64,000 bases of DNA from Rhizaria sp. SCN 62-66 (Eukaryota), in contig MEDY01000103.1 in NCBI GenBank assembly GCA_001724265.1, forward strand, positions 1 through 64,000, in the 5' to 3' direction. The first letter of the stretch is position 1, and every line of letters starts with the position of its first letter. Below, piece after piece: positions 1-64,000 of this stretch. Below the pieces are notes generated by a model that ran no database searches, was not told the origin of the DNA, and worked only from the letters and a program-made list of their open reading frames with translations. The position numbers and the translations under genes were made by a program.

Positions 1-3
1 ACA

Positions 4-47
4 AGAAACACCACTTTTGAACACAGAAACACCACCTTTGGACACAG
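4..47. repeat. Two-copy direct repeat, period 21 nt (agaaacaccacYtttgRacacag)
   Basis: agaaacaccacttttgaacacag (4-26) and agaaacaccacctttggacacag (25-47). It may continue to the left of the window. Confidence 0.6.
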
Positions 48-1343
48 CGAGGGGAATACACCGTGGGCCGTCTTCGTCACCGTCTCACATGCTTTTTTAG
101 GTAAAATGTCGTGCGTCACAGACAACTAAAACATCAGTCAACTCAAAACAGAGAACCGAATGTATGTAAGTGAGTAAAAACGGACGACTATGTTGGAAGT
201 CTCCCCTCTTAGATGTTGCACTTGTTTGCATAAGCTCCTGTGGAGTTAAGAGAACATGCGGCATTTGTTCGTCCTCAAGTGACAGCTTTGGCAAGCCTTA
301 TGAGCTGGATAACTTCATGGATAATCTTCCAAATCAAAAGATTGCATATGATCCCGCTGGAGCATACTATTAATCACGTTGCATCGCAAGAACAGCGATG
401 GACACAGAGATATCATGGCGGCACCGTCGATGGAGCACGGTAGATGCGCGCCTTCGAAACGGGGACACAAACAAACGTAATATGAAGGTCTTTCAATGAT
501 AAGATCGACATGAATTGTAAAAATACAAATCGTTCGAGCAATCACACCGCAGCTTGCGTCCAAATAATGCCGGCGATGTGGCCTCGGACGCCTTGTGAAA
601 GGCTGGGCTGGGGTGAAACACCTCACTTCCAAGTCGCGTACATCGCAACTGCCGAACCCACTGTGAAATTGCCAAAATCACGAGGATTTCACATCGAGAA
701 GCAAGGGGTGAGATGCGAACTCGCATTATTAACTATATCCAAGTACTGATGGCCATATGGTGACGCGGTTGGGGCGAAATCCACGCGTTTGTGATCGCGG
801 ACGGCTTAACATGACCCCCTGCAACCCCAAGATCGCGTTCGCAGCCATGGGAGACGAGGCACCGAAGGAGACGAGACTGGGCGAGCAACTTCTGTGCGGA
901 CGCAGCGTATTCAACACCCTGTACCTATTAAAGCACAAGAATTGACTATAATGTCGACCTCGGTATTGGTGGTACGTTTTTAATTCTTCATTCGATGATG
1001 ATATCCCCGCAAATCTAAGGCCCACAAAGGCCCTGAGGGTGCGGTGCTTTGCTCCCCTCCGTTTTCGGTTTTTCTATCATATGCGCCGTGGGCTGGTACT
1101 GCAATGAGATATGTTTTTTAGTGACGTATACCCATGTACATTCCAAGCGCCCCGTGTCTTTTTGGGTTAGTTATAAGCACGCGAGTGTCCGAAACTGACT
1201 CCTTTCTAATGGTTTCGAGGGCTGCTTTGGCAAGCACGTCTCGGTCACTGGCTCTCTCCACCGCGTTTGCACGCATATTCTCGTCTCACTCAGTCATTGC
1301 GTCGGGTCTTACCGCATGTGTGTGCTTTTCTTCTTTTCTCCAG

Positions 1344-4300
1344 GGCAAGCTCCATGAAGCTTTGTCGCTCCGCGACCGCGCAACTATCACTTCAGCCTGC
1401 ACGGCCCTCGAAGCCGATGCATCCTCTGCTTCAGATTCGGCGGCCGTCGTGGCGCTTGCCGACGCCAAGCGCGTCGTGGCCAAGCTCGACCTCGTCGCGT
1501 CTCTCTACGCCGACGCCATGAAAATGCCTCGTGAGCACGTCCTAGTGGACCTTGTCGCCGCCGCAGACGCTCTTGACCTTGATACGCCCGAAGTGGCCAC
1601 CGCCAAGAATCTCAAGCGCGCCCTCATCGACCTCCGCGTCGCTGTCGAAACGCTTGAGGCCGTCTCTCTCAACACACCTGGCGCTGCGCTCGCTTCCACA
1701 CAAGAGAGAGTTGACGCCATCGGCTTTGCTGAGGCCGCGCTCGCCGCCGCCGCTGCCGCTGGCGTCCCCGCCTCGGCCCCCGCATACACACGTTTACAGG
1801 CGACGATGCAGAAGCATCAGGGCTCGTCCTCGGCGCTGACTGCGCTCACCGCGGCGCTTAACGGCAACCCGTCGATGGCGTTTGACGCGACCTCGGCAGC
1901 GCTCGTCTCCGCGCTCACGCTCGCGCTCGACGCAGGCCTCACCACGCACCCGCTGTCAGTCAAGGCCGCCGCCGTGGTGCGCACCACCGCGCAGCTGCGC
2001 CGCCGCGCGCAGGACGCTGTGGCCACCGCGCACGCCGTGACTTCGTCCGGCGCTGGCATGGCCCCCGTGCACGTGGCCGAGGCTGAGGCCGCGCTGCTGG
2101 CCGGCGAGGAGTTCGACGCCGCGCACAACAACGCCTTCGCGGTGTGCACGGCGGCCGAGTTCCGCGCCCTGCGCTCGCTGCTCGACGCCGTCGCCGTTGA
2201 GTACAAGCTCCTGGCCGCCACGCAGGCCGAGCTCGCCACGGGCGGCTGGGTCTTTGACCCGTCCCCGGCCACGGGCGCCGCGGTCGAGGCCGGCGGCTCC
2301 ATCCGCGGCGACTACGACGCCTACCCACCCGCGGCCGCGATCCGCATCACCGAGCTGCAGCGCTGCGCTACTGCGCTGGCGTCGCAGACGTCGCTGCTGC
2401 TGGCCGACGCACGCGACTACCTGTGCTTTGCTGAGGCCGTGCGGCGCCTCCGCGGCAAGGCGACCCTCGCCATCGGAACGAGCGACCGCGACCTATGGGC
2501 CTCGGTCGGCCGCGTGCTCGATGACCTCGCGCTTACCATGGGCACAGATGACAAGGGCGTCCAGCGCGCCGCCGCTGCGCCCGCGCTTGCGCGCCTGCAG
2601 GCCAGTCTCGCCGCTACGGCCGGCCGCACCAACGCGCTGCTGGGCGCCGTCGTCGCCGCCGCCAACGCGGCCGCGCGCCGCGGCTCCACCCGCGGCGGCC
2701 CGCCCAGCGTCTTCGCGCTTCCCGGACTCGGCGCCGGCGCCAACGCGGGCGAGGAGACCAAGAGCGGCGACGCGCGCACGCAGAAACGACCCGTGTCGCG
2801 CGTCATGCTCGGCGGTCGCGCGCTGCATGATATCCCGCTGCCCGCCGTGCCCGCGCCGCAGACGCCCGTGGACGACGACGCCGACGCCGCGGGCCTGCCG
2901 CCCGTGCCGCCGCCGCCCGCGCCCGACGCTGAGGCCGACGCCAAGGCCGAGGAGCTGGCCGCCAAGGCCCGCGCTGCCGCCGCCGCCGCCGCCGAGGGCG
3001 AGGGCGAGGAGGTCGACGTCGACGCCGAGATGGTCGCCAGCCAGCGCCTCGCGCGCCTGCACACGTACCTGTCGCTCAACGCCGAGGTGCGCTCGCTGCG
3101 CGCGGAGCTTGAGTATCAGCAGCTGGTGCAGGCGCACATCTCGCGCATGCACGTCGCCTTCGACAAGTACGACATCGCGCTGCTCGATGAGTCGGTCGCG
3201 CTGGCCCAGGCGCCGCCGCTCAACATGCGCGCCAAGTTCTCCCCGCAGCTCCGCGCGGCCGCGCGCCGGCGCGACGACATGGTCGAGTGCCGGCGCCGCC
3301 TCGTCGCAGCGCTGGAGCAGCCCGATGACCAAACGCTGGCCGACGCTATCATCTACGCGCAGACGCTGCGCTACCCGCACGAGGAGCTCTCCCGCGCGCG
3401 TGCGCTGCTCGAGACTGTGTCGATCATCAATGAGGAGGCCGCGGCGGCGTGGGAGGCACGCTCCGACGCCGCCATGGCGCGCGTGCTGACCAAGGCGTCG
3501 GCCGCGCGCGTCAACACGCCCGCCGTGCAGCAGATTCAACAGCACGTCTTTGCGCGCTCCAACGCAGGCGCCGGCGCCGGCGCGGGTGGGGCTGGCATGG
3601 GCGGCGAGGGCTCCGTGCCGCCGCACATGGCGCGCTCCGGCAGCGTTGTGGGCTCCGCCGTCGTCGGTGGCGGCATGGACGCGCTGCTGGCGCGGCGCCA
3701 GGCCGCGCTGGACTCGCTCGACCTGGAGGCCGTGGGGCGCGTGGACATCGAGATCCGGCGCCTGCACGTGCGCACCAACGCCGAGTCGATCGCGTTCGAC
3801 GGGTGCGAGGAGCTGCTGCCGCCCGCGACGTGGGCCAACAAGAAGTTCCTTTGCTGGGACCGCGTGGAACTGGCGCAGACGATGCTGGTGTACTCGGTGA
3901 ACCAGGTCCACGCCGCGCTGACGACGCTGCAGCGCACGACGATGGCGGACGAAAAGGAGCGCGCCAAGGTCGCGGCCGAGCTGGCTGAGCTTGTGCTGCT
4001 CTACGGCCACGACGGGCTGGACCCCGAGATGACGGACGAGCCGCCGCTGCCGGGCATCGAGGGCGTGCGCGCCGTGTCCGCGGGCGCGCACCGCGTGCTC
4101 ACCTTTATGCGCAACAAGGCGTACCTGGCCAACGAGCTCTATGCGCTGCTGGTGAAGCAGCTCACGGGCGTTCCCGTGGGGCTTGTGCGCGAGCGCTACT
4201 GGAAACTCATGGGGATATCGCTGTGCTTCTTCGCGCCGATGGGCGAGCCGATGCAGATGGCGCTGCACGAATTCTTGCTGCGGCGCGAGGCGAACAAGCA

Positions 4301-4571
4301 CGAGGCCGTGTTGATGGAACGCCTCTTCCCCAAGGCCTACACCAACACAGGCGTGCTGGGCATCCCAGGCCGGTCGAGTTACATCGCGCCGGGCTCCGTG
4401 TCGGGCCCGCTCAACAATGGCGCCAACACTATGGTAGTGCCACCCGACGTCACGGTCAAGGAGGTTGAGGACGTCACGGCCATGTTCACGTCGCCGCCCA
4501 TCACTTCCGACGAGCGCCGCGCCAACGCCAAGAAGGAAGTCCGCCGCCTCCGCTGCTTCTACCTCTCATAA
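1344..4571 (+). CDS. Terminal exon of a MyTH4-domain protein with helical repeats, possibly the tail of an unconventional myosin; 5' exons not resolved
   Basis: Polypyrimidine tract and acceptor ttttcttcttttctccag|GGC at 1343/1344, in frame, where GC-rich codon usage begins. The C-terminal 'LANELYALLVKQLT...RERYWKLMGISLCFFAP' matches the MyTH4 signature. Stop TAA. A possible micro-exon 951-971 (ATG...GTG|gtacgt) is speculative. Confidence 0.75.
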   Translation, partial: GKLHEALSLRDRATITSACTALEADASSASDSAAVVALADAKRVVAKLDLVASLYADAMKMPREHVLVDLVAAADALDLDTPEVATAKNLKRALIDLRVAVETLEAVSLNTPGAALASTQERVDAIGFAEAALAAAAAAGVPASAPAYTRLQATMQKHQGSSSALTALTAALNGNPSMAFDATSAALVSALTLALDAGLTTHPLSVKAAAVVRTTAQLRRRAQDAVATAHAVTSSGAGMAPVHVAEAEAALLAGEEFDAAHNNAFAVCTAAEFRALRSLLDAVAVEYKLLAATQAELATGGWVFDPSPATGAAVEAGGSIRGDYDAYPPAAAIRITELQRCATALASQTSLLLADARDYLCFAEAVRRLRGKATLAIGTSDRDLWASVGRVLDDLALTMGTDDKGVQRAAAAPALARLQASLAATAGRTNALLGAVVAAANAAARRGSTRGGPPSVFALPGLGAGANAGEETKSGDARTQKRPVSRVMLGGRALHDIPLPAVPAPQTPVDDDADAAGLPPVPPPPAPDAEADAKAEELAAKARAAAAAAAEGEGEEVDVDAEMVASQRLARLHTYLSLNAEVRSLRAELEYQQLVQAHISRMHVAFDKYDIALLDESVALAQAPPLNMRAKFSPQLRAAARRRDDMVECRRRLVAALEQPDDQTLADAIIYAQTLRYPHEELSRARALLETVSIINEEAAAAWEARSDAAMARVLTKASAARVNTPAVQQIQQHVFARSNAGAGAGAGGAGMGGEGSVPPHMARSGSVVGSAVVGGGMDALLARRQAALDSLDLEAVGRVDIEIRRLHVRTNAESIAFDGCEELLPPATWANKKFLCWDRVELAQTMLVYSVNQVHAALTTLQRTTMADEKERAKVAAELAELVLLYGHDGLDPEMTDEPPLPGIEGVRAVSAGAHRVLTFMRNKAYLANELYALLVKQLTGVPVGLVRERYWKLMGISLCFFAPMGEPMQMALHEFLLRREANKHEAVLMERLFPKAYTNTGVLGIPGRSSYIAPGSVSGPLNNGANTMVVPPDVTVKEVEDVTAMFTSPPITSDERRANAKKEVRRLRCFYLS

Positions 4572-5584
4572 GTGAAGCGCAGCAAGACTCACTGTAACGC
4601 TGTGTTTGCGAAGTGCGAGGTAAAGTGGAGCGACAATGCGCACGGGCTTTTGTGTGAGAAGTGAGTGCAGTTGCTGCTGCTCACTGTATCCCAACTCTCG
4701 TACGTTTGACTTTGTCTTACTTTCTCTCTCTTCTTTTTTAACTTCAGACGTTCACTTTTTGTTGCTGCTGCGCCTTTCCTAGTGATGCTGATTGGCTCGT
4801 GCCTAAAACATACACACACACACGCAACTCGCACATGCCCACGTTCGACGTGTGGGTTAAATGTGTGTATTTGTACAACCGTTCTCCTCATCCACTTCCT
4901 TCCTCTAGCTTTCTTTCTCTGCTTGATTCTGTTAGCTTGTCGTTCTCTTTTCATCATAGTGTGTTGTTTGTAGCAATAGCCATCGTTTTATCTTCATACG
5001 ATTTGTTTTCTCGTTTAACACGCGCGTTTGATCGCGCCCGTCTTCCTTGATTGCGTTGCTTGCGTCTTTTTAGTTGTGTTCCCAATCGTTTTAATACAAA
5101 TGCACATTGCTGAATCAAACTTGAAAACGATGTCGTAAAACCCAATGCAACCAAAGATAAACTATCATTGCGTGATATGAATAAGGTCTGGTGATATTTT
5201 GTAGTGGTCTCTGTATCAGTTCCTGAGACGACACACAGCAAAAAAATGCTGTACTGTGCGACGCCTAAGGTTCATTAAAAAGGTGCTTAAATAAGCTTTT
5301 TAGTTACATGATGAAAACAATTTTCTTTCTTTTTGGAATAGTTGTTTGTCACTTATCTTCTTCTTTTCCTCCTTCCCTATCATTCAAAAACAATACCCTA
5401 AGTCCAAACTGCACACCCACACACGCTTGAAAGAACTCAAACACACACGAGACCACTGCTTAACGACGCTTTCGTCATTCAGGCAGTCAGTCGGTCAATC
5501 GGTGAGTCAAGCGCTCCACGGGTAAGTGAGTTTGCGAGTCTGTTAAGCCACCGGTCGGTCAGTCAGTCAAGACGGTCGGTGCAC

Positions 5585-7661
5585 TTAGTGGGCCTCGGGG
5601 TCGTTGTCCTGGGCCTCGATGCGCTTGCGCTCCTCAGCGGCAGCGCGCTCCTTGTCGGCCTCGGCGCGCTTCCACTCGGCGTAGGCCTCACGGAGAGCAG
5701 GGAGCATCTGCGCGCGGTTCCACTGGTCGCGGTGCTGACGGGGGTAGAAGAGGAACTTGAGATCCTTGTTGATCTGCTTCAGCTCCTCGGGGTCGAAGCG
5801 CTCGAGCAGGGTCCAGGCGATGGAGAGCGAGTCGAAGACGTCGCGCTTCTTGTAGGCGTCCTGGGCCACGAACTCAGACTCGAAGAGCTCCTCGAACTTG
5901 AGAAGCTTCTTCTCCTCATCGTTGAGGGCGTCCTCACCGACGACGGCCTTGAGGGCCTGGGTCTCCTTGCCACCGGCGTAGTTGGCGTAGAGCTGGTTGG
6001 ACACGGAGGGGTGGTCCTCGCGGGTGAAGCCACGGCCAATGGCGGACTTCATGAGACGGGAGAGCGAGGGAAGCACGTTGATGGGGGGGTAGATACCCTT
6101 GTTGTGCATCTGGCGGTCGATGAAGATCTGACCCTCCGTGATATAGCCCGTAAGGTCGGGAATCGGGTGAGTGATATCGTCGTTGGGCATGGTAAGAATG
6201 GGGAGCTGGGTGATGGAACCGTTCTTGCCGAAGACACGGCCGGCACGCTCGTAGATGGTGGAAAGATCCGTGTACATGTAACCGGGGTAACCACGGCGAC
6301 CAGGCACCTCCTCACGGGCGGCGGACACTTCACGGAGGGCATCGGCGTAGGAGGACATGTCGGTAAGGATACACAGCACGTGCATCTCGCGCTCGTAGGC
6401 GAGGTACTCGGCGGTGGTGAGGGCGAGACGGGGCGTGATGATACGCTCGATCGTGGGGTCGTTGGCGCGGTTGACGAAGAGCACGGTGCGCTCCATGGAG
6501 CCGTTGGCCTGGAAGTCCTCCTCGAAGAAGCGGGCAGTCTCCATGTTGATACCCATGGCAGCGAAGACGATGACGAAGTTCTCCTCGGTCATGTCAAGAC
6601 GGTTCGAGGCGTTCTTGACGAGACCGGCCTGACGGCAGATCTGGGCGGCGATGTCGTTGTGGGGCAGACCGGCGGCGGAGAAGAGGGGGATCTTCTGGCC
6701 ACGGGCAATGGACATGTTCATGTCGATGGCGGAGATACCAGTCTCGATCATCTGACGGGGGTACTCGCGCTGGCAGGGGTTAATGGGCTGGCCCTGGATG
6801 TCGAGGTAGTCCTCGGCGAGAATGGGCGTCTTGTTCGAGTCGGTGGGGCGACCGGAGCCGTCGAAGGTGCGGCCAAGCATCTCCTCGGAGATGGGCATCC
6901 TGAGGACATCACCGGTGAACTCGCAGCGGGTGTAGGTGTTATCGATGTAGTGAGTACCCTCGAAGACCTGAACGATAGCGCGCTTGCCGTGAATTTCGAG
7001 CACCTGACCGACACGCTTCTCGCCGTTGCCGAGGGTGATGTTGACGATCTCGGCGTACTTGGGGAGCTTGACGTTGTCGAGCACGACAAGAGGGTCCTTG
7101 ACCTGGGCGACAGTAGAGTAGTCTGTATAAGATCAAGTACACCGCGGAGACGCAAGAAGAGAAGACAGGTTGTGGCAAGAGCAAGGTGGAGCGGGGTTAG
7201 AGGGCAAACAGGAGGGGAACAAAAGCCGGAAAAAATGTGAATTAGTATGGTCAGTTTCCAGAAAAAATAAATGCTAGTGATTTTACAGTGATGATACATT
7301 CCGCAAATCGAAAACCAAATGTTGGGAAGGACGTGGTGAGGTGAATGAACACTTCCGGAATCTGGAGCAAGGGAGCGATGTCATCAAAGTGCGATCAGCC
7401 GAATTGGCTGATCAGACGCTGAGACAGGCAGCACAATCGTAAAACAAGCGCGCTCCAAAGAAATCAAGCTATTAAAGCCGCGTAATTGCTTGGAAGCAAG
7501 ATGAGAGGGCTATGGGGCAAGCCTTTGAGATGGCAATTGCGAGAAAGAAAAGGTCGCTTAGACGTACCGAGGTTGGGCTGGACGTGGTAGTCGCGAACAG
7601 CGGCGGCCGCGTTGATCTGCGGCAGCGTGAGGGGCTGACCAAACAACGAAACGGACGACAT
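5585..7661 (-). CDS. ATP6V1B: V-type H+-ATPase subunit B; exons 7661-7568 and 7122-5585
   Basis: Motifs '[30 protein letters not shown]', '[28 protein letters not shown]' and '[21 protein letters not shown]'. Exon 1 [31 protein letters not shown] joins via a gtacgt...tacag intron (7567-7123) to give ...[10 protein letters not shown]. Stop TAA. Confidence 0.97.
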
Positions 7662-8267
7662 TGTAAAGTGGTCGCTGCTAAATGGGCAACAAGGCGAGAA
7701 CAGAGGGCGATGAAAACAGGCAATTGTGAGAGTGTCATCGGACGGACCTCAGGGCAGGCAAATGCCCACGTCCAATTTGCGGTGCAGACAAGCCATTCAA
7801 GCAATGCAACAAATGAAATAGATAGAAAACCGAGCGCATAACTACTCTGCAAAATGGCATATCCATTGGTGCACGTTGAGGGGGAGATGTTTTGACGCTT
7901 CAGGTCGTCGAGCCCACACACCACGTCTTTGGCTCTTTCCCTTAGTAGCCCTCGCTCTCGGTCCGGCTTGGTGACCGTGAGCAACCCTCTCGCGACCAAA
8001 CTGATAGAACGCACAATTTTGGCCCAAATCCCAACGATGGTGACTTGATTCTCAAGCAGCATATTTAAAATATTGGACGGCTCGGATGTGACATATGAGA
8101 TATCTGTGTATTTTAGCCCTCTTTTGGTCAGGAAAATTTTAAAATGTTTTTTGTAGCTTTCCTTATAAGATTATAATACTGATTTTAAAAGAAACCGTGT
8201 TTTAACATTGACATACTGGAAAATTAATTTCGACCACAAAATAAAAACTGCTTTGTTTTTCAAACAT

Positions 8268-8449
8268 GGCGCCAAACAGAGGTACAACTTTATTTGAGTT
8301 CATATGACACGTGTATAGGTTAAAACTGCATTTCATAGTTGAGCCATCGAGTGCCTTTATAGTTTAGATGTGATCTATGAAATATTTTTCCGATTGGCGA
8401 TCGGAATAGTTTAGACAAGGGTGGACAAAACATGCAAGATCTTGGCGCC
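8268..8449. promoter_or_regulatory. Possible E2F-like sites upstream of the dCTP deaminase
   Basis: ggcgccaaa at 8268-8276 (TTTGGCGCC on the minus strand) and ttggcgcc at 8442-8449, in an AT-rich divergent promoter. Motif match only. Confidence 0.25.
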
Positions 8450-8663
8450 AGTTTCATGTCTCTTTTGACTATCGACATTATCTCTGTGAATAAGAACTCA
8501 TCATCGATCTCATCTGCATGATAAGCATGAATTACCCCGAGGTTTTATTTGCTGTGACTATATTTCCTTTGATTGACGGTATTATGTTTGGCGGTATGCT
8601 CATCGCTGTAACTCTCCTTTGCGACGACCGCGTGTCTCTCTTTGCGCTTAGAACTCGGCAACA

Positions 8664-10053
8664 ATGTCCAGTGAAAATGAGAACGAGCCCAAGCAGTCTA
8701 CGCTCTCCGACAAGGTCCGTCTCAGAAAAGCCTAGAGATAGCTCTGGTTTGCTCTTATTCATCATTCTTGGGTCTGTTATGCTGCCCCTTTCATCGCTCC
8801 CTTGCTTCTTGCTCACGTCATCCAATCTCGCCTTATCTCGATGTCCACTCATACAACAGGCTATTCTGCAGCACATGGCCAAGGGCACTGTGATTATCCA
8901 CCCGTTTTCCCCCGCGGCGCTTAACACTTCGAGCTACGACGTGACCCTGGGCGAGTACTACTTCCGCGAGGCGGAGCCTCAGCCCGGCATGGGCATCTAC
9001 AACCCGTACTCGGCCGCGCACGTCGCGCGCGTGTGGGGCACCACGCCGCTGCGCGCCCAGACGGCCGGTGAGTGGACCAAGGAGACCGGCATCCAGCTCG
9101 AAAACTTTGCCGACGACGACCGCATCATCTGGATTAAGCCTGGAGAGGTACGCGAACCTACTGTAACACGTGCATCGTCGTTTAGGCAACAATGTCATTT
9201 TACCATTCGCATAAGCCTGTTGAATCTTATCTGCTTCACTAATAACGGCGTAACTGATGTGCTTTGGTTTTTGTATTTTGGTATAGACTATTCTGGCTCA
9301 CACCAACGAGTTCATTGGCGGCCGCGACAGTGTCACGACGATGATGAAGGCTCGCTCAAGCATGGGTCGCAACTTCATCGAGATCTGCAAGTGCGCTGGG
9401 TACGTGAAACTAGTTGATCTTTCTTGCTATGATGTTCTCTCAACGAATCAATGTCTTTAGTGCCGCGAAGCAAGTATGAAATGAAATCGACCACTCTTAT
9501 GGTAATGCAACTCATCCTAATTGTTTATTCTCTTTGTGAACACTTGCACAACTGCTCTAGTTGGGGTGATGCGGGGTACTTCAACCGCTGGACGCTCGAG
9601 GTTACCTCTCTGAGCAGCTACTCCATTTGCCTCGGCGTCGGCCGCCGCATCGGCCAGATCGTCTTCTATGACACCATCGGCACGCTCGCTGGCCGCAGCT
9701 ACGGCAACGACGGCAAGTACCAGTCCGAGGCGGACCTGGCCCAGCTCGTCGCCAACTGGACCCCACTGGCGTGCCTGCCCAAGATGTACTTGGACCGTGA
9801 GATTGGCAAGGCGGGCGCGCCACAGCGTCTGCCCGCGGCCGCACCCACCACCTCGCAGCTGCGCTACGCGGGCGCGGCGCTCACGCGCGGCGACACCGAC
9901 GGGCCCGTCGGCGGCGTTACCACGACGCTGGCCGCCGACGCCGAGGTCGACCCCAACGGGTGGTACCTCGACGGTGCCGCTGTGGCCGCCAAGATGCTCG
10001 CCGAGGACGGTGCCAAGGTGCGCGCGCAGGAGGAGCAGAAGCAGAAGCAGTAA
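8664..10053 (+). CDS. dcd: dCTP deaminase (trimeric dUTPase superfamily); exons 8664-8714, 8860-9147, 9287-9399, 9561-10053
   Basis: The spliced protein reads 'TLSDK|AILQHM...LNTSSYDVTLG...IKPGE|TILAHTNEFIGG...MMKARSSMGRN...CAG|WGDAGYFNRWTLE...RIGQIVF'. It retains the Dcd RSS-x-x-R motif and catalytic Glu. All three GT-AG introns preserve phase. Stop TAA. Confidence 0.9.
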
Positions 10054-10406
10054 GCGTGCTAATTTTCCATCAGTGCTGCGATGGCGAGTGAGTGCGCATG
10101 TGCTGTGCAACAGCAAGCATTTACAGAGGCTGACTAAACGACTTGCATGTGCATAGGACAACTGCTAAAAAGCAACATGTTGCTCTTCGTATGACAAATC
10201 TAGACAACCAAAGAATCTAAATGAAGAAAGATAATCATTTCCAACAACCGTTCGACCAATTAACGGACAACATAGCGACAGAATCAGCAATACAATAGTA
10301 CAACGTGTATTTCTTTCATATAACGTAGTAATTTAATTGGTATGTATCCCCAAAATCTGCGCGCTTGAGATGAAGTTCTGAGAAATCCTCATGAAACATC
10401 ATATGA

Positions 10407-12855
10407 TCACTGCTTGGCAAGAGCAATCATCTTGGCAAGGGCCTTAGCGCCCACCTGTGCCTCAGCAGCCAGCGTCGGGTCTCCGTGACGCGCCACAACT
10501 TGCATTGCACACATCACGCCCGACAGACTCTTGTCCAGAGCACGCCGTTGCGCCTGCACGAGCGCGGGCGCCGCCGCAGACTGCAGGGCTGCAGCCGCGG
10601 CCGCGAGCGACGGGGCCGGCGCGTTGACCGCAGCCGCAACGGCTGCCGCGATCTTCTTGTAGGTGTGCGCAGCGTCGCTGGGGACAGGGGCGGCGACAGC
10701 AGCAGCGATCACGGTTACAGTGAGTCGGGCGAGCTCGTAGCGCAGCATCGCCACGGGACACAGCGCACTCGTGAGCACGGAAGTGGAAGTGAGGCCGCCC
10801 GCAGAGCCACAAAGCGCGCGTACCCATGGCCAGCCCGCGCTCGATGCCGCACGCGCGGCGTCAAACTTAGGGCTTTCGGACTCGTCGCCGTCCGCAAGAG
10901 CCACTGTCGCAGTGGTGCTGGCGCTGGCGGCGTCAAGAAGCGTCTTGAAAGCTAGCCGCACAAGCAGCACGGCGTGCGACTGCAGGCGCGGGACCGAAGC
11001 CTGCAGCTGCAGCGCAGGCGCACGGGCGAGCGCGAGGCACGGCGCCGGCGCGGGCGCAGAGACGGTGAGCGTGGGCCGTCCCTCGCTCACGCCACGGGTG
11101 ACCGTGGGTAGCACAACGGGGCCTGAAGACGCGTTCAGAGTGGGCAGGGCAGTAAGCAGCGCGTGGTAGAGATGGAGGAACGCGAACATGTCCTCGACCT
11201 CCATATTGGTGCCATCACCAGTGCTACTCGCAGTGGTCGCAGCGCTCGAGTCGCTGGAGGTTGATGGCAATGGTAGCGGGGCGCGTGCGCAGAGCGACTG
11301 AACCTGCTTGCCCCATGTAGCAACGTCGGCCTCGCTCGCGCTGGCGGGGCCGGAGCAAAGCTGCGCAAGCGCGGCCACGGTCGCAGGCCAGAGCGCTGCG
11401 TTCTCCGTCGTAGTAACAGCAGGTGCAGCAACCGAGACAGCCCAGGGGGCATCTGCAGGCGCGGACGCGGGATATGGCGGGCGCCAAGCAAGCGCAAGCA
11501 CCGCGCTCACGGTCGCAACACTGGTGTCGCTGCCGCCAGACGCGGCAAGAACGCACGCGGCGCGCCGCGGGCAGAGTGTCTCAGGCTGCTGTTGCTGCTG
11601 TTGGTGCTGCTGGGGCTGACGCGGAGCACCGCCGCTGGATAAATCCTCAGAAGGTAGCAGGGCACGCAGGAAAGCAAGTGCAGCGGCTGCGGCAGCAAGA
11701 CGGTCAACAGCCGAGGCCGCGGTAGGAAGCACTGGCGGTGCGCTAACGGTGGCTGTGTTCTCAGTGACTGCGGGGTGCGGTGCCAGTGCAGCGGCCAGCT
11801 CGGCCCAGCCCAGCGCCGCGGCGGCCTGAACAGCCTCTATGTGGCTCAAATGCGCGCCGTTGCCGCTCTCGGGCGACAACGCGTCCGCAATGATGTCGGT
11901 GAACTGGGGCACACTACTCGCGGTCACCTTGCTCGCGCCGTTCGCTGCGGCGGCGCGCAGCCGCGGGAGCAGCGCCTGCAGGCTGGTGAGAAGCGCGAGC
12001 GCCTTGGACCGTGTCGCAAGCGTGGGCAACGAGCACAGGGACTCCAAAGCATCTGCGGTCTCAGCCGCTGCTGAGGTTGCAGCAGACTCTGCGCCTGTGT
12101 CAGGGAGCACTGGCCGACCAAGGAGGCGGCTCGTGGCGTCATATGTAAGGCCGTTGTGCCGCAGCATAACCGCCAGCAAGCTGGGCGCACCGGTGCTGCT
12201 ATCAGTGATTGCAGAAACCAGCGCAGCAGCAGCCTCCATTGCTGCTGCAGTCGACTTGGAACCAGGTCCCGCGAGTGCGGTAGTGAGAGCACCCGCCGCG
12301 AGCGCTGCGGCAGAGGCCAGGCACGACACCACCTTGGCCGGGCCAGCGGCCGCAGCCTCAACGGTTGCGGCATCAGCCCGTGTTAGTGACCTCGCGCCCG
12401 TGCTCTCGGCCGCGGCAAGCAGCGCTGGGGCCGCAGCGTCGGTGGCCGAGGCAATGGAATGCGCCCAAAGCGGGCACAGCGCGGGCAAAGTGCGCGCAAA
12501 CGCGGCAGCACACGCCGTGCTTGCGGCCGCGCGGGACACTGCGCCAGCCAAGACAAGTGCCGAAGCGAAGGTCGCCAAGTGACCTTGCAGCCACGACAGC
12601 GGTGCGCGGGCGAACTTACCGTCCTCGTCCTCGTCTACATCGTCTTCGTCCTCATCCTCGTCTTCAGTATTGGCGTCAGTGTCGTTATTTGCCTCGGTGC
12701 AGTCCTTGGTATCAGACTGCGCAGCAACAGCGACAGCAGCGGTAGTGCGCGCCTGAACGGTGGCGAGCGCCGTCGCGCCAGCATCTTTACGAGGGGACAC
12801 ATTCTGCAGCCCAGCCCAGGAGATGACAGTCGCGCCGGCACCAGCGGCGTCCGCA

Positions 12856-12886
<31 letters not shown>

Positions 12887-14579
12887 CAACAGGTGACATG
12901 GCAGATGCGGCAGCGGACACTGCCGTAGAAAGCTCGGCAGCGGCGGCAGGCGCAACAGCCTTGATCCATGCCGCCACCCCAGCACTGGCACGGGCACTCG
13001 CGCTGCCGCTGGCAGAAGCCAGTTGCTGCGTAGGCGGCTGCAACGGTGACTGGGACATGGCGGAGAGCATAGCGCTGGCGGCGGCATGGACAAAAGCAGC
13101 AAGACCGGCAGTCACGGGGGCAGTTGAAAGCGCGCCTGACTTCACATCTGTACAAGCGGGAGCAAATGCGGCTTCCAGAGCCTTATCAGTGACAGCGTTC
13201 GCTCCCGTCGAAGCAGAAACAGCAGCCACCGCGGCGGTTGCAACAGAAGCGCGCCCGCTCCGGGATCCTGCGGCAGTAACTGCGACGACGGCAGCGGGGG
13301 CTAGCGCAATACTGGGCGCCAGAGCGGCCAGCGCTGCGGAGAGCGTCGCCGCGTTCGCGCTTGTATTGGCGTTCGAATTAGCGCTCGAACGCGGAGAAGG
13401 CGCGAGTGCAGCGACGGCCTTCGCAAGCGTAAGTGCGGTGCTCTCGTCCGCGGCCGCAGTCAGCAGAGAGAGGAGCTGCGCCAGCGTCTCGTCGACAGGG
13501 CCGGTCTCCGGCAACGTGGTGGCCGCGCTCGCGCTCTGGCCTCCGCGAGAAACGTTGGCGATTGCGGCGGCGGCGGATGCAACGTTGGCAAGCGTAAGCG
13601 CCAGCGCTGCTGGACCGGAGCCCGCAAGAGAGACCGTGAGTAGCGCCCGCAGCGCGGCCGCCCGAGTCAACGCGGCCGCAGGCGCGAGGATGCCGGTGGA
13701 GGCGACAGTGAGGGCGGCCTGCATCGGGACAGTGAACAGCGACTGAGGGCTGCGGGCCGCCCCAGCGCCGGCTGCGGCGGCAGCGTAAGGGGCGGCGGGA
13801 ACTGGAGCAGCCACAGACCACGGGGCCGTGGAGGCTGCAGCAGCGGAGCCCGGGGTGGCCGTGAGCAGCGCGGTGAGGGGCGCAAGAGCGGGGAGGAGGC
13901 TGTCAGAGTCGCCACTGGCGTCGGCATCGTCGCTATCGTCATCGCCAAGCGCATTACCAGCGCTATCATCGTTGTCATTATCCGCGGGACAGTCGTCGGG
14001 CGCAGAGAGGTTGCTCAGAAGAGCGGGGAAGCGGGTCAGCGTCAGTGCGACAGCAGCAGCGAGCTCGGTATCTGTCTCAGGGGTAGCACCTGATGACTTA
14101 GATGCGTCGTGAGAAATAAGCGACAGCAACGAAACATCATGTGTAGCAATGGCGTGCTGAGTGGCCGCATTGAGTGCGGCAGCGGCGGCCGGAAGCAGTG
14201 GAAGTGGGCCGGGGGCGAGTGAGGCAGGGACTGCGATGGGGACGCCTGTGAAGACGTGGATAAACGGAAGCGCAGATGCGATGTCGCAAGAAAGATTAAC
14301 GGCCACACATAGTAAGGCATCAAGCACACGCACTGCTAAAGTATCGGGAACGTGGGCCAGTGCAGCCACACATGCGTCGGCAACGTAGAACGTGAGCGCG
14401 TAGGCATCAGCTGCGTCACTTGATACGGGGAATGAAGAGCTGAACGTAGAAGAGCCAACAGAGCCGAACTTAGCCTCCAGCGCGGCATATGTCAGGCCCC
14501 GCAGTGTGGAGCGAGTATGAGGGCTACGGGTAGCATTGCGAAACGCCTCCGCTGCAGCAACGGACAGATGAGTTGACAT
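10407..14579 (-). CDS. Uncharacterised 1390-aa Ala-rich protein, probably an alpha-solenoid; single exon
   Basis: Long ORF filling a GC-rich block bounded by AT-rich spacers, with amphipathic helical segments, an acidic tract and poly-Q. No family recognised. Stop TGA. Confidence 0.8.
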
Positions 14580-14999
14580 GCGAAAGCAAGGTGCCGCGCG
14601 CCACTAGGAGCAGAGGAGCAACCGCTGTTTGAAAATGTATATGTTGAGGAATAGAGAAATGAAATATAAATGAATAGGAACAACATGATTCATATCAAAA
14701 CAAAAGAAAAACATGAAACTTGACGATAAAGCTATCGCAAGAAGCTGTATGGAAAATCAAAGGTTGGCCTCAGAAAGAACACCTCGAGCGATTTGTGGTG
14801 AGACTCGTGACAACCTAAATTACGTCGTCGTACATCATGTAAAAAGCCGCAACCTGGGTAAAAGTAAAGTAATTTACATAAAACACATGGGGATAGCCGA
14901 AATTCGCTCCTGTGCTCCACGCACAGTCGAGCTTGCGTCCTATCAGTCCGCTATTAAATGCTGCACAACATGTTCGAGTCAAAGTAAGTTAATTATCGT

Positions 15000-16931
15000 T
15001 CATTCCTCGTCTTTGCCGGAGTCCATGCGGCCCGCTTCGGTTTCGCCGAGCGTCGGCAACGGCCCAGTAGCGCCCGGCAGTTGCCCGGGCCCCGCAGCAA
15101 CGAAGCTTTGCTGCCGGGAGCGCGAGTAGCTCGCCTCGCCGTACATGCTCTCGTAGTAGTCGAGCTTGGCCTTCTCGCTCTCGCTCATCTCGCCCGTGCC
15201 CGCCGCGTCAATCGTCGGCACCGCGCGCGCGGCGGCTTCGCTTGCCACGTGACTCACGCGCCGCTCGAGGCCCTTGCCGCCTTTGGCGGCGGCGGACGTC
15301 GCAACGGGCGTCTGCGCGGCGCTGCTGCTGCGCGAGCGCGACTGCAGCGCATCCAGGTCGTTCGACACCGGGTAAAAGCTGTAGCGGCGGGAGTTTTTCT
15401 GTCCCGTGCTCGGCGCCGAGTCGTCCGGCTCGTCCTCGACGGCCACGGTGGGCGCCGCGAGCTCCGGCAGCGCGGGCGCCAGGCCCGTGGTCGACGCGCC
15501 GTACGAGTACTGGTTACTGCTCTGTTGCGGCTGCTGTTGCTGCTGTTGCTGTGCCTGGAGGTGCGCCTGCGTGGCCGCGGTCAGCGATGTGCGCGCGCGC
15601 GGCGTGGGGCCGCGGCTGTCGACCTCGTCGCCGCCGCTGTCGCCGCGCTTGCCCTTGCCCCTGCCCTGGCCGAACACGCTGTTGCGCGCGCCACGGAACT
15701 CGTCCTCGCCGTCGTCGTCGCCAAGATCGGCGGTGTCGTTGTTGTTGTTAGCAGAGTCGGGGTCGGCCTCGTCGTCGCTCTCGCGCTGCCCACGGTCCGC
15801 GCCGCGACCCCGACCCCCCTTGCTGGGAGGCCGCGCGCCGCCGCCGAAGCCTGTGGCCGTGACCGTGGTCGCCGCGTCGCTGCCGCCGGTGAAGTTGATG
15901 CGGATCCCGCTGCCGCGGCCGCCGCCGCTGCCCACGGGCAGCTCGCCCTCGTCGTCGCTGAACAGCGACGAGGGCCGCGGGTCCTCGCGCGCGCCCGCGC
16001 CCGCGCCCGCACTGGCGCCGCCCGCGCCGCCGTCCTCGCCGGGTTGCGGGAAGTGCAGACGACCGCCCGCGCGCACGCGCGCCCCCGCGGCGGGCAGCGG
16101 CGCGGGCTGCGAGACGGGCCAGGCGAACTCAAGCGCGCCAGGCACGGCCAGCGGCGCGGGCGGCGGCGCGCGGGACAGGTCAGGGTTATAGTGGTCAGTG
16201 AGCTCGGCGTCGTAGGCCTCGCGGCGGAGCTCCTCCTCGGCGCGCGCGGCGGCAAGCTGGTGCGCGGGCAGCGAGAGCGGCTGGCCGGCGTTGCGCCAGG
16301 ACCGCAGCGCGCGGGCCTCCTGGGAGACGGCGCAGGAGCGGCAGAAGAGGTGCGTCAGACAGGCCGCCGAGGTCGACTGCTCGAGCACGCCGAGGAGCCG
16401 CTGCGTGTGCTGGCGCTGCAGGCCGCAAAGACAGGTGGTGAGAACACAGCCGGCGAGACAGGAGCCGCGGCCGGCGAGGTGGAAGTTCTGCCCCGCGACG
16501 CAGGGTGAGCAGAGGAAGGAGGCGACGCACAGCCCGGGCTCGTCGCAGCAGCCGCAGAGCCCGTCGGAGAGGATGCGCTGCCAGGGGAACATCTCCGCCG
16601 GAGGAGAGAAAAGGGCCGTGGTGCCTGGGGACAGAAGGTCCGGGCCTGCGCCCGAGGCCGAGGACGGCGCGCGCGGCGGGGAGAAATTGTACCGATGACT
16701 CGAGGTTGAGGTGGCGGGCTTGCTAGCGGCGGGGGCGGGCGCTGAGGACGCAGCGGCGCCACCAGCGGGTGCAAACGCAGACGGGCCAAAGTTCAGCGCG
16801 CGCTCAGTGGCATCGGGACACGTGGACGCAGTGACAGGCTGGCTGCGGTGAGCGTCGGGGCTCCCATCACGAAGACCGTACTTGGGGTGATTGGTATCGG
16901 TGAGAAGCGCCGAAGCGCCACTAGAAGACAT
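15000..16931 (-). CDS. PLAC8-family cysteine-rich domain protein with a long disordered C-terminus
   Basis: 'WQRILSDGLCGCCDEPGLCVASFLCSPCVAGQN ... R..TQRLLGV ... ACLTHLFCRSCAVSQEARAL' matches the PLAC8 pattern. Stop TGA. Confidence 0.85.
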   Translation of the reverse strand: MSSSGASALLTDTNHPKYGLRDGSPDAHRSQPVTASTCPDATERALNFGPSAFAPAGGAAASSAPAPAASKPATSTSSHRYNFSPPRAPSSASGAGPDLLSPGTTALFSPPAEMFPWQRILSDGLCGCCDEPGLCVASFLCSPCVAGQNFHLAGRGSCLAGCVLTTCLCGLQRQHTQRLLGVLEQSTSAACLTHLFCRSCAVSQEARALRSWRNAGQPLSLPAHQLAAARAEEELRREAYDAELTDHYNPDLSRAPPPAPLAVPGALEFAWPVSQPAPLPAAGARVRAGGRLHFPQPGEDGGAGGASAGAGAGAREDPRPSSLFSDDEGELPVGSGGGRGSGIRINFTGGSDAATTVTATGFGGGARPPSKGGRGRGADRGQRESDDEADPDSANNNNDTADLGDDDGEDEFRGARNSVFGQGRGKGKRGDSGGDEVDSRGPTPRARTSLTAATQAHLQAQQQQQQQPQQSSNQYSYGASTTGLAPALPELAAPTVAVEDEPDDSAPSTGQKNSRRYSFYPVSNDLDALQSRSRSSSAAQTPVATSAAAKGGKGLERRVSHVASEAAARAVPTIDAAGTGEMSESEKAKLDYYESMYGEASYSRSRQQSFVAAGPGQLPGATGPLPTLGETEAGRMDSGKDEE

Positions 16932-17844
16932 TTATACACAGTGTCTTACAAAAATAATGCGCGCTTTGTACGCGCACAGAGTAGTAAATGTTGGTATTGT
17001 GAGTTAGGATGGGTGTAAGAAAGCGCAAAAGCACGTGAGGGCAATCGGCGACGTGGACAAGCAGAATGCAGATGTTTAAAACAGCATAGTACACGTCGAA
17101 GAAGACTTAGGATTGTAATGTTATTTAAAAGACAACTTTCATGCACAAGAGTGAAATCGTAACTCGAGTGAGAGCTTGACTCTACAAACATTTTGAATCG
17201 TGTGAAAAGTGATAAATAGCTCCTGGACCCTGCCTCGCCGCCACTGCCACAGTAGCCGTTGTGGTTGCTACTTCAGAAATTGCTCGTGTCGAATGACACC
17301 ACTGCTTGATGAAGCAGGAGTCGTACAAACTTCAAGTATCGCCCGGCCTTATTAATTATAAACTCTTTATTCGAGCGGCTCTACTATACGTAACTGTTCT
17401 AACGTATCTATCCATCACTTTTGAAACCCGAGAAATCAAACGAACTGTATTTTAGAGTCAATTTTGTGGTCAAATGTACAAGAAGGGAACTTATCCCAGC
17501 AATTGGCAACCGTTGCAAAACAAGAAAAAACAATGAGATGTCGCAATCACGCGACAGGAGGCACAAACTGCCCACAAGCAGCAAATGAAAAATCCAAGGA
17601 AACAAATCTTGAGCATCTTACATCACGCCCACAAACTGATGATACTACAACATGAAACATGCTAACAGGACAAAATAAAAATGATAAAGAGGAGGAAAAC
17701 ACAGCACCCTCCCCTCCTTGACAGCACAAAAAGTTAGATATTACATTTTAAATTTTAACATGATCGAAATAACAACAAACGGAAATATTGATGACAATGT
17801 CCAATATTGCTACTTACACAGAAGCGCGCTGTCGTGCTTGTTCT

Positions 17845-20800
17845 TTACTCATTGAGAACGCCAAGTGCCGAAGTGATGCTGTCGGTGCGACGCGAGCGCA
17901 TGCCGGGCGAGCCGGGGGCGTTAGTCGGCGGCAGCACAATGATGCTACCAGAGCGGTTCACAGACGGCGACGCCAGCGCAGCCGCGGCGGGTGACATCGG
18001 GGACTCTCGCGGGCGCGCCATCGGCGACGCAGTCGTGGACCCGGCGTTGGAGCCCGCAAGCGTGGACGAGCGGATGAGCAGCGGCACGGGCATGCGCGGG
18101 CGCGAGGGGTCCGAGGCGTCGACGACGGGTGCGTTGGGCATGACGACGCTACCGCGCGGCGTCATGGCGACGCTGCCGCGAGGGGTCATGTTGCCGCCAC
18201 CCTTGCCATCCAGCATCGCAGTCGGGAACGAGAAGATGTCGCTGCTGCTCGCCGACGCCAGCGACGACGACAGCGGAGTCCCGCCCGAGATGCTGCCGCG
18301 GCTGCGCGCCGACACCATCGGCGACAGCGGGATCGCAAAGCCAGACACGCCGATGGGGCGCTGCGCACGCGCACCCTTGCCGAGACGCTTGCGCTCAGCC
18401 TCAAGAATCTTGTCCTGCGCCTCCTTGAGCGCCTCGTTGACGCGCGGCGCCACGTGCGGCGACTGGGGGCCCGCGATGGAGCCCGCGCGCTGGGTGCGGA
18501 AGAAGGGGTGGATCGACGTGCCATGGGCAAGGCCGAGCGCGAGCGGGCCGTTGCGCAGCGCCTGCTCCAGCGCCGTGATGCGGCGACGCGCGATGCGCAG
18601 CTCCGCGCGCAGCGCTGCCAGACGCTTGCACAGCGTGGCGACGTCGCACTTAGCATCCTCAGCCATGGCCTTGGCCTCCTCGCTCATGTCCTTCTCCTCC
18701 TCGGCCGCGGTCTGGCGGCCTGCAGCGGCCGCAGCGGCGCCCTCGGAGCCCATCGTCGGCGACAGCAGCGCAGCCAGTGACTCCTCCGTCAGACTCTCCT
18801 CCATGCGGCCGTCGGGGCCCACGCGGGAGCGCGCCTGCGCGAGGGCTTCGCGAGTGGCCGCAACGTCAGCCTCGAGGTCGGCAACGCGCTGCGCCAGCTC
18901 GGCACGCTGGGCGGCGGCAGCGGCAGCGGCCTCAGCGGCAACAGCCTCAGCCTCGGCACGCGCTGATATCAGTGAGCTCTCGGCGTCGTCCTTGGCCTCC
19001 TCCGCCGCCACAGCGCGCTTGAGCGTGCTGTCGCGCTCCTCACGCACGGCGGCGAGCTCGCGCGCGACAGTGGCAAGACGCTCGTCATCCGACTGCGCGG
19101 CCATTGACTCAAGCGCGCTCTCAGCCTTATCGCAGCGCTCGCGGAGCGCAGCGGCCTCCTCCGCAGCAGCAGCTGCAGCGCGCGTGTGGCGAGCAGCGTC
19201 GCTGTTGGCGATAGAAAGGTCGGCCGCGGTGCGCGCCAGCTGCGCCGTGAGACCGGGACAGTCGCGGCACGACGCCGTGGCCGTGTCGACGCGGATCGTG
19301 ATCTGCACCGGTGCCGCAGGCGGGGGCGGCGCGTGGCGCGAGACCGAGTAGGGCTCCGTCACGATGCCTCCCAAAACGGCAGGAGAGTCGTCGGTCGGGA
19401 TACGCAGCGACAGGCCCTTGCTGTCCTCGTCAGTGCGCTTTTTCACATCAGCGGCCGCACGTGCCTCGGCCTCTGCAGCGGAGGCACGCAAAGACGCGTT
19501 CTCTTCCTCAAGACGCTTCTGCTCGGTCTCGGCAGCAGTTTGAGCCTCAGCAGCAGCAGCGCGGGCATCCTCAGCAGAGCTAGCGTCCGCCTCGGCCTTG
19601 CGGCGCGCAACGCGCTCCTCGTCACAAGTCGTGTGCAGCGCGGTGAGCTGTTCCTCGAGCTCAGAGCTGCGCTCGCGGGCCTTGTCGCGCTCCTCGGTGA
19701 CAGCCTTGAGCTGCTGTTGCTGCGCCTGAACAAGCTCATCGGTCGAGCCCTCAGCAACAGCAGCGAGAGACGCCTCCAGCTCACACACGCGCGCATGAGC
19801 GGCCTCGGCAGCCTCATCGCTGCGCTGTTTGGCCTCGACAAGACGCTCGCGCTCATCGCGCAGCACCTCAGCCTCCGCCTCACCAGCAGCCCGCAGACCC
19901 TTGGTCTCAGCGTGTGCCGCGCGCTCAGCTTCAAGCTTCTCGCGTGTCTCATTCGCATCCTCCTCGGCAGCCGCACGCGCACGCTCAGCGGTCTCAGCAA
20001 CGGCCTCAGCACGGGCTACTGCAGCGGCAGAGTCGGCGTCGGACGTAGCTTCTTCCTTCTTACTATTCTCCTTGATCTCATCCTCGAGCTTCTGCTGACG
20101 CTCGGCGACACGCTTGCGCTCGGCCTCGCGCTCGGCGTTCTCGGCCTCAACACGGCTACGAGCGGCCTCGGCCTCGGCCTCCGCACGCGCGGCCGCGAGA
20201 CGCAGTTCGTCGGCTTCTGCGTGGCACGCGGCGACCTTCTCCTCGAGCTCGGTCACGCGATCGCGAGAAGAGTCACGCTCTTCGGTCAACGCACGAATGC
20301 GCACCAACTGCGCCTGAACGAGCTCGTCGGTGCTGCCTTCGGCGACGGAGTTGAGCGAGTCCTCCAGCACGCGCGCGCGCTGCACGGTCGCGACGAGCTC
20401 CTCGCGCGCCAGGCGCGCAGACTCCTCAGCACGCTCGGCCTCGGCGGCACGCGCAGCAGCCTCCTGCTCCAGAGCAACGGCGGCAAGAGCGCGCTCAGCA
20501 GCCTCAGCACGCTCGGCGGCCAGCGCGGTCTGCGCGACCTCGGCCTCCTCGGCAGCGTATTCGCGCGCGCGCTCGACAGCAGCGAGTGCGACACGAGCCT
20601 CCTCCAGAGTCATCTCGGCAGCGTCGTCCTTCTTAGCATCGTCCTTCTCAGCGTCGGTGGCGCCCTCATCTGCGGCGTCGCCATCCTTGGCGCCCTCAGC
20701 GGACGCCGGGGCAGCGCACTCAACACTTGCCTCTGCACCATCGTGAACAGCGGGACCGTCGGCATCATCGGGATCAGCCATCGTCATCGCCGGCTCCTCA

Positions 20801-23800
20801 GTGGCGCTGGCAGTGGCTGCGGCAGTGCGCAGCTGCAGAATCTCCTCCTGGAGAGCCTCAACGCGAGCAGCGGATGTGGTGGCCTCGCGCTCGGCGTTCT
20901 CAGTAGCGGCGTCGCGCTCCTCAGTGGCCACCTGCGCCGCCAGCTCGGCCTGCTTCGCGCTGGCACGCGCCTCGTCGGCCGCAGTGTGCGCAGCGGCGGC
21001 CTCAGCCTCGATTTCGGCGATGCGCTCACGCGCGCCGTCGCGCTCCTCAGTGATAGCCTTGATCTGGGCCAGCTGTGCCTGGACAAGCTCGTCAGTAGAG
21101 CCCTCAGCAACCGAGTTCAAGGACGCCTCGAGCTCAGCCATGCGCTCGCGAGCAGCAGCGAGCTCCTCGCTAGTGCGTTCAGCATCAGCACGGGCGCGCT
21201 CAGCCTCAGCAGCAGCGGATTCGCGTGCGGCCTCGGCGCCTGCAGCAGCAACGCGGGCCTCGGTGGCAGCCGTGTGCTCCTGCTCCAACTGCTCGCGCAG
21301 CTTCGTGGCGTCGTCCACAGCCTCGGTGCGCGCGGTCTCAGCAGCCTCCTGACGCGCCTCAGCCGCGGCCGCGTCGGCGCGGGCAGCACCCAGCGCGGTC
21401 TGGAGCTCGGCAATCTTATCGGCAGTCTCAGCAGCAGAGGCAGCAGAAGCAGCCTCCTCAGAGCGGCGTTGCTCCGTCTGTTCGCGCGCCTCAGCCAGCT
21501 CAGCCTCAGCGACAGTGCGGGCCTCGGTAGCAGCAGTAGCGGAGGCCTCGGCCTGCGCAACGTTCGCCGCGGCCTCTGCGCGCGCCTCACGCTCAGAGGC
21601 GAGCTCAGCATCAAGGGCGGCGACGCGCTCGCGAGCAGCGTCGCGCTCCTCGGTGACAGCGCGGATCTGCTCCTGCTGCGCCTGGACAAGCTCGTCCGTG
21701 GAGCCCTCTGCAATCGAGGCCAGCGAAGCCTCCAGAGCAGTAACACGCTCCTGAGCAGCAGCCAAGTCAGCGTCAGCGCGCTCCTTAGCCTCAGTCAGGT
21801 GAGTGCGCGTCTCAGCGTCCGTCTCAGCGCGTGCGCGGAGCGTAGCAACCTCAACAGCAGTTTCCGCATGAGCCTCGCGGTCGGCAGCCAAGCGCTCGCG
21901 CAGCGACGCGACCTCAGCCTCAGCCTCAGCGCGGGCGCGCTCGGCAGCGGCAACAGCAGCGGACGCGGCGACGGGCTTCTCGTCCTCATCGTCGCCATCA
22001 GCCTTGACCTCGGCCTCAGCAGCCTCCGCGTCAGCCTTAGCCTCAGCAGCAGCTTCAGTAGCAGTCTCAGCAGTAGCAGTGGCCGCAGCAGCGGCGACAC
22101 GCGCACTCGCGAGCTCCTCCTCAAGCCTAGCGATCTCCGTCGCCGCGCGCTCCTTGGCACTCTCAGCGTCCTCGGTCGCCTGCTTCTCAGCAGCAGCAGC
22201 GGCCTCGGCAGCGGCCTCAGCGCGTGCCACATTCACCGCAGCCTCATCGGCCTTCGTGTGCGCGTCAGCAGCCTCCTGCTCCGCGGTTGCTACGCGCTCA
22301 CGAGCAGCATCACGCTCCTCGGTGACAGCCTTGATCTGTGCGAGCTGGGCCTGGACAAGCTCGTCAGTAGAGCCCTCAGCGACGGCGGCGAGCGATGCCT
22401 CAAGCTCCGCAACACGGGTACGAGCGCCCTCGACATCCTCATCAGCCTGCGCCTTGGCAGCAGTCAGACGTTCCTTCTCCTGAGCGGCAACTTCAGCAGC
22501 CGCAGCAGCCTCGGCAGCAGCCGTGCGGAGCTCGGCAGCCTCAGCACGCTCGCTCTCAAGCTTCTCATTCGCAGCAGCCGCCTCCTCCTCAGCAGCAGTG
22601 CGAGCACGTACTGCAGCGGCGGTCGCCGCTTGGGCGGTCGCAAGGTCCGCGGCAGCGTCAGCAGCAGCAGCGTCGCGCTCAGAGATGCGCTCGCGGAGAC
22701 GAGCAATCGTGACCGTCGAGTAGTCGTTCTCGGCAAGACCACCAGCGGCTACAGCGGCGCCCGCGGCGGTGGCAGCGGCAGTGGCAGAGCGTGCGGCAGC
22801 AACCTCCTCCTCAAGACGCTTGATCTCAGCATCAGCGCGCTCCTTGGCATTCGCAGCATCCTGCACGGCAGTCTTCTCGGCCTCGGTTGCGGCCTCGACC
22901 ACAGCCTCAGAGCGCGCGACGGCCACGCGGGCCTCGTCAGCGGCAGCGTTGGCCTCCTCGAGCTGCTGCGCCGACTCGGCCGCGCGCTCGCGGGCGGTGT
23001 CGCGCTCCTCGGTCAGCGCCTTGATCTGTGCCAACTGCGCCTGCACCAACTCGTCAGTCGAGCCCTCGGCCACGGTGTTCAGCGAAGCCTCCAGCTCGGC
23101 CAGACGCACCAGCGCGGCCTCGTAGTCCGCCTCAGTCTGCTCCTTAGCGGCGGTCAGACGCGCGTGCTCGGCTGCAGCAGCCTCGGCACGAGCGTCCCTC
23201 TCGGCCGCGTCGGCACGGAGCGCGGCAGCGGCCTCACGCTCAGCGGTGAGCTCAATGTTCGCGGTGGCAGCGTCTTCCTCAGCACGGGAGCGGGCGCGGT
23301 CAGCAGCCTCACGAGCAGCCTCAGCCTGAGCGGCGGCGATGAGCGCATCGGATAACTTAGCACGAAGCTCTGCGTCGGCGTTGTTCTCCTCACCGTGAGC
23401 AGCAGCAACGGCGGTGACGTTCGCGACGGTAGCGGCCGTGGTAGCGGCGCGCGCGGCAGCGAGCTGCTGCTCAAGAGTAGCGATCTCGCTGTCAGCGCGC
23501 TCCTTGGCAGCCGTTGCGTCGGCGTGCGCCGTCTGTTCAGCCTCGGAGGCCGCCGCAGCGCTCGCCTCAGCGCGCGCCACAGTAATCTTAAGCTCCTCCG
23601 CAGCAGCGTGCAGCTCATCAACCTCATCACTGCGTGCGCGCACGCGCTCAAGAGCAGCGTCGCGCTCCTCAGTAGCAGCCTTGATTTGCTGCTGCTGGGC
23701 CTGCACGAGCTCGTCGGTCGAGCCCTCAGCGACCGCAGCCAGCGATGCCTCCAACTCACGGACGCGCTCAGTGGCAGCGTCAGCGGTGTTCTCGGCCTCC

Positions 23801-26800
23801 TGCTTCGCCTCGGTAGCGCGCGCAGCCTTCTCCTCAAGCGCCTCGCAGCGGACCTGAGCAGCTGCACTGGCGGCCTCGGCGTCTGTCGCCGCAGTGCGGA
23901 GCTCCTCGGCACGCGCACGAGCCTCGGAGGCTTCAGTCTCGGCAGCATCGCGGCGGCGCACGGCATCAGCCAGCGCAGCCTCAGCCTCGGCGCGGGCAGC
24001 AGTAGCGGCGGCAGTCGCAGCGGCAGTGATGGCGGCAGCCTTCTCGGCGCTGACAGCCTCCTTCGCATCCTCGTCGTCGTCACCAGCAGGTGCATCAGCC
24101 TTGGCCTCAGCCTTGGCGGTGTCAGCGCGCGCCTCAGCCAGCTCGGCCTCGAGGCGTGCCACGTCTTGCGTTGCCTGTTCCTTAGTCTGGGTGAATTGCT
24201 GCACAGCCACGCTCTCAGCCTCCTTCGCGGCGATCACGTCAGCCTCAGCGCGCGCAATAGTCACGCGTAGCTCACCCGCGGCACTGGCGGAAGTCTCAAC
24301 CTCCTGCTCAAGTGCAGCCACACGCTCGCGCGCGGTGTCGCGCTCAGCGCTAACAGCCTTGATCTGCGCCAACTGCGCCTGAACGAGCTCATCTGTTGAG
24401 CCCTCAGCCACAGTCTGCAGCGAAGCCTCCAGCTCCGCGACGCGCTCGCGCGCAGCGGTGAGGTCCTCCTCCGCCTGCGCATTGCTGCCCGCCATGCGAT
24501 CCTTGTCCTCAGTCGCGGCGGTTGCACGGGCCTCAGCCTCCGCAGCCTCAGAACGCAGCATCGCCGCAGCCTCGCGCTCGGCAGTGAGCTTCTCGCGAGT
24601 CTCAGCAGCGTCCTCCTCGGCGGCAGTACGAGCGCGGGTGGCAGCCTCAACCGCGGCCTCAGACTTAGCCAGCTCAGCGGCAGCCTCGGCAGCAGCAACC
24701 TTCAGAGCATTGCGCTGCTCCTTAAGAGACTTGACCTTAGCCTCAAGCTCAGCGATCTCCTCGTCCGAACCGGTAGAGCCAGTGGCAGCACCATCAGCAG
24801 GAGCGTGAGCCTTCACTTCAGCGAGCTCAGTCTCGAGACGCTCAACCTCGGCGGCCGCACGCTCCTTGTTCTCGGCGAGGGCGGTTACAGCAGCCTTCTC
24901 GGCCTCAGCAGACGCCTCCGCGGCAGACTCAGCGCGCGCCACAGCCATGCGGGCTTCGTCGGCAGCCACAGTGACGGTCTCAACCTCAGTCTGAAGCTCG
25001 GCAACACGCTCGCGAGCAGTGTCGCGCTCCTCCGTGACGGCCTTGACCTGCTCCTGCTGCGCAATCACAAGCTCATTGGTGGAGCCTTCAGCGACAGCGG
25101 CCAGTGAGGCCTCGAGAGCTGCGACACGGGCGATGGCCGCAGCAGCGTCCTCCTCGGCCTGCGCCTTAGCGGCCACTGCGCGCTCCTTCTCCTCGGTAGC
25201 GGATGTAGCGCGGACCTCAGCCTCGGCCGCAGCTGTGCGCAGCGCAGCGCCAGCCTCACGCTCGGCGACAAGCTTCTCGTTCGCGGCCGTAGCCTCTTCC
25301 TCGGCAGCAGCGCGAGCACGCATAGCAGCCTCAGCAGTCGCCTCGGCGGTCACAATCGCGGCCGCTGCCTCAGCAGCGGCAGCATTGAGAGTGGCGCGCT
25401 GCTCCTTGAGGGCCTTGATCTTGTTCTCAAGCTCCTCAACTTCCTCAGCAGTGATGCCAAGCCCGCCAGCCACACCCGCAGCCGCGCCAGATGCAACCAT
25501 ACCGCGCGCCGTAGCCAGCTCAGACTCCAGGTGCGCGATCTCAGCGGTGTAACGTTCCTTGGCAGCCGCAGCAGCCTCAGTCGCGGCCTTCTCAGCCTCA
25601 GAACGCGACTCCGCGGTCGCCTCAGCACGGGCAGCAGCAACACGCGCGTTATCAGCATCAGCGTTAGCACTGTCAACCTCACTCTGGAGCTCAGCAACAC
25701 GCTCACGGGCGCCGTCACGCTCGCAAGTAAGCGCACGGACCTGACGCAGCTGCGCCTGGACCAACTCGTCGGTGGAGCCTTCAGCCACCGCGTTAAGATC
25801 AGCCTCAAGCTCGGCCACACGAGCGCGCGCCGAGTACATCTCCGCCTCGGCAAGCTGCTTGCCGGACATAAGGCGGTCCTTCTCGTCGACGGCCGCAGCG
25901 GCGCGTGCCTCGGCCTCGGCCGTCACAGCGCGCTGCAAGGCGGTACTCTCGCGCTCAGCCAGCAGCTTCGCCTCAGCGGTGGCAGCCTGCTCTTCAGCGG
26001 TCACGCGCGCACGATGAGCATTCTCAGCCTCGGTCTCAGCAGCCACCAGCGCAGCAGCAGCCTCGGCATAGGCCACGTTCTGAGTCGCACGCTGCTCCTT
26101 AAGAGCCTTGATCTTCGCCTCAAGCTCAGCCACCTCGTCAGATGACGCGGAGGCACCCGCAGTCGCGTTGGCCACAGCGCCAGACGCCGCCATCGCACGG
26201 GCAGCAGACAGCTCGGCCTCAAGACGCTCGATGTCAGCAGCTGCACGCTCCTTGATCGTGGTAGTAGCCTCAACGGCTGCCTTCTCAGCGTCAACAGCAG
26301 CGGCTACAGTCGCCTCAGCGCGAGCAGCAGCAACACGGGCGTCATCCGCGGCAGCAGTAGCAGTGTCGGCCTCGGCCTGAAGCTCGGACGTGCGCGTGCG
26401 AGCAGCGTCACGTTCCTCAGTGAGGGCCTTGATCTGGGCGAGCTGAGCCTGAACAATCTCATCGGTGGAACCCTCAGCAACAGCGTTGAGCGAAGCCTCA
26501 AGCTCCGAGACGCGCTCGCGCGAAGCCGTGAGATCAGCCTCAGCCTGTGCCTTAGCAACGATCAGACGTTCCTTCTCCTCAGCAGCAGCAGCAATGTGAA
26601 CCTCAGCCTCAGCCGCGATCACGCGCTGAGCAGTAGCCTCCTCGCGCGCCGCACAGAGCTTCTCGCGGGCATCAGTGGCCTCGGTCTCAGCGACCTCCTT
26701 GGCACGCGTAGCGGCAGCAGAATTGGCCTCAGCCAGCACAAGCGCCGAGGCCGACTCCGCCACGGAAACCTTGAGTGCATTGCGCTGCTCCTTAAGCGCC

Positions 26801-29800
26801 TTAACCTTGGCCTCGAGTTCGTTCACCTCGTTGCTCGACACAGCAGCCCCGCTTGCAGCCGTCATGGCAGAAGCGACTGCGTCAGACGCGGCGGCGGCGC
26901 GCGCAGCAGCAAGCTCACCCTCGAGACGCTCGATCTCAGAGTCGGTACGGCCCTTAGCGGCGGCTGCGTCTTCTGCAGCGGCCTTGCTCGCGGCAACGGC
27001 AGCCTCAGCAGCAGCCTCATGCTTGTTCGCATCCACACGCGCCTCGTCGGCGGACACTGTCGCGGCCTCAAGTGCGGGCTCGAGCTCAGACACACGCTTG
27101 CGGGCGGCGTCGCGCTCTTCGCTGACGGCCTTGATCTGAGCAAGTTGAGCCTGGACAAGCTCGTCAGTGGATCCCTCAGCGACAGCGGCAAGAGATGCCT
27201 CGAGCTCAGCAACGCGAGCAGTCGCGGCCTCAGCGTCCAACTCAGCCTGCTCCTTGGCGGCAAGCAGGCGCGCGCGCTCGCTGGCAGAAGCTTCAGCGCG
27301 AGCCTCAGCCTCAGCGGCGGCGGTACGTAGCTCGACAGCCGCATTGCGCTCGGCAGAAAGCTTCTCGCGGAGCTCGCTCGCCTCCAGCTCGGCAGCAGCA
27401 CTAGCGCGCTCGGCAGCGTCAGTGGCAGCCTGCGCAGCAGCAGCGTCGGCAGCACTGGCGGCAGCAGCTGCGGTGGCGGTGACCATGCTCTCACGGAGAG
27501 AAGCGATCTTCTCACGCAGCGCCTCGGCATCGGCCTCGCTGTTCTGGTCGGATGTTGTCACCACAGCAGCGGCAGCCGTCGCAGCCAGTGCCGACGCCAA
27601 CTGCGACTGCAAGTGCTCGATCTCAGCACGAGCACGTGCGGCCTCGCTCTTATGCTCATCCTCCTCAGCCGCGCGCGCGGCCTCAACGGCCTGTGCCTTC
27701 GCAGTCGATTCAGCAGCGGTAGCACGCTCAGTAGCCACCGTTTCGTTCGCGGTGGCAACAGCCTCCTCAGACGCGGTGACGTCAGCGCGGGCGGCATCAC
27801 GCTCGGCAATGACAGCCTTGAGTTGCTCCTGCTGCGCCTGCACAAGCTCGTCCGTTGAGCCAGCAGCGACGGCAGCGAGAGATGCCTCCAGCGCTGCAAC
27901 GCGCGCCTGTGCGGCAGTGGCAGCGTCCTCGGCCTTGGTCTTCGCCGCGGTAAGGCGGGCAGCCTCCTCGGTCGCCGTCTCGTCGCGCGCACGCAGCCCG
28001 GCTGCCTCGGCCTTGAGTGCACCGTGTGCCGCGCGCTCAGCCTCAAGGCGCTCACGAGCTTCGGCGCTGTCGGCGGCGTTGACGTCACGTGCACGCACCG
28101 CTGCGGCAAGCTCGCTGCTCGCAGTCGCGGCCTCGCTGGCGGCGGTGGCGTGCGCCTGCGTCGCGGCAGCAAGGCGCTCGCGCGCAGTGGCAAGCTCCTG
28201 CTTAAGAGCGGTCGCCTCTTCGGCCGAGATTGAGCCTGCAGCGGCGGCGTTGGACACCGACGCGGCAGCTACACTTTCGCGAGCAGCCGTCAGCTCCTCC
28301 TGAAGCGCAGCGCGCGCGGCAACAGCCTTCTCGAGACGCTCTGTAGCCTCCTGGGCCTCAGCCGCGCGGGTCTCGTTCGCCAGAGTCGTAGCCGCAGTGG
28401 CAGCCTTAACGGCAACAGCAGCCTCAGCAGCCTCAGCACGCGCGGTCGTAACCTCAGTCTCAGCAGTGGCGGCACGGGATTGCGCAGTGTCGCGCTCTTC
28501 CTGCACGGCAGCGAGCTGCGTCTGCTGTGCCTGCACCAGCTCGTCTGTGGTGCCCGCAGCGACGGCGGCAAGGGACGCCTCGAGTGATGCCACACGGGCA
28601 CGAGCCGCGGTGACGTCAGCCTCCGCCTGCGCGCGCGCAGCTTCGGCGCGCTCAGACGCGGTCGACAAAGCATCTGCGCGCGCCTCCGCAGCGGCAAGCT
28701 TCTGGAGCGCATCAATGCGGCTGCCGCGCTCAGTGTTGAGGCGGGTGCGGAGGTCGTCCGCGTCCTCCTCAGCCTCCTCACGCGCGGACTCAGCAGCAGC
28801 GCGAGAGCTTTCGGCAACTGCAGCAGCGGCCTTGGAGCGTGCAAGTGCGGCGTTAGCAGCCGCAAGCTCCTTAGAAGCAGCAGCAGCACGAGCGCGAAGA
28901 GCAGCAACGTCGGCGTTGTCGTTCGCAGCGTGCTCATCCGCGGCAGCGACAGCATCTTCTGCAGCAGTGGTCGCGGACTCCTTCGAGTCAGCGTCCTGCT
29001 TGGAGCCGCGACGGCGCGCAAGAAGAGCGCCGCCAATGGCACCGACAACAACGCCACCAGCAACAGCAGCGGCGACGACAGCGGGCTTCACGCCCTCCTT
29101 GGCGGGCTTCTCACCATCTGCGGCACGGGTCGCGCTCTCGGCAGTCGCGGCATCAGCAGAAATAGCGTCAACTGGAACTTCGTCGGCGGCGGCAGCATCG
29201 TCAGGTAGAGCAACAGCGGCAGCAGACTTATTCGAGGCAACCGAGGCGACAGCTCCGACAGCGGCCGCAGCAGCACGAGCCTCAGCAAGCTCAGCCTCGA
29301 GGCGCTCACATTCAGCGAGGGCACGGGATTCGCGGGCCTCAGCCTCAGCCGCGGCAGCCTTGCGGGCTTCCTCGGCGACCGCAGCGGCGGTCTCGGCACG
29401 GCGCTGCGCAGCAAGGGCGTCGCCGTTGCGCTCACGGAGCTCGGCAGCCTCGGCCTCGGATTCGGCAACGCGAACACGAGCAGTGTCGCGCTCCTCCTTG
29501 ACCGCAGCCAATTGCTGCAGCTGCGCCTGCACAAGCTCATCAGTCGAGCCCTCGGCCACGGTGGTAATCGCGGTCTCGAGCGTGGCGACGCGGGCGATGG
29601 CAGCGGTCTTGTCCTCCTCAGCGGTACTCTGTGCAGTCGCAGCACGGGCCGCAGCGGCCTCAGCAGCCTCTGCACGCGCCTCAGCGTCAGCGCGGGCAAC
29701 GCTGGTCTCAGCGACCGAAGCCTGAGCAGCAGAAAGCTTAGTGCGCAGGTCATCAGCGTCTTCCTCCGCACGTGCGCGGGCGCGGTCAGCCGCGGAGGCA

Positions 29801-32800
29801 GCCTCCTCAGCGCGCGTGGCATTCGCAGCAGCCTCAGCAAGCGCAGTCTTGGCAGTCTTGAGCGCCTGGCGCTGCGCAGTGACCTCGTCACGAAGCTCTT
29901 CGAGCTCCTCTTCGCCGGCGGCCGCGGACCAGCCCGCCGTAGCAGCGGAGGCCTGCTGCGCGGCGGTCAACTCGGCCTCGAGACGGCTGCTGCGCGTCGT
30001 GGCGCGCTCGCGCTCGCGCGACAGAGTCACCTCAGTGTTGGCGCGCTCCTCGCTTGCGAGCTCGGCCGCAACTGCGGACTGGCGAGCCTCGGTGCGCGCG
30101 GCGCCCAGCTGCGGCAGCAGCGCGTCTGTCTCAGCAACCGCAGCCTCGGCGCGGGCAACAGCCTTGTCGCGCTCCTCAGTGACGGCCTTAAGCTGCTGCT
30201 GCTGCGCCTGGACAAGCTCGTCGGTCGAGCCCTCGGCAACGGCAGCAAGAGAAGCCTCAAGCTCCGCAAGGCGCGCGGTGGCGTGCGCTACACGGGCCTT
30301 CTCCTCCTGAGTCGCGGCGCGAGCGCGCTGAGCCTGACTGATCTGCTCCTCGGCACGGGCCTCAGCGCCCGCAGCGGCAACAGTAGCAGCGGTGCTCGCG
30401 GCGCGCGCGGTCGTAGCAGCCTCCTCGGCAGCCGTGGCGTCGGCACGGGCCTCCTCACGGAGCTTCTCGGCAGTCGCCAGCGCGGCCTGCGTAGCAGCAG
30501 CGGTCGCCTCGGCGGTCGCGAGAGCGCGAGAAAGCGTAGAGACGCGCTCACGCAGCGTGGCCTCGCGCTTCTCAGCCTCAGCAGCGTCGTTGTTCTCCTC
30601 GTCATCGAAGCCATCACTGTCACCAGCGCCAGATGCAGTACCACGGGCCAGTGCGGCACGGGCGCGGGTGCCGTTGAGCTCGCCCTGAAGGCGCTCAACC
30701 TCAGCCTCAGCACGCTGCACGGCCTTAGCGCCGTCCGCCACAGCCGCATCACGAGCCTGCTCGGCAAGCGAAGCGGCCACAGACGACCGCTTGTGCGCAG
30801 CGTTGGCCTCAGCCTCTGCGGTGCGCGCAGCCTCGCTCTTTTCAGCCGCGGCAGCAGCACGAGCAACAGCAGCATCACGCTCCGCAGTGAGAGACTTGAG
30901 CTGAGCCAGCTGAGCCTGAACAAGCTCGTCGGTGGAGCCTTCAGACACTGTCTGCAGCGAGGCCTCAAGGGCCGCGACACGCGAGGCAGCCTCTGCAGCA
31001 GCCTCGTCAGCCTTGGCACGGGCCTCGTTGGCGAGATCACAAGCCGCAGCGGCGGCCGCGGCGCGCGCTTCAGCGTCAGCGCAAGCCGTCTTGCTTTCGG
31101 ATACGGTGGCACGTTCAGCGTCAAGCTTCGCGTGAGCCTCGGCAGCATCCTCCTCAGCCGCAGCGCAGCTATGCTTCATGTTGGCGAGCGAGGTCTCAGC
31201 CGCGGCAAGGTCAGCAGCGACGACATCGCGCTCCGACTGCGCGGTTGCAGCAGAACGGCGGAGCTCGGCAATACGGCGGTAAAGGCTCTCAGTAGGGTCC
31301 TCCTCCTCAAGGGTAGCAACAGCAGCAGATGCAGCAGACTCGACGCCATCAGCAGAATGCTCGTCAGAAACGACGGCAGGTGAGACGTCATCGATCGAGA
31401 CACCAGCAGGAGTAGCAACAGCAGCACTCGAGGGGCGCGCAAGAGCCTTCTGAAGCTCGGCCTGCAGGCGCTCGCGCTCATCCTCTGCGCGGCGCAGCTT
31501 GGCAGCCAGCGCAGCGGTCTCATCCCCAGCGTTGATGTTCGCGATGCGGTGCGTGGCGTCGGCCTGGGCGGCGCTCGCGCGCGCGTCAGCGGCAGCAGCC
31601 AGCGCAGCCTCGCGTTCAGCCTCGGCATCGGTAGCGCGCTGGCGGGCCAGGTCACGCTCGGCAGTCACGGACGCGATCTGATCGCGCTGTGCCTGAACCA
31701 GCTCGTCCGTGGAGCCCTGCGCGACAGCCTGCAGCGACGCCTCGAGCGCAGCCACGCGCTCTGTGGCAGCGCCCAGATCCGCGACGGCCTGCTCCTTACT
31801 CGCCTCGGCACGCGCAGTAGTCTCGACAGCAGCGGCGGCCTTGACCTCGGTCGCAGCGCTCTCGCCGGCAGAGCCAGCGCGGGCGCTCGTCTCGGCGGCC
31901 AGACGCTCACGGAGAGCGGCAGCCTCCGCCTCGGCTGCCTCACGGGCACTCTCGGCAGAAGCGCGCTCAGCTTCCTTGGTCGCAGCAGCAGCCTCAGCAG
32001 CGGCAGCTGCGGAACGCAGCGACGCAAGCTTAGCAACCAGAGCGTCCATCTCATCCACGGCAGCAGTCGAATCAGAGACAGTCGTAGGCAAGTGAGACTC
32101 AGAAGCGGGCGCAGCTGATGAAGCAGCGGCAGCAGTCGCAGCGGCAACTTCAGTCGCGTCTGCGCCAGCAGACACGGCAGCGGCCGTAGCAGCAGCGGTG
32201 GCGGCGCGAGCAGCGGCGAGCTCGCCCGTGAGACGCTCGTTCTCGGCATCGGCACGCGCGATGCGGGCCGCGGCGTCGTTCTGCGCCTGCTTACTAGCGG
32301 CCTGGGCGTCCTCCGCGTCAGCAGCGGCCTTGCGGGCCTCTGCACGGGCAGCATCGGCCTCCGCGGCAGCCTTCTCGGCGGCCGCAGTGCTCTCAGCAGC
32401 ACGCTCGCGCTCAGCGTTGCGCTCCTCGGTGAGCGCAGCCAACTGCTGCTTCTGCGCCAGCACGAGCGCATCCGTAGAGCCCTCCGCAGCGGCGGCCAGC
32501 GCGGCCTCCAGCTCGGCAGAGCGCTCGCGGGCGGCCTCCAGGTCCGCAGCAGCGCGGGCCGCAGCGGCCTGCGCGGCGCTAGCCTGCTGGCTCGCCTCCT
32601 CGGTCGCGGCAGCGAGATCAGCGGCGGCGCGCTCGGTGATACGCTGCTCACGGGCGGCGGCGGCAGCAGCAGCCTCGGCAGCCTCGGCGGCGACCGAGTC
32701 GGCCTGCGCGGTGGCGGCGGCAAGCTCGGACTTGAGCTCGTCGCGCGAAATCATCGCAGCAGCCGCGGCAGCGGCAGAGCTAGCGGCGGCCTCCTCACGG

Positions 32801-35800
32801 GCGGCCTCTGCAAGCTCAGCAGTGGCTTCAGCCTTCTTAGCGTTAGCGCCAGCCTCGTGGGCGTCAGCCTTGGCAGTCTCAGCCTCGGCCTCTGCGGCGC
32901 GCGCGCGCTCGACAGCAGCGTCGCGCTCCGTGGTGAGAGCTTTGATCTGCGCAAGCTGCGCAGTCACAATCTCGTCCGTGGAACCCTCAGCAACAGTCTG
33001 CAGCGAGGTCTCCAGCTCACGTGCGCGCGCTTCAGCAGCAGCAAGGTCGGTGTCGGCCTGAGCACGAGCGGCACGGAGGCGCTCAGCCTCGGCGTCCGCG
33101 GACTCAGCGCGCGCGGTGGCGTCGGCGGCAGAAGCAAGAGCGGCGTCCAACGCGGCCTTGGTCTCAGCAGCAGCAGCCCCAGCGGCGGCAGCACGCGCCA
33201 CAGCGGCGTTGAGAGCTTCCTCGTCGACGACGGTGACGATAGAGCTCGACGCGGATGCATGCACAGGAGCCGTGTTCTCATGCGACGAGTGCACGGCAGA
33301 CACAGCGCTGATCGGGGCAGCGAGTGCGGTAGCAGCGAGGTCGGCGCGAGCCTTCTCGAGTGCCGCCTCGGCCTCCGCAGCAGCAGCCACAGCGGCGTCC
33401 TTCTCAGCCTCGAAGCGCGCGTTCTCAGCGCCAGCTTCGTCACGCGCGCGCAGCGCCTCAGCAGCCTCAGCCTGGCTCTCTTCAGCACGCGCACGCGCGG
33501 CATCGCGCTCTGCGGCGACCTCCTTGAGCTGCGCGGCCTGCGCGGCAACGACGGCGTCGGTAGAGCCCTCTGTGGCGGCAGTCAGCGACTGTTCCAGCGC
33601 CGCCACCCGCGCAACTGCGGCCGCAGCGTCAGCGTCAGCACGGTCCTTGGCGGCGTTGGCGCGCTCGGCGTCGCTCAGAGCAGCCTCGGTGCGTGCAGCG
33701 GCCTCCGCCGCAGCGGCACGGGCCTCGGCTGCCTCCCTGCGTGCTTCCACAGCCTCGCTGCGTGCAGCGTCAGTCTCAGCAGCAGCGGCGGCGAGAGCGG
33801 CGCGCGCGGCCTCCTCAGAAGCAGCGCGGTCAGCGTCGCCCGCACCGGCAGCGGCGGCCGCGGTTTCAGTGGCGGCGGCGGCAGCAGCAGCGGCCTTAGC
33901 GTGCGCAACCTTCTCGGCGCTCAGCTCCTCGGCAAGCGCGGCCTCGCGATCCTCGGCAGCGGCCAGACTGGCAGCCGCAGCGTCGCGCTCCTCGCTCAGT
34001 GCCTTCAGCTGCGCGCGCTGCGCCTGCACCAGCTCGTCGGTGCTGCCCTCGGCGGCCGCAGCGAGGGACTCCTCCATCTCGCGCGCACGCGCCTGTGCCA
34101 GCGCGGCAGTCTCGTCAGCGCGCGCCTTGATCTCGAGCATGCGCTCACGGTCACTGGCAGCGGCAGCGAGCTGCGCCTCCATCGCAGCCGTCGTCAGACG
34201 CAGCGAAGACAGCTCGGCGGCGTGATCAGCAGCCTGTGTAGCCAGAGTAGACCGCAGCGACGCGATCTCCGCAGCAGCCGCGGCAGCCGCAGCGGCGTGC
34301 GCGGCGGCCGAGTCAGACACGGGCGCGGCGTCGGCAGGCTTCTTGGTGTTAAGCGCGGTGGTCACGGCGGCGATGGCCGCGGCCTCGACGGCATCGGCGC
34401 GCGCAATGACGGTGCCCGAGTCCTCCTTGCTCTCCTCGCTGTCCGCAGGCGGGCGCCACGAGGGCAGTTCGGAGGCGGTCTGGGCGACGCGCGCGTCAGA
34501 GGCGCGCTGCACCCAGTCAAGTGCGGCGGTGGCGCGCGACAGGCGCTGCGTAAGCGCTCGCACACGGGCCTCCGCGGCACGGTCCTGCTGGGCGGCGGTC
34601 GCAGCAGCTGCGGCGGCTGAAGCAGCAGCGGCGTCGGCTGCGGCCTTGGCGGCAGAGATCTCAGCCCTAGCGGCGGCAGCCTCATCCTGAGAAGTCTTCA
34701 TCGCGGCCTTGACGGCATCAATATCAGCCTTTGATGCCGCGGCATCAGCCTTGGCAGCATCAGCGTCGGCCTTGGCAGCGTCAGCAGCGGCCTTTGCAGC
34801 AGCAACCTCGGCCTTGGCAGCGGCAGCAGCTTCGGCACCGGAGGTGCCCGCAGCAGCAGCCTTCTCAGCATCGGCCTTGGCTTTCGCGGCCTCATCCTTC
34901 GCGGCAGCGGCCTCGGCCTTCGCAGCGGCGACCTGGGCCTCGCTGTCGCGCGCCTTGGCCTCGGCCGACTCGACCTGCGTCGCGGCGGCGGCCAGCGCGG
35001 CCTTAGCGCCCTGCAGCTCAGACTGCGCGGCATCGCGGGCGCGCTCGACCTCTGCGCGCGCCGAGTCGGTCGCGGCGCGGGCCGACTCGGCGGCGTCCTT
35101 GGCGGCTGACGCCGCGGCGAGGGCGTCCGACACGCGCGCCAAGTCGCTGCGCGCGGCAGCGGCCTGCGTCTCGAGCTCGGCCACGCGCGCGGACATGGCG
35201 TCAGCACGCGCGCGCTCGTCCATGCCGGCACTGGCAGCGGCAGCGGCGGCAGCAGTGGCGGCCTCCGCCTGAGCGCGCGCGACGGCGGCGGCAAGGGAGG
35301 CGTTCTCGCCCGCCAGACGGTCCTTGGCAGCAGCCAGGTCAACCTTCTCGGTGCCCAGTGCAGCACACTGCGCGGAGAGCATCGTCACCTGCTCCTGCAG
35401 AGCAGCCTCGCGCGCCGTCAACGCCGACACGCGCGCCTGGAGCTCGCTGTCGACAGAGTTGCCGCCGTAGCTAAGCCCGGCAGCGGGCGAGTGCGCGGGC
35501 GCGTGCGCGGGGGACGAAGGGGGGAAGGCCGAGGACGGCGCACGTGCAGAGTGCTGCGGCGAGCGCGGCGAGAACTGCGGCTGGTAGGGGTCCGCGTCGA
35601 AACTGGCGCCCGGGGAGGCTGGGGCGACAGGGTACGAGTCATAGGTCGGCGAGCGTGGCTTGCGGTGCGGCGACTGGGGCGCGGCGTTGAGCTCGCCGCG
35701 GTCGATCTGCTCCTGCAGCACGACGGAGCGCGCGCGCGGAGGTGGCGGCATCGACACGCCCGCGCGCTCGAGGCGCTGGCGCGTCTCTTCGTTGTACTTG

Positions 35801-36459
35801 TCAACCTGCGTCTGCAGGCGCGACACAAGTGAGCGCGACTCGGCGATCGCGCCGGCGGCGGCAAGCTCGCGCTGCGACAGCGAACCGTCGTTGGCAGCAG
35901 CGGCGGCGGCGGCAGCGGCCGCAGAGGTGCCGCGGGCGGAGAGAGGGCCGCCAAAGGAGGAGGTTGCGGAGCCGGCGACGGGCGCCACGGGCTCCTCTGA
36001 GTAGGCAACCGAGAGCACGAGTGCGGGCGGTGCGGGCGACGTGGCGGCGGCAGCCATCGCGGCGGCCACCTCGCGTTCGCTCTTGGACACTGGAGCGGGC
36101 TCGAGACGCAGCATGATGGGCGCCCCAGCCTTGCCAGCGGCAGCGAGGCGCGAGACCGGCACAGAGACGGAGGCGATCAAGATGCGGCTGTTTGTAATAG
36201 AAGAGCGGCCCTGAACGGCAAAGACGACCGTGGCCGAGGGCGTAGAAGCATTGAACTTCAACTTGGTCGAAAACTTAACGGAGATACGAGGAGGGCCACC
36301 GCCACCACGTGAAGGCACGGGGGGCTGCAGGGGCTTGCGCTCGGTCTCGGCCGCGACAACAGAGTCAAGCGCGGCCATAAGCGAGAGCGTGGACACTGAT
36401 GCCACATGGGGGAGGTCCTTGCATGCGACGATGCAGGACAGTCCGCTTAACGCGCTCAT
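17845..36459 (-). CDS. Giant 6204-aa single-exon coiled-coil protein: N-terminal C2-like domain, 22 motif repeats, Ser/Pro-rich tail
   Basis: An 18.6-kb uninterrupted ORF with A/E/R heptad composition. The N-terminus 'CIVACKDLP...ETERK...KFSTKLKF...VVFAV...ILIASVSVPVSRL' resembles a C2 beta-sandwich. In-frame stops lie upstream of the ATG. Stop TAA. Confidence 0.9.
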   Translation of the reverse strand: MSALSGLSCIVACKDLPHVASVSTLSLMAALDSVVAAETERKPLQPPVPSRGGGGPPRISVKFSTKLKFNASTPSATVVFAVQGRSSITNSRILIASVSVPVSRLAAAGKAGAPIMLRLEPAPVSKSEREVAAAMAAAATSPAPPALVLSVAYSEEPVAPVAGSATSSFGGPLSARGTSAAAAAAAAAANDGSLSQRELAAAGAIAESRSLVSRLQTQVDKYNEETRQRLERAGVSMPPPPRARSVVLQEQIDRGELNAAPQSPHRKPRSPTYDSYPVAPASPGASFDADPYQPQFSPRSPQHSARAPSSAFPPSSPAHAPAHSPAAGLSYGGNSVDSELQARVSALTAREAALQEQVTMLSAQCAALGTEKVDLAAAKDRLAGENASLAAAVARAQAEAATAAAAAAASAGMDERARADAMSARVAELETQAAAARSDLARVSDALAAASAAKDAAESARAATDSARAEVERARDAAQSELQGAKAALAAAATQVESAEAKARDSEAQVAAAKAEAAAAKDEAAKAKADAEKAAAAGTSGAEAAAAAKAEVAAAKAAADAAKADADAAKADAAASKADIDAVKAAMKTSQDEAAAARAEISAAKAAADAAAASAAAAAATAAQQDRAAEARVRALTQRLSRATAALDWVQRASDARVAQTASELPSWRPPADSEESKEDSGTVIARADAVEAAAIAAVTTALNTKKPADAAPVSDSAAAHAAAAAAAAAEIASLRSTLATQAADHAAELSSLRLTTAAMEAQLAAAASDRERMLEIKARADETAALAQARAREMEESLAAAAEGSTDELVQAQRAQLKALSEERDAAAASLAAAEDREAALAEELSAEKVAHAKAAAAAAAATETAAAAAGAGDADRAASEEAARAALAAAAAETDAARSEAVEARREAAEARAAAAEAAARTEAALSDAERANAAKDRADADAAAAVARVAALEQSLTAATEGSTDAVVAAQAAQLKEVAAERDAARARAEESQAEAAEALRARDEAGAENARFEAEKDAAVAAAAEAEAALEKARADLAATALAAPISAVSAVHSSHENTAPVHASASSSIVTVVDEEALNAAVARAAAAGAAAAETKAALDAALASAADATARAESADAEAERLRAARAQADTDLAAAEARARELETSLQTVAEGSTDEIVTAQLAQIKALTTERDAAVERARAAEAEAETAKADAHEAGANAKKAEATAELAEAAREEAAASSAAAAAAAMISRDELKSELAAATAQADSVAAEAAEAAAAAAAREQRITERAAADLAAATEEASQQASAAQAAAARAAADLEAARERSAELEAALAAAAEGSTDALVLAQKQQLAALTEERNAERERAAESTAAAEKAAAEADAARAEARKAAADAEDAQAASKQAQNDAAARIARADAENERLTGELAAARAATAAATAAAVSAGADATEVAAATAAAASSAAPASESHLPTTVSDSTAAVDEMDALVAKLASLRSAAAAAEAAAATKEAERASAESAREAAEAEAAALRERLAAETSARAGSAGESAATEVKAAAAVETTARAEASKEQAVADLGAATERVAALEASLQAVAQGSTDELVQAQRDQIASVTAERDLARQRATDAEAEREAALAAAADARASAAQADATHRIANINAGDETAALAAKLRRAEDERERLQAELQKALARPSSAAVATPAGVSIDDVSPAVVSDEHSADGVESAASAAVATLEEEDPTESLYRRIAELRRSAATAQSERDVVAADLAAAETSLANMKHSCAAAEEDAAEAHAKLDAERATVSESKTACADAEARAAAAAAACDLANEARAKADEAAAEAASRVAALEASLQTVSEGSTDELVQAQLAQLKSLTAERDAAVARAAAAAEKSEAARTAEAEANAAHKRSSVAASLAEQARDAAVADGAKAVQRAEAEVERLQGELNGTRARAALARGTASGAGDSDGFDDEENNDAAEAEKREATLRERVSTLSRALATAEATAAATQAALATAEKLREEARADATAAEEAATTARAASTAATVAAAGAEARAEEQISQAQRARAATQEEKARVAHATARLAELEASLAAVAEGSTDELVQAQQQQLKAVTEERDKAVARAEAAVAETDALLPQLGAARTEARQSAVAAELASEERANTEVTLSRERERATTRSSRLEAELTAAQQASAATAGWSAAAGEEELEELRDEVTAQRQALKTAKTALAEAAANATRAEEAASAADRARARAEEDADDLRTKLSAAQASVAETSVARADAEARAEAAEAAAARAATAQSTAEEDKTAAIARVATLETAITTVAEGSTDELVQAQLQQLAAVKEERDTARVRVAESEAEAAELRERNGDALAAQRRAETAAAVAEEARKAAAAEAEARESRALAECERLEAELAEARAAAAAVGAVASVASNKSAAAVALPDDAAAADEVPVDAISADAATAESATRAADGEKPAKEGVKPAVVAAAVAGGVVVGAIGGALLARRRGSKQDADSKESATTAAEDAVAAADEHAANDNADVAALRARAAAASKELAAANAALARSKAAAAVAESSRAAAESAREEAEEDADDLRTRLNTERGSRIDALQKLAAAEARADALSTASERAEAARAQAEADVTAARARVASLEASLAAVAAGTTDELVQAQQTQLAAVQEERDTAQSRAATAETEVTTARAEAAEAAVAVKAATAATTLANETRAAEAQEATERLEKAVAARAALQEELTAARESVAAASVSNAAAAGSISAEEATALKQELATARERLAAATQAHATAASEAATASSELAAAVRARDVNAADSAEARERLEAERAAHGALKAEAAGLRARDETATEEAARLTAAKTKAEDAATAAQARVAALEASLAAVAAGSTDELVQAQQEQLKAVIAERDAARADVTASEEAVATANETVATERATAAESTAKAQAVEAARAAEEDEHKSEAARARAEIEHLQSQLASALAATAAAAVVTTSDQNSEADAEALREKIASLRESMVTATAAAAASAADAAAAQAATDAAERASAAAELEASELREKLSAERNAAVELRTAAAEAEARAEASASERARLLAAKEQAELDAEAATARVAELEASLAAVAEGSTDELVQAQLAQIKAVSEERDAARKRVSELEPALEAATVSADEARVDANKHEAAAEAAVAASKAAAEDAAAAKGRTDSEIERLEGELAAARAAAASDAVASAMTAASGAAVSSNEVNELEAKVKALKEQRNALKVSVAESASALVLAEANSAAATRAKEVAETEATDAREKLCAAREEATAQRVIAAEAEVHIAAAAEEKERLIVAKAQAEADLTASRERVSELEASLNAVAEGSTDEIVQAQLAQIKALTEERDAARTRTSELQAEADTATAAADDARVAAARAEATVAAAVDAEKAAVEATTTIKERAAADIERLEAELSAARAMAASGAVANATAGASASSDEVAELEAKIKALKEQRATQNVAYAEAAAALVAAETEAENAHRARVTAEEQAATAEAKLLAERESTALQRAVTAEAEARAAAAVDEKDRLMSGKQLAEAEMYSARARVAELEADLNAVAEGSTDELVQAQLRQVRALTCERDGARERVAELQSEVDSANADADNARVAAARAEATAESRSEAEKAATEAAAAAKERYTAEIAHLESELATARGMVASGAAAGVAGGLGITAEEVEELENKIKALKEQRATLNAAAAEAAAAIVTAEATAEAAMRARAAAEEEATAANEKLVAEREAGAALRTAAAEAEVRATSATEEKERAVAAKAQAEEDAAAAIARVAALEASLAAVAEGSTNELVIAQQEQVKAVTEERDTARERVAELQTEVETVTVAADEARMAVARAESAAEASAEAEKAAVTALAENKERAAAEVERLETELAEVKAHAPADGAATGSTGSDEEIAELEAKVKSLKEQRNALKVAAAEAAAELAKSEAAVEAATRARTAAEEDAAETREKLTAEREAAAMLRSEAAEAEARATAATEDKDRMAGSNAQAEEDLTAARERVAELEASLQTVAEGSTDELVQAQLAQIKAVSAERDTARERVAALEQEVETSASAAGELRVTIARAEADVIAAKEAESVAVQQFTQTKEQATQDVARLEAELAEARADTAKAEAKADAPAGDDDEDAKEAVSAEKAAAITAAATAAATAARAEAEAALADAVRRRDAAETEASEARARAEELRTAATDAEAASAAAQVRCEALEEKAARATEAKQEAENTADAATERVRELEASLAAVAEGSTDELVQAQQQQIKAATEERDAALERVRARSDEVDELHAAAEELKITVARAEASAAAASEAEQTAHADATAAKERADSEIATLEQQLAAARAATTAATVANVTAVAAAHGEENNADAELRAKLSDALIAAAQAEAAREAADRARSRAEEDAATANIELTAEREAAAALRADAAERDARAEAAAAEHARLTAAKEQTEADYEAALVRLAELEASLNTVAEGSTDELVQAQLAQIKALTEERDTARERAAESAQQLEEANAAADEARVAVARSEAVVEAATEAEKTAVQDAANAKERADAEIKRLEEEVAAARSATAAATAAGAAVAAGGLAENDYSTVTIARLRERISERDAAAADAAADLATAQAATAAAVRARTAAEEEAAAANEKLESERAEAAELRTAAAEAAAAAEVAAQEKERLTAAKAQADEDVEGARTRVAELEASLAAVAEGSTDELVQAQLAQIKAVTEERDAARERVATAEQEAADAHTKADEAAVNVARAEAAAEAAAAAEKQATEDAESAKERAATEIARLEEELASARVAAAAATATAETATEAAAEAKADAEAAEAEVKADGDDEDEKPVAASAAVAAAERARAEAEAEVASLRERLAADREAHAETAVEVATLRARAETDAETRTHLTEAKERADADLAAAQERVTALEASLASIAEGSTDELVQAQQEQIRAVTEERDAARERVAALDAELASEREARAEAAANVAQAEASATAATEARTVAEAELAEAREQTEQRRSEEAASAASAAETADKIAELQTALGAARADAAAAEARQEAAETARTEAVDDATKLREQLEQEHTAATEARVAAAGAEAARESAAAEAERARADAERTSEELAAARERMAELEASLNSVAEGSTDELVQAQLAQIKAITEERDGARERIAEIEAEAAAAHTAADEARASAKQAELAAQVATEERDAATENAEREATTSAARVEALQEEILQLRTAAATASATEEPAMTMADPDDADGPAVHDGAEASVECAAPASAEGAKDGDAADEGATDAEKDDAKKDDAAEMTLEEARVALAAVERAREYAAEEAEVAQTALAAERAEAAERALAAVALEQEAAARAAEAERAEESARLAREELVATVQRARVLEDSLNSVAEGSTDELVQAQLVRIRALTEERDSSRDRVTELEEKVAACHAEADELRLAAARAEAEAEAARSRVEAENAEREAERKRVAERQQKLEDEIKENSKKEEATSDADSAAAVARAEAVAETAERARAAAEEDANETREKLEAERAAHAETKGLRAAGEAEAEVLRDERERLVEAKQRSDEAAEAAHARVCELEASLAAVAEGSTDELVQAQQQQLKAVTEERDKARERSSELEEQLTALHTTCDEERVARRKAEADASSAEDARAAAAEAQTAAETEQKRLEEENASLRASAAEAEARAAADVKKRTDEDSKGLSLRIPTDDSPAVLGGIVTEPYSVSRHAPPPPAAPVQITIRVDTATASCRDCPGLTAQLARTAADLSIANSDAARHTRAAAAAAEEAAALRERCDKAESALESMAAQSDDERLATVARELAAVREERDSTLKRAVAAEEAKDDAESSLISARAEAEAVAAEAAAAAAAQRAELAQRVADLEADVAATREALAQARSRVGPDGRMEESLTEESLAALLSPTMGSEGAAAAAAGRQTAAEEEKDMSEEAKAMAEDAKCDVATLCKRLAALRAELRIARRRITALEQALRNGPLALGLAHGTSIHPFFRTQRAGSIAGPQSPHVAPRVNEALKEAQDKILEAERKRLGKGARAQRPIGVSGFAIPLSPMVSARSRGSISGGTPLSSSLASASSSDIFSFPTAMLDGKGGGNMTPRGSVAMTPRGSVVMPNAPVVDASDPSRPRMPVPLLIRSSTLAGSNAGSTTASPMARPRESPMSPAAAALASPSVNRSGSIIVLPPTNAPGSPGMRSRRTDSITSALGVLNE
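19030..34100 (-). repeat. Intragenic repeat array: 22 copies plus 1 degenerate copy of RVAELEASLAAVAEGSTDELVQAQLAQIKAVTEERD
   Basis: Counted in the translation. Copies lie near 34050, 33565, 32985, 32480, 31715, 30935, 30225, 29545, 28550, 27855, 27170, 26470, 25775, 25085, 24400, 23720, 23060, 22370, 21700, 21100, 20335 and 19745, with a degenerate copy near 19090. Confidence 0.9.
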
Positions 36460-37029
36460 AAGCTGGAGCGGGGACTAGACTCGCTTCGCGAGGACTCAAA
36501 GAACACGGTTTCCTGGAGCCTAGAAAGACAGTTCAGCTACAAAAAGAGGAGTTGCTAAATAAACAGTGAACAATACGTTCAAATGTGAGGGGACAAAGCA
36601 ACGATAATGTTGTACATGGAGTAAACAAACAATCCGCAAACCTGATTCAGTCCTCCTTGGCATTGGAGGAGTACCTCTCATATACACGGGATTTTTGGCG
36701 CAATACAGGACGTTTCGCAGCATGCCACAGCTGCACATGGATGGCCGCAGTCCCGTGTGTTTAGAAATTCGAACGCAACCCCTGAGTTATTGATCAAGGC
36801 GTAGCACAACTCGCCTATTTTGCTTGCGGGATGAGAGGGGAGGGATGTTAAGAAGGAGGCAGCGCGACGCAAAGACAGCTTTGACACCGTATCGAAGACG
36901 AGTAGCTGTCTGAAACAAGAATCAAAGACAACACACCGCGAATGTTCCGCGCAAAATTGCTAAACATGTTAAGGATATGTCCCGAGCCTACACGTGACCA
37001 CGGTCCAAAACGACTTCGTTTTACTGGCT

Positions 37030-37051
37030 AGTGACCGTGGGCACGGTCACT
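37030..37051. repeat. Perfect 10-bp inverted repeat AGTGACCGTG-GG-CACGGTCACT
   Basis: Read directly; it lies in the divergent spacer between the giant coiled-coil gene and the G-alpha-like gene. Confidence 0.8.
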
Positions 37052-38299
37052 CCTCTGACAGATATTGGTTTTGTTCTCTTTGCTTCGTAGAACGCGCCGA
37101 CAACTACATAGGTCTGTAAATAAGCTGTACTATCGTTTTTTTGCACGTTACCTATTTGTAACGTGCATATATTACATGTGCAACTCGGTGTAACCCATAT
37201 GTGGTCAGGCAGTTCAATCAAGTGGGAGGCGCCACTCCCAGAAATGCGCACTTCGACCCGTCTAGACAACGCAACCAATGTCAACATGTCCCGTCGTTAA
37301 TCAGATAGCACATGATGTGTAAAATTAACGCGTGTGACATGTTCTATCCGCTAGTGCTTCTTGCTGTGACGGCATAGACGTTCTTCGGACTCAGTCGTAG
37401 CGAGGACAACCGTTACACATTCATGATCACGCATCTGAGACGCTGCTCTAACGATCGTGATGTGAAGATTCCAAAAACGCGTGTGTCGGCACACGTTGAT
37501 GTCAAAATAAGATTAACGTGATAGATCAGCTTGGATACCTGCAATGCATCGTGCTAGCCTGCAGAAGAAGCAGGGACAAATGGCAAACATCATCAAAGCA
37601 TGGACAAACTACGGTTGCAATTGTCCTTAACAATCTTTGGTGCATGTTTACTATATGTATCATGTAGATATATTCAACACCTAATGTATATTTCTGTAAT
37701 GCAACTCCGCTCAAATATGATGCATGTATCTATGACGATATACTCAGAATGTTTCTTTATTTTCATGTTTTATCTTGGTATATGGCTGCGTGGTGAAATA
37801 AAATTATGGAGATCGAAAATAGTAGTGTACATGAAACAACATATCTCAATTTCAACGTGCATCAATTTGAATAAAGCTCAGATCTACCTTGAAGAAGCAG
37901 TATTTCGACTTGTGCATCGGAGAGTGCAGCCGCCTGAAGACGAAAAGTGAGCAACGCTCGCGAAGTGGACTGACATACACACATCCGTGTGATTCAAATG
38001 TGAATGTGGTCATGGTGATTTGTCTTGAAAATTCGTTGTGTCCTTGTAATTACATTTCATTACGACTTTATTTGAAGGTCTCTGTTCTGTTTTTTCTCGC
38101 GGCTGATCGGCGAGTGCAAACTTGCTCCGTTCGACCCTTGCTCACGAGCTCCCCCCTACTCCGTCGTTCAACAATATCCTGCAGAAGCGCTTTTTTTAGT
38201 ATATCTTTGTCTTTTCTTGGGCTCGTACCCCCTTGAGTCGCCCTCCAACCCGTCTCCGGCCGCGTTGCAAGGGCCCCGCACACCCCGCGCCGTAGCGCC

Positions 38300-41200
38300 A
38301 TGGGTAGCGGCCAGAGTCGCGAGGAGGTGAACTCCCACTCCTCCAACAGCAAATGGCGTTCCCCTGTCATCGGCCTCCCGAACGTGACATCTCTGTCCGT
38401 TGCTGTGCGTGACCCTCCTCCATTAGTGGCGCCAGCTAAGGGCCTGTTCGCGCGCTTCCGCAACCGCAATAACGATGGCATTCTGCCAACGGGTCCCGCG
38501 GCCGCGTCTTGCTTCGCGCCGCCCGAAGGCGCCATCATCGGCGTTGACTGGTCCGTGCTCGATCTTGCCGAGCTGCAGGCCACCGCCACCGCGCCACCTC
38601 TTGCGCCGCTACGCCGCCACGACCGCAGACGCTGGCGCAACAGATCCGACGACGACCGCAACGGCGGCGGCGGCGGCGACGACGACGGCGACGTGAGCAC
38701 CGACAGCGCCTTCTCCGACGGCGCGCCCCGCAGCCACGGTGACGACGACTCGGCCGCGGCGGACACGAGCGATAGCGACAGCAGCGCGGGCGACTGCGAC
38801 GACGACATCGACGACGGCGACGCCGCCGACGCCGAGGACTTGGAGTCGGTGCACACCGTCATCGTGCTGGGCCAGGCGTGCGCGGGCAAGTCCACGCTCG
38901 TGAAGCAGTTCATCCGCTTCTTCGGCCCAGGCTTCCCCGCGCTCGCGCGTCTGAGCTTTGCGCCCGTGGTACGGCGCAACCTGGTCTTCACGGCGCAGGG
39001 GCTGCTGCACTGCGCGCTGCAGCTCCACCTGCGCGGTCTGCGCGACTTCCGCATCCACCCGAGCGTCCTGCCCGCTGCGGCGCGCGTGTGCGCCATCCAC
39101 CCCTCGGGTGACGTGCTCACGGCGGCCGACGCCGCGGCGCTGGCTGCTATCTGGCAGGCCCCCGCGCTGCAGCGCGCGCTGCTGCTGCAGACGGCCTTCT
39201 TCCGCTCGCTCGCCGCCACGCTGCTGCCCGCGGCGGAGCGGCTCTGCGCGGTCGACTACCTGCCTACGGTCACGGACGCCATCACGACGTACGAGCCGAC
39301 AGTGGGCGTGAACATTGTCGCGCCCGCCGTCGTGCTCTCGCGGCCCTCGCGCGCCGAGATCGCCGCCGCCGCCGCGCTGGGGCTCGCCGCCGCGCTCGCG
39401 CCCGCCGCCGCGGCCGCCGCGTCGCTGCACCGCGCCGGCGCCGCTGCGCACCCGCTGTTGGCGCTCGCCGCCGGGGACGTCTTCCACACCGGGCTTGCTA
39501 ACGTAGCCACACTCGCGCCGTGGTCGCCCTTCAGCGCCACGCCCGGCAGCGGCTTCTTGCAGCAGCAACAGGAACAACAGCAGCATCAGCAAGCGCAGAC
39601 GCTGTCTTCGGGCGCGGGCGCTGGGATTAGCGCGGGCGCACGGGGGCTCAATCTGGGTTTGACCGGCGGCATGCCTGTGCCTCCGACGGCGCAGCAGAAG
39701 CTTAACGCGTCATTCTCGGCCACGGTCGTCGCCGCTGCGGCCGCCGCCGAAGAGGCCGCCGCCGCCGCGGCCGAGGCCGCCGAACTCTCGGGCTACCCGG
39801 GCGACTTGTCTCTGGCCAACACGAGCGCCGCGGGGGCCGGGCCGCTCAACTTCCCGTACCAGAACTACCTGGCTGTGTGCGCCGCGGCCGCGCAACACGG
39901 CTTCCCCGCGGGCAGCATTGACGACGACGACGGCAGCGTGCTCTTCTCGCCCGCTACGCTCGCCGGCGCGCGCAGCGCGGGCGCGACGCCGCTTGCCGGC
40001 GGCGCGGGCGCAGGCGCACAGGCGCTGGCGGCCGGCGCGGCCGCGGGCGCGGCCGCGGGCGCGGCCGCAGGCGCGCCGCGGCAGCTGGTGCAGGAGGCGC
40101 TCGCGGGGCAGATCGCGACCAAGGTCGAGCGCGACCTGTTCCTGGGCGACGACGCGCCCGTTGTTGCCGCCGTGCGGAGCATGATTCAACTGCAACAGAA
40201 ACAACAGAAGCAACAGCAACAGCGGGCGTACGGCCCTGCGCCGCCCGCACTTGCCCGTGGTCAGAGCCTGGGTTCGCCGGCGCTTGCCACGCCAGGCAGC
40301 GCCGAAACCGGTTACGTGGCAACGCCTGGCAGTGCTAGCGGCATCGGTGCGTCCACAGGCTTTGTGTCGCCCAACAACGGCGGCTCCAGCAAAGTCAACT
40401 TCGCCGGCGTGGCCCCGCGTCGCCGCAAGCGCCGCCGCCGCCGCGCCGCGCCGCCACTGACGCTGCGGCTGATGGACACGGGCGGCGGTGCGCTGTAGCG
40501 GCCCAAGTCGCACGCGCTGCTGCCCGACGCGCAGTGCGTGGTGTTTGTGGCCGCGCTGGACGAGTACGACGAGCCGTGGGAGGAGCGTCCCGCGGTGACG
40601 AAGTTGCAGGCCGCGATCGAGGCCTTCGGCGAAGTGTACCAGCTGCACTCGAGCAAGGGCACGCCCGTACTGCTCGTGCTCAGCAAGGCCGACGCACTCG
40701 CGCGCAAGCTCGCGCTCGTCCCGCTGGCCACGCGCTACCCCGAGTACGCAGCCTTCAAGCAGGCCGCCATGGCCGGGGTCGAGCAGGCCGAGGCCACGGC
40801 CGCTGCTGTTGTGGCCGCCGAGGCTGCTGCGGCGAGCAGCGGTGACAATGTGTTGCCGCATATGGCGGCGGCACCCACGGTCAGCGCTGGGCCCGGCGTC
40901 ACCGTCAGCAGCAGCTTTGCGCACTCCGCCTCGCTCACTGGCGCCAGCGCGACTGCCAACGCGCGCGCAGGCACTGGTGAACGCGGAAGCATCGCCTTGC
41001 TGCATACACGTCCTACAGCATACTCAGTCCCGCTTGCAAACGTTGGCGAGCAGTCGCCTGACTCCGTGACGGGCGGCGTTGCCGGTGGCGCGGGGCCGGC
41101 CGCGCAGGACTCGGCCGTGGCCAAGCCGATGCTGTCCCCGCTGCCCGCTGTAGCGCGCGGGCTCGCGCGCTCTGTGGACGAAGGCACTCTTGGCGCCCTG

Positions 41201-44200
41201 CCCAACTCGCAGTCCCAGCCGCCCATGCGCTCACTGCTTTCCGCATCCGCATCGTCAACGGCCGAGGATATGTTCCGTGGCCCGTCGCCGCACGCTCCTG
41301 CGCACTCGCCCAGCAGCATTGTCTCGGGCGAAGAGCCTGTAGAGAGCGGCAGCGGCAGCGGCAGCGCGGCGTCTAATGCGCTTACGGGTGAGCGTCCTGT
41401 CATTAGCGGGTCCACATCCGCTGCGCAAAGCCACCCATACGCGCGTTCGTTGATGCCCGCGGCGCCGCTAGCTTTTGCCGATGAGGCATATCTTTTCGGC
41501 GCGCCCAGCTCGGCGGCGCTTGACTCAGTTGTCGCGGCTAGAGTCGAGGCAAACAACAACGGCGACCCCTTTGCGGCTAGTCTCGCCGGCATGGGCAATA
41601 TGGGCGGTGCGTTCCTGCATACCAACGCGGGCGACGTGCTGGGCGGTGCGGACGGACATGCGGCGGCCGCGATCGAGGCGAGTGTCGTCGAAGCGTTGCA
41701 ACAGTCAGCTTCGGGTAGCGCGAGCGGTGGCAGCGGCTCTGGGCGCGACAGCAGTGGTGCCGACAGTGAGGACGAAAACGACGATGATGATCGCGCTCAA
41801 CACATCAGCTACGGCCGCAGTGGCGCTCGGAGAGGCGCCGGCCGTGGCGCGCAGCCCGGTTCGCCGTCGGGCTCCTTCTCGTCTGTATCGACCTCCGCGA
41901 TGTCGTCCTCGTCAGACTCTGCCAGCTTGGTTCCTGCGGAGGGGCAAACGTCGTCGCTGCATCAGCCCGCGGCGGGTCGCCTGACGGGGTCGCCTGGACT
42001 GGGCCCCGTTTTGCGCTGGGCACACGGGGCGCTGGACCCTGCCGCCGCGGCCGCCGCTCAGGAGGCCGGCGTCGACCTCGCCGCCGCGGCCGCCGCGCTT
42101 CCGTTTCTGCGCGAGCGCCGCCGCGCGATGCTCAAGCGCAGGCGTTCGCGCGCGGTCCAGGCCCATGCGAAGGTTGTGGCGGCGGCGGCGGCGGAGGCCG
42201 CTGGACAGCCGCCGATGTCGCGCGCGACGCGGGACAAGCACAAGATGCAGCGCCAGGCGCAACAGCAGGCGCAACTCCAACTCATAAGCCCTGGGCTGCT
42301 GCAGCAGTCTCCGCCGGACCAGCGCCGGCAGTCGCTGAGCAAGCCCAGCCACCACTATAGCACGAGCGGCCATCGTCATGCCGACGGTCATCAGAGCAAA
42401 AAATACGACTCCGGGCATAAGCAGAGTCACAGTCGCAGCCAGAATCAAAGTCGCAGTCATAGTCACCGCGACGCCGACTTCGACTCCCCGCAGCAGCGCA
42501 GCGAGATTAACTCGCGGCGCGGGGGCCGCTCAGTCGCAGCTTCGGCGAATCCAACGCCGCCGCTGCCTCCCGTGCCTGCTGTCGTCAACGCCAACGTTGC
42601 CACGAAAGAGGGCGGCGACTCGATCACGAACCCGCCGATGCTGGTGACGACGTACACGGTTGAGGACGGCTTGGGGCGCTTATCGTCGCCAGTGCTTTAC
42701 GCCAACGGTGGCGGCGGCAGCAGCACGGGCCTGGACCGCTCCAACACCAGCGCGGTGCCGTTCTCGTCCGACGACCTGGTCATGGGCAGCCCCGGCGTGC
42801 GCGCGCCGCCGCCGCGCCAGGCGCACATCTCGCTCGACGCACCACCGCTGTTGCCGCCGACAGCGCCTGTGCGCCCGGCATTCGAGGTTACGCCGCCAGT
42901 GCTTCGGTCCATGTCCGGCATCGCTCCCGGGCGCCCGGGCAGCACCGACGACGGCTCGCGTGCCGACACTTACGACGGCGACAACTTGGTGAGTCACCAT
43001 GACCACAACAGCTTTCGCGACGATCAAAGCGTTCATCAGGGCGAGAGACTCGAATCCAGCGGCGGCGACGACGACCACTTCGGCGACAACGAAGAGGAGG
43101 AGGACGACCGCATGCCAGCGGCTGAAGGCTCGTTGGACGCGTCAAATGCACTTGTGACGCATATGCCATCGGCGCCTGTTCCCACGTCGCCTGTCCGCCT
43201 TGCGGGGGCGTTAGGTGGACGTGGCTTCACCGCAAATGCGGGCTTTTTCACACCGCCACCACCGCTCTCTAGTGCCCCAACCTCTATCGGCACAACATCA
43301 CGCTTCTTGTCGCCACCGCCCGTCATGTCGGGGCGCACTGTGTCACAGACCGGACCTCAGTCCTCGTTATCGCCGCGCGGCGCCGCTTTCACAGCTGCTG
43401 CGGGCACAATACCGTCGCCGGTTCGCATGACGTCGCACCAGTCGGCGCAGCAGCTTTTCGTCCCACCTCTCTCGCGCCAGTCATCGAACGCGCTGCTTGT
43501 CGGCACGCCCGTGTGGAGCCGTCTCGTGGCGTCGGCCTCCGCCGCATCAGGAATCGGTCGCAGCGCAGCCGTCATTCCTGGTGCAGCCGCCAGCAAGAAT
43601 GTGCGTAAGGCCAGTGGATTGCCCCCACTCGCGCCGTCGCCGTCGCACTCTGCGTCTGCGACACCCGCGCCCGGCGCGATGGTTGCCATTACCGGCGCGC
43701 CCACGCCGCCCGCCGGCCGCGTCGGTTCCGCGGGCTCGGCCGAGTCCTTCGGCGCGCGCACGCCGTCGCCGCACGTGCCTGGTTCGCCCGCGTCTTCGGG
43801 ACCGCCTGTGGGATCGGTGCTCCACCAGTTGCAGCAGCATCAACTGCTGCAGCAGCAGAAGCAGCACGGCCCCGCGGCAACGCAGGCACAGCTTGCGCTG
43901 ATGCACTCGGGCCAAGCCCCCGGTGCAGACTTTCCTTCGCTTGAGAGCCCTGTGTCGGCAAGCGGCTGGACGAGCGCAGTCGTTCGCGTCGGGCCGCTCT
44001 CCGCCAACCCCGGTGGTGTTGCTGGCAATGAACAGCTGACGCGGTCGGGCAGCCTCGGCTTACTCGCGCCCGGCGGCGCCGACGTGGCGACAGCGCTTAG
44101 CGCGGCTTCAGGCAGCATCAACGCTGTGACGCCGTCAGGTCACGTCATCCGCCATGGCAGTCTGGGCAATGTGCAGCAGCTGCTGCGGCACCAGCTATCG

Positions 44201-47200
44201 TCCCAAGCGCCGCCGGCATGGCTGATGCAGCGTCTGCCATCGTTGGCCAACCTCGCCGCTGCGCCATCTACCGGCGTTGCGCCGGGTGGGGTGCCCAACG
44301 CGCACTCGCTCGCGAGCTCCGGTGTGGCGGGTGGGCCCTCGGCAATGCTCGCAGCGGGCTCTCTTGTGGGACCTGGCACGCACCACTTCTTCGGCAGTGG
44401 CCCGCCCGGAAGCACCAATGCTAGCGGCGCTGGCGGACAACGTTTCCGACGCGCTACAGGCGGAACAGGACTGCACACGCACAACTCAGGTCTTCCCTCT
44501 GTGGGCGGCAGTCCGCAAGGCTCGCCGATGTATGAAGCTCGCCGATTGCGCTCGCGCCATGGCACAGGCACGCCGACGCTACTGGTAACGCCGCCGCCGG
44601 GCGGGAACGCCGCTCCGCAGCCGCTTCCGCTGCTCACAAGCCACCCTCCGATTCACAACCACGCTCCCGGCCTGAGTCAAAGCCAGAGCCAGATGTTGAT
44701 CCACAGTCAGGGACAAGGACAACTTGTGAACTACAGTCCAACGCCAGGCCAGTCTGTGCCTGTTGTGGGCATGCCCACGCACGTTGGCTCCGACCTTGGT
44801 TCCGGGCGGCGCCCGCGCGACCGCGAGAGTCCCTTGCCGCCGCGACCGCCCCGGGACCCCGATTCAGTCACGCTGCGCAACGGCTTGACTCTGACCGGCC
44901 CGCGGAGCGCCATGGTGCGCGAGCTCAAGGGCAACGACCAGGGCGACGGCTCCAGCAGCGGCAGCGGTGACGCGGGCGGCACGCGCTCGGGATCGGGCTC
45001 GGGCTCGGGCAACGGCAGTAGCGCGAGCAGCAGCGTGGCCCCGACGCGGCACCTGACGCCCGCGGACCGCGACGACGCGTTCGGCGACAGCGAGGACGAG
45101 GACGACTTCGAACTAGGTGGAAGCGGCAGCGAGAGTGGCGGCTTGGAGTGGGAAAAGGCACATGAGCGCCGAGTGCTTCTGCACGCGCTCAAGCGCGCCT
45201 ACATGGCTGCTTGCTCGCAGACAATGATGCTGCAACCGCAGATTGAGCGCGCGAAGAACGAGATGGCCCTTGCGCAGTCGCGCCGCTCGAACCCTGCACG
45301 CGGTGGCGCGGGCCGCGCAGCCGGAAGCCGCGACGGCAACAAGAGTGACTCTGATGACTCGCTGGCTTCTGGTATGTCGTCCGCAACCGCGGCCTCTGGT
45401 GGCTACGGCCGCGATGACCGGGCCAGCGGCGCGACGGCAGCGCTGCCCGGGGCGCTTGTGGTGGCTGGTGCGCCCCCTAAGGACGAAGCGCCGCCCCGCA
45501 AGCTGAAAGTCGCGGTGCGGCGCCTCATCGTTCCCATGCGTGGCGGCCTGCGCTTTCGTGTCGCGCGTGGGCCACTGCCAGTGCCTTCTCGCAGTCAGCT
45601 TGAGCGCGAGGACGCTGAGCGGGTCGAGCGCAAGCGCAGGCGCCGCGAGCGCCTGCGTGGGCGCGCCCGTGATCAGCAACAAATTGGCTCCATCGATGAG
45701 AACCAGCTCTCAAACCACCGCTACCACCACCATTACCACCGGCACCACGACCGCGACCACGAGCTTGAGCGCGAGCGCGAGCGCGAGCGCGAGCGCGAGA
45801 CCGCTTTCGCCCGCGCGCGTGGAAGCTGGGGGCGCGAGTCGAGCGTGGTTCTCTTTTCGGCGTCTGCGGACGGGGCTTCGCGGCCTAGTTCGCAGCTGAG
45901 CCAGAGCGGGTCTTCGACCACTACCAGTGGTAGTGAAAGTGGCAGTGACAGCAACGTGCGCTCTGGTCGGTCCAGTGAAGCCGACCGCTCGCGTTCACGC
46001 TCGCGCTCGCGCTCGCGCTCGCACCTCGGTGGCGCCGGCGCTAGTCGTAACGGCAACCGGAGTGGTGCCAGCGACTACGACAGCGGCAGCGACAGTGGCG
46101 GCAGCGGTGTTGCGTTCGGCGTTTCCCGTCGCTCGATGCTCGTCGTCTCCGGCCTGGGTCCCGACGGAGAGCCGATCCTGCGCCACGGGCGCGAGACCTG
46201 GCACCGGCCGCACCAGCAGGTCGTTTCGCTCCTGCGTCGCCGCAACGCCACAGCTGCTGCAGGTGCCGACGGCGCCGCTGGTTCTGACAGCCGTTCTCGC
46301 CGAGCCAACAGGCACAGCTCGCATGCGAACTCTGGCGAGCTCAGCGCGCGCACTTACGCATCTGCAGCGCCCTCGGGCGTCAGCAGCGCCAGTCGCAGCT
46401 CTGCCAGCCTCCACATGCGCCAGTCGCGGCGCCGCGGCAGCACGACCGGCGGCGTCGGCGCCGCGGGTACGCGCGACTACCGGTCGCGGACCATCAGCGA
46501 CATGCCTCTGCCTCAACGCGGGCTGCTGTTGTCAGCGACGATGGGCGATGCGCGCGGGAGCATGGAAGTGCCGACGCCCTCGAACAGCGGCCACCACGAC
46601 GATTCGCACCGTCGGCACGCGTTTGGACAGCGCCAGACAACGACGGCATCGGCCGTGAGCGCTGGACATCGCCGCTCCCCTGCAGGCACTACTGGGACGG
46701 GGACTCCGCCGAAGCCCGACCGCGGCGACAACGACGACAACAACGACAACAACGACGATGACGACGGCGACGGTGAAGAGGACACGACGAGCGAGGTGAG
46801 CAGCCAGCATAGCATGGACCGGTTGCGCGCGGTGGAGGCCTACGACGCCTGTGGACTGCTCGACGGCGACGACGGCGACGAAACCGACAACAGTGACGCC
46901 AGCAGCGCCGTCAGTGAGCACACCATCGGCGGCTTTCTGCTGCCAGGACCGCGCTCCGCGAGCGCAGGCATGATCCGTGCGCTCTCGCGCCGCCAGTGCG
47001 ACCGCCCCAACTGCCGTCGTTGCTCGCGCCTGTCGCCGCTGGAGTCAGACGCTGGCGACCCTGCGGCTGACGCTGCAGCCGCGGACTACGCGGCGACCGT
47101 AGCCGCGGCCGCAGCCGCCGCAGCCGAGGCCGCTGCGATCGCAATCGCGACCAAGGAGGCGCCGTACGCCGCGCTCTTCATCCGTGAGCTCTTCTGGTCT

Positions 47201-48514
47201 AAGGTGCGCGCCGAGGGCGTGTCTGTGCGCGCCGAGTCCGCTATTCTGCTGCCGCCCGAGGGCAGCGCCGCACACGGCCACAACCGCGGCATCGACATCT
47301 ACAACCGCGGTCTTTCCGCCGCTGCATCCGCCTCGACAGGCGGCGTGTCCAACGGCTCTTCCGCACTGCTCACGCACCTGGGTTTCGGCGCCGCCGGCGC
47401 TGCGGGCGCGCCGCTGCAGCGGGACATGGACGCGCTTGGTGTGTGGGGCCTCTCGCCCTCGCTCACCGCGGCCGCCGCGGCTGCCGCGAGCGCTGCCACA
47501 GCGGTCGCCGTCGGTGCGTCCATTTCCTTCGCGTCGCAGCCGCGGCTGGGTAACGCCTTCGACCTGGCCCCGCTTGCGCCCATCTCGGCCGCCTCGGCTG
47601 CGGCCGCGGCCGCGGCGGGCGCGGGTGCGGGCGGATACTCGGCGGCGACGCTGAGTCTGAGCCAGCGCCACTCACTCGTGACGTCGCTGTGGCGCACGTC
47701 CGACGTCCTCGCCATCGCCAACAGGCTCTACACGATGCTCGCCGAAGCCGCGGCCGCGCGCGCGCGCGCCGCAATGAGGGCGACGTCTGCGCCCGCCGGC
47801 ACCGCGGCAGCTGCGGCCGCGGCGATCGCGGCCGCGGGCGTGGGCTCCGGCGCTGACGTGATGGCCGCGATCTGGGGCGACAAGGCGGCCATCCCGGCCT
47901 CGCTCGCTGCCTTTGCGGCCGACGGTGAAAAGGCGGCTGCCGCGGCTACGGGCGCAAGTGCGAGCACTGGCGCGGGCGCGGGCGTGGGCGTCAGCGGAGA
48001 GGGCCGTGAGCGCAGGACTCGCAGTGAGCGGCGCATCGGCGGCGACAAGCGCGACAAAGACAAAGATAAAGACAAGGACGGCGGCAAGGAGTCTGGCAAG
48101 CACAGGGACAATGATGGCGACCGCGAGCGCGACAAGGACAAGGACCGGGACAAGGAGCGCGAGAGGGACCGGAGCGGGTCGCGGCGCAAACGACTGCCGC
48201 TGGTGGTCGAGGGCGACCAAGATGAGTCGGCCCGGGTTTCACCCTCCGCCGCGGCTGCAGCGGCCACGGCGGCGGCGACCGGCAGCGGCGCCGATGGCCC
48301 CCGTGAGTCGCCCTCGGCGCTGTCCTCGATGTCGGCGACCACAGCGGTGACCGCGACAACGACGGCAACGGCGGCGACCGCGGCGACAGGAACGTTTCGC
48401 CGGAACAGCACTGCGGGCACGTCGTTGACGCACGCGGCGAAGCAGCGGGTCCGACGCGGGCCAGACGGTGAAATTGAACTTGCTGTGATGGTTGAGCATG
48501 CTCCTGTGGTGTGA
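38300..48514 (+). CDS. Extra-large, divergent heterotrimeric G-protein alpha-like protein (3404 aa if the in-frame TAG at 40496-40498 is decoded)
   Basis: MGSGQS myristoylation-type start; G1 GQACAGKST; helical-domain remnants 'VRRNL' and 'AAALAAIWQAPALQ'; 'DYLPTVTDAITTYEPTVGV' (G2); 'LRLMDTGGGAL*RPKS...VVFVAALDEYD' (G3/switch II); 'TPVLLVLSKAD..ARKL...PLATRYPEY' (G4); later 'AALFIRELF' and 'HSLVTSLWRTSDVLAIANRLYTML'. ORFs 38300-40498 and 40538-48514 share one frame. Final stop TGA. Confidence 0.8.
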
Positions 48515-49094
48515 ACTTAAAGGACCGGTGAGTGAATTGGACAACAGTGTGAGCTTAACACAAGATTGCTCTGTCTAATAGTTGTTCATGTTCCAGAACT
48601 AACACAATCCAGATGGGTTATTGGTGCGATACTTTAGTCGAACTACTTTTTATATTACATAGTGTGAATTGCGTGCGTTTTTATGTGCCCTATTAAAACA
48701 ACTCACTTAAAGCGTTCATGCAAATTTGCTTTACCATTGTTACCTACATCATCTATACAAAGTCTTACTTTTCAGTCAGCTCGATCACAATATAAATGAC
48801 AATTGCAAAATTGAGCGTATATCCGCAGCAATGTTAACAGTAAAATGATTTTGTGTTGTTTGACTTAGAACGGTCTTGCTTTAAGTGCGAATGTCTCGGA
48901 AAACGGTTGTTACCACAAATGCTGCTCGGAAGATTGGGGGAAGCAGTCCAAAGCGAAAGTGATGAGCAGCAAAATCTCGATATCTCGGGGTGCTAAATCC
49001 GTCGAGCAGATCCTGCAGCAAGAGTGCAGGGGTTAATTGTAGTTTTCTCTACGTTGGCTAATTTATAGTTCTTGAGAACTTTATTCAAGAGCAT

Positions 49095-49506
49095 ATGATC
49101 AACCGCCGTTTGCTTGCCACTGAGGCTGATGTGACGACCGCTCGCCGTCTCTTTATCGCTGGCTTCTTTGGCCTTCCCTTTCTTTGGCTCCTCAACTACA
49201 TCATGTTTCGCAAGGTTGCTGGGGCATCTAAGCATGTGACCGCGTTTTGCTGGTGTACGTCTTCTTGTATCCTGATTTATTCACACTCTTTTGCACCGCC
49301 TCCCTCCCATGCGATTTGAACTCTCACCCTTACACACTTCGCCGCTCATTTTCCCCTTCTTAACAGATGTGCGTGCGTCGCTGATTCTGAGCATCATTGT
49401 GCTGGCAGGCTGGGCCGCGTGGATTGTGTACTTCTACGTCATGTACGCCACCGAGGACAAGCTGCGGAACTTCCTCGTCTTCACGCCACGCCCCTACTAC
49501 AACTGA
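49095..49506 (+). CDS. PSENEN: Gamma-secretase subunit PEN-2; exons 49095-49254 and 49367-49506
   Basis: 'ARRLFIAGFFGLPFLWLLNYIMF' matches the PEN-2 GFxxLPFLWxxN motif. The gtacgt...aacag intron gives 'W-YVRASLILSIIVLAGWAAWIVYF...LVFTP'. Stop TGA. Confidence 0.88.
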
Positions 49507-50106
49507 CCGCCGGCGCCCTCTCTCTCCTCAGGCGCTCATGCGTGCGCAGAGCGACGGAAATTCAGCGGCCTGCAACACTGTACGTGGGTGTATACTGCTG
49601 TTTTTTTATTGTATGACCGCAGGCTTGACACCAAGTGTATTTGTGTGTGCTTTAGTGGCGCTCGGTCGCTCCCACGAGGGCCATTGCTTTCTGGCTACGA
49701 GCATTTGACCCACGAGCGCAATCTCATTGATATGGGGCTCAAAACAAATAATACAAAGAACTTAGTTTCATCGCATTCTTTTTGTTATCTAGTTTGTTCA
49801 CATCTGTGGTGTACAAAGAGTGAGGCTTGCTTGAATGGAAATAGAAAACACTGTATTCATCAAGGGAATTGCGAGAGCCCTTTGCTTTTGCTTTTGCTCT
49901 GGCATGCAACAACTACTAGTGATAAGTCCACAACTAGTAGAACGTATGTGTGCGCAGCTGTGGTCGTCATACACGCGGTCGCCGCTGACTGAAGAGAACA
50001 CCTTCACCGCACTGAGCCTCTCAGCCGCAAGGTTTCATCGGAAGTGCTGATGTCGATCGGTCGGAGCTCGGAGCTCAAATCTGGGATCGTCGAGACTTCT
50101 GAGAAC

Positions 50107-51004
50107 TTAGACCTTGGAGGGGTCGGCGGTGAAGCGGAGGTAGGGGCGGAACTCGTCGACGCCGCCCTTGGCGAAGATCTCCTTAGCCTGCTCCGTGGGG
50201 ATGGTGGGCAGCACGACGACCTTCTCGCCCGACGTCCAGTTGGCCGGCGTCGCAACCTGGTGCTGGATCGTCAACTGCAGCGCGTCGAGCACACGGAGCA
50301 GCTCGTTGAAGTTGCGGCCCGTGGGCGCGGGGTAGGTGAGCGTGGCCTTGATCTTGCGGTCGGGGCCGATGAAGAAGACCGAGCGCGCCGTCACGGGCAT
50401 GCCGTCGATCACGTGGTCCTGGTTCACCATCGAGTACAACTTCGACACGGCGTAGTCCTCGTCGCACACGATGGGGAAATCCACGGGCGCGCCGCCCAGG
50501 GCGACGATGTCGTCGATCCACGCGGTGTTCTTGACGCGCGAGTCGACGGCCAGGCCCAGCACCACGGTGTTGCGCGCGGCCCAGGCGTCCTTGAGCTTCG
50601 CCACCTGCGCCAGCTCGGTCGTGCACACAGGCGTGTTCGCGGCGGGGCTGAGCAGAGCGCAAGACGAGTGAAGCAGGGGGTCAGAGGGAAGGTTATGAGT
50701 GCGAGAGTATTGATGCATGAAGTGAAAGTACGCTTCTTACAAGGCTGAAAATATAATATCTTGTTGTGGTATCAGTGTAGTGTGGGTAAACTATGAATAT
50801 ATCATGTGATAAATTCGTGTGGATGCAAGATGTTGATGCTCAGACGTACTGAGAGAAGAGAATGGCCCACTTGCCGTTGGTGTAGTCGTAGAAGTCGATG
50901 GGGCCCTGGGTGGTCTCCTGCTTGAAGTTGGGAGCAGTGTCGCCGATGCGCAAGAAGCCCTGCGAAGCGATGATCGCCTTAGCCTTGTCGTTGAGCTCAG
51001 CCAT
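50107..51004 (-). CDS. PRDX6: 1-Cys peroxiredoxin (Prx6 family); exons 51004-50850 and 50647-50107
   Basis: 'LRIGDTAPNF...WAILFSH|PAANTPVCTTEL', 'YPAPTGRNFNELLRVLDALQLT', 'VATPANW' and 'PYLRFT'. Stop TAA. Confidence 0.95.
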
Positions 51005-52012
51005 TGTGGGTGATGAAAACTGCAAATGTCAAGATGGGAAATGGCAAATGAGGGGCACATGGGATTGGCCCCAAAAAAGGAAAGGAGACAATGTTGGGAC
51101 AATGAGCAATTATCGGCACTAGATAGCTGTAAAACGCACGTCTTCACTATGAGCCGTAAATTTTGCGAGTACTTAACTCGGATCATCGATAAAACTTGCG
51201 ATTTTCCCACAGAAAGAGAGCGTATGAGATAGGGAAACGACGACATTGCAAGGATCGGTGTTTGGTCATGAAGTACCGAGTTGGCCCTGTCTATCTATCA
51301 CCACAGAATGAGTGCAATGAAAAATCCAAAAAATGAGAATGTATGTCGTTGCATAATCTCACCGCTGACGAATAGGCACGACTTCAACGCCGGTTCTCAT
51401 AGCAGGCAATATGAAGATCTTAGGGTTCGTATGGCATGCATCTCAAGCGTCGCCTCGCGAAGCTGACTACGTGTCCCACGCCTACGTTGCTCCTCCAACT
51501 CTGATAGTGCGCGCAATCAAAATATCCCAAAGATATCGGGTGTTTTTTAACATGGGTTTCTAAAATATCATCTTTTATGTGTCTATTAGTTCGTTTTTGA
51601 TGTGAATATGCACAAAATTTACGATACACCACAAACAATTTTTTGAATGTAATGAATAGCGAACGTGTGCTCATGGCGTTGTTATGTATTGTATTCTGTG
51701 TAACTTATAAAAATTAGGCGTTCAATTCTCGTCTGACAACGAAGACATCTAATCAGTTGGCGTTGTCATTGAATTTTTCGTTTTGTCCTCATCTGCGTGT
51801 CGTATACCGCGCTGTAGTCAGATGACAAGCACACTGCGCCAAACAGCGGCACTATCACTCTGATATGCAATGGCTTCGACCACTCTTATGCAGTATCTTA
51901 CATCCCCACACATCACGTTGTCTCGCCAACATAACTTCGCTGTGAAAACAACATCGAAATCTAGATGAAAACGTAACGGCTTGGCTTCTGTTCTGATGGC
52001 GACTGTCTTCCA

Positions 52013-54414
52013 TTACATCTCGTACGACGAGATGGTGTGGATGATCTGAGCGGGGAAGGAGTGCACAATGGGCTCGATGGGTCCGCCACTCTCGAGCAGC
52101 GCCGCGTCAATCGTCGGCTGAGACTCCCAACGGATCTGGATGTGAATTAAAGATAAAAATAAAAATAAAAATGCGAATTGACAACTGTGAGCATTAAAGA
52201 ACGCAAAGCAATCTGAATCGAGACGTAGCAAAATGCGTAATAGTGAGAGAGATATCATATCACATTGACGGACCATCGCTAGAACCTGCTGATGCGCGAC
52301 GCGCTCGCGCAGCAGCGCCTCGCCGCGCGCCATCGCCGAGTACATGCGCTGCAGGATCGCGGGCGAAAAGTCGCGCTTGAGCACGTCGCGCAGCGTAAGG
52401 AAGCCGCGGCCCTTGTCCTCCTCGTGCGGGGGCAGCGCCGCGAGCAGCTTCGCGCGCGTGTTGCGCGCTGCGGTCTCGCGCTGCACAGTCTGTGTGAGCA
52501 GGAAATATAAGCGGAAGAGCGCAAGGTGGCAGATTTTTAGCAAACATGATACAATTGAGAATGAGAACTACAACTCGATAATGTTGATCTTGGTCATTTG
52601 TCATTTTTACAAAATACGGATAAGATAAAGTTAAGCTTGGTCGGTCGGTGGGCATCACCTTGTGCACCTTGGTAACAACATAGCCACTGCGACACATAGT
52701 CTGCAACATGCGCAAGTCAATCGTGTAGTTCTTCTTGGCGTGGAAGTCGGTAACCAGCTTGGTGAAGCAACCCTTGCTATAATCTGGAACCAATGTGCGA
52801 ACTGCTGTTCCAGACTCGTTACGTACCGCTTCGGGGTCGTCGTAGATAGCTGATGCGGTCTGCACGGCCGCCGCGACGGCCGCCGTGAGCGCCGCCTGCG
52901 CCTGCTCCGGGCTCTCGAATGCGCTGGCGTTGAATTCGGCGGCGACGCGGTGGCGGACGCCGTCGAGCACCTTGGCGCGCGCGGCATCTGAGGCGGCCTG
53001 GCGGCGCTCGACGCGTTCCATCGCCTCGCGCGCGGCCACCTCTTCGTCGTGATCCTCGAAGTCCCACTGGCCGAACGCCGGCGGCTCGTCGGGCGCGAAC
53101 CATAGCACGCGCGTGTCCAGCTCAGGCGCAGCGCCGAAGGACATGAGGTAGCTAACCTGGTCCGCCTGCGCGCGGTACAGCGTCCACTGCACGAGCGAGA
53201 GCCCGCGGCGCTTGGCATCGACGGCCGCGCCGTTGCAGACCAGGTAGCGCACGATGTCCGCGTGCCCGTGCTCCGCCGCAATCGAACATGCTGCGGCGAT
53301 AACAACAGAAAGAATAAAATGCAAAATATGGAATCATATGTGAGCATGATGGAATGTTGTGTGATTGATTCAGTTGAGTTCTTGAATGTTCGTTACTCCA
53401 GGCTTGTCTGACATGTCAGTACGTACCTGTGTCTCCGGCGGCCGAGGGCAGGTCAACCCGCGCGCCGTGCTCAACGAGGAACTGCACGATGTCGAGGTGG
53501 CCGCGGTCGCAGGCAAAGTGCAGCGCGGTCCAGCCGTTCTCGTGACGCGAGCGCGTGGGGTGCGTGGCCAGGTCCAGGTTGCAGCCCAGGTCCCAGAGCG
53601 CAGACACCACGGCCAGGTTGCCGCCCTGCGCCGCAAAGTGCAGCGCCGAGAACTCGGCCCACACGGACTTGATATTCGGGTCGCAGCCGTTGGCCATGAG
53701 GAACGGCAGGATGTTGGTGTGCTGGTTCAGGGCAGCCTTGTGAAGTGCCTGATTACGTCATCGTACGAAAAATGGTGTGCAGCAATGGTGTGTTGAGCTT
53801 TGAGTGAGAAAACATAAATACACATGTAAATATACGATAAATAATGTGCCATCCTATATGTCCATCCAAATTTCACAAAAATGATGTTTTGCCGAGACAA
53901 CATGGGTGTTGCTACGAACTGTGCTAGCGACACAAAAAGTGCATGATAGCTGCAGCATAGAAGAGCTGCAGCATAAAGGACAGTGTAGCAAAAAAGAGTG
54001 TGTGCGTACCTTGCCCTGCATGGTGTTGGGGTTGGCCTTGTGATCGATGAGGAGCTGCGCGGCCTCGATAGAACCGACGGCGCAGGCGCGCACGAGGGCC
54101 TCGCCCGCTGAGCCGCGGTCGCTGAAGTCGTAGAGCTTGCAGAACACGGGGTCATCCAGGGTCTCGCGCAAGCTCTTCAGGTCTTTGGTCTCAGCGTAAA
54201 AGACGAGGTCGCGGATAACCTGTGGGGAAGCGCGACGCGGGTGTGGAACGGGACGGATGATGGTGAGCGCGGGGACATGTAGAGACGAGAAACAAATGAC
54301 AAGAGAGACACAGCGCAGACAACAAGCTGAAAATGTCTAGGCACGTACCTTGGGATCTTCCACAATCTTCTTCTGCTTCTTCTTCTTCTTAGTCGACTTC
54401 TTCTTGGGAGGCAT
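52013..54414 (-). CDS. Ankyrin-repeat protein with a Lys-rich N-terminus; exons 54414-54349, 54219-54010, 53748-53427, 53290-52827, 52489-52274, 52135-52013
   Basis: MPPKKKSTKKKKK start; ankyrin motifs 'ALHKAALNQH', 'SALHFAAQGGN', 'GWTALHFACDRGHLDIVQFLVEHGA' and 'GDTACSIAAEHGHADIVRYLV'. All junctions are GT-AG and phase-consistent. Stop TAA. Confidence 0.85.
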
Positions 54415-54937
54415 CGTGACTCCTGTGGAACCTCGGTTGGAACAGCAAAAATGAGGAGACATTGTGAGGTTCAGAACACACTCCTAGCAAATAAAATTAT
54501 AGTATCAAAACATCAAAAGCAATTAATATCTGTAAAGCGCAAGACAGAGCATCTAACGGTCAATACATCGTAGATTACAAGCTTGAAATCGTCGCGATTC
54601 AACTATGGTAGTAACCGTTGGTGGCGCCGACAGACTGCCCGAACACGATAGCGCGATCCCCGACCCGTTCGCACACATTAAGAAGTCTGTAGAAAACACC
54701 CGTCCTGTCCGTCGATAGCGTTGTCAATGAGATATGTCACTGTTCAGACACTAGACTTCCATTAGTCGTATTCATTATTGTACTAGTTCCAATATGATCC
54801 ATGTTTGCCGGCCATAGCCGTGCGCTTCTCCCCACCGCAACCTGCGTCCGACTGCCTCACTTGGCCATTGCTCACGCTTCGATTTCTGACTCTGATACGT
54901 CATTTGCCTCCTCAGACTCAAGACAAGAAGCAGCACG

Positions 54938-56899
54938 ATGCTTCGTTGCCGCAGTTCCAGCAGCAGCCTCGGTGTCAGCCTTGTCCGGCTCGCCGCGCGC
55001 AGTGGCCTGCCCTCGCTCACGTCTGCTGTCTCGCCCGGCACCGCCAGCGCGGCGGCGCGCGTCCCCCAGGCCGTCGCCACGGTCCCGACCACGCACTTCT
55101 CCTCAGAGACCCCCGACGTTGACTACAGCGTAGGTTTCGTTTTCCTTGTCTTCACTTTGTTGACGCTGCACTCGCTCTCTTCCCAGACATCACATTCATC
55201 GACCACTGCATTTCCCGAATTTTCCTTTTGTTTCTCTCTCTAGCGCCGCGTTTTCTTCGACCGCGCGCGAATCCAGGTCAAGGGCGGTCCTGGCGGCAAC
55301 GGCTGCGCGTCATACGCGCGCACACTGGCCGGCATGGGCGCGCCCGACGGCGGCAACGGCGGCCGCGGCGGCAACATCTACCTCGAGACAGACCCGCGCA
55401 TGTTCACCTTCTCTTTCTCACGGTACCACTTCATCGGCGCGCGCGGCCAGAACGGCGGCAGCGAGGCGCTGCACGGCGCGCGCGGCGAGGACACGGTGAT
55501 CAAGATTCCGCCCGGCACGGTGGTGCACGAGATCGTTGCGCAGGACCCCGACACCAAGGAGGTCGAGCTCAAGCAGCTCGCCGATATGGGCAAGCCCGGC
55601 ATGCGGCTGCTCGTCGCCGAGGGCGCCATCGGCGGACTGGGCAACAAGGCCTTCAAGAACGCGGACCGGCCCAAGGCGACGCTGGCGACCTTGGGGCTGG
55701 CCGACAAGCCGCGGCGCCTGCACCTGGAGCTCAAGGTGATCGCAGACGTTGGGCTCGTCGGCTACCCCAACGCCGGCAAGTCCTCTTTCCTGCGCGCCGT
55801 GTCGCGCGCGGCACCCAAGGTGGCGTCGTACCCGTTCACGACGCTGCACCCCATGGTCGCGACGGTGCGGCTCAACGACGCGCGCGAGTCGTCCTTCACC
55901 GTGGCTGATATCCCGGGGCTCGTCGACGGCGCGCACATGGACGTCGGGCTGGGCCACGAGTTCCTGCGCCACATCGAGCGCACAAAGGTCCTGCTCTACG
56001 TTGTCGACATTGCGCGGCCCGTGCGTTCGATGCGCAGCGCCGCGGCCGCGCGCGCCGAGGCCGAAGCCGAGGAGGAGGCGCGCCGTGCGGAGCACGAGCA
56101 GCGCCGCGACGCCGAGCGCGCGCGCCTCGCGAGCGTGCTGGCCGAGCGCGAGGACGCGCGCGTGCGCGCGCTCCAGCGCTTCGGGCTGCCCAAGGCCGAG
56201 TGGGGCAACGTGACCTTCGAGCAGCTGTTCCCTGACGCGCCGCCCGTGCGCGCGGCGTATCAGGAGGAGTACCGGCCGCGCCCGCGCGGCGTCGCGGTCA
56301 CCGACCTGGGCGACCCCGTCGCCGAGTTCCTCTCGCTCCGCAAGGAGCTCGCGCTCTACAACCCCGCGCTCGCGACCAGGTACGGCCAGTGCGACCGCCA
56401 GGGCTATCGCCAAGCAATGTGATATGAATTGTTATTATTATTTATTCGCTGTATTTTCAATTATTGTTTGCTATGGACTAAAATCGGACTGTAAACATGC
56501 GTCAAATCTTATCAGTATCTCGCTCTTTCTGTGTTTTCCCACCCTATTTCGTGTTGCCCTGTCTTGCCACGCCTTAGGCCCGCCGTGGTGCTGGCCAACA
56601 AGGCGGACACGCGCCCCGCGGCGTGCGCGGCGCAGCTGCAGCGGCTGCGCAAGGCCGTGCCTGCGCACTGGCCGCTCTTCGTCGGCTCCGCCAAGGAGTC
56701 GGCCGGGCTGGAGGATGTGCTGGTGACACTCGGCGCCACCATCCAGGCCGTCGACGACGCCGCGCGCCGCGAGGCCGAGGAGCAGGAGGAGCAGTACGCG
56801 CGCGCCGCCGCCGAGGCGGAGGCTGAGGCCGCCAAGTCGCTTGGCAGCGGCAGCCACAGCGGCAGGGGTAGCGCCGGCAAGGACACTGATGGACGGTGA
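54938..56899 (+). CDS. Mitochondrial Obg-family GTPase (MTG2/GTPBP5-like); exons 54938-55129, 55244-56379, 56578-56899
   Basis: Ser/Arg-rich presequence-like N-terminus; Obg fold '[17 protein letters not shown]...[10 protein letters not shown]'; G1 '[10 protein letters not shown]', G2 'YPFTTLHP', G3 'DIPGL', G4 'NKAD', G5 'SAK'. Stop TGA. Confidence 0.93.
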
Positions 56900-57358
56900 A
56901 TACGAAGTCACTCGCTCGTTAGCTTGCTGTTTTCATATTGCGACTAGTTTCTCGATTATTTATGCGTCTGTGTTTTTGTCAAGAACAAACTATTTTATTT
57001 CATTAAACAAAGTGGCTGCGCACGAATCGTGTACGCAACGTTACGACGCTAATCGCACACTCGAGCAGTATGCAGTTCGCCGTCGATCGCTCACATGTCA
57101 ACACAGGCCTGTTGATTGGACGAGAGATCGAGTGGGATACTCGTACTACTAGTGTAACAGCGGCTAATTTAAGAACAAATGACTCACAGTCAGCGAACAT
57201 CTGTCTCACTGATTAATGAGAGCATTGTGCAATGATATTGAAGACAATACCTAGATACTACATAGCTCAGACAACGATAAAGACATCGTTGTACTAATCA
57301 TAAAGCAATCTTTAACCAATCTTCATAGATCGATATTGCTTTGAGACAACGCAAACGT

Positions 57359-59557
57359 TCAAGGCGCGCGCTCCGCGGCGCAGAGGTCCTTGCGGAGGCT
57401 GGCGGCGACAAGCCTGAGGTCGGCGGCGACCTGGCGCTCCTGCTCGAGCAGCGCCTCGGCGTGGCGGCGCGCCACAGCCTCCTGTTCGGCCTTGACGCGC
57501 GCGGCCAGGTGCGCGCCCTCGACGGCGGCCAAGCGCTGCGCCGCGTCGCGCCGGGACGCCTCGGTGGTCGAGCCCAGCTGGCGCGCCAGCGCGAGCTCCT
57601 CACGCAGCGACGTCGCCGCGCGCGATGACTCAGCGAGACGCGCTCTGTGGGAGGAAAATAGGCGTGAAATCAGTTAACCAGTGAGCCAACATGAGTGGCC
57701 AATAAACAACTTGCATCCAACGTGTTAATGAATGGGTAAGTGTGTGATACATTGGATTGATAAGGCGACGTACTGCGTGTCGGCGAGCTTGCTCGCCATG
57801 TCTGTGAGCTGAGCCTCAGCCTCGGCGAGCTCCTCGTGGGCGCGCGCGCGCTCCGAGGCCTCAGCCGTGGCCAGCTGCACCGCCTGGTCGGCCTGCGCGC
57901 GGTGTGCAGACGCCTGCTGCTGCAGGGTCGCCGCCGTGGACACGTGTGCGCCCGACATAGAACGGAGACTACACAAGGAATAAAGACACAGATAACAGGA
58001 ATAAAGATAATGGGTAAAGATTGCAACAAAATAATAATTAAACAAATTATATCAACGCGCAATTGAAGAAATACATTGTGAGGACATTTCACGTACGCGT
58101 CGTTCTCCTGGCAGACGGCCTGGTGAACCTCGGCCAACTCGCCCAGGTCCACGCGCAGCTGCTGCTCGCGGTGCTCCATTGCCACCACGGCCTCCTCCAG
58201 CCCGCTGCGCGCGGCGCGTTCCTCCTGCAACGCGGCGGCGGCGGCGGCCAGGCGCGTCGCCACAGCCTGGTTGCCCTCGACGACGGCCGTGAGGTCCGCC
58301 TCGAGCGTGCGCACGCGCTGCAGCAGCTCCTCACGCGCCAGGCCCTCCGCCGCGGACGCGCCCGCCGCGGCCGCGGCCACGAAGGACGCACGCACCGCAG
58401 CCTCGCCGCGCGCCGCAGCAGCAGCCTCGGCCGCGCCGCCTGCGGCCTCGGCCGCCGCAGCCGCAGCCGCCGCGCGCGCCTCGGCGCTGCGCAGCGCATC
58501 CTGCAGCCCCGCCTCAGAGGCCTGCGCCCCCAGCAGCGCGGAGCGCAGCGCCGCATTCTCGTCGCGCAGCGCCTCGGCCGCGCGCGCGGCGGTGGCAGCG
58601 CCCGCGCCGGCGGGCTCGCCGTCCGCCGCGACGGAGCCGTTGAGGGTGTTGTTGTGCGACAGGCGCGCGTTCTCGGTGGCCAGCTCGTCGACGCGGCGCC
58701 GCAGCAGCCCCACGACCGAGACCTCGCGCGCCTCGACCTCGCGCGTCTGCCCCTCGAGCGCCTCCAGCGCGCTCACCAGCTGCTGCACCTGCGCGCGCGC
58801 CGCCGCAGCCGCGCGCTCCGCGGTCGCAGCGCGCACCTCGGCGCTCTCGCCGCCGCCGCTGACGTTGCCGCCCGCAGACGAAAGCTGCAGCGCGGGGCTG
58901 GTGCTGTTGAGCGCGGTGGCGGTGCGCGAGCGCTCGAGCCCCAGCTCCTGGGTGAGTGAGTCGCACTCAGCGGCGAGCCCCTCGTAAGCGACGTAGCCGC
59001 GCTCGAGCTGGCCGCGCAGGGTGGCCACCTCCTCGCGCGCAGCCGCCTCGCGCGCCGACAGCGCCGCGACGCGCGCGCGCAGCTGCGCCCGCGAGAGCGA
59101 GCCCAGCGGCACGCCCGAGAAGGACGAGTTGGCGTCCCCGGCAGCGGGCTCGTCGTCGTCGCTGATGCTGTTGCTGGCGGCGCGGGCGGAGGCTGTGATC
59201 GCATAGGCGGCAGCAGCCTCGGCGGCGGTGGCGCGGGCCTCAGTCTCCTCCTCCCCAGCGCGCGCGGCCTCAACCGCCTCCACGGCGTCGGCGGCCTGGG
59301 CCTCAGCGGCCTCGGCGCGCGCGGCAAGCGCGGCATTCTCGGTCTCGAGCGCCTCCACCGCGGCGGCCAGCTCGTTGGCCTCGCGCTGCAACGCGTCGGC
59401 GCCCGCGCTCGCGCCCGACTGCGCGGCCGCCAGCAGCGAGAGCGCGCGCGCCGCCTTGCGGTCCCGCGCCGCCACGGCCGCGCGCAGTGTCGTCGCCTCG
59501 TGCCGCAGCGCAGCCACCTGCGCGGTCAGACGGCGCTCGTTCGCACCCGCGTCGCGC

Positions 59558-59589
<32 letters not shown>

Positions 59590-61233
59590 ACCGCTGCCGC
59601 CGCTGCTACCCGCACTGCTCGAAGCAGTGGTGCTGCGCATAGGGAGCCCGCGGGCCGCGAGCGCGCTGTTGCTGCTGACAGCGCCGCCCGCGCCGGAAGC
59701 GGCAGGACGGTCCGGCGAGCGGAGCGCGGCGGCCGCGGCGGCGGGGGCGAGCCCCGTAAGGACGCGCTCGGTGCGCACGCGTTCGGCGTTGAGGAAGTCG
59801 AGTTGCGCAGTCATCTTGCGGATAGTCTTGGCGTTGGCGGCCAGCTCAAAGTCGCACTGCACCTTGTCCCAGTTGACGTGCGCCGCCACCAGCCCGCCCA
59901 GTCGGTCCAGCTCCGCCTGCTGCAGCGCCAGCCGAGCGCGGTAGCCCTCCTCGCGCGCCGCGAAGCCCGCCGCGGCGCCGCGCAGCGCGGCGGCCTCCTG
60001 CGTCAGCGCCTCGATGCGGCCCTGCGCTGTCTTGAGCACGGCCACGGCGCGCGACTCGGATGCCGCGGCGGCGGCGGCGGCAGCGGAGGCGGGGTCGGCC
60101 GCCGACAGCGCCGCCGCGGACACGGACACGGGCGCGGCGGCCGAGGCCGCAGGCGGCAGCGTCGAGCGCAGGTCGAACAACTCACGCGCGCCCGACGCGG
60201 GGCCGGCGGCGCCGCTGGCGGCCGCGGCGTTGCTGGCGGCGGTGGTCGCGGCGGCGTCGCGCGCGCGGCGGTGCAGCGCATCGACCTTGGCTTCGAGCTC
60301 CTCCACGCGGCGCGCCTTCTGCCCGTGCAGGAACTTCAGGTCGGCGTGCGCCGCGGCCATGGCGCGCAGGCGCTGCGCAGCGTCGCGCTCGGCGGCGTCA
60401 CGGCGCTCGGCCTCGGCGACAAGACGCGCATGCAGCGCCGCGTTGGCGCGCAGCAGACGCTGCGTCTCGCGGCGCAGCGGCAGCACCTGCGAGCGCGACA
60501 GCACCGAGTCCGCCAGCGCCGCATTGGCCGCCTCGGCCGCCGCCTCGAGCGGGGCGCCGCCCACCACGGCGCCGCCGACCACGGCCGTGTTGCCTGCGGC
60601 CGTGGCGTGCGGGTTGGCCGAGACGTTGAGCGTGGGCGGGAAGATGCCGCTGACGTCCGTGACGGCCGTGCGCAGCGGCGCGGGCAGCGGCGCCGACGCG
60701 GCCGCGCGCGCGTCAAAGTAGCCCAGCGGCGTCTGCTCGCTCACCACGCGCACGTCGCGCCACGCGCCGTTGCCGCCGCTGGCCGACGTCGGACGAGAAC
60801 GCCCGCGCGGAGCCGGGGAGGCGAGGTCGGGGTCTGCGGCGCCCCAGGCCGCGTCCGCGTCGCTGCCGCCACCGCCATCGGTGTCGCTGTTGTAGTCGCT
60901 ACCACTGTAGTCGGCGCGCTCACGCGGGAGCGTGGAGCCAGGAGCAAATCGCACAGACGGCCGAGCTTTATTGCTGCCACCGTTGCTATTCGCGAGGTCG
61001 GAAGCGAGGGAAGCGTTCTTTTCTTCCCATTTGAGCAGACGCTTCTGGGCGTCGATAAAGGTGTCAATGTTGGCGTCCAGCTCTCCGCGAGCGCGCTGCA
61101 CCTGCACGCCGCGCACAGAGCGTCCGCGCTGCATCGTCACAGTGGGGCCCATCGACGCCACGGACGAGCTGCCGCCCGCTGAGCCGCCGTGCGCGCCGGA
61201 GCGCGAGGCCGAAGAGGAGCGAGCACCGTACAT
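57359..61233 (-). CDS. CEP135/Bld10-like centriolar coiled-coil protein; exons 61233-58097, 57968-57774, 57644-57359
   Basis: 'PLRRETQRLLRANAALHARL...LRAMAAAHADLKFL' resembles the CEP135/Bld10 N-terminal block (ENxxLxxENNxL...ADLKFL). The rest is coiled coil. Two gtacgt...ag introns preserve frame. Stop TGA. Confidence 0.65.
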
Positions 61234-61914
61234 GTGTCGTCTGTAGTTAGCCTAATGCCAGATGGTGGCCGAAAAAGAATATAACAACTGTCTGTGGCCA
61301 GGGAGGGTCAGACAAACAGGGGCAAGAGAGTACTACAAACGGAGGGCGCGCGAAGATAAGAAAGAGAGGAAATGACGTGAGTGGATCAAGACTCATGAGC
61401 TATTATTAATGTGAAGCAGAAATTCGCCTTCAAAAAGGCTATACTTTCAAATACAATATGAAGCAGTCGGTCCATCACAGCTTTCTAGCAAGTCAAAGTG
61501 GGGCAACTGATTTCGAAATTTCGAGGCGACCGTTGCCGACGGTCTGGTGAGAAAGCAAAAGTTGTACCGAGATCTTTATCGACCAGGTCCAATCGAAAGC
61601 GTATTTTGTAGTGTGTTTTTCGATGCCTATTCGGCTTCACTTGACATATTTTCCCTGTGACCAGCGTCTCGTGTTGGCTCTTTATTATTTGTTTGCTGTC
61701 ATTGTATTATGAACTTGTATATCTCGTGTTTTATCATTAAAGACAGGACGACTCGGCTCTCTTTCGACTGCGACCTTCAATCTCCACATCACAGCGCATT
61801 GTCCTTCTTAATCGTTCTTATAAGAGAGCCTAAACCGTTGCCGCACTTTTCCACTGCTTATTATTTTCAATAATATTCCCCTTGTCCCTTGTGCGCTACC
61901 TCTGCTTTAGCTTT

Positions 61915-63516
61915 ATGCTGCGCCAGCTGCTCTCTGTCGCCTCTCGCCGCAGTGCTCCCCTTTCCTCGTCCGCCACGTCGCTCCACCGCACCGCCTCCGC
62001 CTCGATGTCCGCCGCCACGCCCGCCGCGATTGCGGCGAAGCTCAAGACGCCCTCGCTCTACCAGACGCAGCAGTACATCAACGGTGAGTTCGTGCCCGCT
62101 GCGGGCAACGCCACTCTCGCTGTCGAGGACCCCGGCACTCAGCAGGTCATCGGCGTCGTCTCCAATGGTGGCGTCGCTGAGACCGAGGCTGCGATTTCCG
62201 CCGCGGCCGCCGCGCTGCCCGCTTGGCGCGCGACGCCGCTGGAGAAGCGCTGCGCGGTCGTGCAGAAGTGGGGCGAGTTGATGCACGAACACAAGGACGA
62301 CCTGGCGACGATCCTCTCGATGGAGCAGGGCAAGCCCTTCCTCGAGGCGCGCGGCGAGGTGCTCTACGCCGCCGGGTTCTACGACTTCTGCGCCAAGAAC
62401 GGGCCCGCCGCGCTGGCGCCGCAGGTGCTGGTGCCCGCGACGGCCAAGACACCGACCGAGGTGCGCGTGACGCGCGAGGCCGTGGGTGTCGTCGGCGCTA
62501 TCACACCCTGGAACTTCCCCTCGGCCATGATCACGCGCAAGGCCGCGGCCGCGCTCGCCGCGGGCTGCACCATGGTGATCAAGCCCTCCGAGCTGACGCC
62601 CTACTCGGCGCTCGCGCTGGGCGAGCTGGCGACGCAGGCCGGCGTGCCCGCGGGCGTCTTCAACGTCGTGGTCGGCGCCGACGCGGCCGGCATGGGCAAG
62701 GTCATGACCGAGTCGCCCGTCGTGCGCAAGATCACCTTCACGGGCTCCACGCGCGTCGGCAAGCTCCTCATGGCGCAGTCGGCCGGCACCGTCAAGCGCG
62801 TGTCGCTGGAGCTGGGCGGCAACGCGCCCTTCATCGTCTTCGACGACGCCGACCTGGACCTGGCCGTCGCTCAGGCCACCGCGGCCAAGTCCCGCAACTG
62901 CGGTCAGACGTGCGTCACGCCCAACCGCTTTATCGTGCATGCGTCCGTGTACGACGCCTTTGCGGAGCGCTTCGCGGCCGCGATGCGCGCGCTTAAGGTC
63001 GGCTACGGCCTGGCCGAGGGCTCCCAGGTTGGGCCGCTCATCAACTCCGCCGCCGTGACCAAAGTCGAAGAGCAGCTCAAGGACGCCGTCTCGCGCGGCG
63101 GCCGTGTCCTCGTGGGCGGCAAGCGCGCCGATGTGGGCACGGGCTCGCAGCTCTTCTTCGAGCCGACCGTGATCGCCGACGCCACCAAGGACATGCTGTG
63201 CTTCCGCGAGGAGACCTTCGGCCCGCTGGCGCCGCTCTTCAAGTTCTCCACCGAGGAGGAGGCGCTGGCGCTCGCCAACGACACGCGCGCCGGGCTGGCG
63301 AGCTACTTCTTCTCGCGCGACGAGGCGCGGCAGGAGCGCGTTGCCGCGGGGCTCGAGTACGGCATGGTCGGTGTCAACGTCGGCTCCGTGTCCTCGCCCG
63401 CCGCGCCCTTCGGCGGCATGAAGGAGTCCGGCGTCGGCCGCGAGGGCTCGCTCTTCGGCTTCGACGAGTACGTCGAGGTCAAGGCGCGCCACTACAACCT
63501 CGCCGGCAAGCTCTAA
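61915..63516 (+). CDS. ALDH5A1: Succinate-semialdehyde dehydrogenase, mitochondrial (ALDH5 family)
   Basis: Presequence-like MLRQLLSVASRRS; 'ITPWNFPSAMITRK', 'FTGSTRVGK', 'SLELGGNAPF', 'RNCGQTCV', 'EETFGP' and 'PFGGMKESGVGREGS'. Stop TAA. Confidence 0.93.
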   Translation: MLRQLLSVASRRSAPLSSSATSLHRTASASMSAATPAAIAAKLKTPSLYQTQQYINGEFVPAAGNATLAVEDPGTQQVIGVVSNGGVAETEAAISAAAAALPAWRATPLEKRCAVVQKWGELMHEHKDDLATILSMEQGKPFLEARGEVLYAAGFYDFCAKNGPAALAPQVLVPATAKTPTEVRVTREAVGVVGAITPWNFPSAMITRKAAAALAAGCTMVIKPSELTPYSALALGELATQAGVPAGVFNVVVGADAAGMGKVMTESPVVRKITFTGSTRVGKLLMAQSAGTVKRVSLELGGNAPFIVFDDADLDLAVAQATAAKSRNCGQTCVTPNRFIVHASVYDAFAERFAAAMRALKVGYGLAEGSQVGPLINSAAVTKVEEQLKDAVSRGGRVLVGGKRADVGTGSQLFFEPTVIADATKDMLCFREETFGPLAPLFKFSTEEEALALANDTRAGLASYFFSRDEARQERVAAGLEYGMVGVNVGSVSSPAAPFGGMKESGVGREGSLFGFDEYVEVKARHYNLAGKL

Positions 63517-63924
63517 GTGCGCAGCTGCTCCGCTGTCGCTGTGACAGAACAAGAAATGCATCTTCAATGTCAACATGACTCTGTGTGTTTGTTCTTGTCT
63601 GATCTGCTTTGCTCGATGAATGAAGATGTGATTAATTATATCTCCGAATGTAAATTGAATTTCTCGACTATTATGAGGGTGTGTTTGTATAATGTATTGC
63701 TCAAAATAAAATATGTATATTTGCACACAGACAAACACTGTAATACGTTTGAACACACTGTTCAACGAAACTTAGACTCTTCCGGAAATGGGCCCGACAT
63801 AACAAGGCTCACGATACCTCATATTACAATAGTACACCATATAATGACTCAAAGTGCACATGCACAAGCACACCGCCGCATCGATTCTTAAACGAAAAAC
63901 AGCGCGAAGCACGTGCTCACCTGC

Positions 63925-64000
63925 TCACCGCATGTTGCTGTTGTTCGCAGTGCTGTTGTTGAAGGCGGCGCGCGCCTCTTGGTCGGCCATCTTCCACTCG
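63925..64000 (-). CDS. Probable 3' end of a gene entering from beyond the window
   Basis: GC-rich open frame EWKMADQEARAAFNNSTANNSNMR-TGA, followed by AT-rich sequence convergent with SSADH. Confidence 0.45.
   Translation of the reverse strand, partial: EWKMADQEARAAFNNSTANNSNMR

Follow-up and report, generated by a model that had tools for sequence, protein, structure and literature searches.

A giant gene for a divergent G-alpha-like protein in Rhizaria sp. SCN 62-66, an uncultured protist from wastewater, carries a single in-frame TAG in place of the conserved Glu of switch II, followed directly by CGG and by a predicted stem-loop. We favour, at a probability of roughly 0.4, the explanation that the TAG is a young nonsense substitution at which the surrounding sequence stimulates readthrough, so that a fraction of ribosomes would continue into the long open frame beyond it. 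A serious contender, though itself short of an even chance, is a plain loss-of-function allele: a recent GAG- or CAG-to-TAG substitution that inactivated the gene or left a stump of 732 residues with background leak only, the CGG and hairpin being coincidental and the downstream frame intact through the shortness of the time since the mutation.

A giant G-alpha-like gene with one internal stop

The window, i.e. the whole stretch of DNA that was analysed, comprises positions 1-64,000 of the forward strand of contig MEDY01000103.1 (assembly GCA_001724265.1). Open reading frame lists and translation agree that the TAG at 40496-40498 (+ strand; next base C, next codon CGG) is the lone stop within the frame 38237-48514, in which two stop-to-stop stretches, 38237-40498 (753 codons) and 40499-48514 (2671 codons), lie in the same frame and a TGA at 48512-48514 terminates the gene. 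The claim of the initial annotation that a frame of about 10.2 kb holds this one stop, with about 2670 open codons past it, is thereby upheld, as are the predicted product lengths of 732 aa up to the TAG and 3404 aa with the TAG read, both counted from the ATG at 38300. At a GC content of ~70%, stops would make up about 2% of random codons, which gives an expectation of ~50 in the 2671 codons; none is seen, and the open downstream frame is thus more than chance. No lesion other than the TAG was found in the remaining 3403 codons. The features of the gene are given below, where P0151 is a homologue described later and X11 a set of poly(A) RNA contigs.

38300..48514, +, intronless gene of 3404 codons encoding a giant and divergent G-alpha-like protein, with one internal TAG (open reading frames, Pfam, BLASTP to P0151)
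38870..38896, +, G1 or P-loop GQACAGKST, residues 191-199 (alignments to G-alpha chains and profile)
39290..39310, +, switch I YEPTVGV, residues 331-337 (profile alignment, BLASTP to P0151)
39323..40444, +, insert of ~375 codons, low in complexity and rich in Ala and Gln, that separates switch I from G3 (translation, gap between Pfam stretches)
40475..40489, +, G3 DTGGG, residues 726-730 (alignments to PDB chain 4fid_A and profile)
40496..40498, +, in-frame TAG (codon 733) opposite the Glu of the switch II consensus; next codon CGG
40498..40554, +, RNA stem-loop, predicted to have 24 bp and a loop of 5 nt (minimum free energy folding)
40682..40693, +, G4 SKAD, residues 795-798, 62 codons past the TAG (alignments)
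40769..40771, +, first in-frame ATG past the TAG, 91 codons on and beyond G4 (translation)
42052..48422, +, stretch in which at least 8 poly(A) RNA contigs (X11) match the reading frame past the TAG, each with 0-1 differences
47165..47215, +, conserved stretch near the C-terminus, YAALFIRELFWSKVRAE, residues 2956-2972 (BLASTP to P0151)

Alignment to PDB chain 4fid_A places the TAG opposite the switch II Glu with no gap, and a profile that we built from 113 G-alphas gives the same gapless alignment, in agreement with the position first proposed for it. The homology then continues past the stop through G4, also as initially described. Upstream of the TAG, residues 170-338 match profile positions 7-174 of PF00503 with 44.9 bits, which is below the cut-off of 48.8; directly downstream, profile positions 204-283 are matched with 48.9 bits; and with the TAG read the score rises to 101.9 bits. 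As the TAG splits a single domain and no in-frame ATG follows for 91 codons, the stretch from G3 to G4 would be useless unless the stop is read; the first downstream ATG lies beyond G4, and an internal AUG therefore cannot yield this conserved stretch. This arrangement favours readthrough, as does the lack of a second lesion in the rest of the frame.

The protein resembles the G-alphas of PF00503 in its MG start, P-loop (GxxxxGK[ST]) followed by an aligned helical domain, switch I Thr, DxxG and xKxD, and its N-terminus, MGSGQS, may be myristoylation-like. Unlike a typical G-alpha, it has Tyr at the Arg finger position of switch I, which we take to be where it lies in other G-alphas, Gly in place of the Gln that follows DxxG, and Ser in place of the Asn of NKxD, where Lys and Asp are retained. 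The switch I Arg and the Gln of DxxGQ have catalytic roles in G-alphas, and this protein is probably catalytically degenerate. The domain is also split by inserts of ~375 and ~2100 residues. Near the C-terminus, the stretch YAALFIRELFWSKVRAE gives an 18-residue BLASTP match to P0151 (E 0.006) that is collinear with the others and precedes the G5-like end of P0151; in the last 671 residues of the window protein, neither Pfam (E up to 10) nor our own profile returned a match to G5 or the C-terminal helix. These data are best explained by a gene that is one unit, with the parts of the G domain spread across the 3404-codon frame by low-complexity inserts.

An intron spanning the TAG, which would splice the codon out, was rejected: the flanking residues align without a gap to G-alpha on both sides, and the ~70% GC of the stretch is unlike the low GC of the sole intron located in the window, a pyrimidine-rich GT..AG intron at 55131-55243. 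Nor is there another in-frame TAG ahead of the Obg domain: the candidate at 55241-55243 is the 3' end of this ordinary intron. A trypanosomatid source was considered and rejected, since the genes of the window switch strands frequently and introns are present among them.

Nucleotide context of the TAG

TAG-CGG matches the leaky hexanucleotide pattern of C at +4 with CGG or CUA. The initial annotation had pointed to the C at +4, and this observation is reinforced by the surroundings of the codon: CGG makes up 95 of the 1170 Arg codons (8%) in 10 genes of the window, none of the 11 genuine stops in the window has C at +4 (G 5, A 3, T 3), and a strong hairpin is predicted 3' of the TAG. The lower stem of this hairpin begins with the G of the TAG and its upper stem, of 12 bp or more, begins at 40509, 10 nt past the stop. 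The predicted minimum free energy is -38.1 kcal/mol in a folding window of 62 nt that was picked after the hairpin had been seen (z -3.34), and 1 of 200 dinucleotide shuffles folds as well. It is matched by 2 of 2000 synonymous randomisations and, among codon-aligned coding windows of the 10 genes, by 162 of 15427 raw and 5 of 8678 GC-matched; folds 3' of the 11 genuine stops range from -3.2 to -19.6.

The rarity of CGG, the lack of C at +4 in 11 stops and the rarity of the hairpin under these null models favour readthrough, and they weigh against a plain loss-of-function allele, which requires a hairpin coincidence of ~0.1-1% together with a rare CGG and a +4 C absent from the window's genuine stops. 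A leak-prone context of this kind is unexpected at a random site, in which respect the TAG is unlike that of a young pseudogene. However, when the sequence is refolded with 60 nt upstream, the fold is unexceptional (z -0.31; 71 of 200 shuffles as good) and an alternative hairpin encloses the TAG. Both this result and the post hoc choice of folding window count against readthrough, and a fold that is unremarkable once its upstream context is included lends support to the loss-of-function reading. On balance the evidence favours a context of leaky termination, as far as can be predicted from the nucleotides around the codon.

Under context-stimulated readthrough, the TAG would most likely have arisen from GAG or CAG at the Glu/Gln position of switch II by a single base change, within a context, TAG-CGG with C at +4, known to weaken termination. 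With the stop in the A site, the stable stem-loop would sit at the mRNA entrance of the ribosome, and a near-cognate tRNA might then decode UAG often enough to be useful, giving some full-length protein. Most ribosomes would halt after 732 residues and release a product that is no working GTPase. On this reading, readthrough would occur at a level that maintains selection on the downstream frame.

The arrangement recalls the Type II viral readthrough signals of alphaviruses and of tobra-, peclu-, furo- and pomoviruses, described in PMC3159437 as stop-CGG or stop-CUA with an extended 3' stem-loop; in the stop-CGG form the stop is usually UGA and a stem of at least 12 bp follows a spacer of 7-9 nt. 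The window shares with these the stop-CGG, a GC-rich stem of at least 12 bp shortly 3', the location within coding sequence and the long open frame behind the stop. Compared with the signals as that source describes them, it differs in that the stop is UAG, whereas CGG-type signals mostly have UGA, that the upper stem begins after 10 nt and the lower stem at the stop itself rather than after the usual spacer, and that the stop lies in a cellular gene, where it falls within a domain motif and not at the junction of modules. The use of UAG and the position of the lower stem are points against readthrough. Among cellular genes, 3' stem-loops drive readthrough of Drosophila kelch and dfr/vvl, the dfr stop being UAG, and the window resembles these in having an in-frame stop, a long open frame and a predicted 3' stem-loop. 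In the Drosophila genes the first frame yields a protein that is complete and functional, and the stop is maintained across species, whereas the first product of the window gene would be half a G domain.

To our knowledge, programmed readthrough sites lie between domains or at C-termini, and a TAG inside a motif is in this respect unfavourable to readthrough. The position within a catalytic-site motif, one base from a Glu or Gln codon, also has the look of random nonsense. Mid-domain recoding is much rarer than nonsense alleles, which speaks for loss of function, and 675 of the 30627 possible single-base changes in the frame (2.2%) would create a stop.

Age of the substitution and state of the gene

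The TAG is a true genomic stop. Run X1, which is possibly the source sample, contains a contig (record 7; 15327 nt, depth 35) that covers 40048-49500, and run X4, from a separate study, a contig (record 19; 979 nt, depth 4) that covers 40459-41390; both include the TAG and show 0 differences. A sequencing or assembly error, which had been considered as a source of the TAG and for which a single base in a metagenome assembly could be suspected, is consequently most improbable, as two assemblies from two studies carry the same codon.

X1 is polymorphic at 43724, where two alleles are present (minor-allele depth 13.2/48.5), and X4 has there only A, the less abundant of the two in X1. The presence of the TAG in both runs, with differing alleles at 43724, implies that it predates this polymorphism. 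This age favours readthrough, and a plain loss-of-function allele is disfavoured by the recovery of the TAG from two studies and together with either allele at 43724. The same data bear on the idea that the cell in fact translates a sense codon, either from a heterozygous or minor-strain allele hidden by the contig consensus or after RNA editing (e.g. A-to-I, giving UGG). All runs compared are contigs, in which rare variants are dropped and heterozygous bubbles popped, and X1 does carry two alleles at 43724; yet no alternative contig at 40496 was found in X1 or X4, though the 43724 variant was reported. A-to-I editing corrects stops in fungi, but the A of the TAG lies outside the predicted stem, and we regard a hidden allele or editing as improbable. 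Causes other than readthrough, loss of function and an altered reading of UAG account jointly for a small share of the probability.

Over the gene, the samples differ at 5 positions (2 synonymous, 3 non-synonymous), too few to read selection, and the GC3 profile along the frame shows no step at the TAG. With diversity this low, a young dead allele would likewise be expected to keep its downstream frame intact; the stop may be too young for further decay. Constraint on the gene may moreover be weak, given that the Arg finger and the catalytic Gln are already gone and that the inserts are of low complexity. With a lone stop that a single base separates from the ancestral sense codon, and with the rest intact, the gene indeed resembles a young unitary pseudogene or a segregating nonsense allele. 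Several lesions or lost transcription, by which a pseudogene would be recognized, are not what is seen: there is one stop, and the X11 poly(A) RNA contigs match parts of the frame past it, where DNA carry-over in the poly(A) library is possible. These contigs favour readthrough and argue weakly against loss of function, under which the downstream frame would be an 8-kb 3' UTR; none of the X11 matches listed covers the TAG.

The sole subfamily relative found, which is also the sole relative of the same layout, is P0151/L001. It shares three collinear BLASTP matches with the window protein, has the same pattern in switch I (YEPSHGI) and likewise lacks the catalytic Arg and Gln. Its C-terminal region aligns weakly to positions 293-337 of our own profile (E 0.11), and its predicted Atlas model aligns to G-alpha models across residues 4-867. 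At the position of the TAG it has a sense codon, GAA, where the hairpin is absent (z +0.55). The sense codon disfavours readthrough and, like the single base that separates TAG from the expected Glu and Gln codons, supports loss of function. The recent CAG/GAG-to-TAG mutation raised in the initial annotation stays almost as likely as decoding.

No orthologue with a conserved TAG was found in word-based, HMMER and JGI searches, and these negatives are weak since the window's own frames are absent from all of the libraries. The word-based searches returned no orthologue for residues 150-900 (lengths 1872-5957), a query probably swamped by low-complexity words, nor for the first 100 residues past the TAG (lengths 1469-4675). 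HMMER against 1.84 billion representatives gave 1014 matches, none with E <= 1e-30, the best being an ordinary G-alpha (84 bits, 35% identity), and 129 residues flanking the TAG gave 600 pattern matches in JGI metagenome contigs, of which 0 were confirmed.

Reading of UAG in the lineage and wider meaning

It could also be that UAG is no dedicated terminator in this lineage but is reassigned, read by a suppressor tRNA or context-dependent, and so a very rare sense codon. The credible gene ends of the window, 11 in all, comprise 6 TAA and 5 TGA but no TAG, and the best named relatives of the V-ATPase B gene are only 75-79% identical, with other relatives at 94% and 84% identity. Nuclear codes with rare or position-dependent stop and sense codons have been published (PMC6394959, PMC4967479). 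The TAG resembles the codes of ciliates, Blastocrithidia and Amoebophrya, as those descriptions present them, in that UAG stands at a conserved Glu/Gln and no window gene ends in TAG. Unlike these, for which the same descriptions report many in-frame stops, the window has one in the 15617 codons of 10 genes, where reassignment would place many in-frame UAGs at conserved positions. The conserved genes for V-ATPase B, aldehyde dehydrogenase, Obg and peroxiredoxin are free of in-frame stops, the TAG seemingly in frame ahead of Obg being an intron end, and were TAG the terminator of 20-25% of genes, its absence from 11 gene ends would still be expected in ~5-7% of cases. Scans of the window for tRNA genes and Rfam families gave no matches, and the eRF1 gene does not lie in the window. 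We consider an altered reading of UAG unlikely, including its boldest version, in which the TAG of the G-alpha gene simply encodes Glu or Gln and a GC-rich genome has entered the first phase of a code change.

For Trichomonas, bioRxiv 10.64898/2026.08.31.748405 proposes that frames split by in-frame stops ('RT genes') are translated into a single protein. Like these, the window gene belongs to an intron-poor protist and consists of adjacent frames split by an in-frame stop; the Trichomonas proposal concerns ~1400 loci with long RNA reads, whereas the window offers a single locus that is known from DNA at the stop.

Should the TAG prove to be just a young knock-out allele, there is nothing out of the ordinary in it. 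If it is read through, a free-living protist would possess a cellular gene dependent on recoding within a catalytic motif, and the combination of stop-CGG and stem-loop used by RNA viruses and a few insect genes would have a wider range than is known, with a compact element of 60 nt offered for testing. Plant extra-large G proteins are oversized, catalytically weakened forms of G-alpha, and of separate interest here is a G-alpha-like protein of 3404 residues that is without the catalytic Arg and Gln and whose domain is split by huge disordered inserts.

The G-alpha-like frame and its single UAG

Translation of the frame at 38237–48514 (+) yields a sole stop, TAG at 40496–40498 (CTG TAG CGG CCC AAG), preceded by 753 codons and followed by 2671. 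Counted from the ATG at 38300, termination at the TAG would give a product of 732 residues and decoding of it one of 3404. At ~70% GC, stops would make up about 2% of random codons by our own arithmetic, so the 2671 open codons are not due to chance. The Pfam G-alpha family (PF00503) matches on both sides of the stop, with residues 170–338 aligned to profile positions 7–174 upstream (44.9 bits) and positions 204–283 aligned directly 3' of the TAG (48.9 bits), and with the TAG read the score rises to 101.9 bits (cut-off 48.8). Alignment with solved G-alpha chains (best 4fid_A), and with a profile that we made from 113 of the G-alpha hits, places the stop, ungapped, at the switch II position where the consensus has Glu, while the G4 motif (SKAD) lies 62 codons 3'. 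The initial annotation had described this same arrangement, i.e. a lone TAG in a 10.2-kb frame at the switch II Glu, followed by a C, with homology continuing through G4, about 2670 codons open beyond it and 732-aa and 3404-aa forms, and it is right in each detail checked.

The protein begins MGSGQS, and both its P-loop and its helical domain are intact. Switch I keeps its Thr and has Tyr in place of the Arg finger. In G3, DTGGG, the catalytic Gln is replaced by Gly. The domain is expanded by an insert of ~375 codons between switch I and G3 and by ~2100 low-complexity codons 3' of G4. The profile match, G1, the helical domain and DxxG are those of a G-alpha; because the protein lacks both catalytic residues, Arg and Gln, as well as the NKxD Asn, we name it G-alpha-like and not a working G-alpha.

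Authenticity of the stop and its genome setting

The window derives from a metagenome, and the runs containing it are labelled bioreactor and wastewater. Four runs, all as contigs, in which rare variants are dropped, were compared over 37500–49500. A contig of 15327 nt at depth 35 from X1, which may be the source sample of the window, covers 40048–49500 with 0 differences; a contig of 979 nt at depth 4 from X4, a different study, covers 40459–41390, starting 37 letters before the TAG, again with 0 differences. The base-call error that the initial annotation had allowed for is thus unlikely, and sequencing error is the least credible of the explanations considered here. At position 43724 X4 has only A, which is the minority base in X1 (13.2 of 48.5), so the organism is present as two strains or two alleles and the TAG occurs on both 43724 alleles. 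This G/A polymorphism changes Gly to Ser at residue 1809. Differences between samples over the gene number five (2 synonymous, 3 not), a very low diversity. At least eight contigs of the poly(A) RNA library X11, each with 0–1 differences, fall within the downstream frame from 42052 to 48422, and among the X11 contigs listed none lies over the TAG. A hidden allele or RNA editing at the TAG is improbable.

Coding sequence is ~70% GC and spacers ~50%, with genes on both strands. Neighbouring features are:

8518–10053 (+), dCTP-deaminase-like gene in two frames that together lack the central part of the Pfam profile
17845–36459 (−), uninterrupted frame of 6204 codons for an Ala/Glu-rich coiled-coil-like protein, ending in TAA
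55131–55243, GC-poor, pyrimidine-rich GT..AG intron (113 nt) of an Obg-like GTPase gene

The split in the dCTP-deaminase-like gene probably reflects at least one intron, exon 1 of the Obg-like gene (from ATG 54938) looks like a targeting peptide, and the 6204-codon frame contains repeated ...AAAEGSTDE.V.AQ..Q.K... units. The V-ATPase B subunit (5585–7084, −) has closest relatives at 94%, 84% and 82% identity and is 75–79% identical to those of Paulinella, Lapot, Spongospora, Colponema and oomycetes; it seems to belong to a 90% cluster in the protein collection.

Splicing out of the TAG, also raised by the initial annotation, is excluded, as the flanking residues are G-alpha-homologous and the sequence is unlike this genome's intron. 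An internal start for the G3–G4 stretch is excluded as well, the first in-frame ATG (40769) lying 91 codons 3'. An altered meaning of UAG in this lineage would fit the 11 credible gene ends, which comprise six TAA, five TGA and no TAG (a chance of about 5–7% under ordinary usage, by our own arithmetic); however, across 10 genes (15617 codons) this TAG is the sole in-frame stop, conserved genes being free of them, and no tRNA gene was found in the window, which leaves a changed code very improbable. The TAA ends at 4569–4574, 5582–5587 (−) and 63514–63519 read TAAGTG (3/6), with TAAGTT and TAAGCG at one further end each; ends of this type may represent a strong termination context that this organism favours.

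A single homologue with the same layout

Among 1.84 billion representatives, the search found just one relative of the same layout (P0103/P0151, encoded at locus L001), giving a small subfamily seen in two forms:

38300–48514 (+), window gene, 3404 residues
L001 9715–12604, homologue, about 910 residues

P0151 has switch I YEPSHGI, a G3 without Gln, the G4 form LSKID and inserts at the same two places. Traits shared by the subfamily are YEP-x-x-G in switch I, lack of the catalytic Arg and Gln, xSKxD replacing NKxD, and extended disordered inserts that follow switch I and G4. L001, with a GC content of 52.7%, carries an intron within the P-loop, and GAA at the position equivalent to the TAG; the TAA of its G-alpha-like gene abuts, without a spacer (12602–12607), the end (TAG, minus strand) of a convergent 3331-codon frame.

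BLASTP of P0151 against the read-through protein gives three collinear matches (E 1e-14, 3e-18 and 0.006), the last pairing window residues 2956–2972 with a stretch just before the C-terminal end of P0151 that aligns weakly (E 0.11) with the last part of the G-alpha profile. In the Atlas model of P0151, residues 4–867 can be aligned with G-alpha models (TM 0.85, measured on the target). Given these matches, the G domain of the window protein seems to be distributed along the entire frame, its own C-terminus being represented solely by the 18-residue match to P0151, with no match to Pfam or to our G-alpha profile. The two frames of the window gene, before and after the TAG, turned up in none of the protein searches, so negative orthologue searches for this gene are weak.

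Stop context, hairpin and the fate of the allele

CGG, which directly follows the stop, is rarely used for Arg here (95/1170, vs 770/1170 for CGC), and C is the +4 base at none of the 11 genuine stops (G 5, A 3, T 3). The stop is followed by:

40498–40554, predicted hairpin of 24 bp with a 5-nt loop (62-nt window, −38.1 kcal/mol)

Its lower stem starts from the stop itself, with pairs contributed partly by two rare codons, CGG and TTT (52/227 Phe codons), and its upper stem starts 10 nt after the stop.

Sequences folding at least as well as the 62-nt window, which was fixed after the hairpin had been seen
Dinucleotide shuffles: 1/200 (z −3.34)
Synonymous randomisations, same peptide and gene codon usage: 2/2000 (mean −22.2, s.d. 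5.0)
Same-gene windows, raw MFE: 64/3384
Same-gene windows, GC-adjusted: 2/3384
Windows in 10 genes, raw MFE: 162/15427
Windows in 10 genes, GC 0.66–0.76: 5/8678, counting itself and an overlapping neighbour

Folds after genuine stops range from −3.2 to −19.6, and the P0151 homologue, with GAA, has no structure at the equivalent place (z +0.55). With 60 nt of very GC-rich upstream sequence included the fold is unremarkable (z −0.31, 71/200), and an alternative hairpin at 40479–40526 of equal predicted stability (−38.1 kcal/mol), with the TAG in its apical part, is predicted to compete with the downstream one when the upstream sequence is free to pair. The hairpin is predicted from this one gene. 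PMC3159437 describes a stop-CGG with a stem of at least 12 bp after 7–9 nt as a readthrough stimulator, and stem-loops 3' of the stop are reported to act in Drosophila dfr (UAG stop) and kelch too.

Our tentative preference, at a probability of roughly 0.4, is for a young nonsense substitution partly rescued by context-stimulated readthrough, in which the rare leaky codon context and the hairpin near the stop would promote decoding of the UAG. Were the gene still under selection, leaky sites would be enriched among surviving nonsense changes. A plain loss-of-function allele comes close behind: a stop within a motif, separated by a single base from the Glu/Gln codon expected there, has the look of a random nonsense mutation, and nonsense alleles are far commoner than recoding. 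The intact downstream frame is expected under either reading because between-sample diversity is so low. Simple loss of function nevertheless needs a chance meeting of the rare leaky codon context with a hairpin of a kind found at about 0.1–1% of positions, a coincidence that is hard to dismiss.

A single literature search for in-frame stops or readthrough in protist G-alpha genes gave, among the matches listed, none that mentions G-alpha, which does not imply absence from print; the nearest is a preprint proposing widespread readthrough in Trichomonas (bioRxiv 10.64898/2026.08.31.748405). If the UAG is read through, the gene would add a cellular case to the known class of stop-CGG with a 3' stem, unusual in its location inside a catalytic motif.
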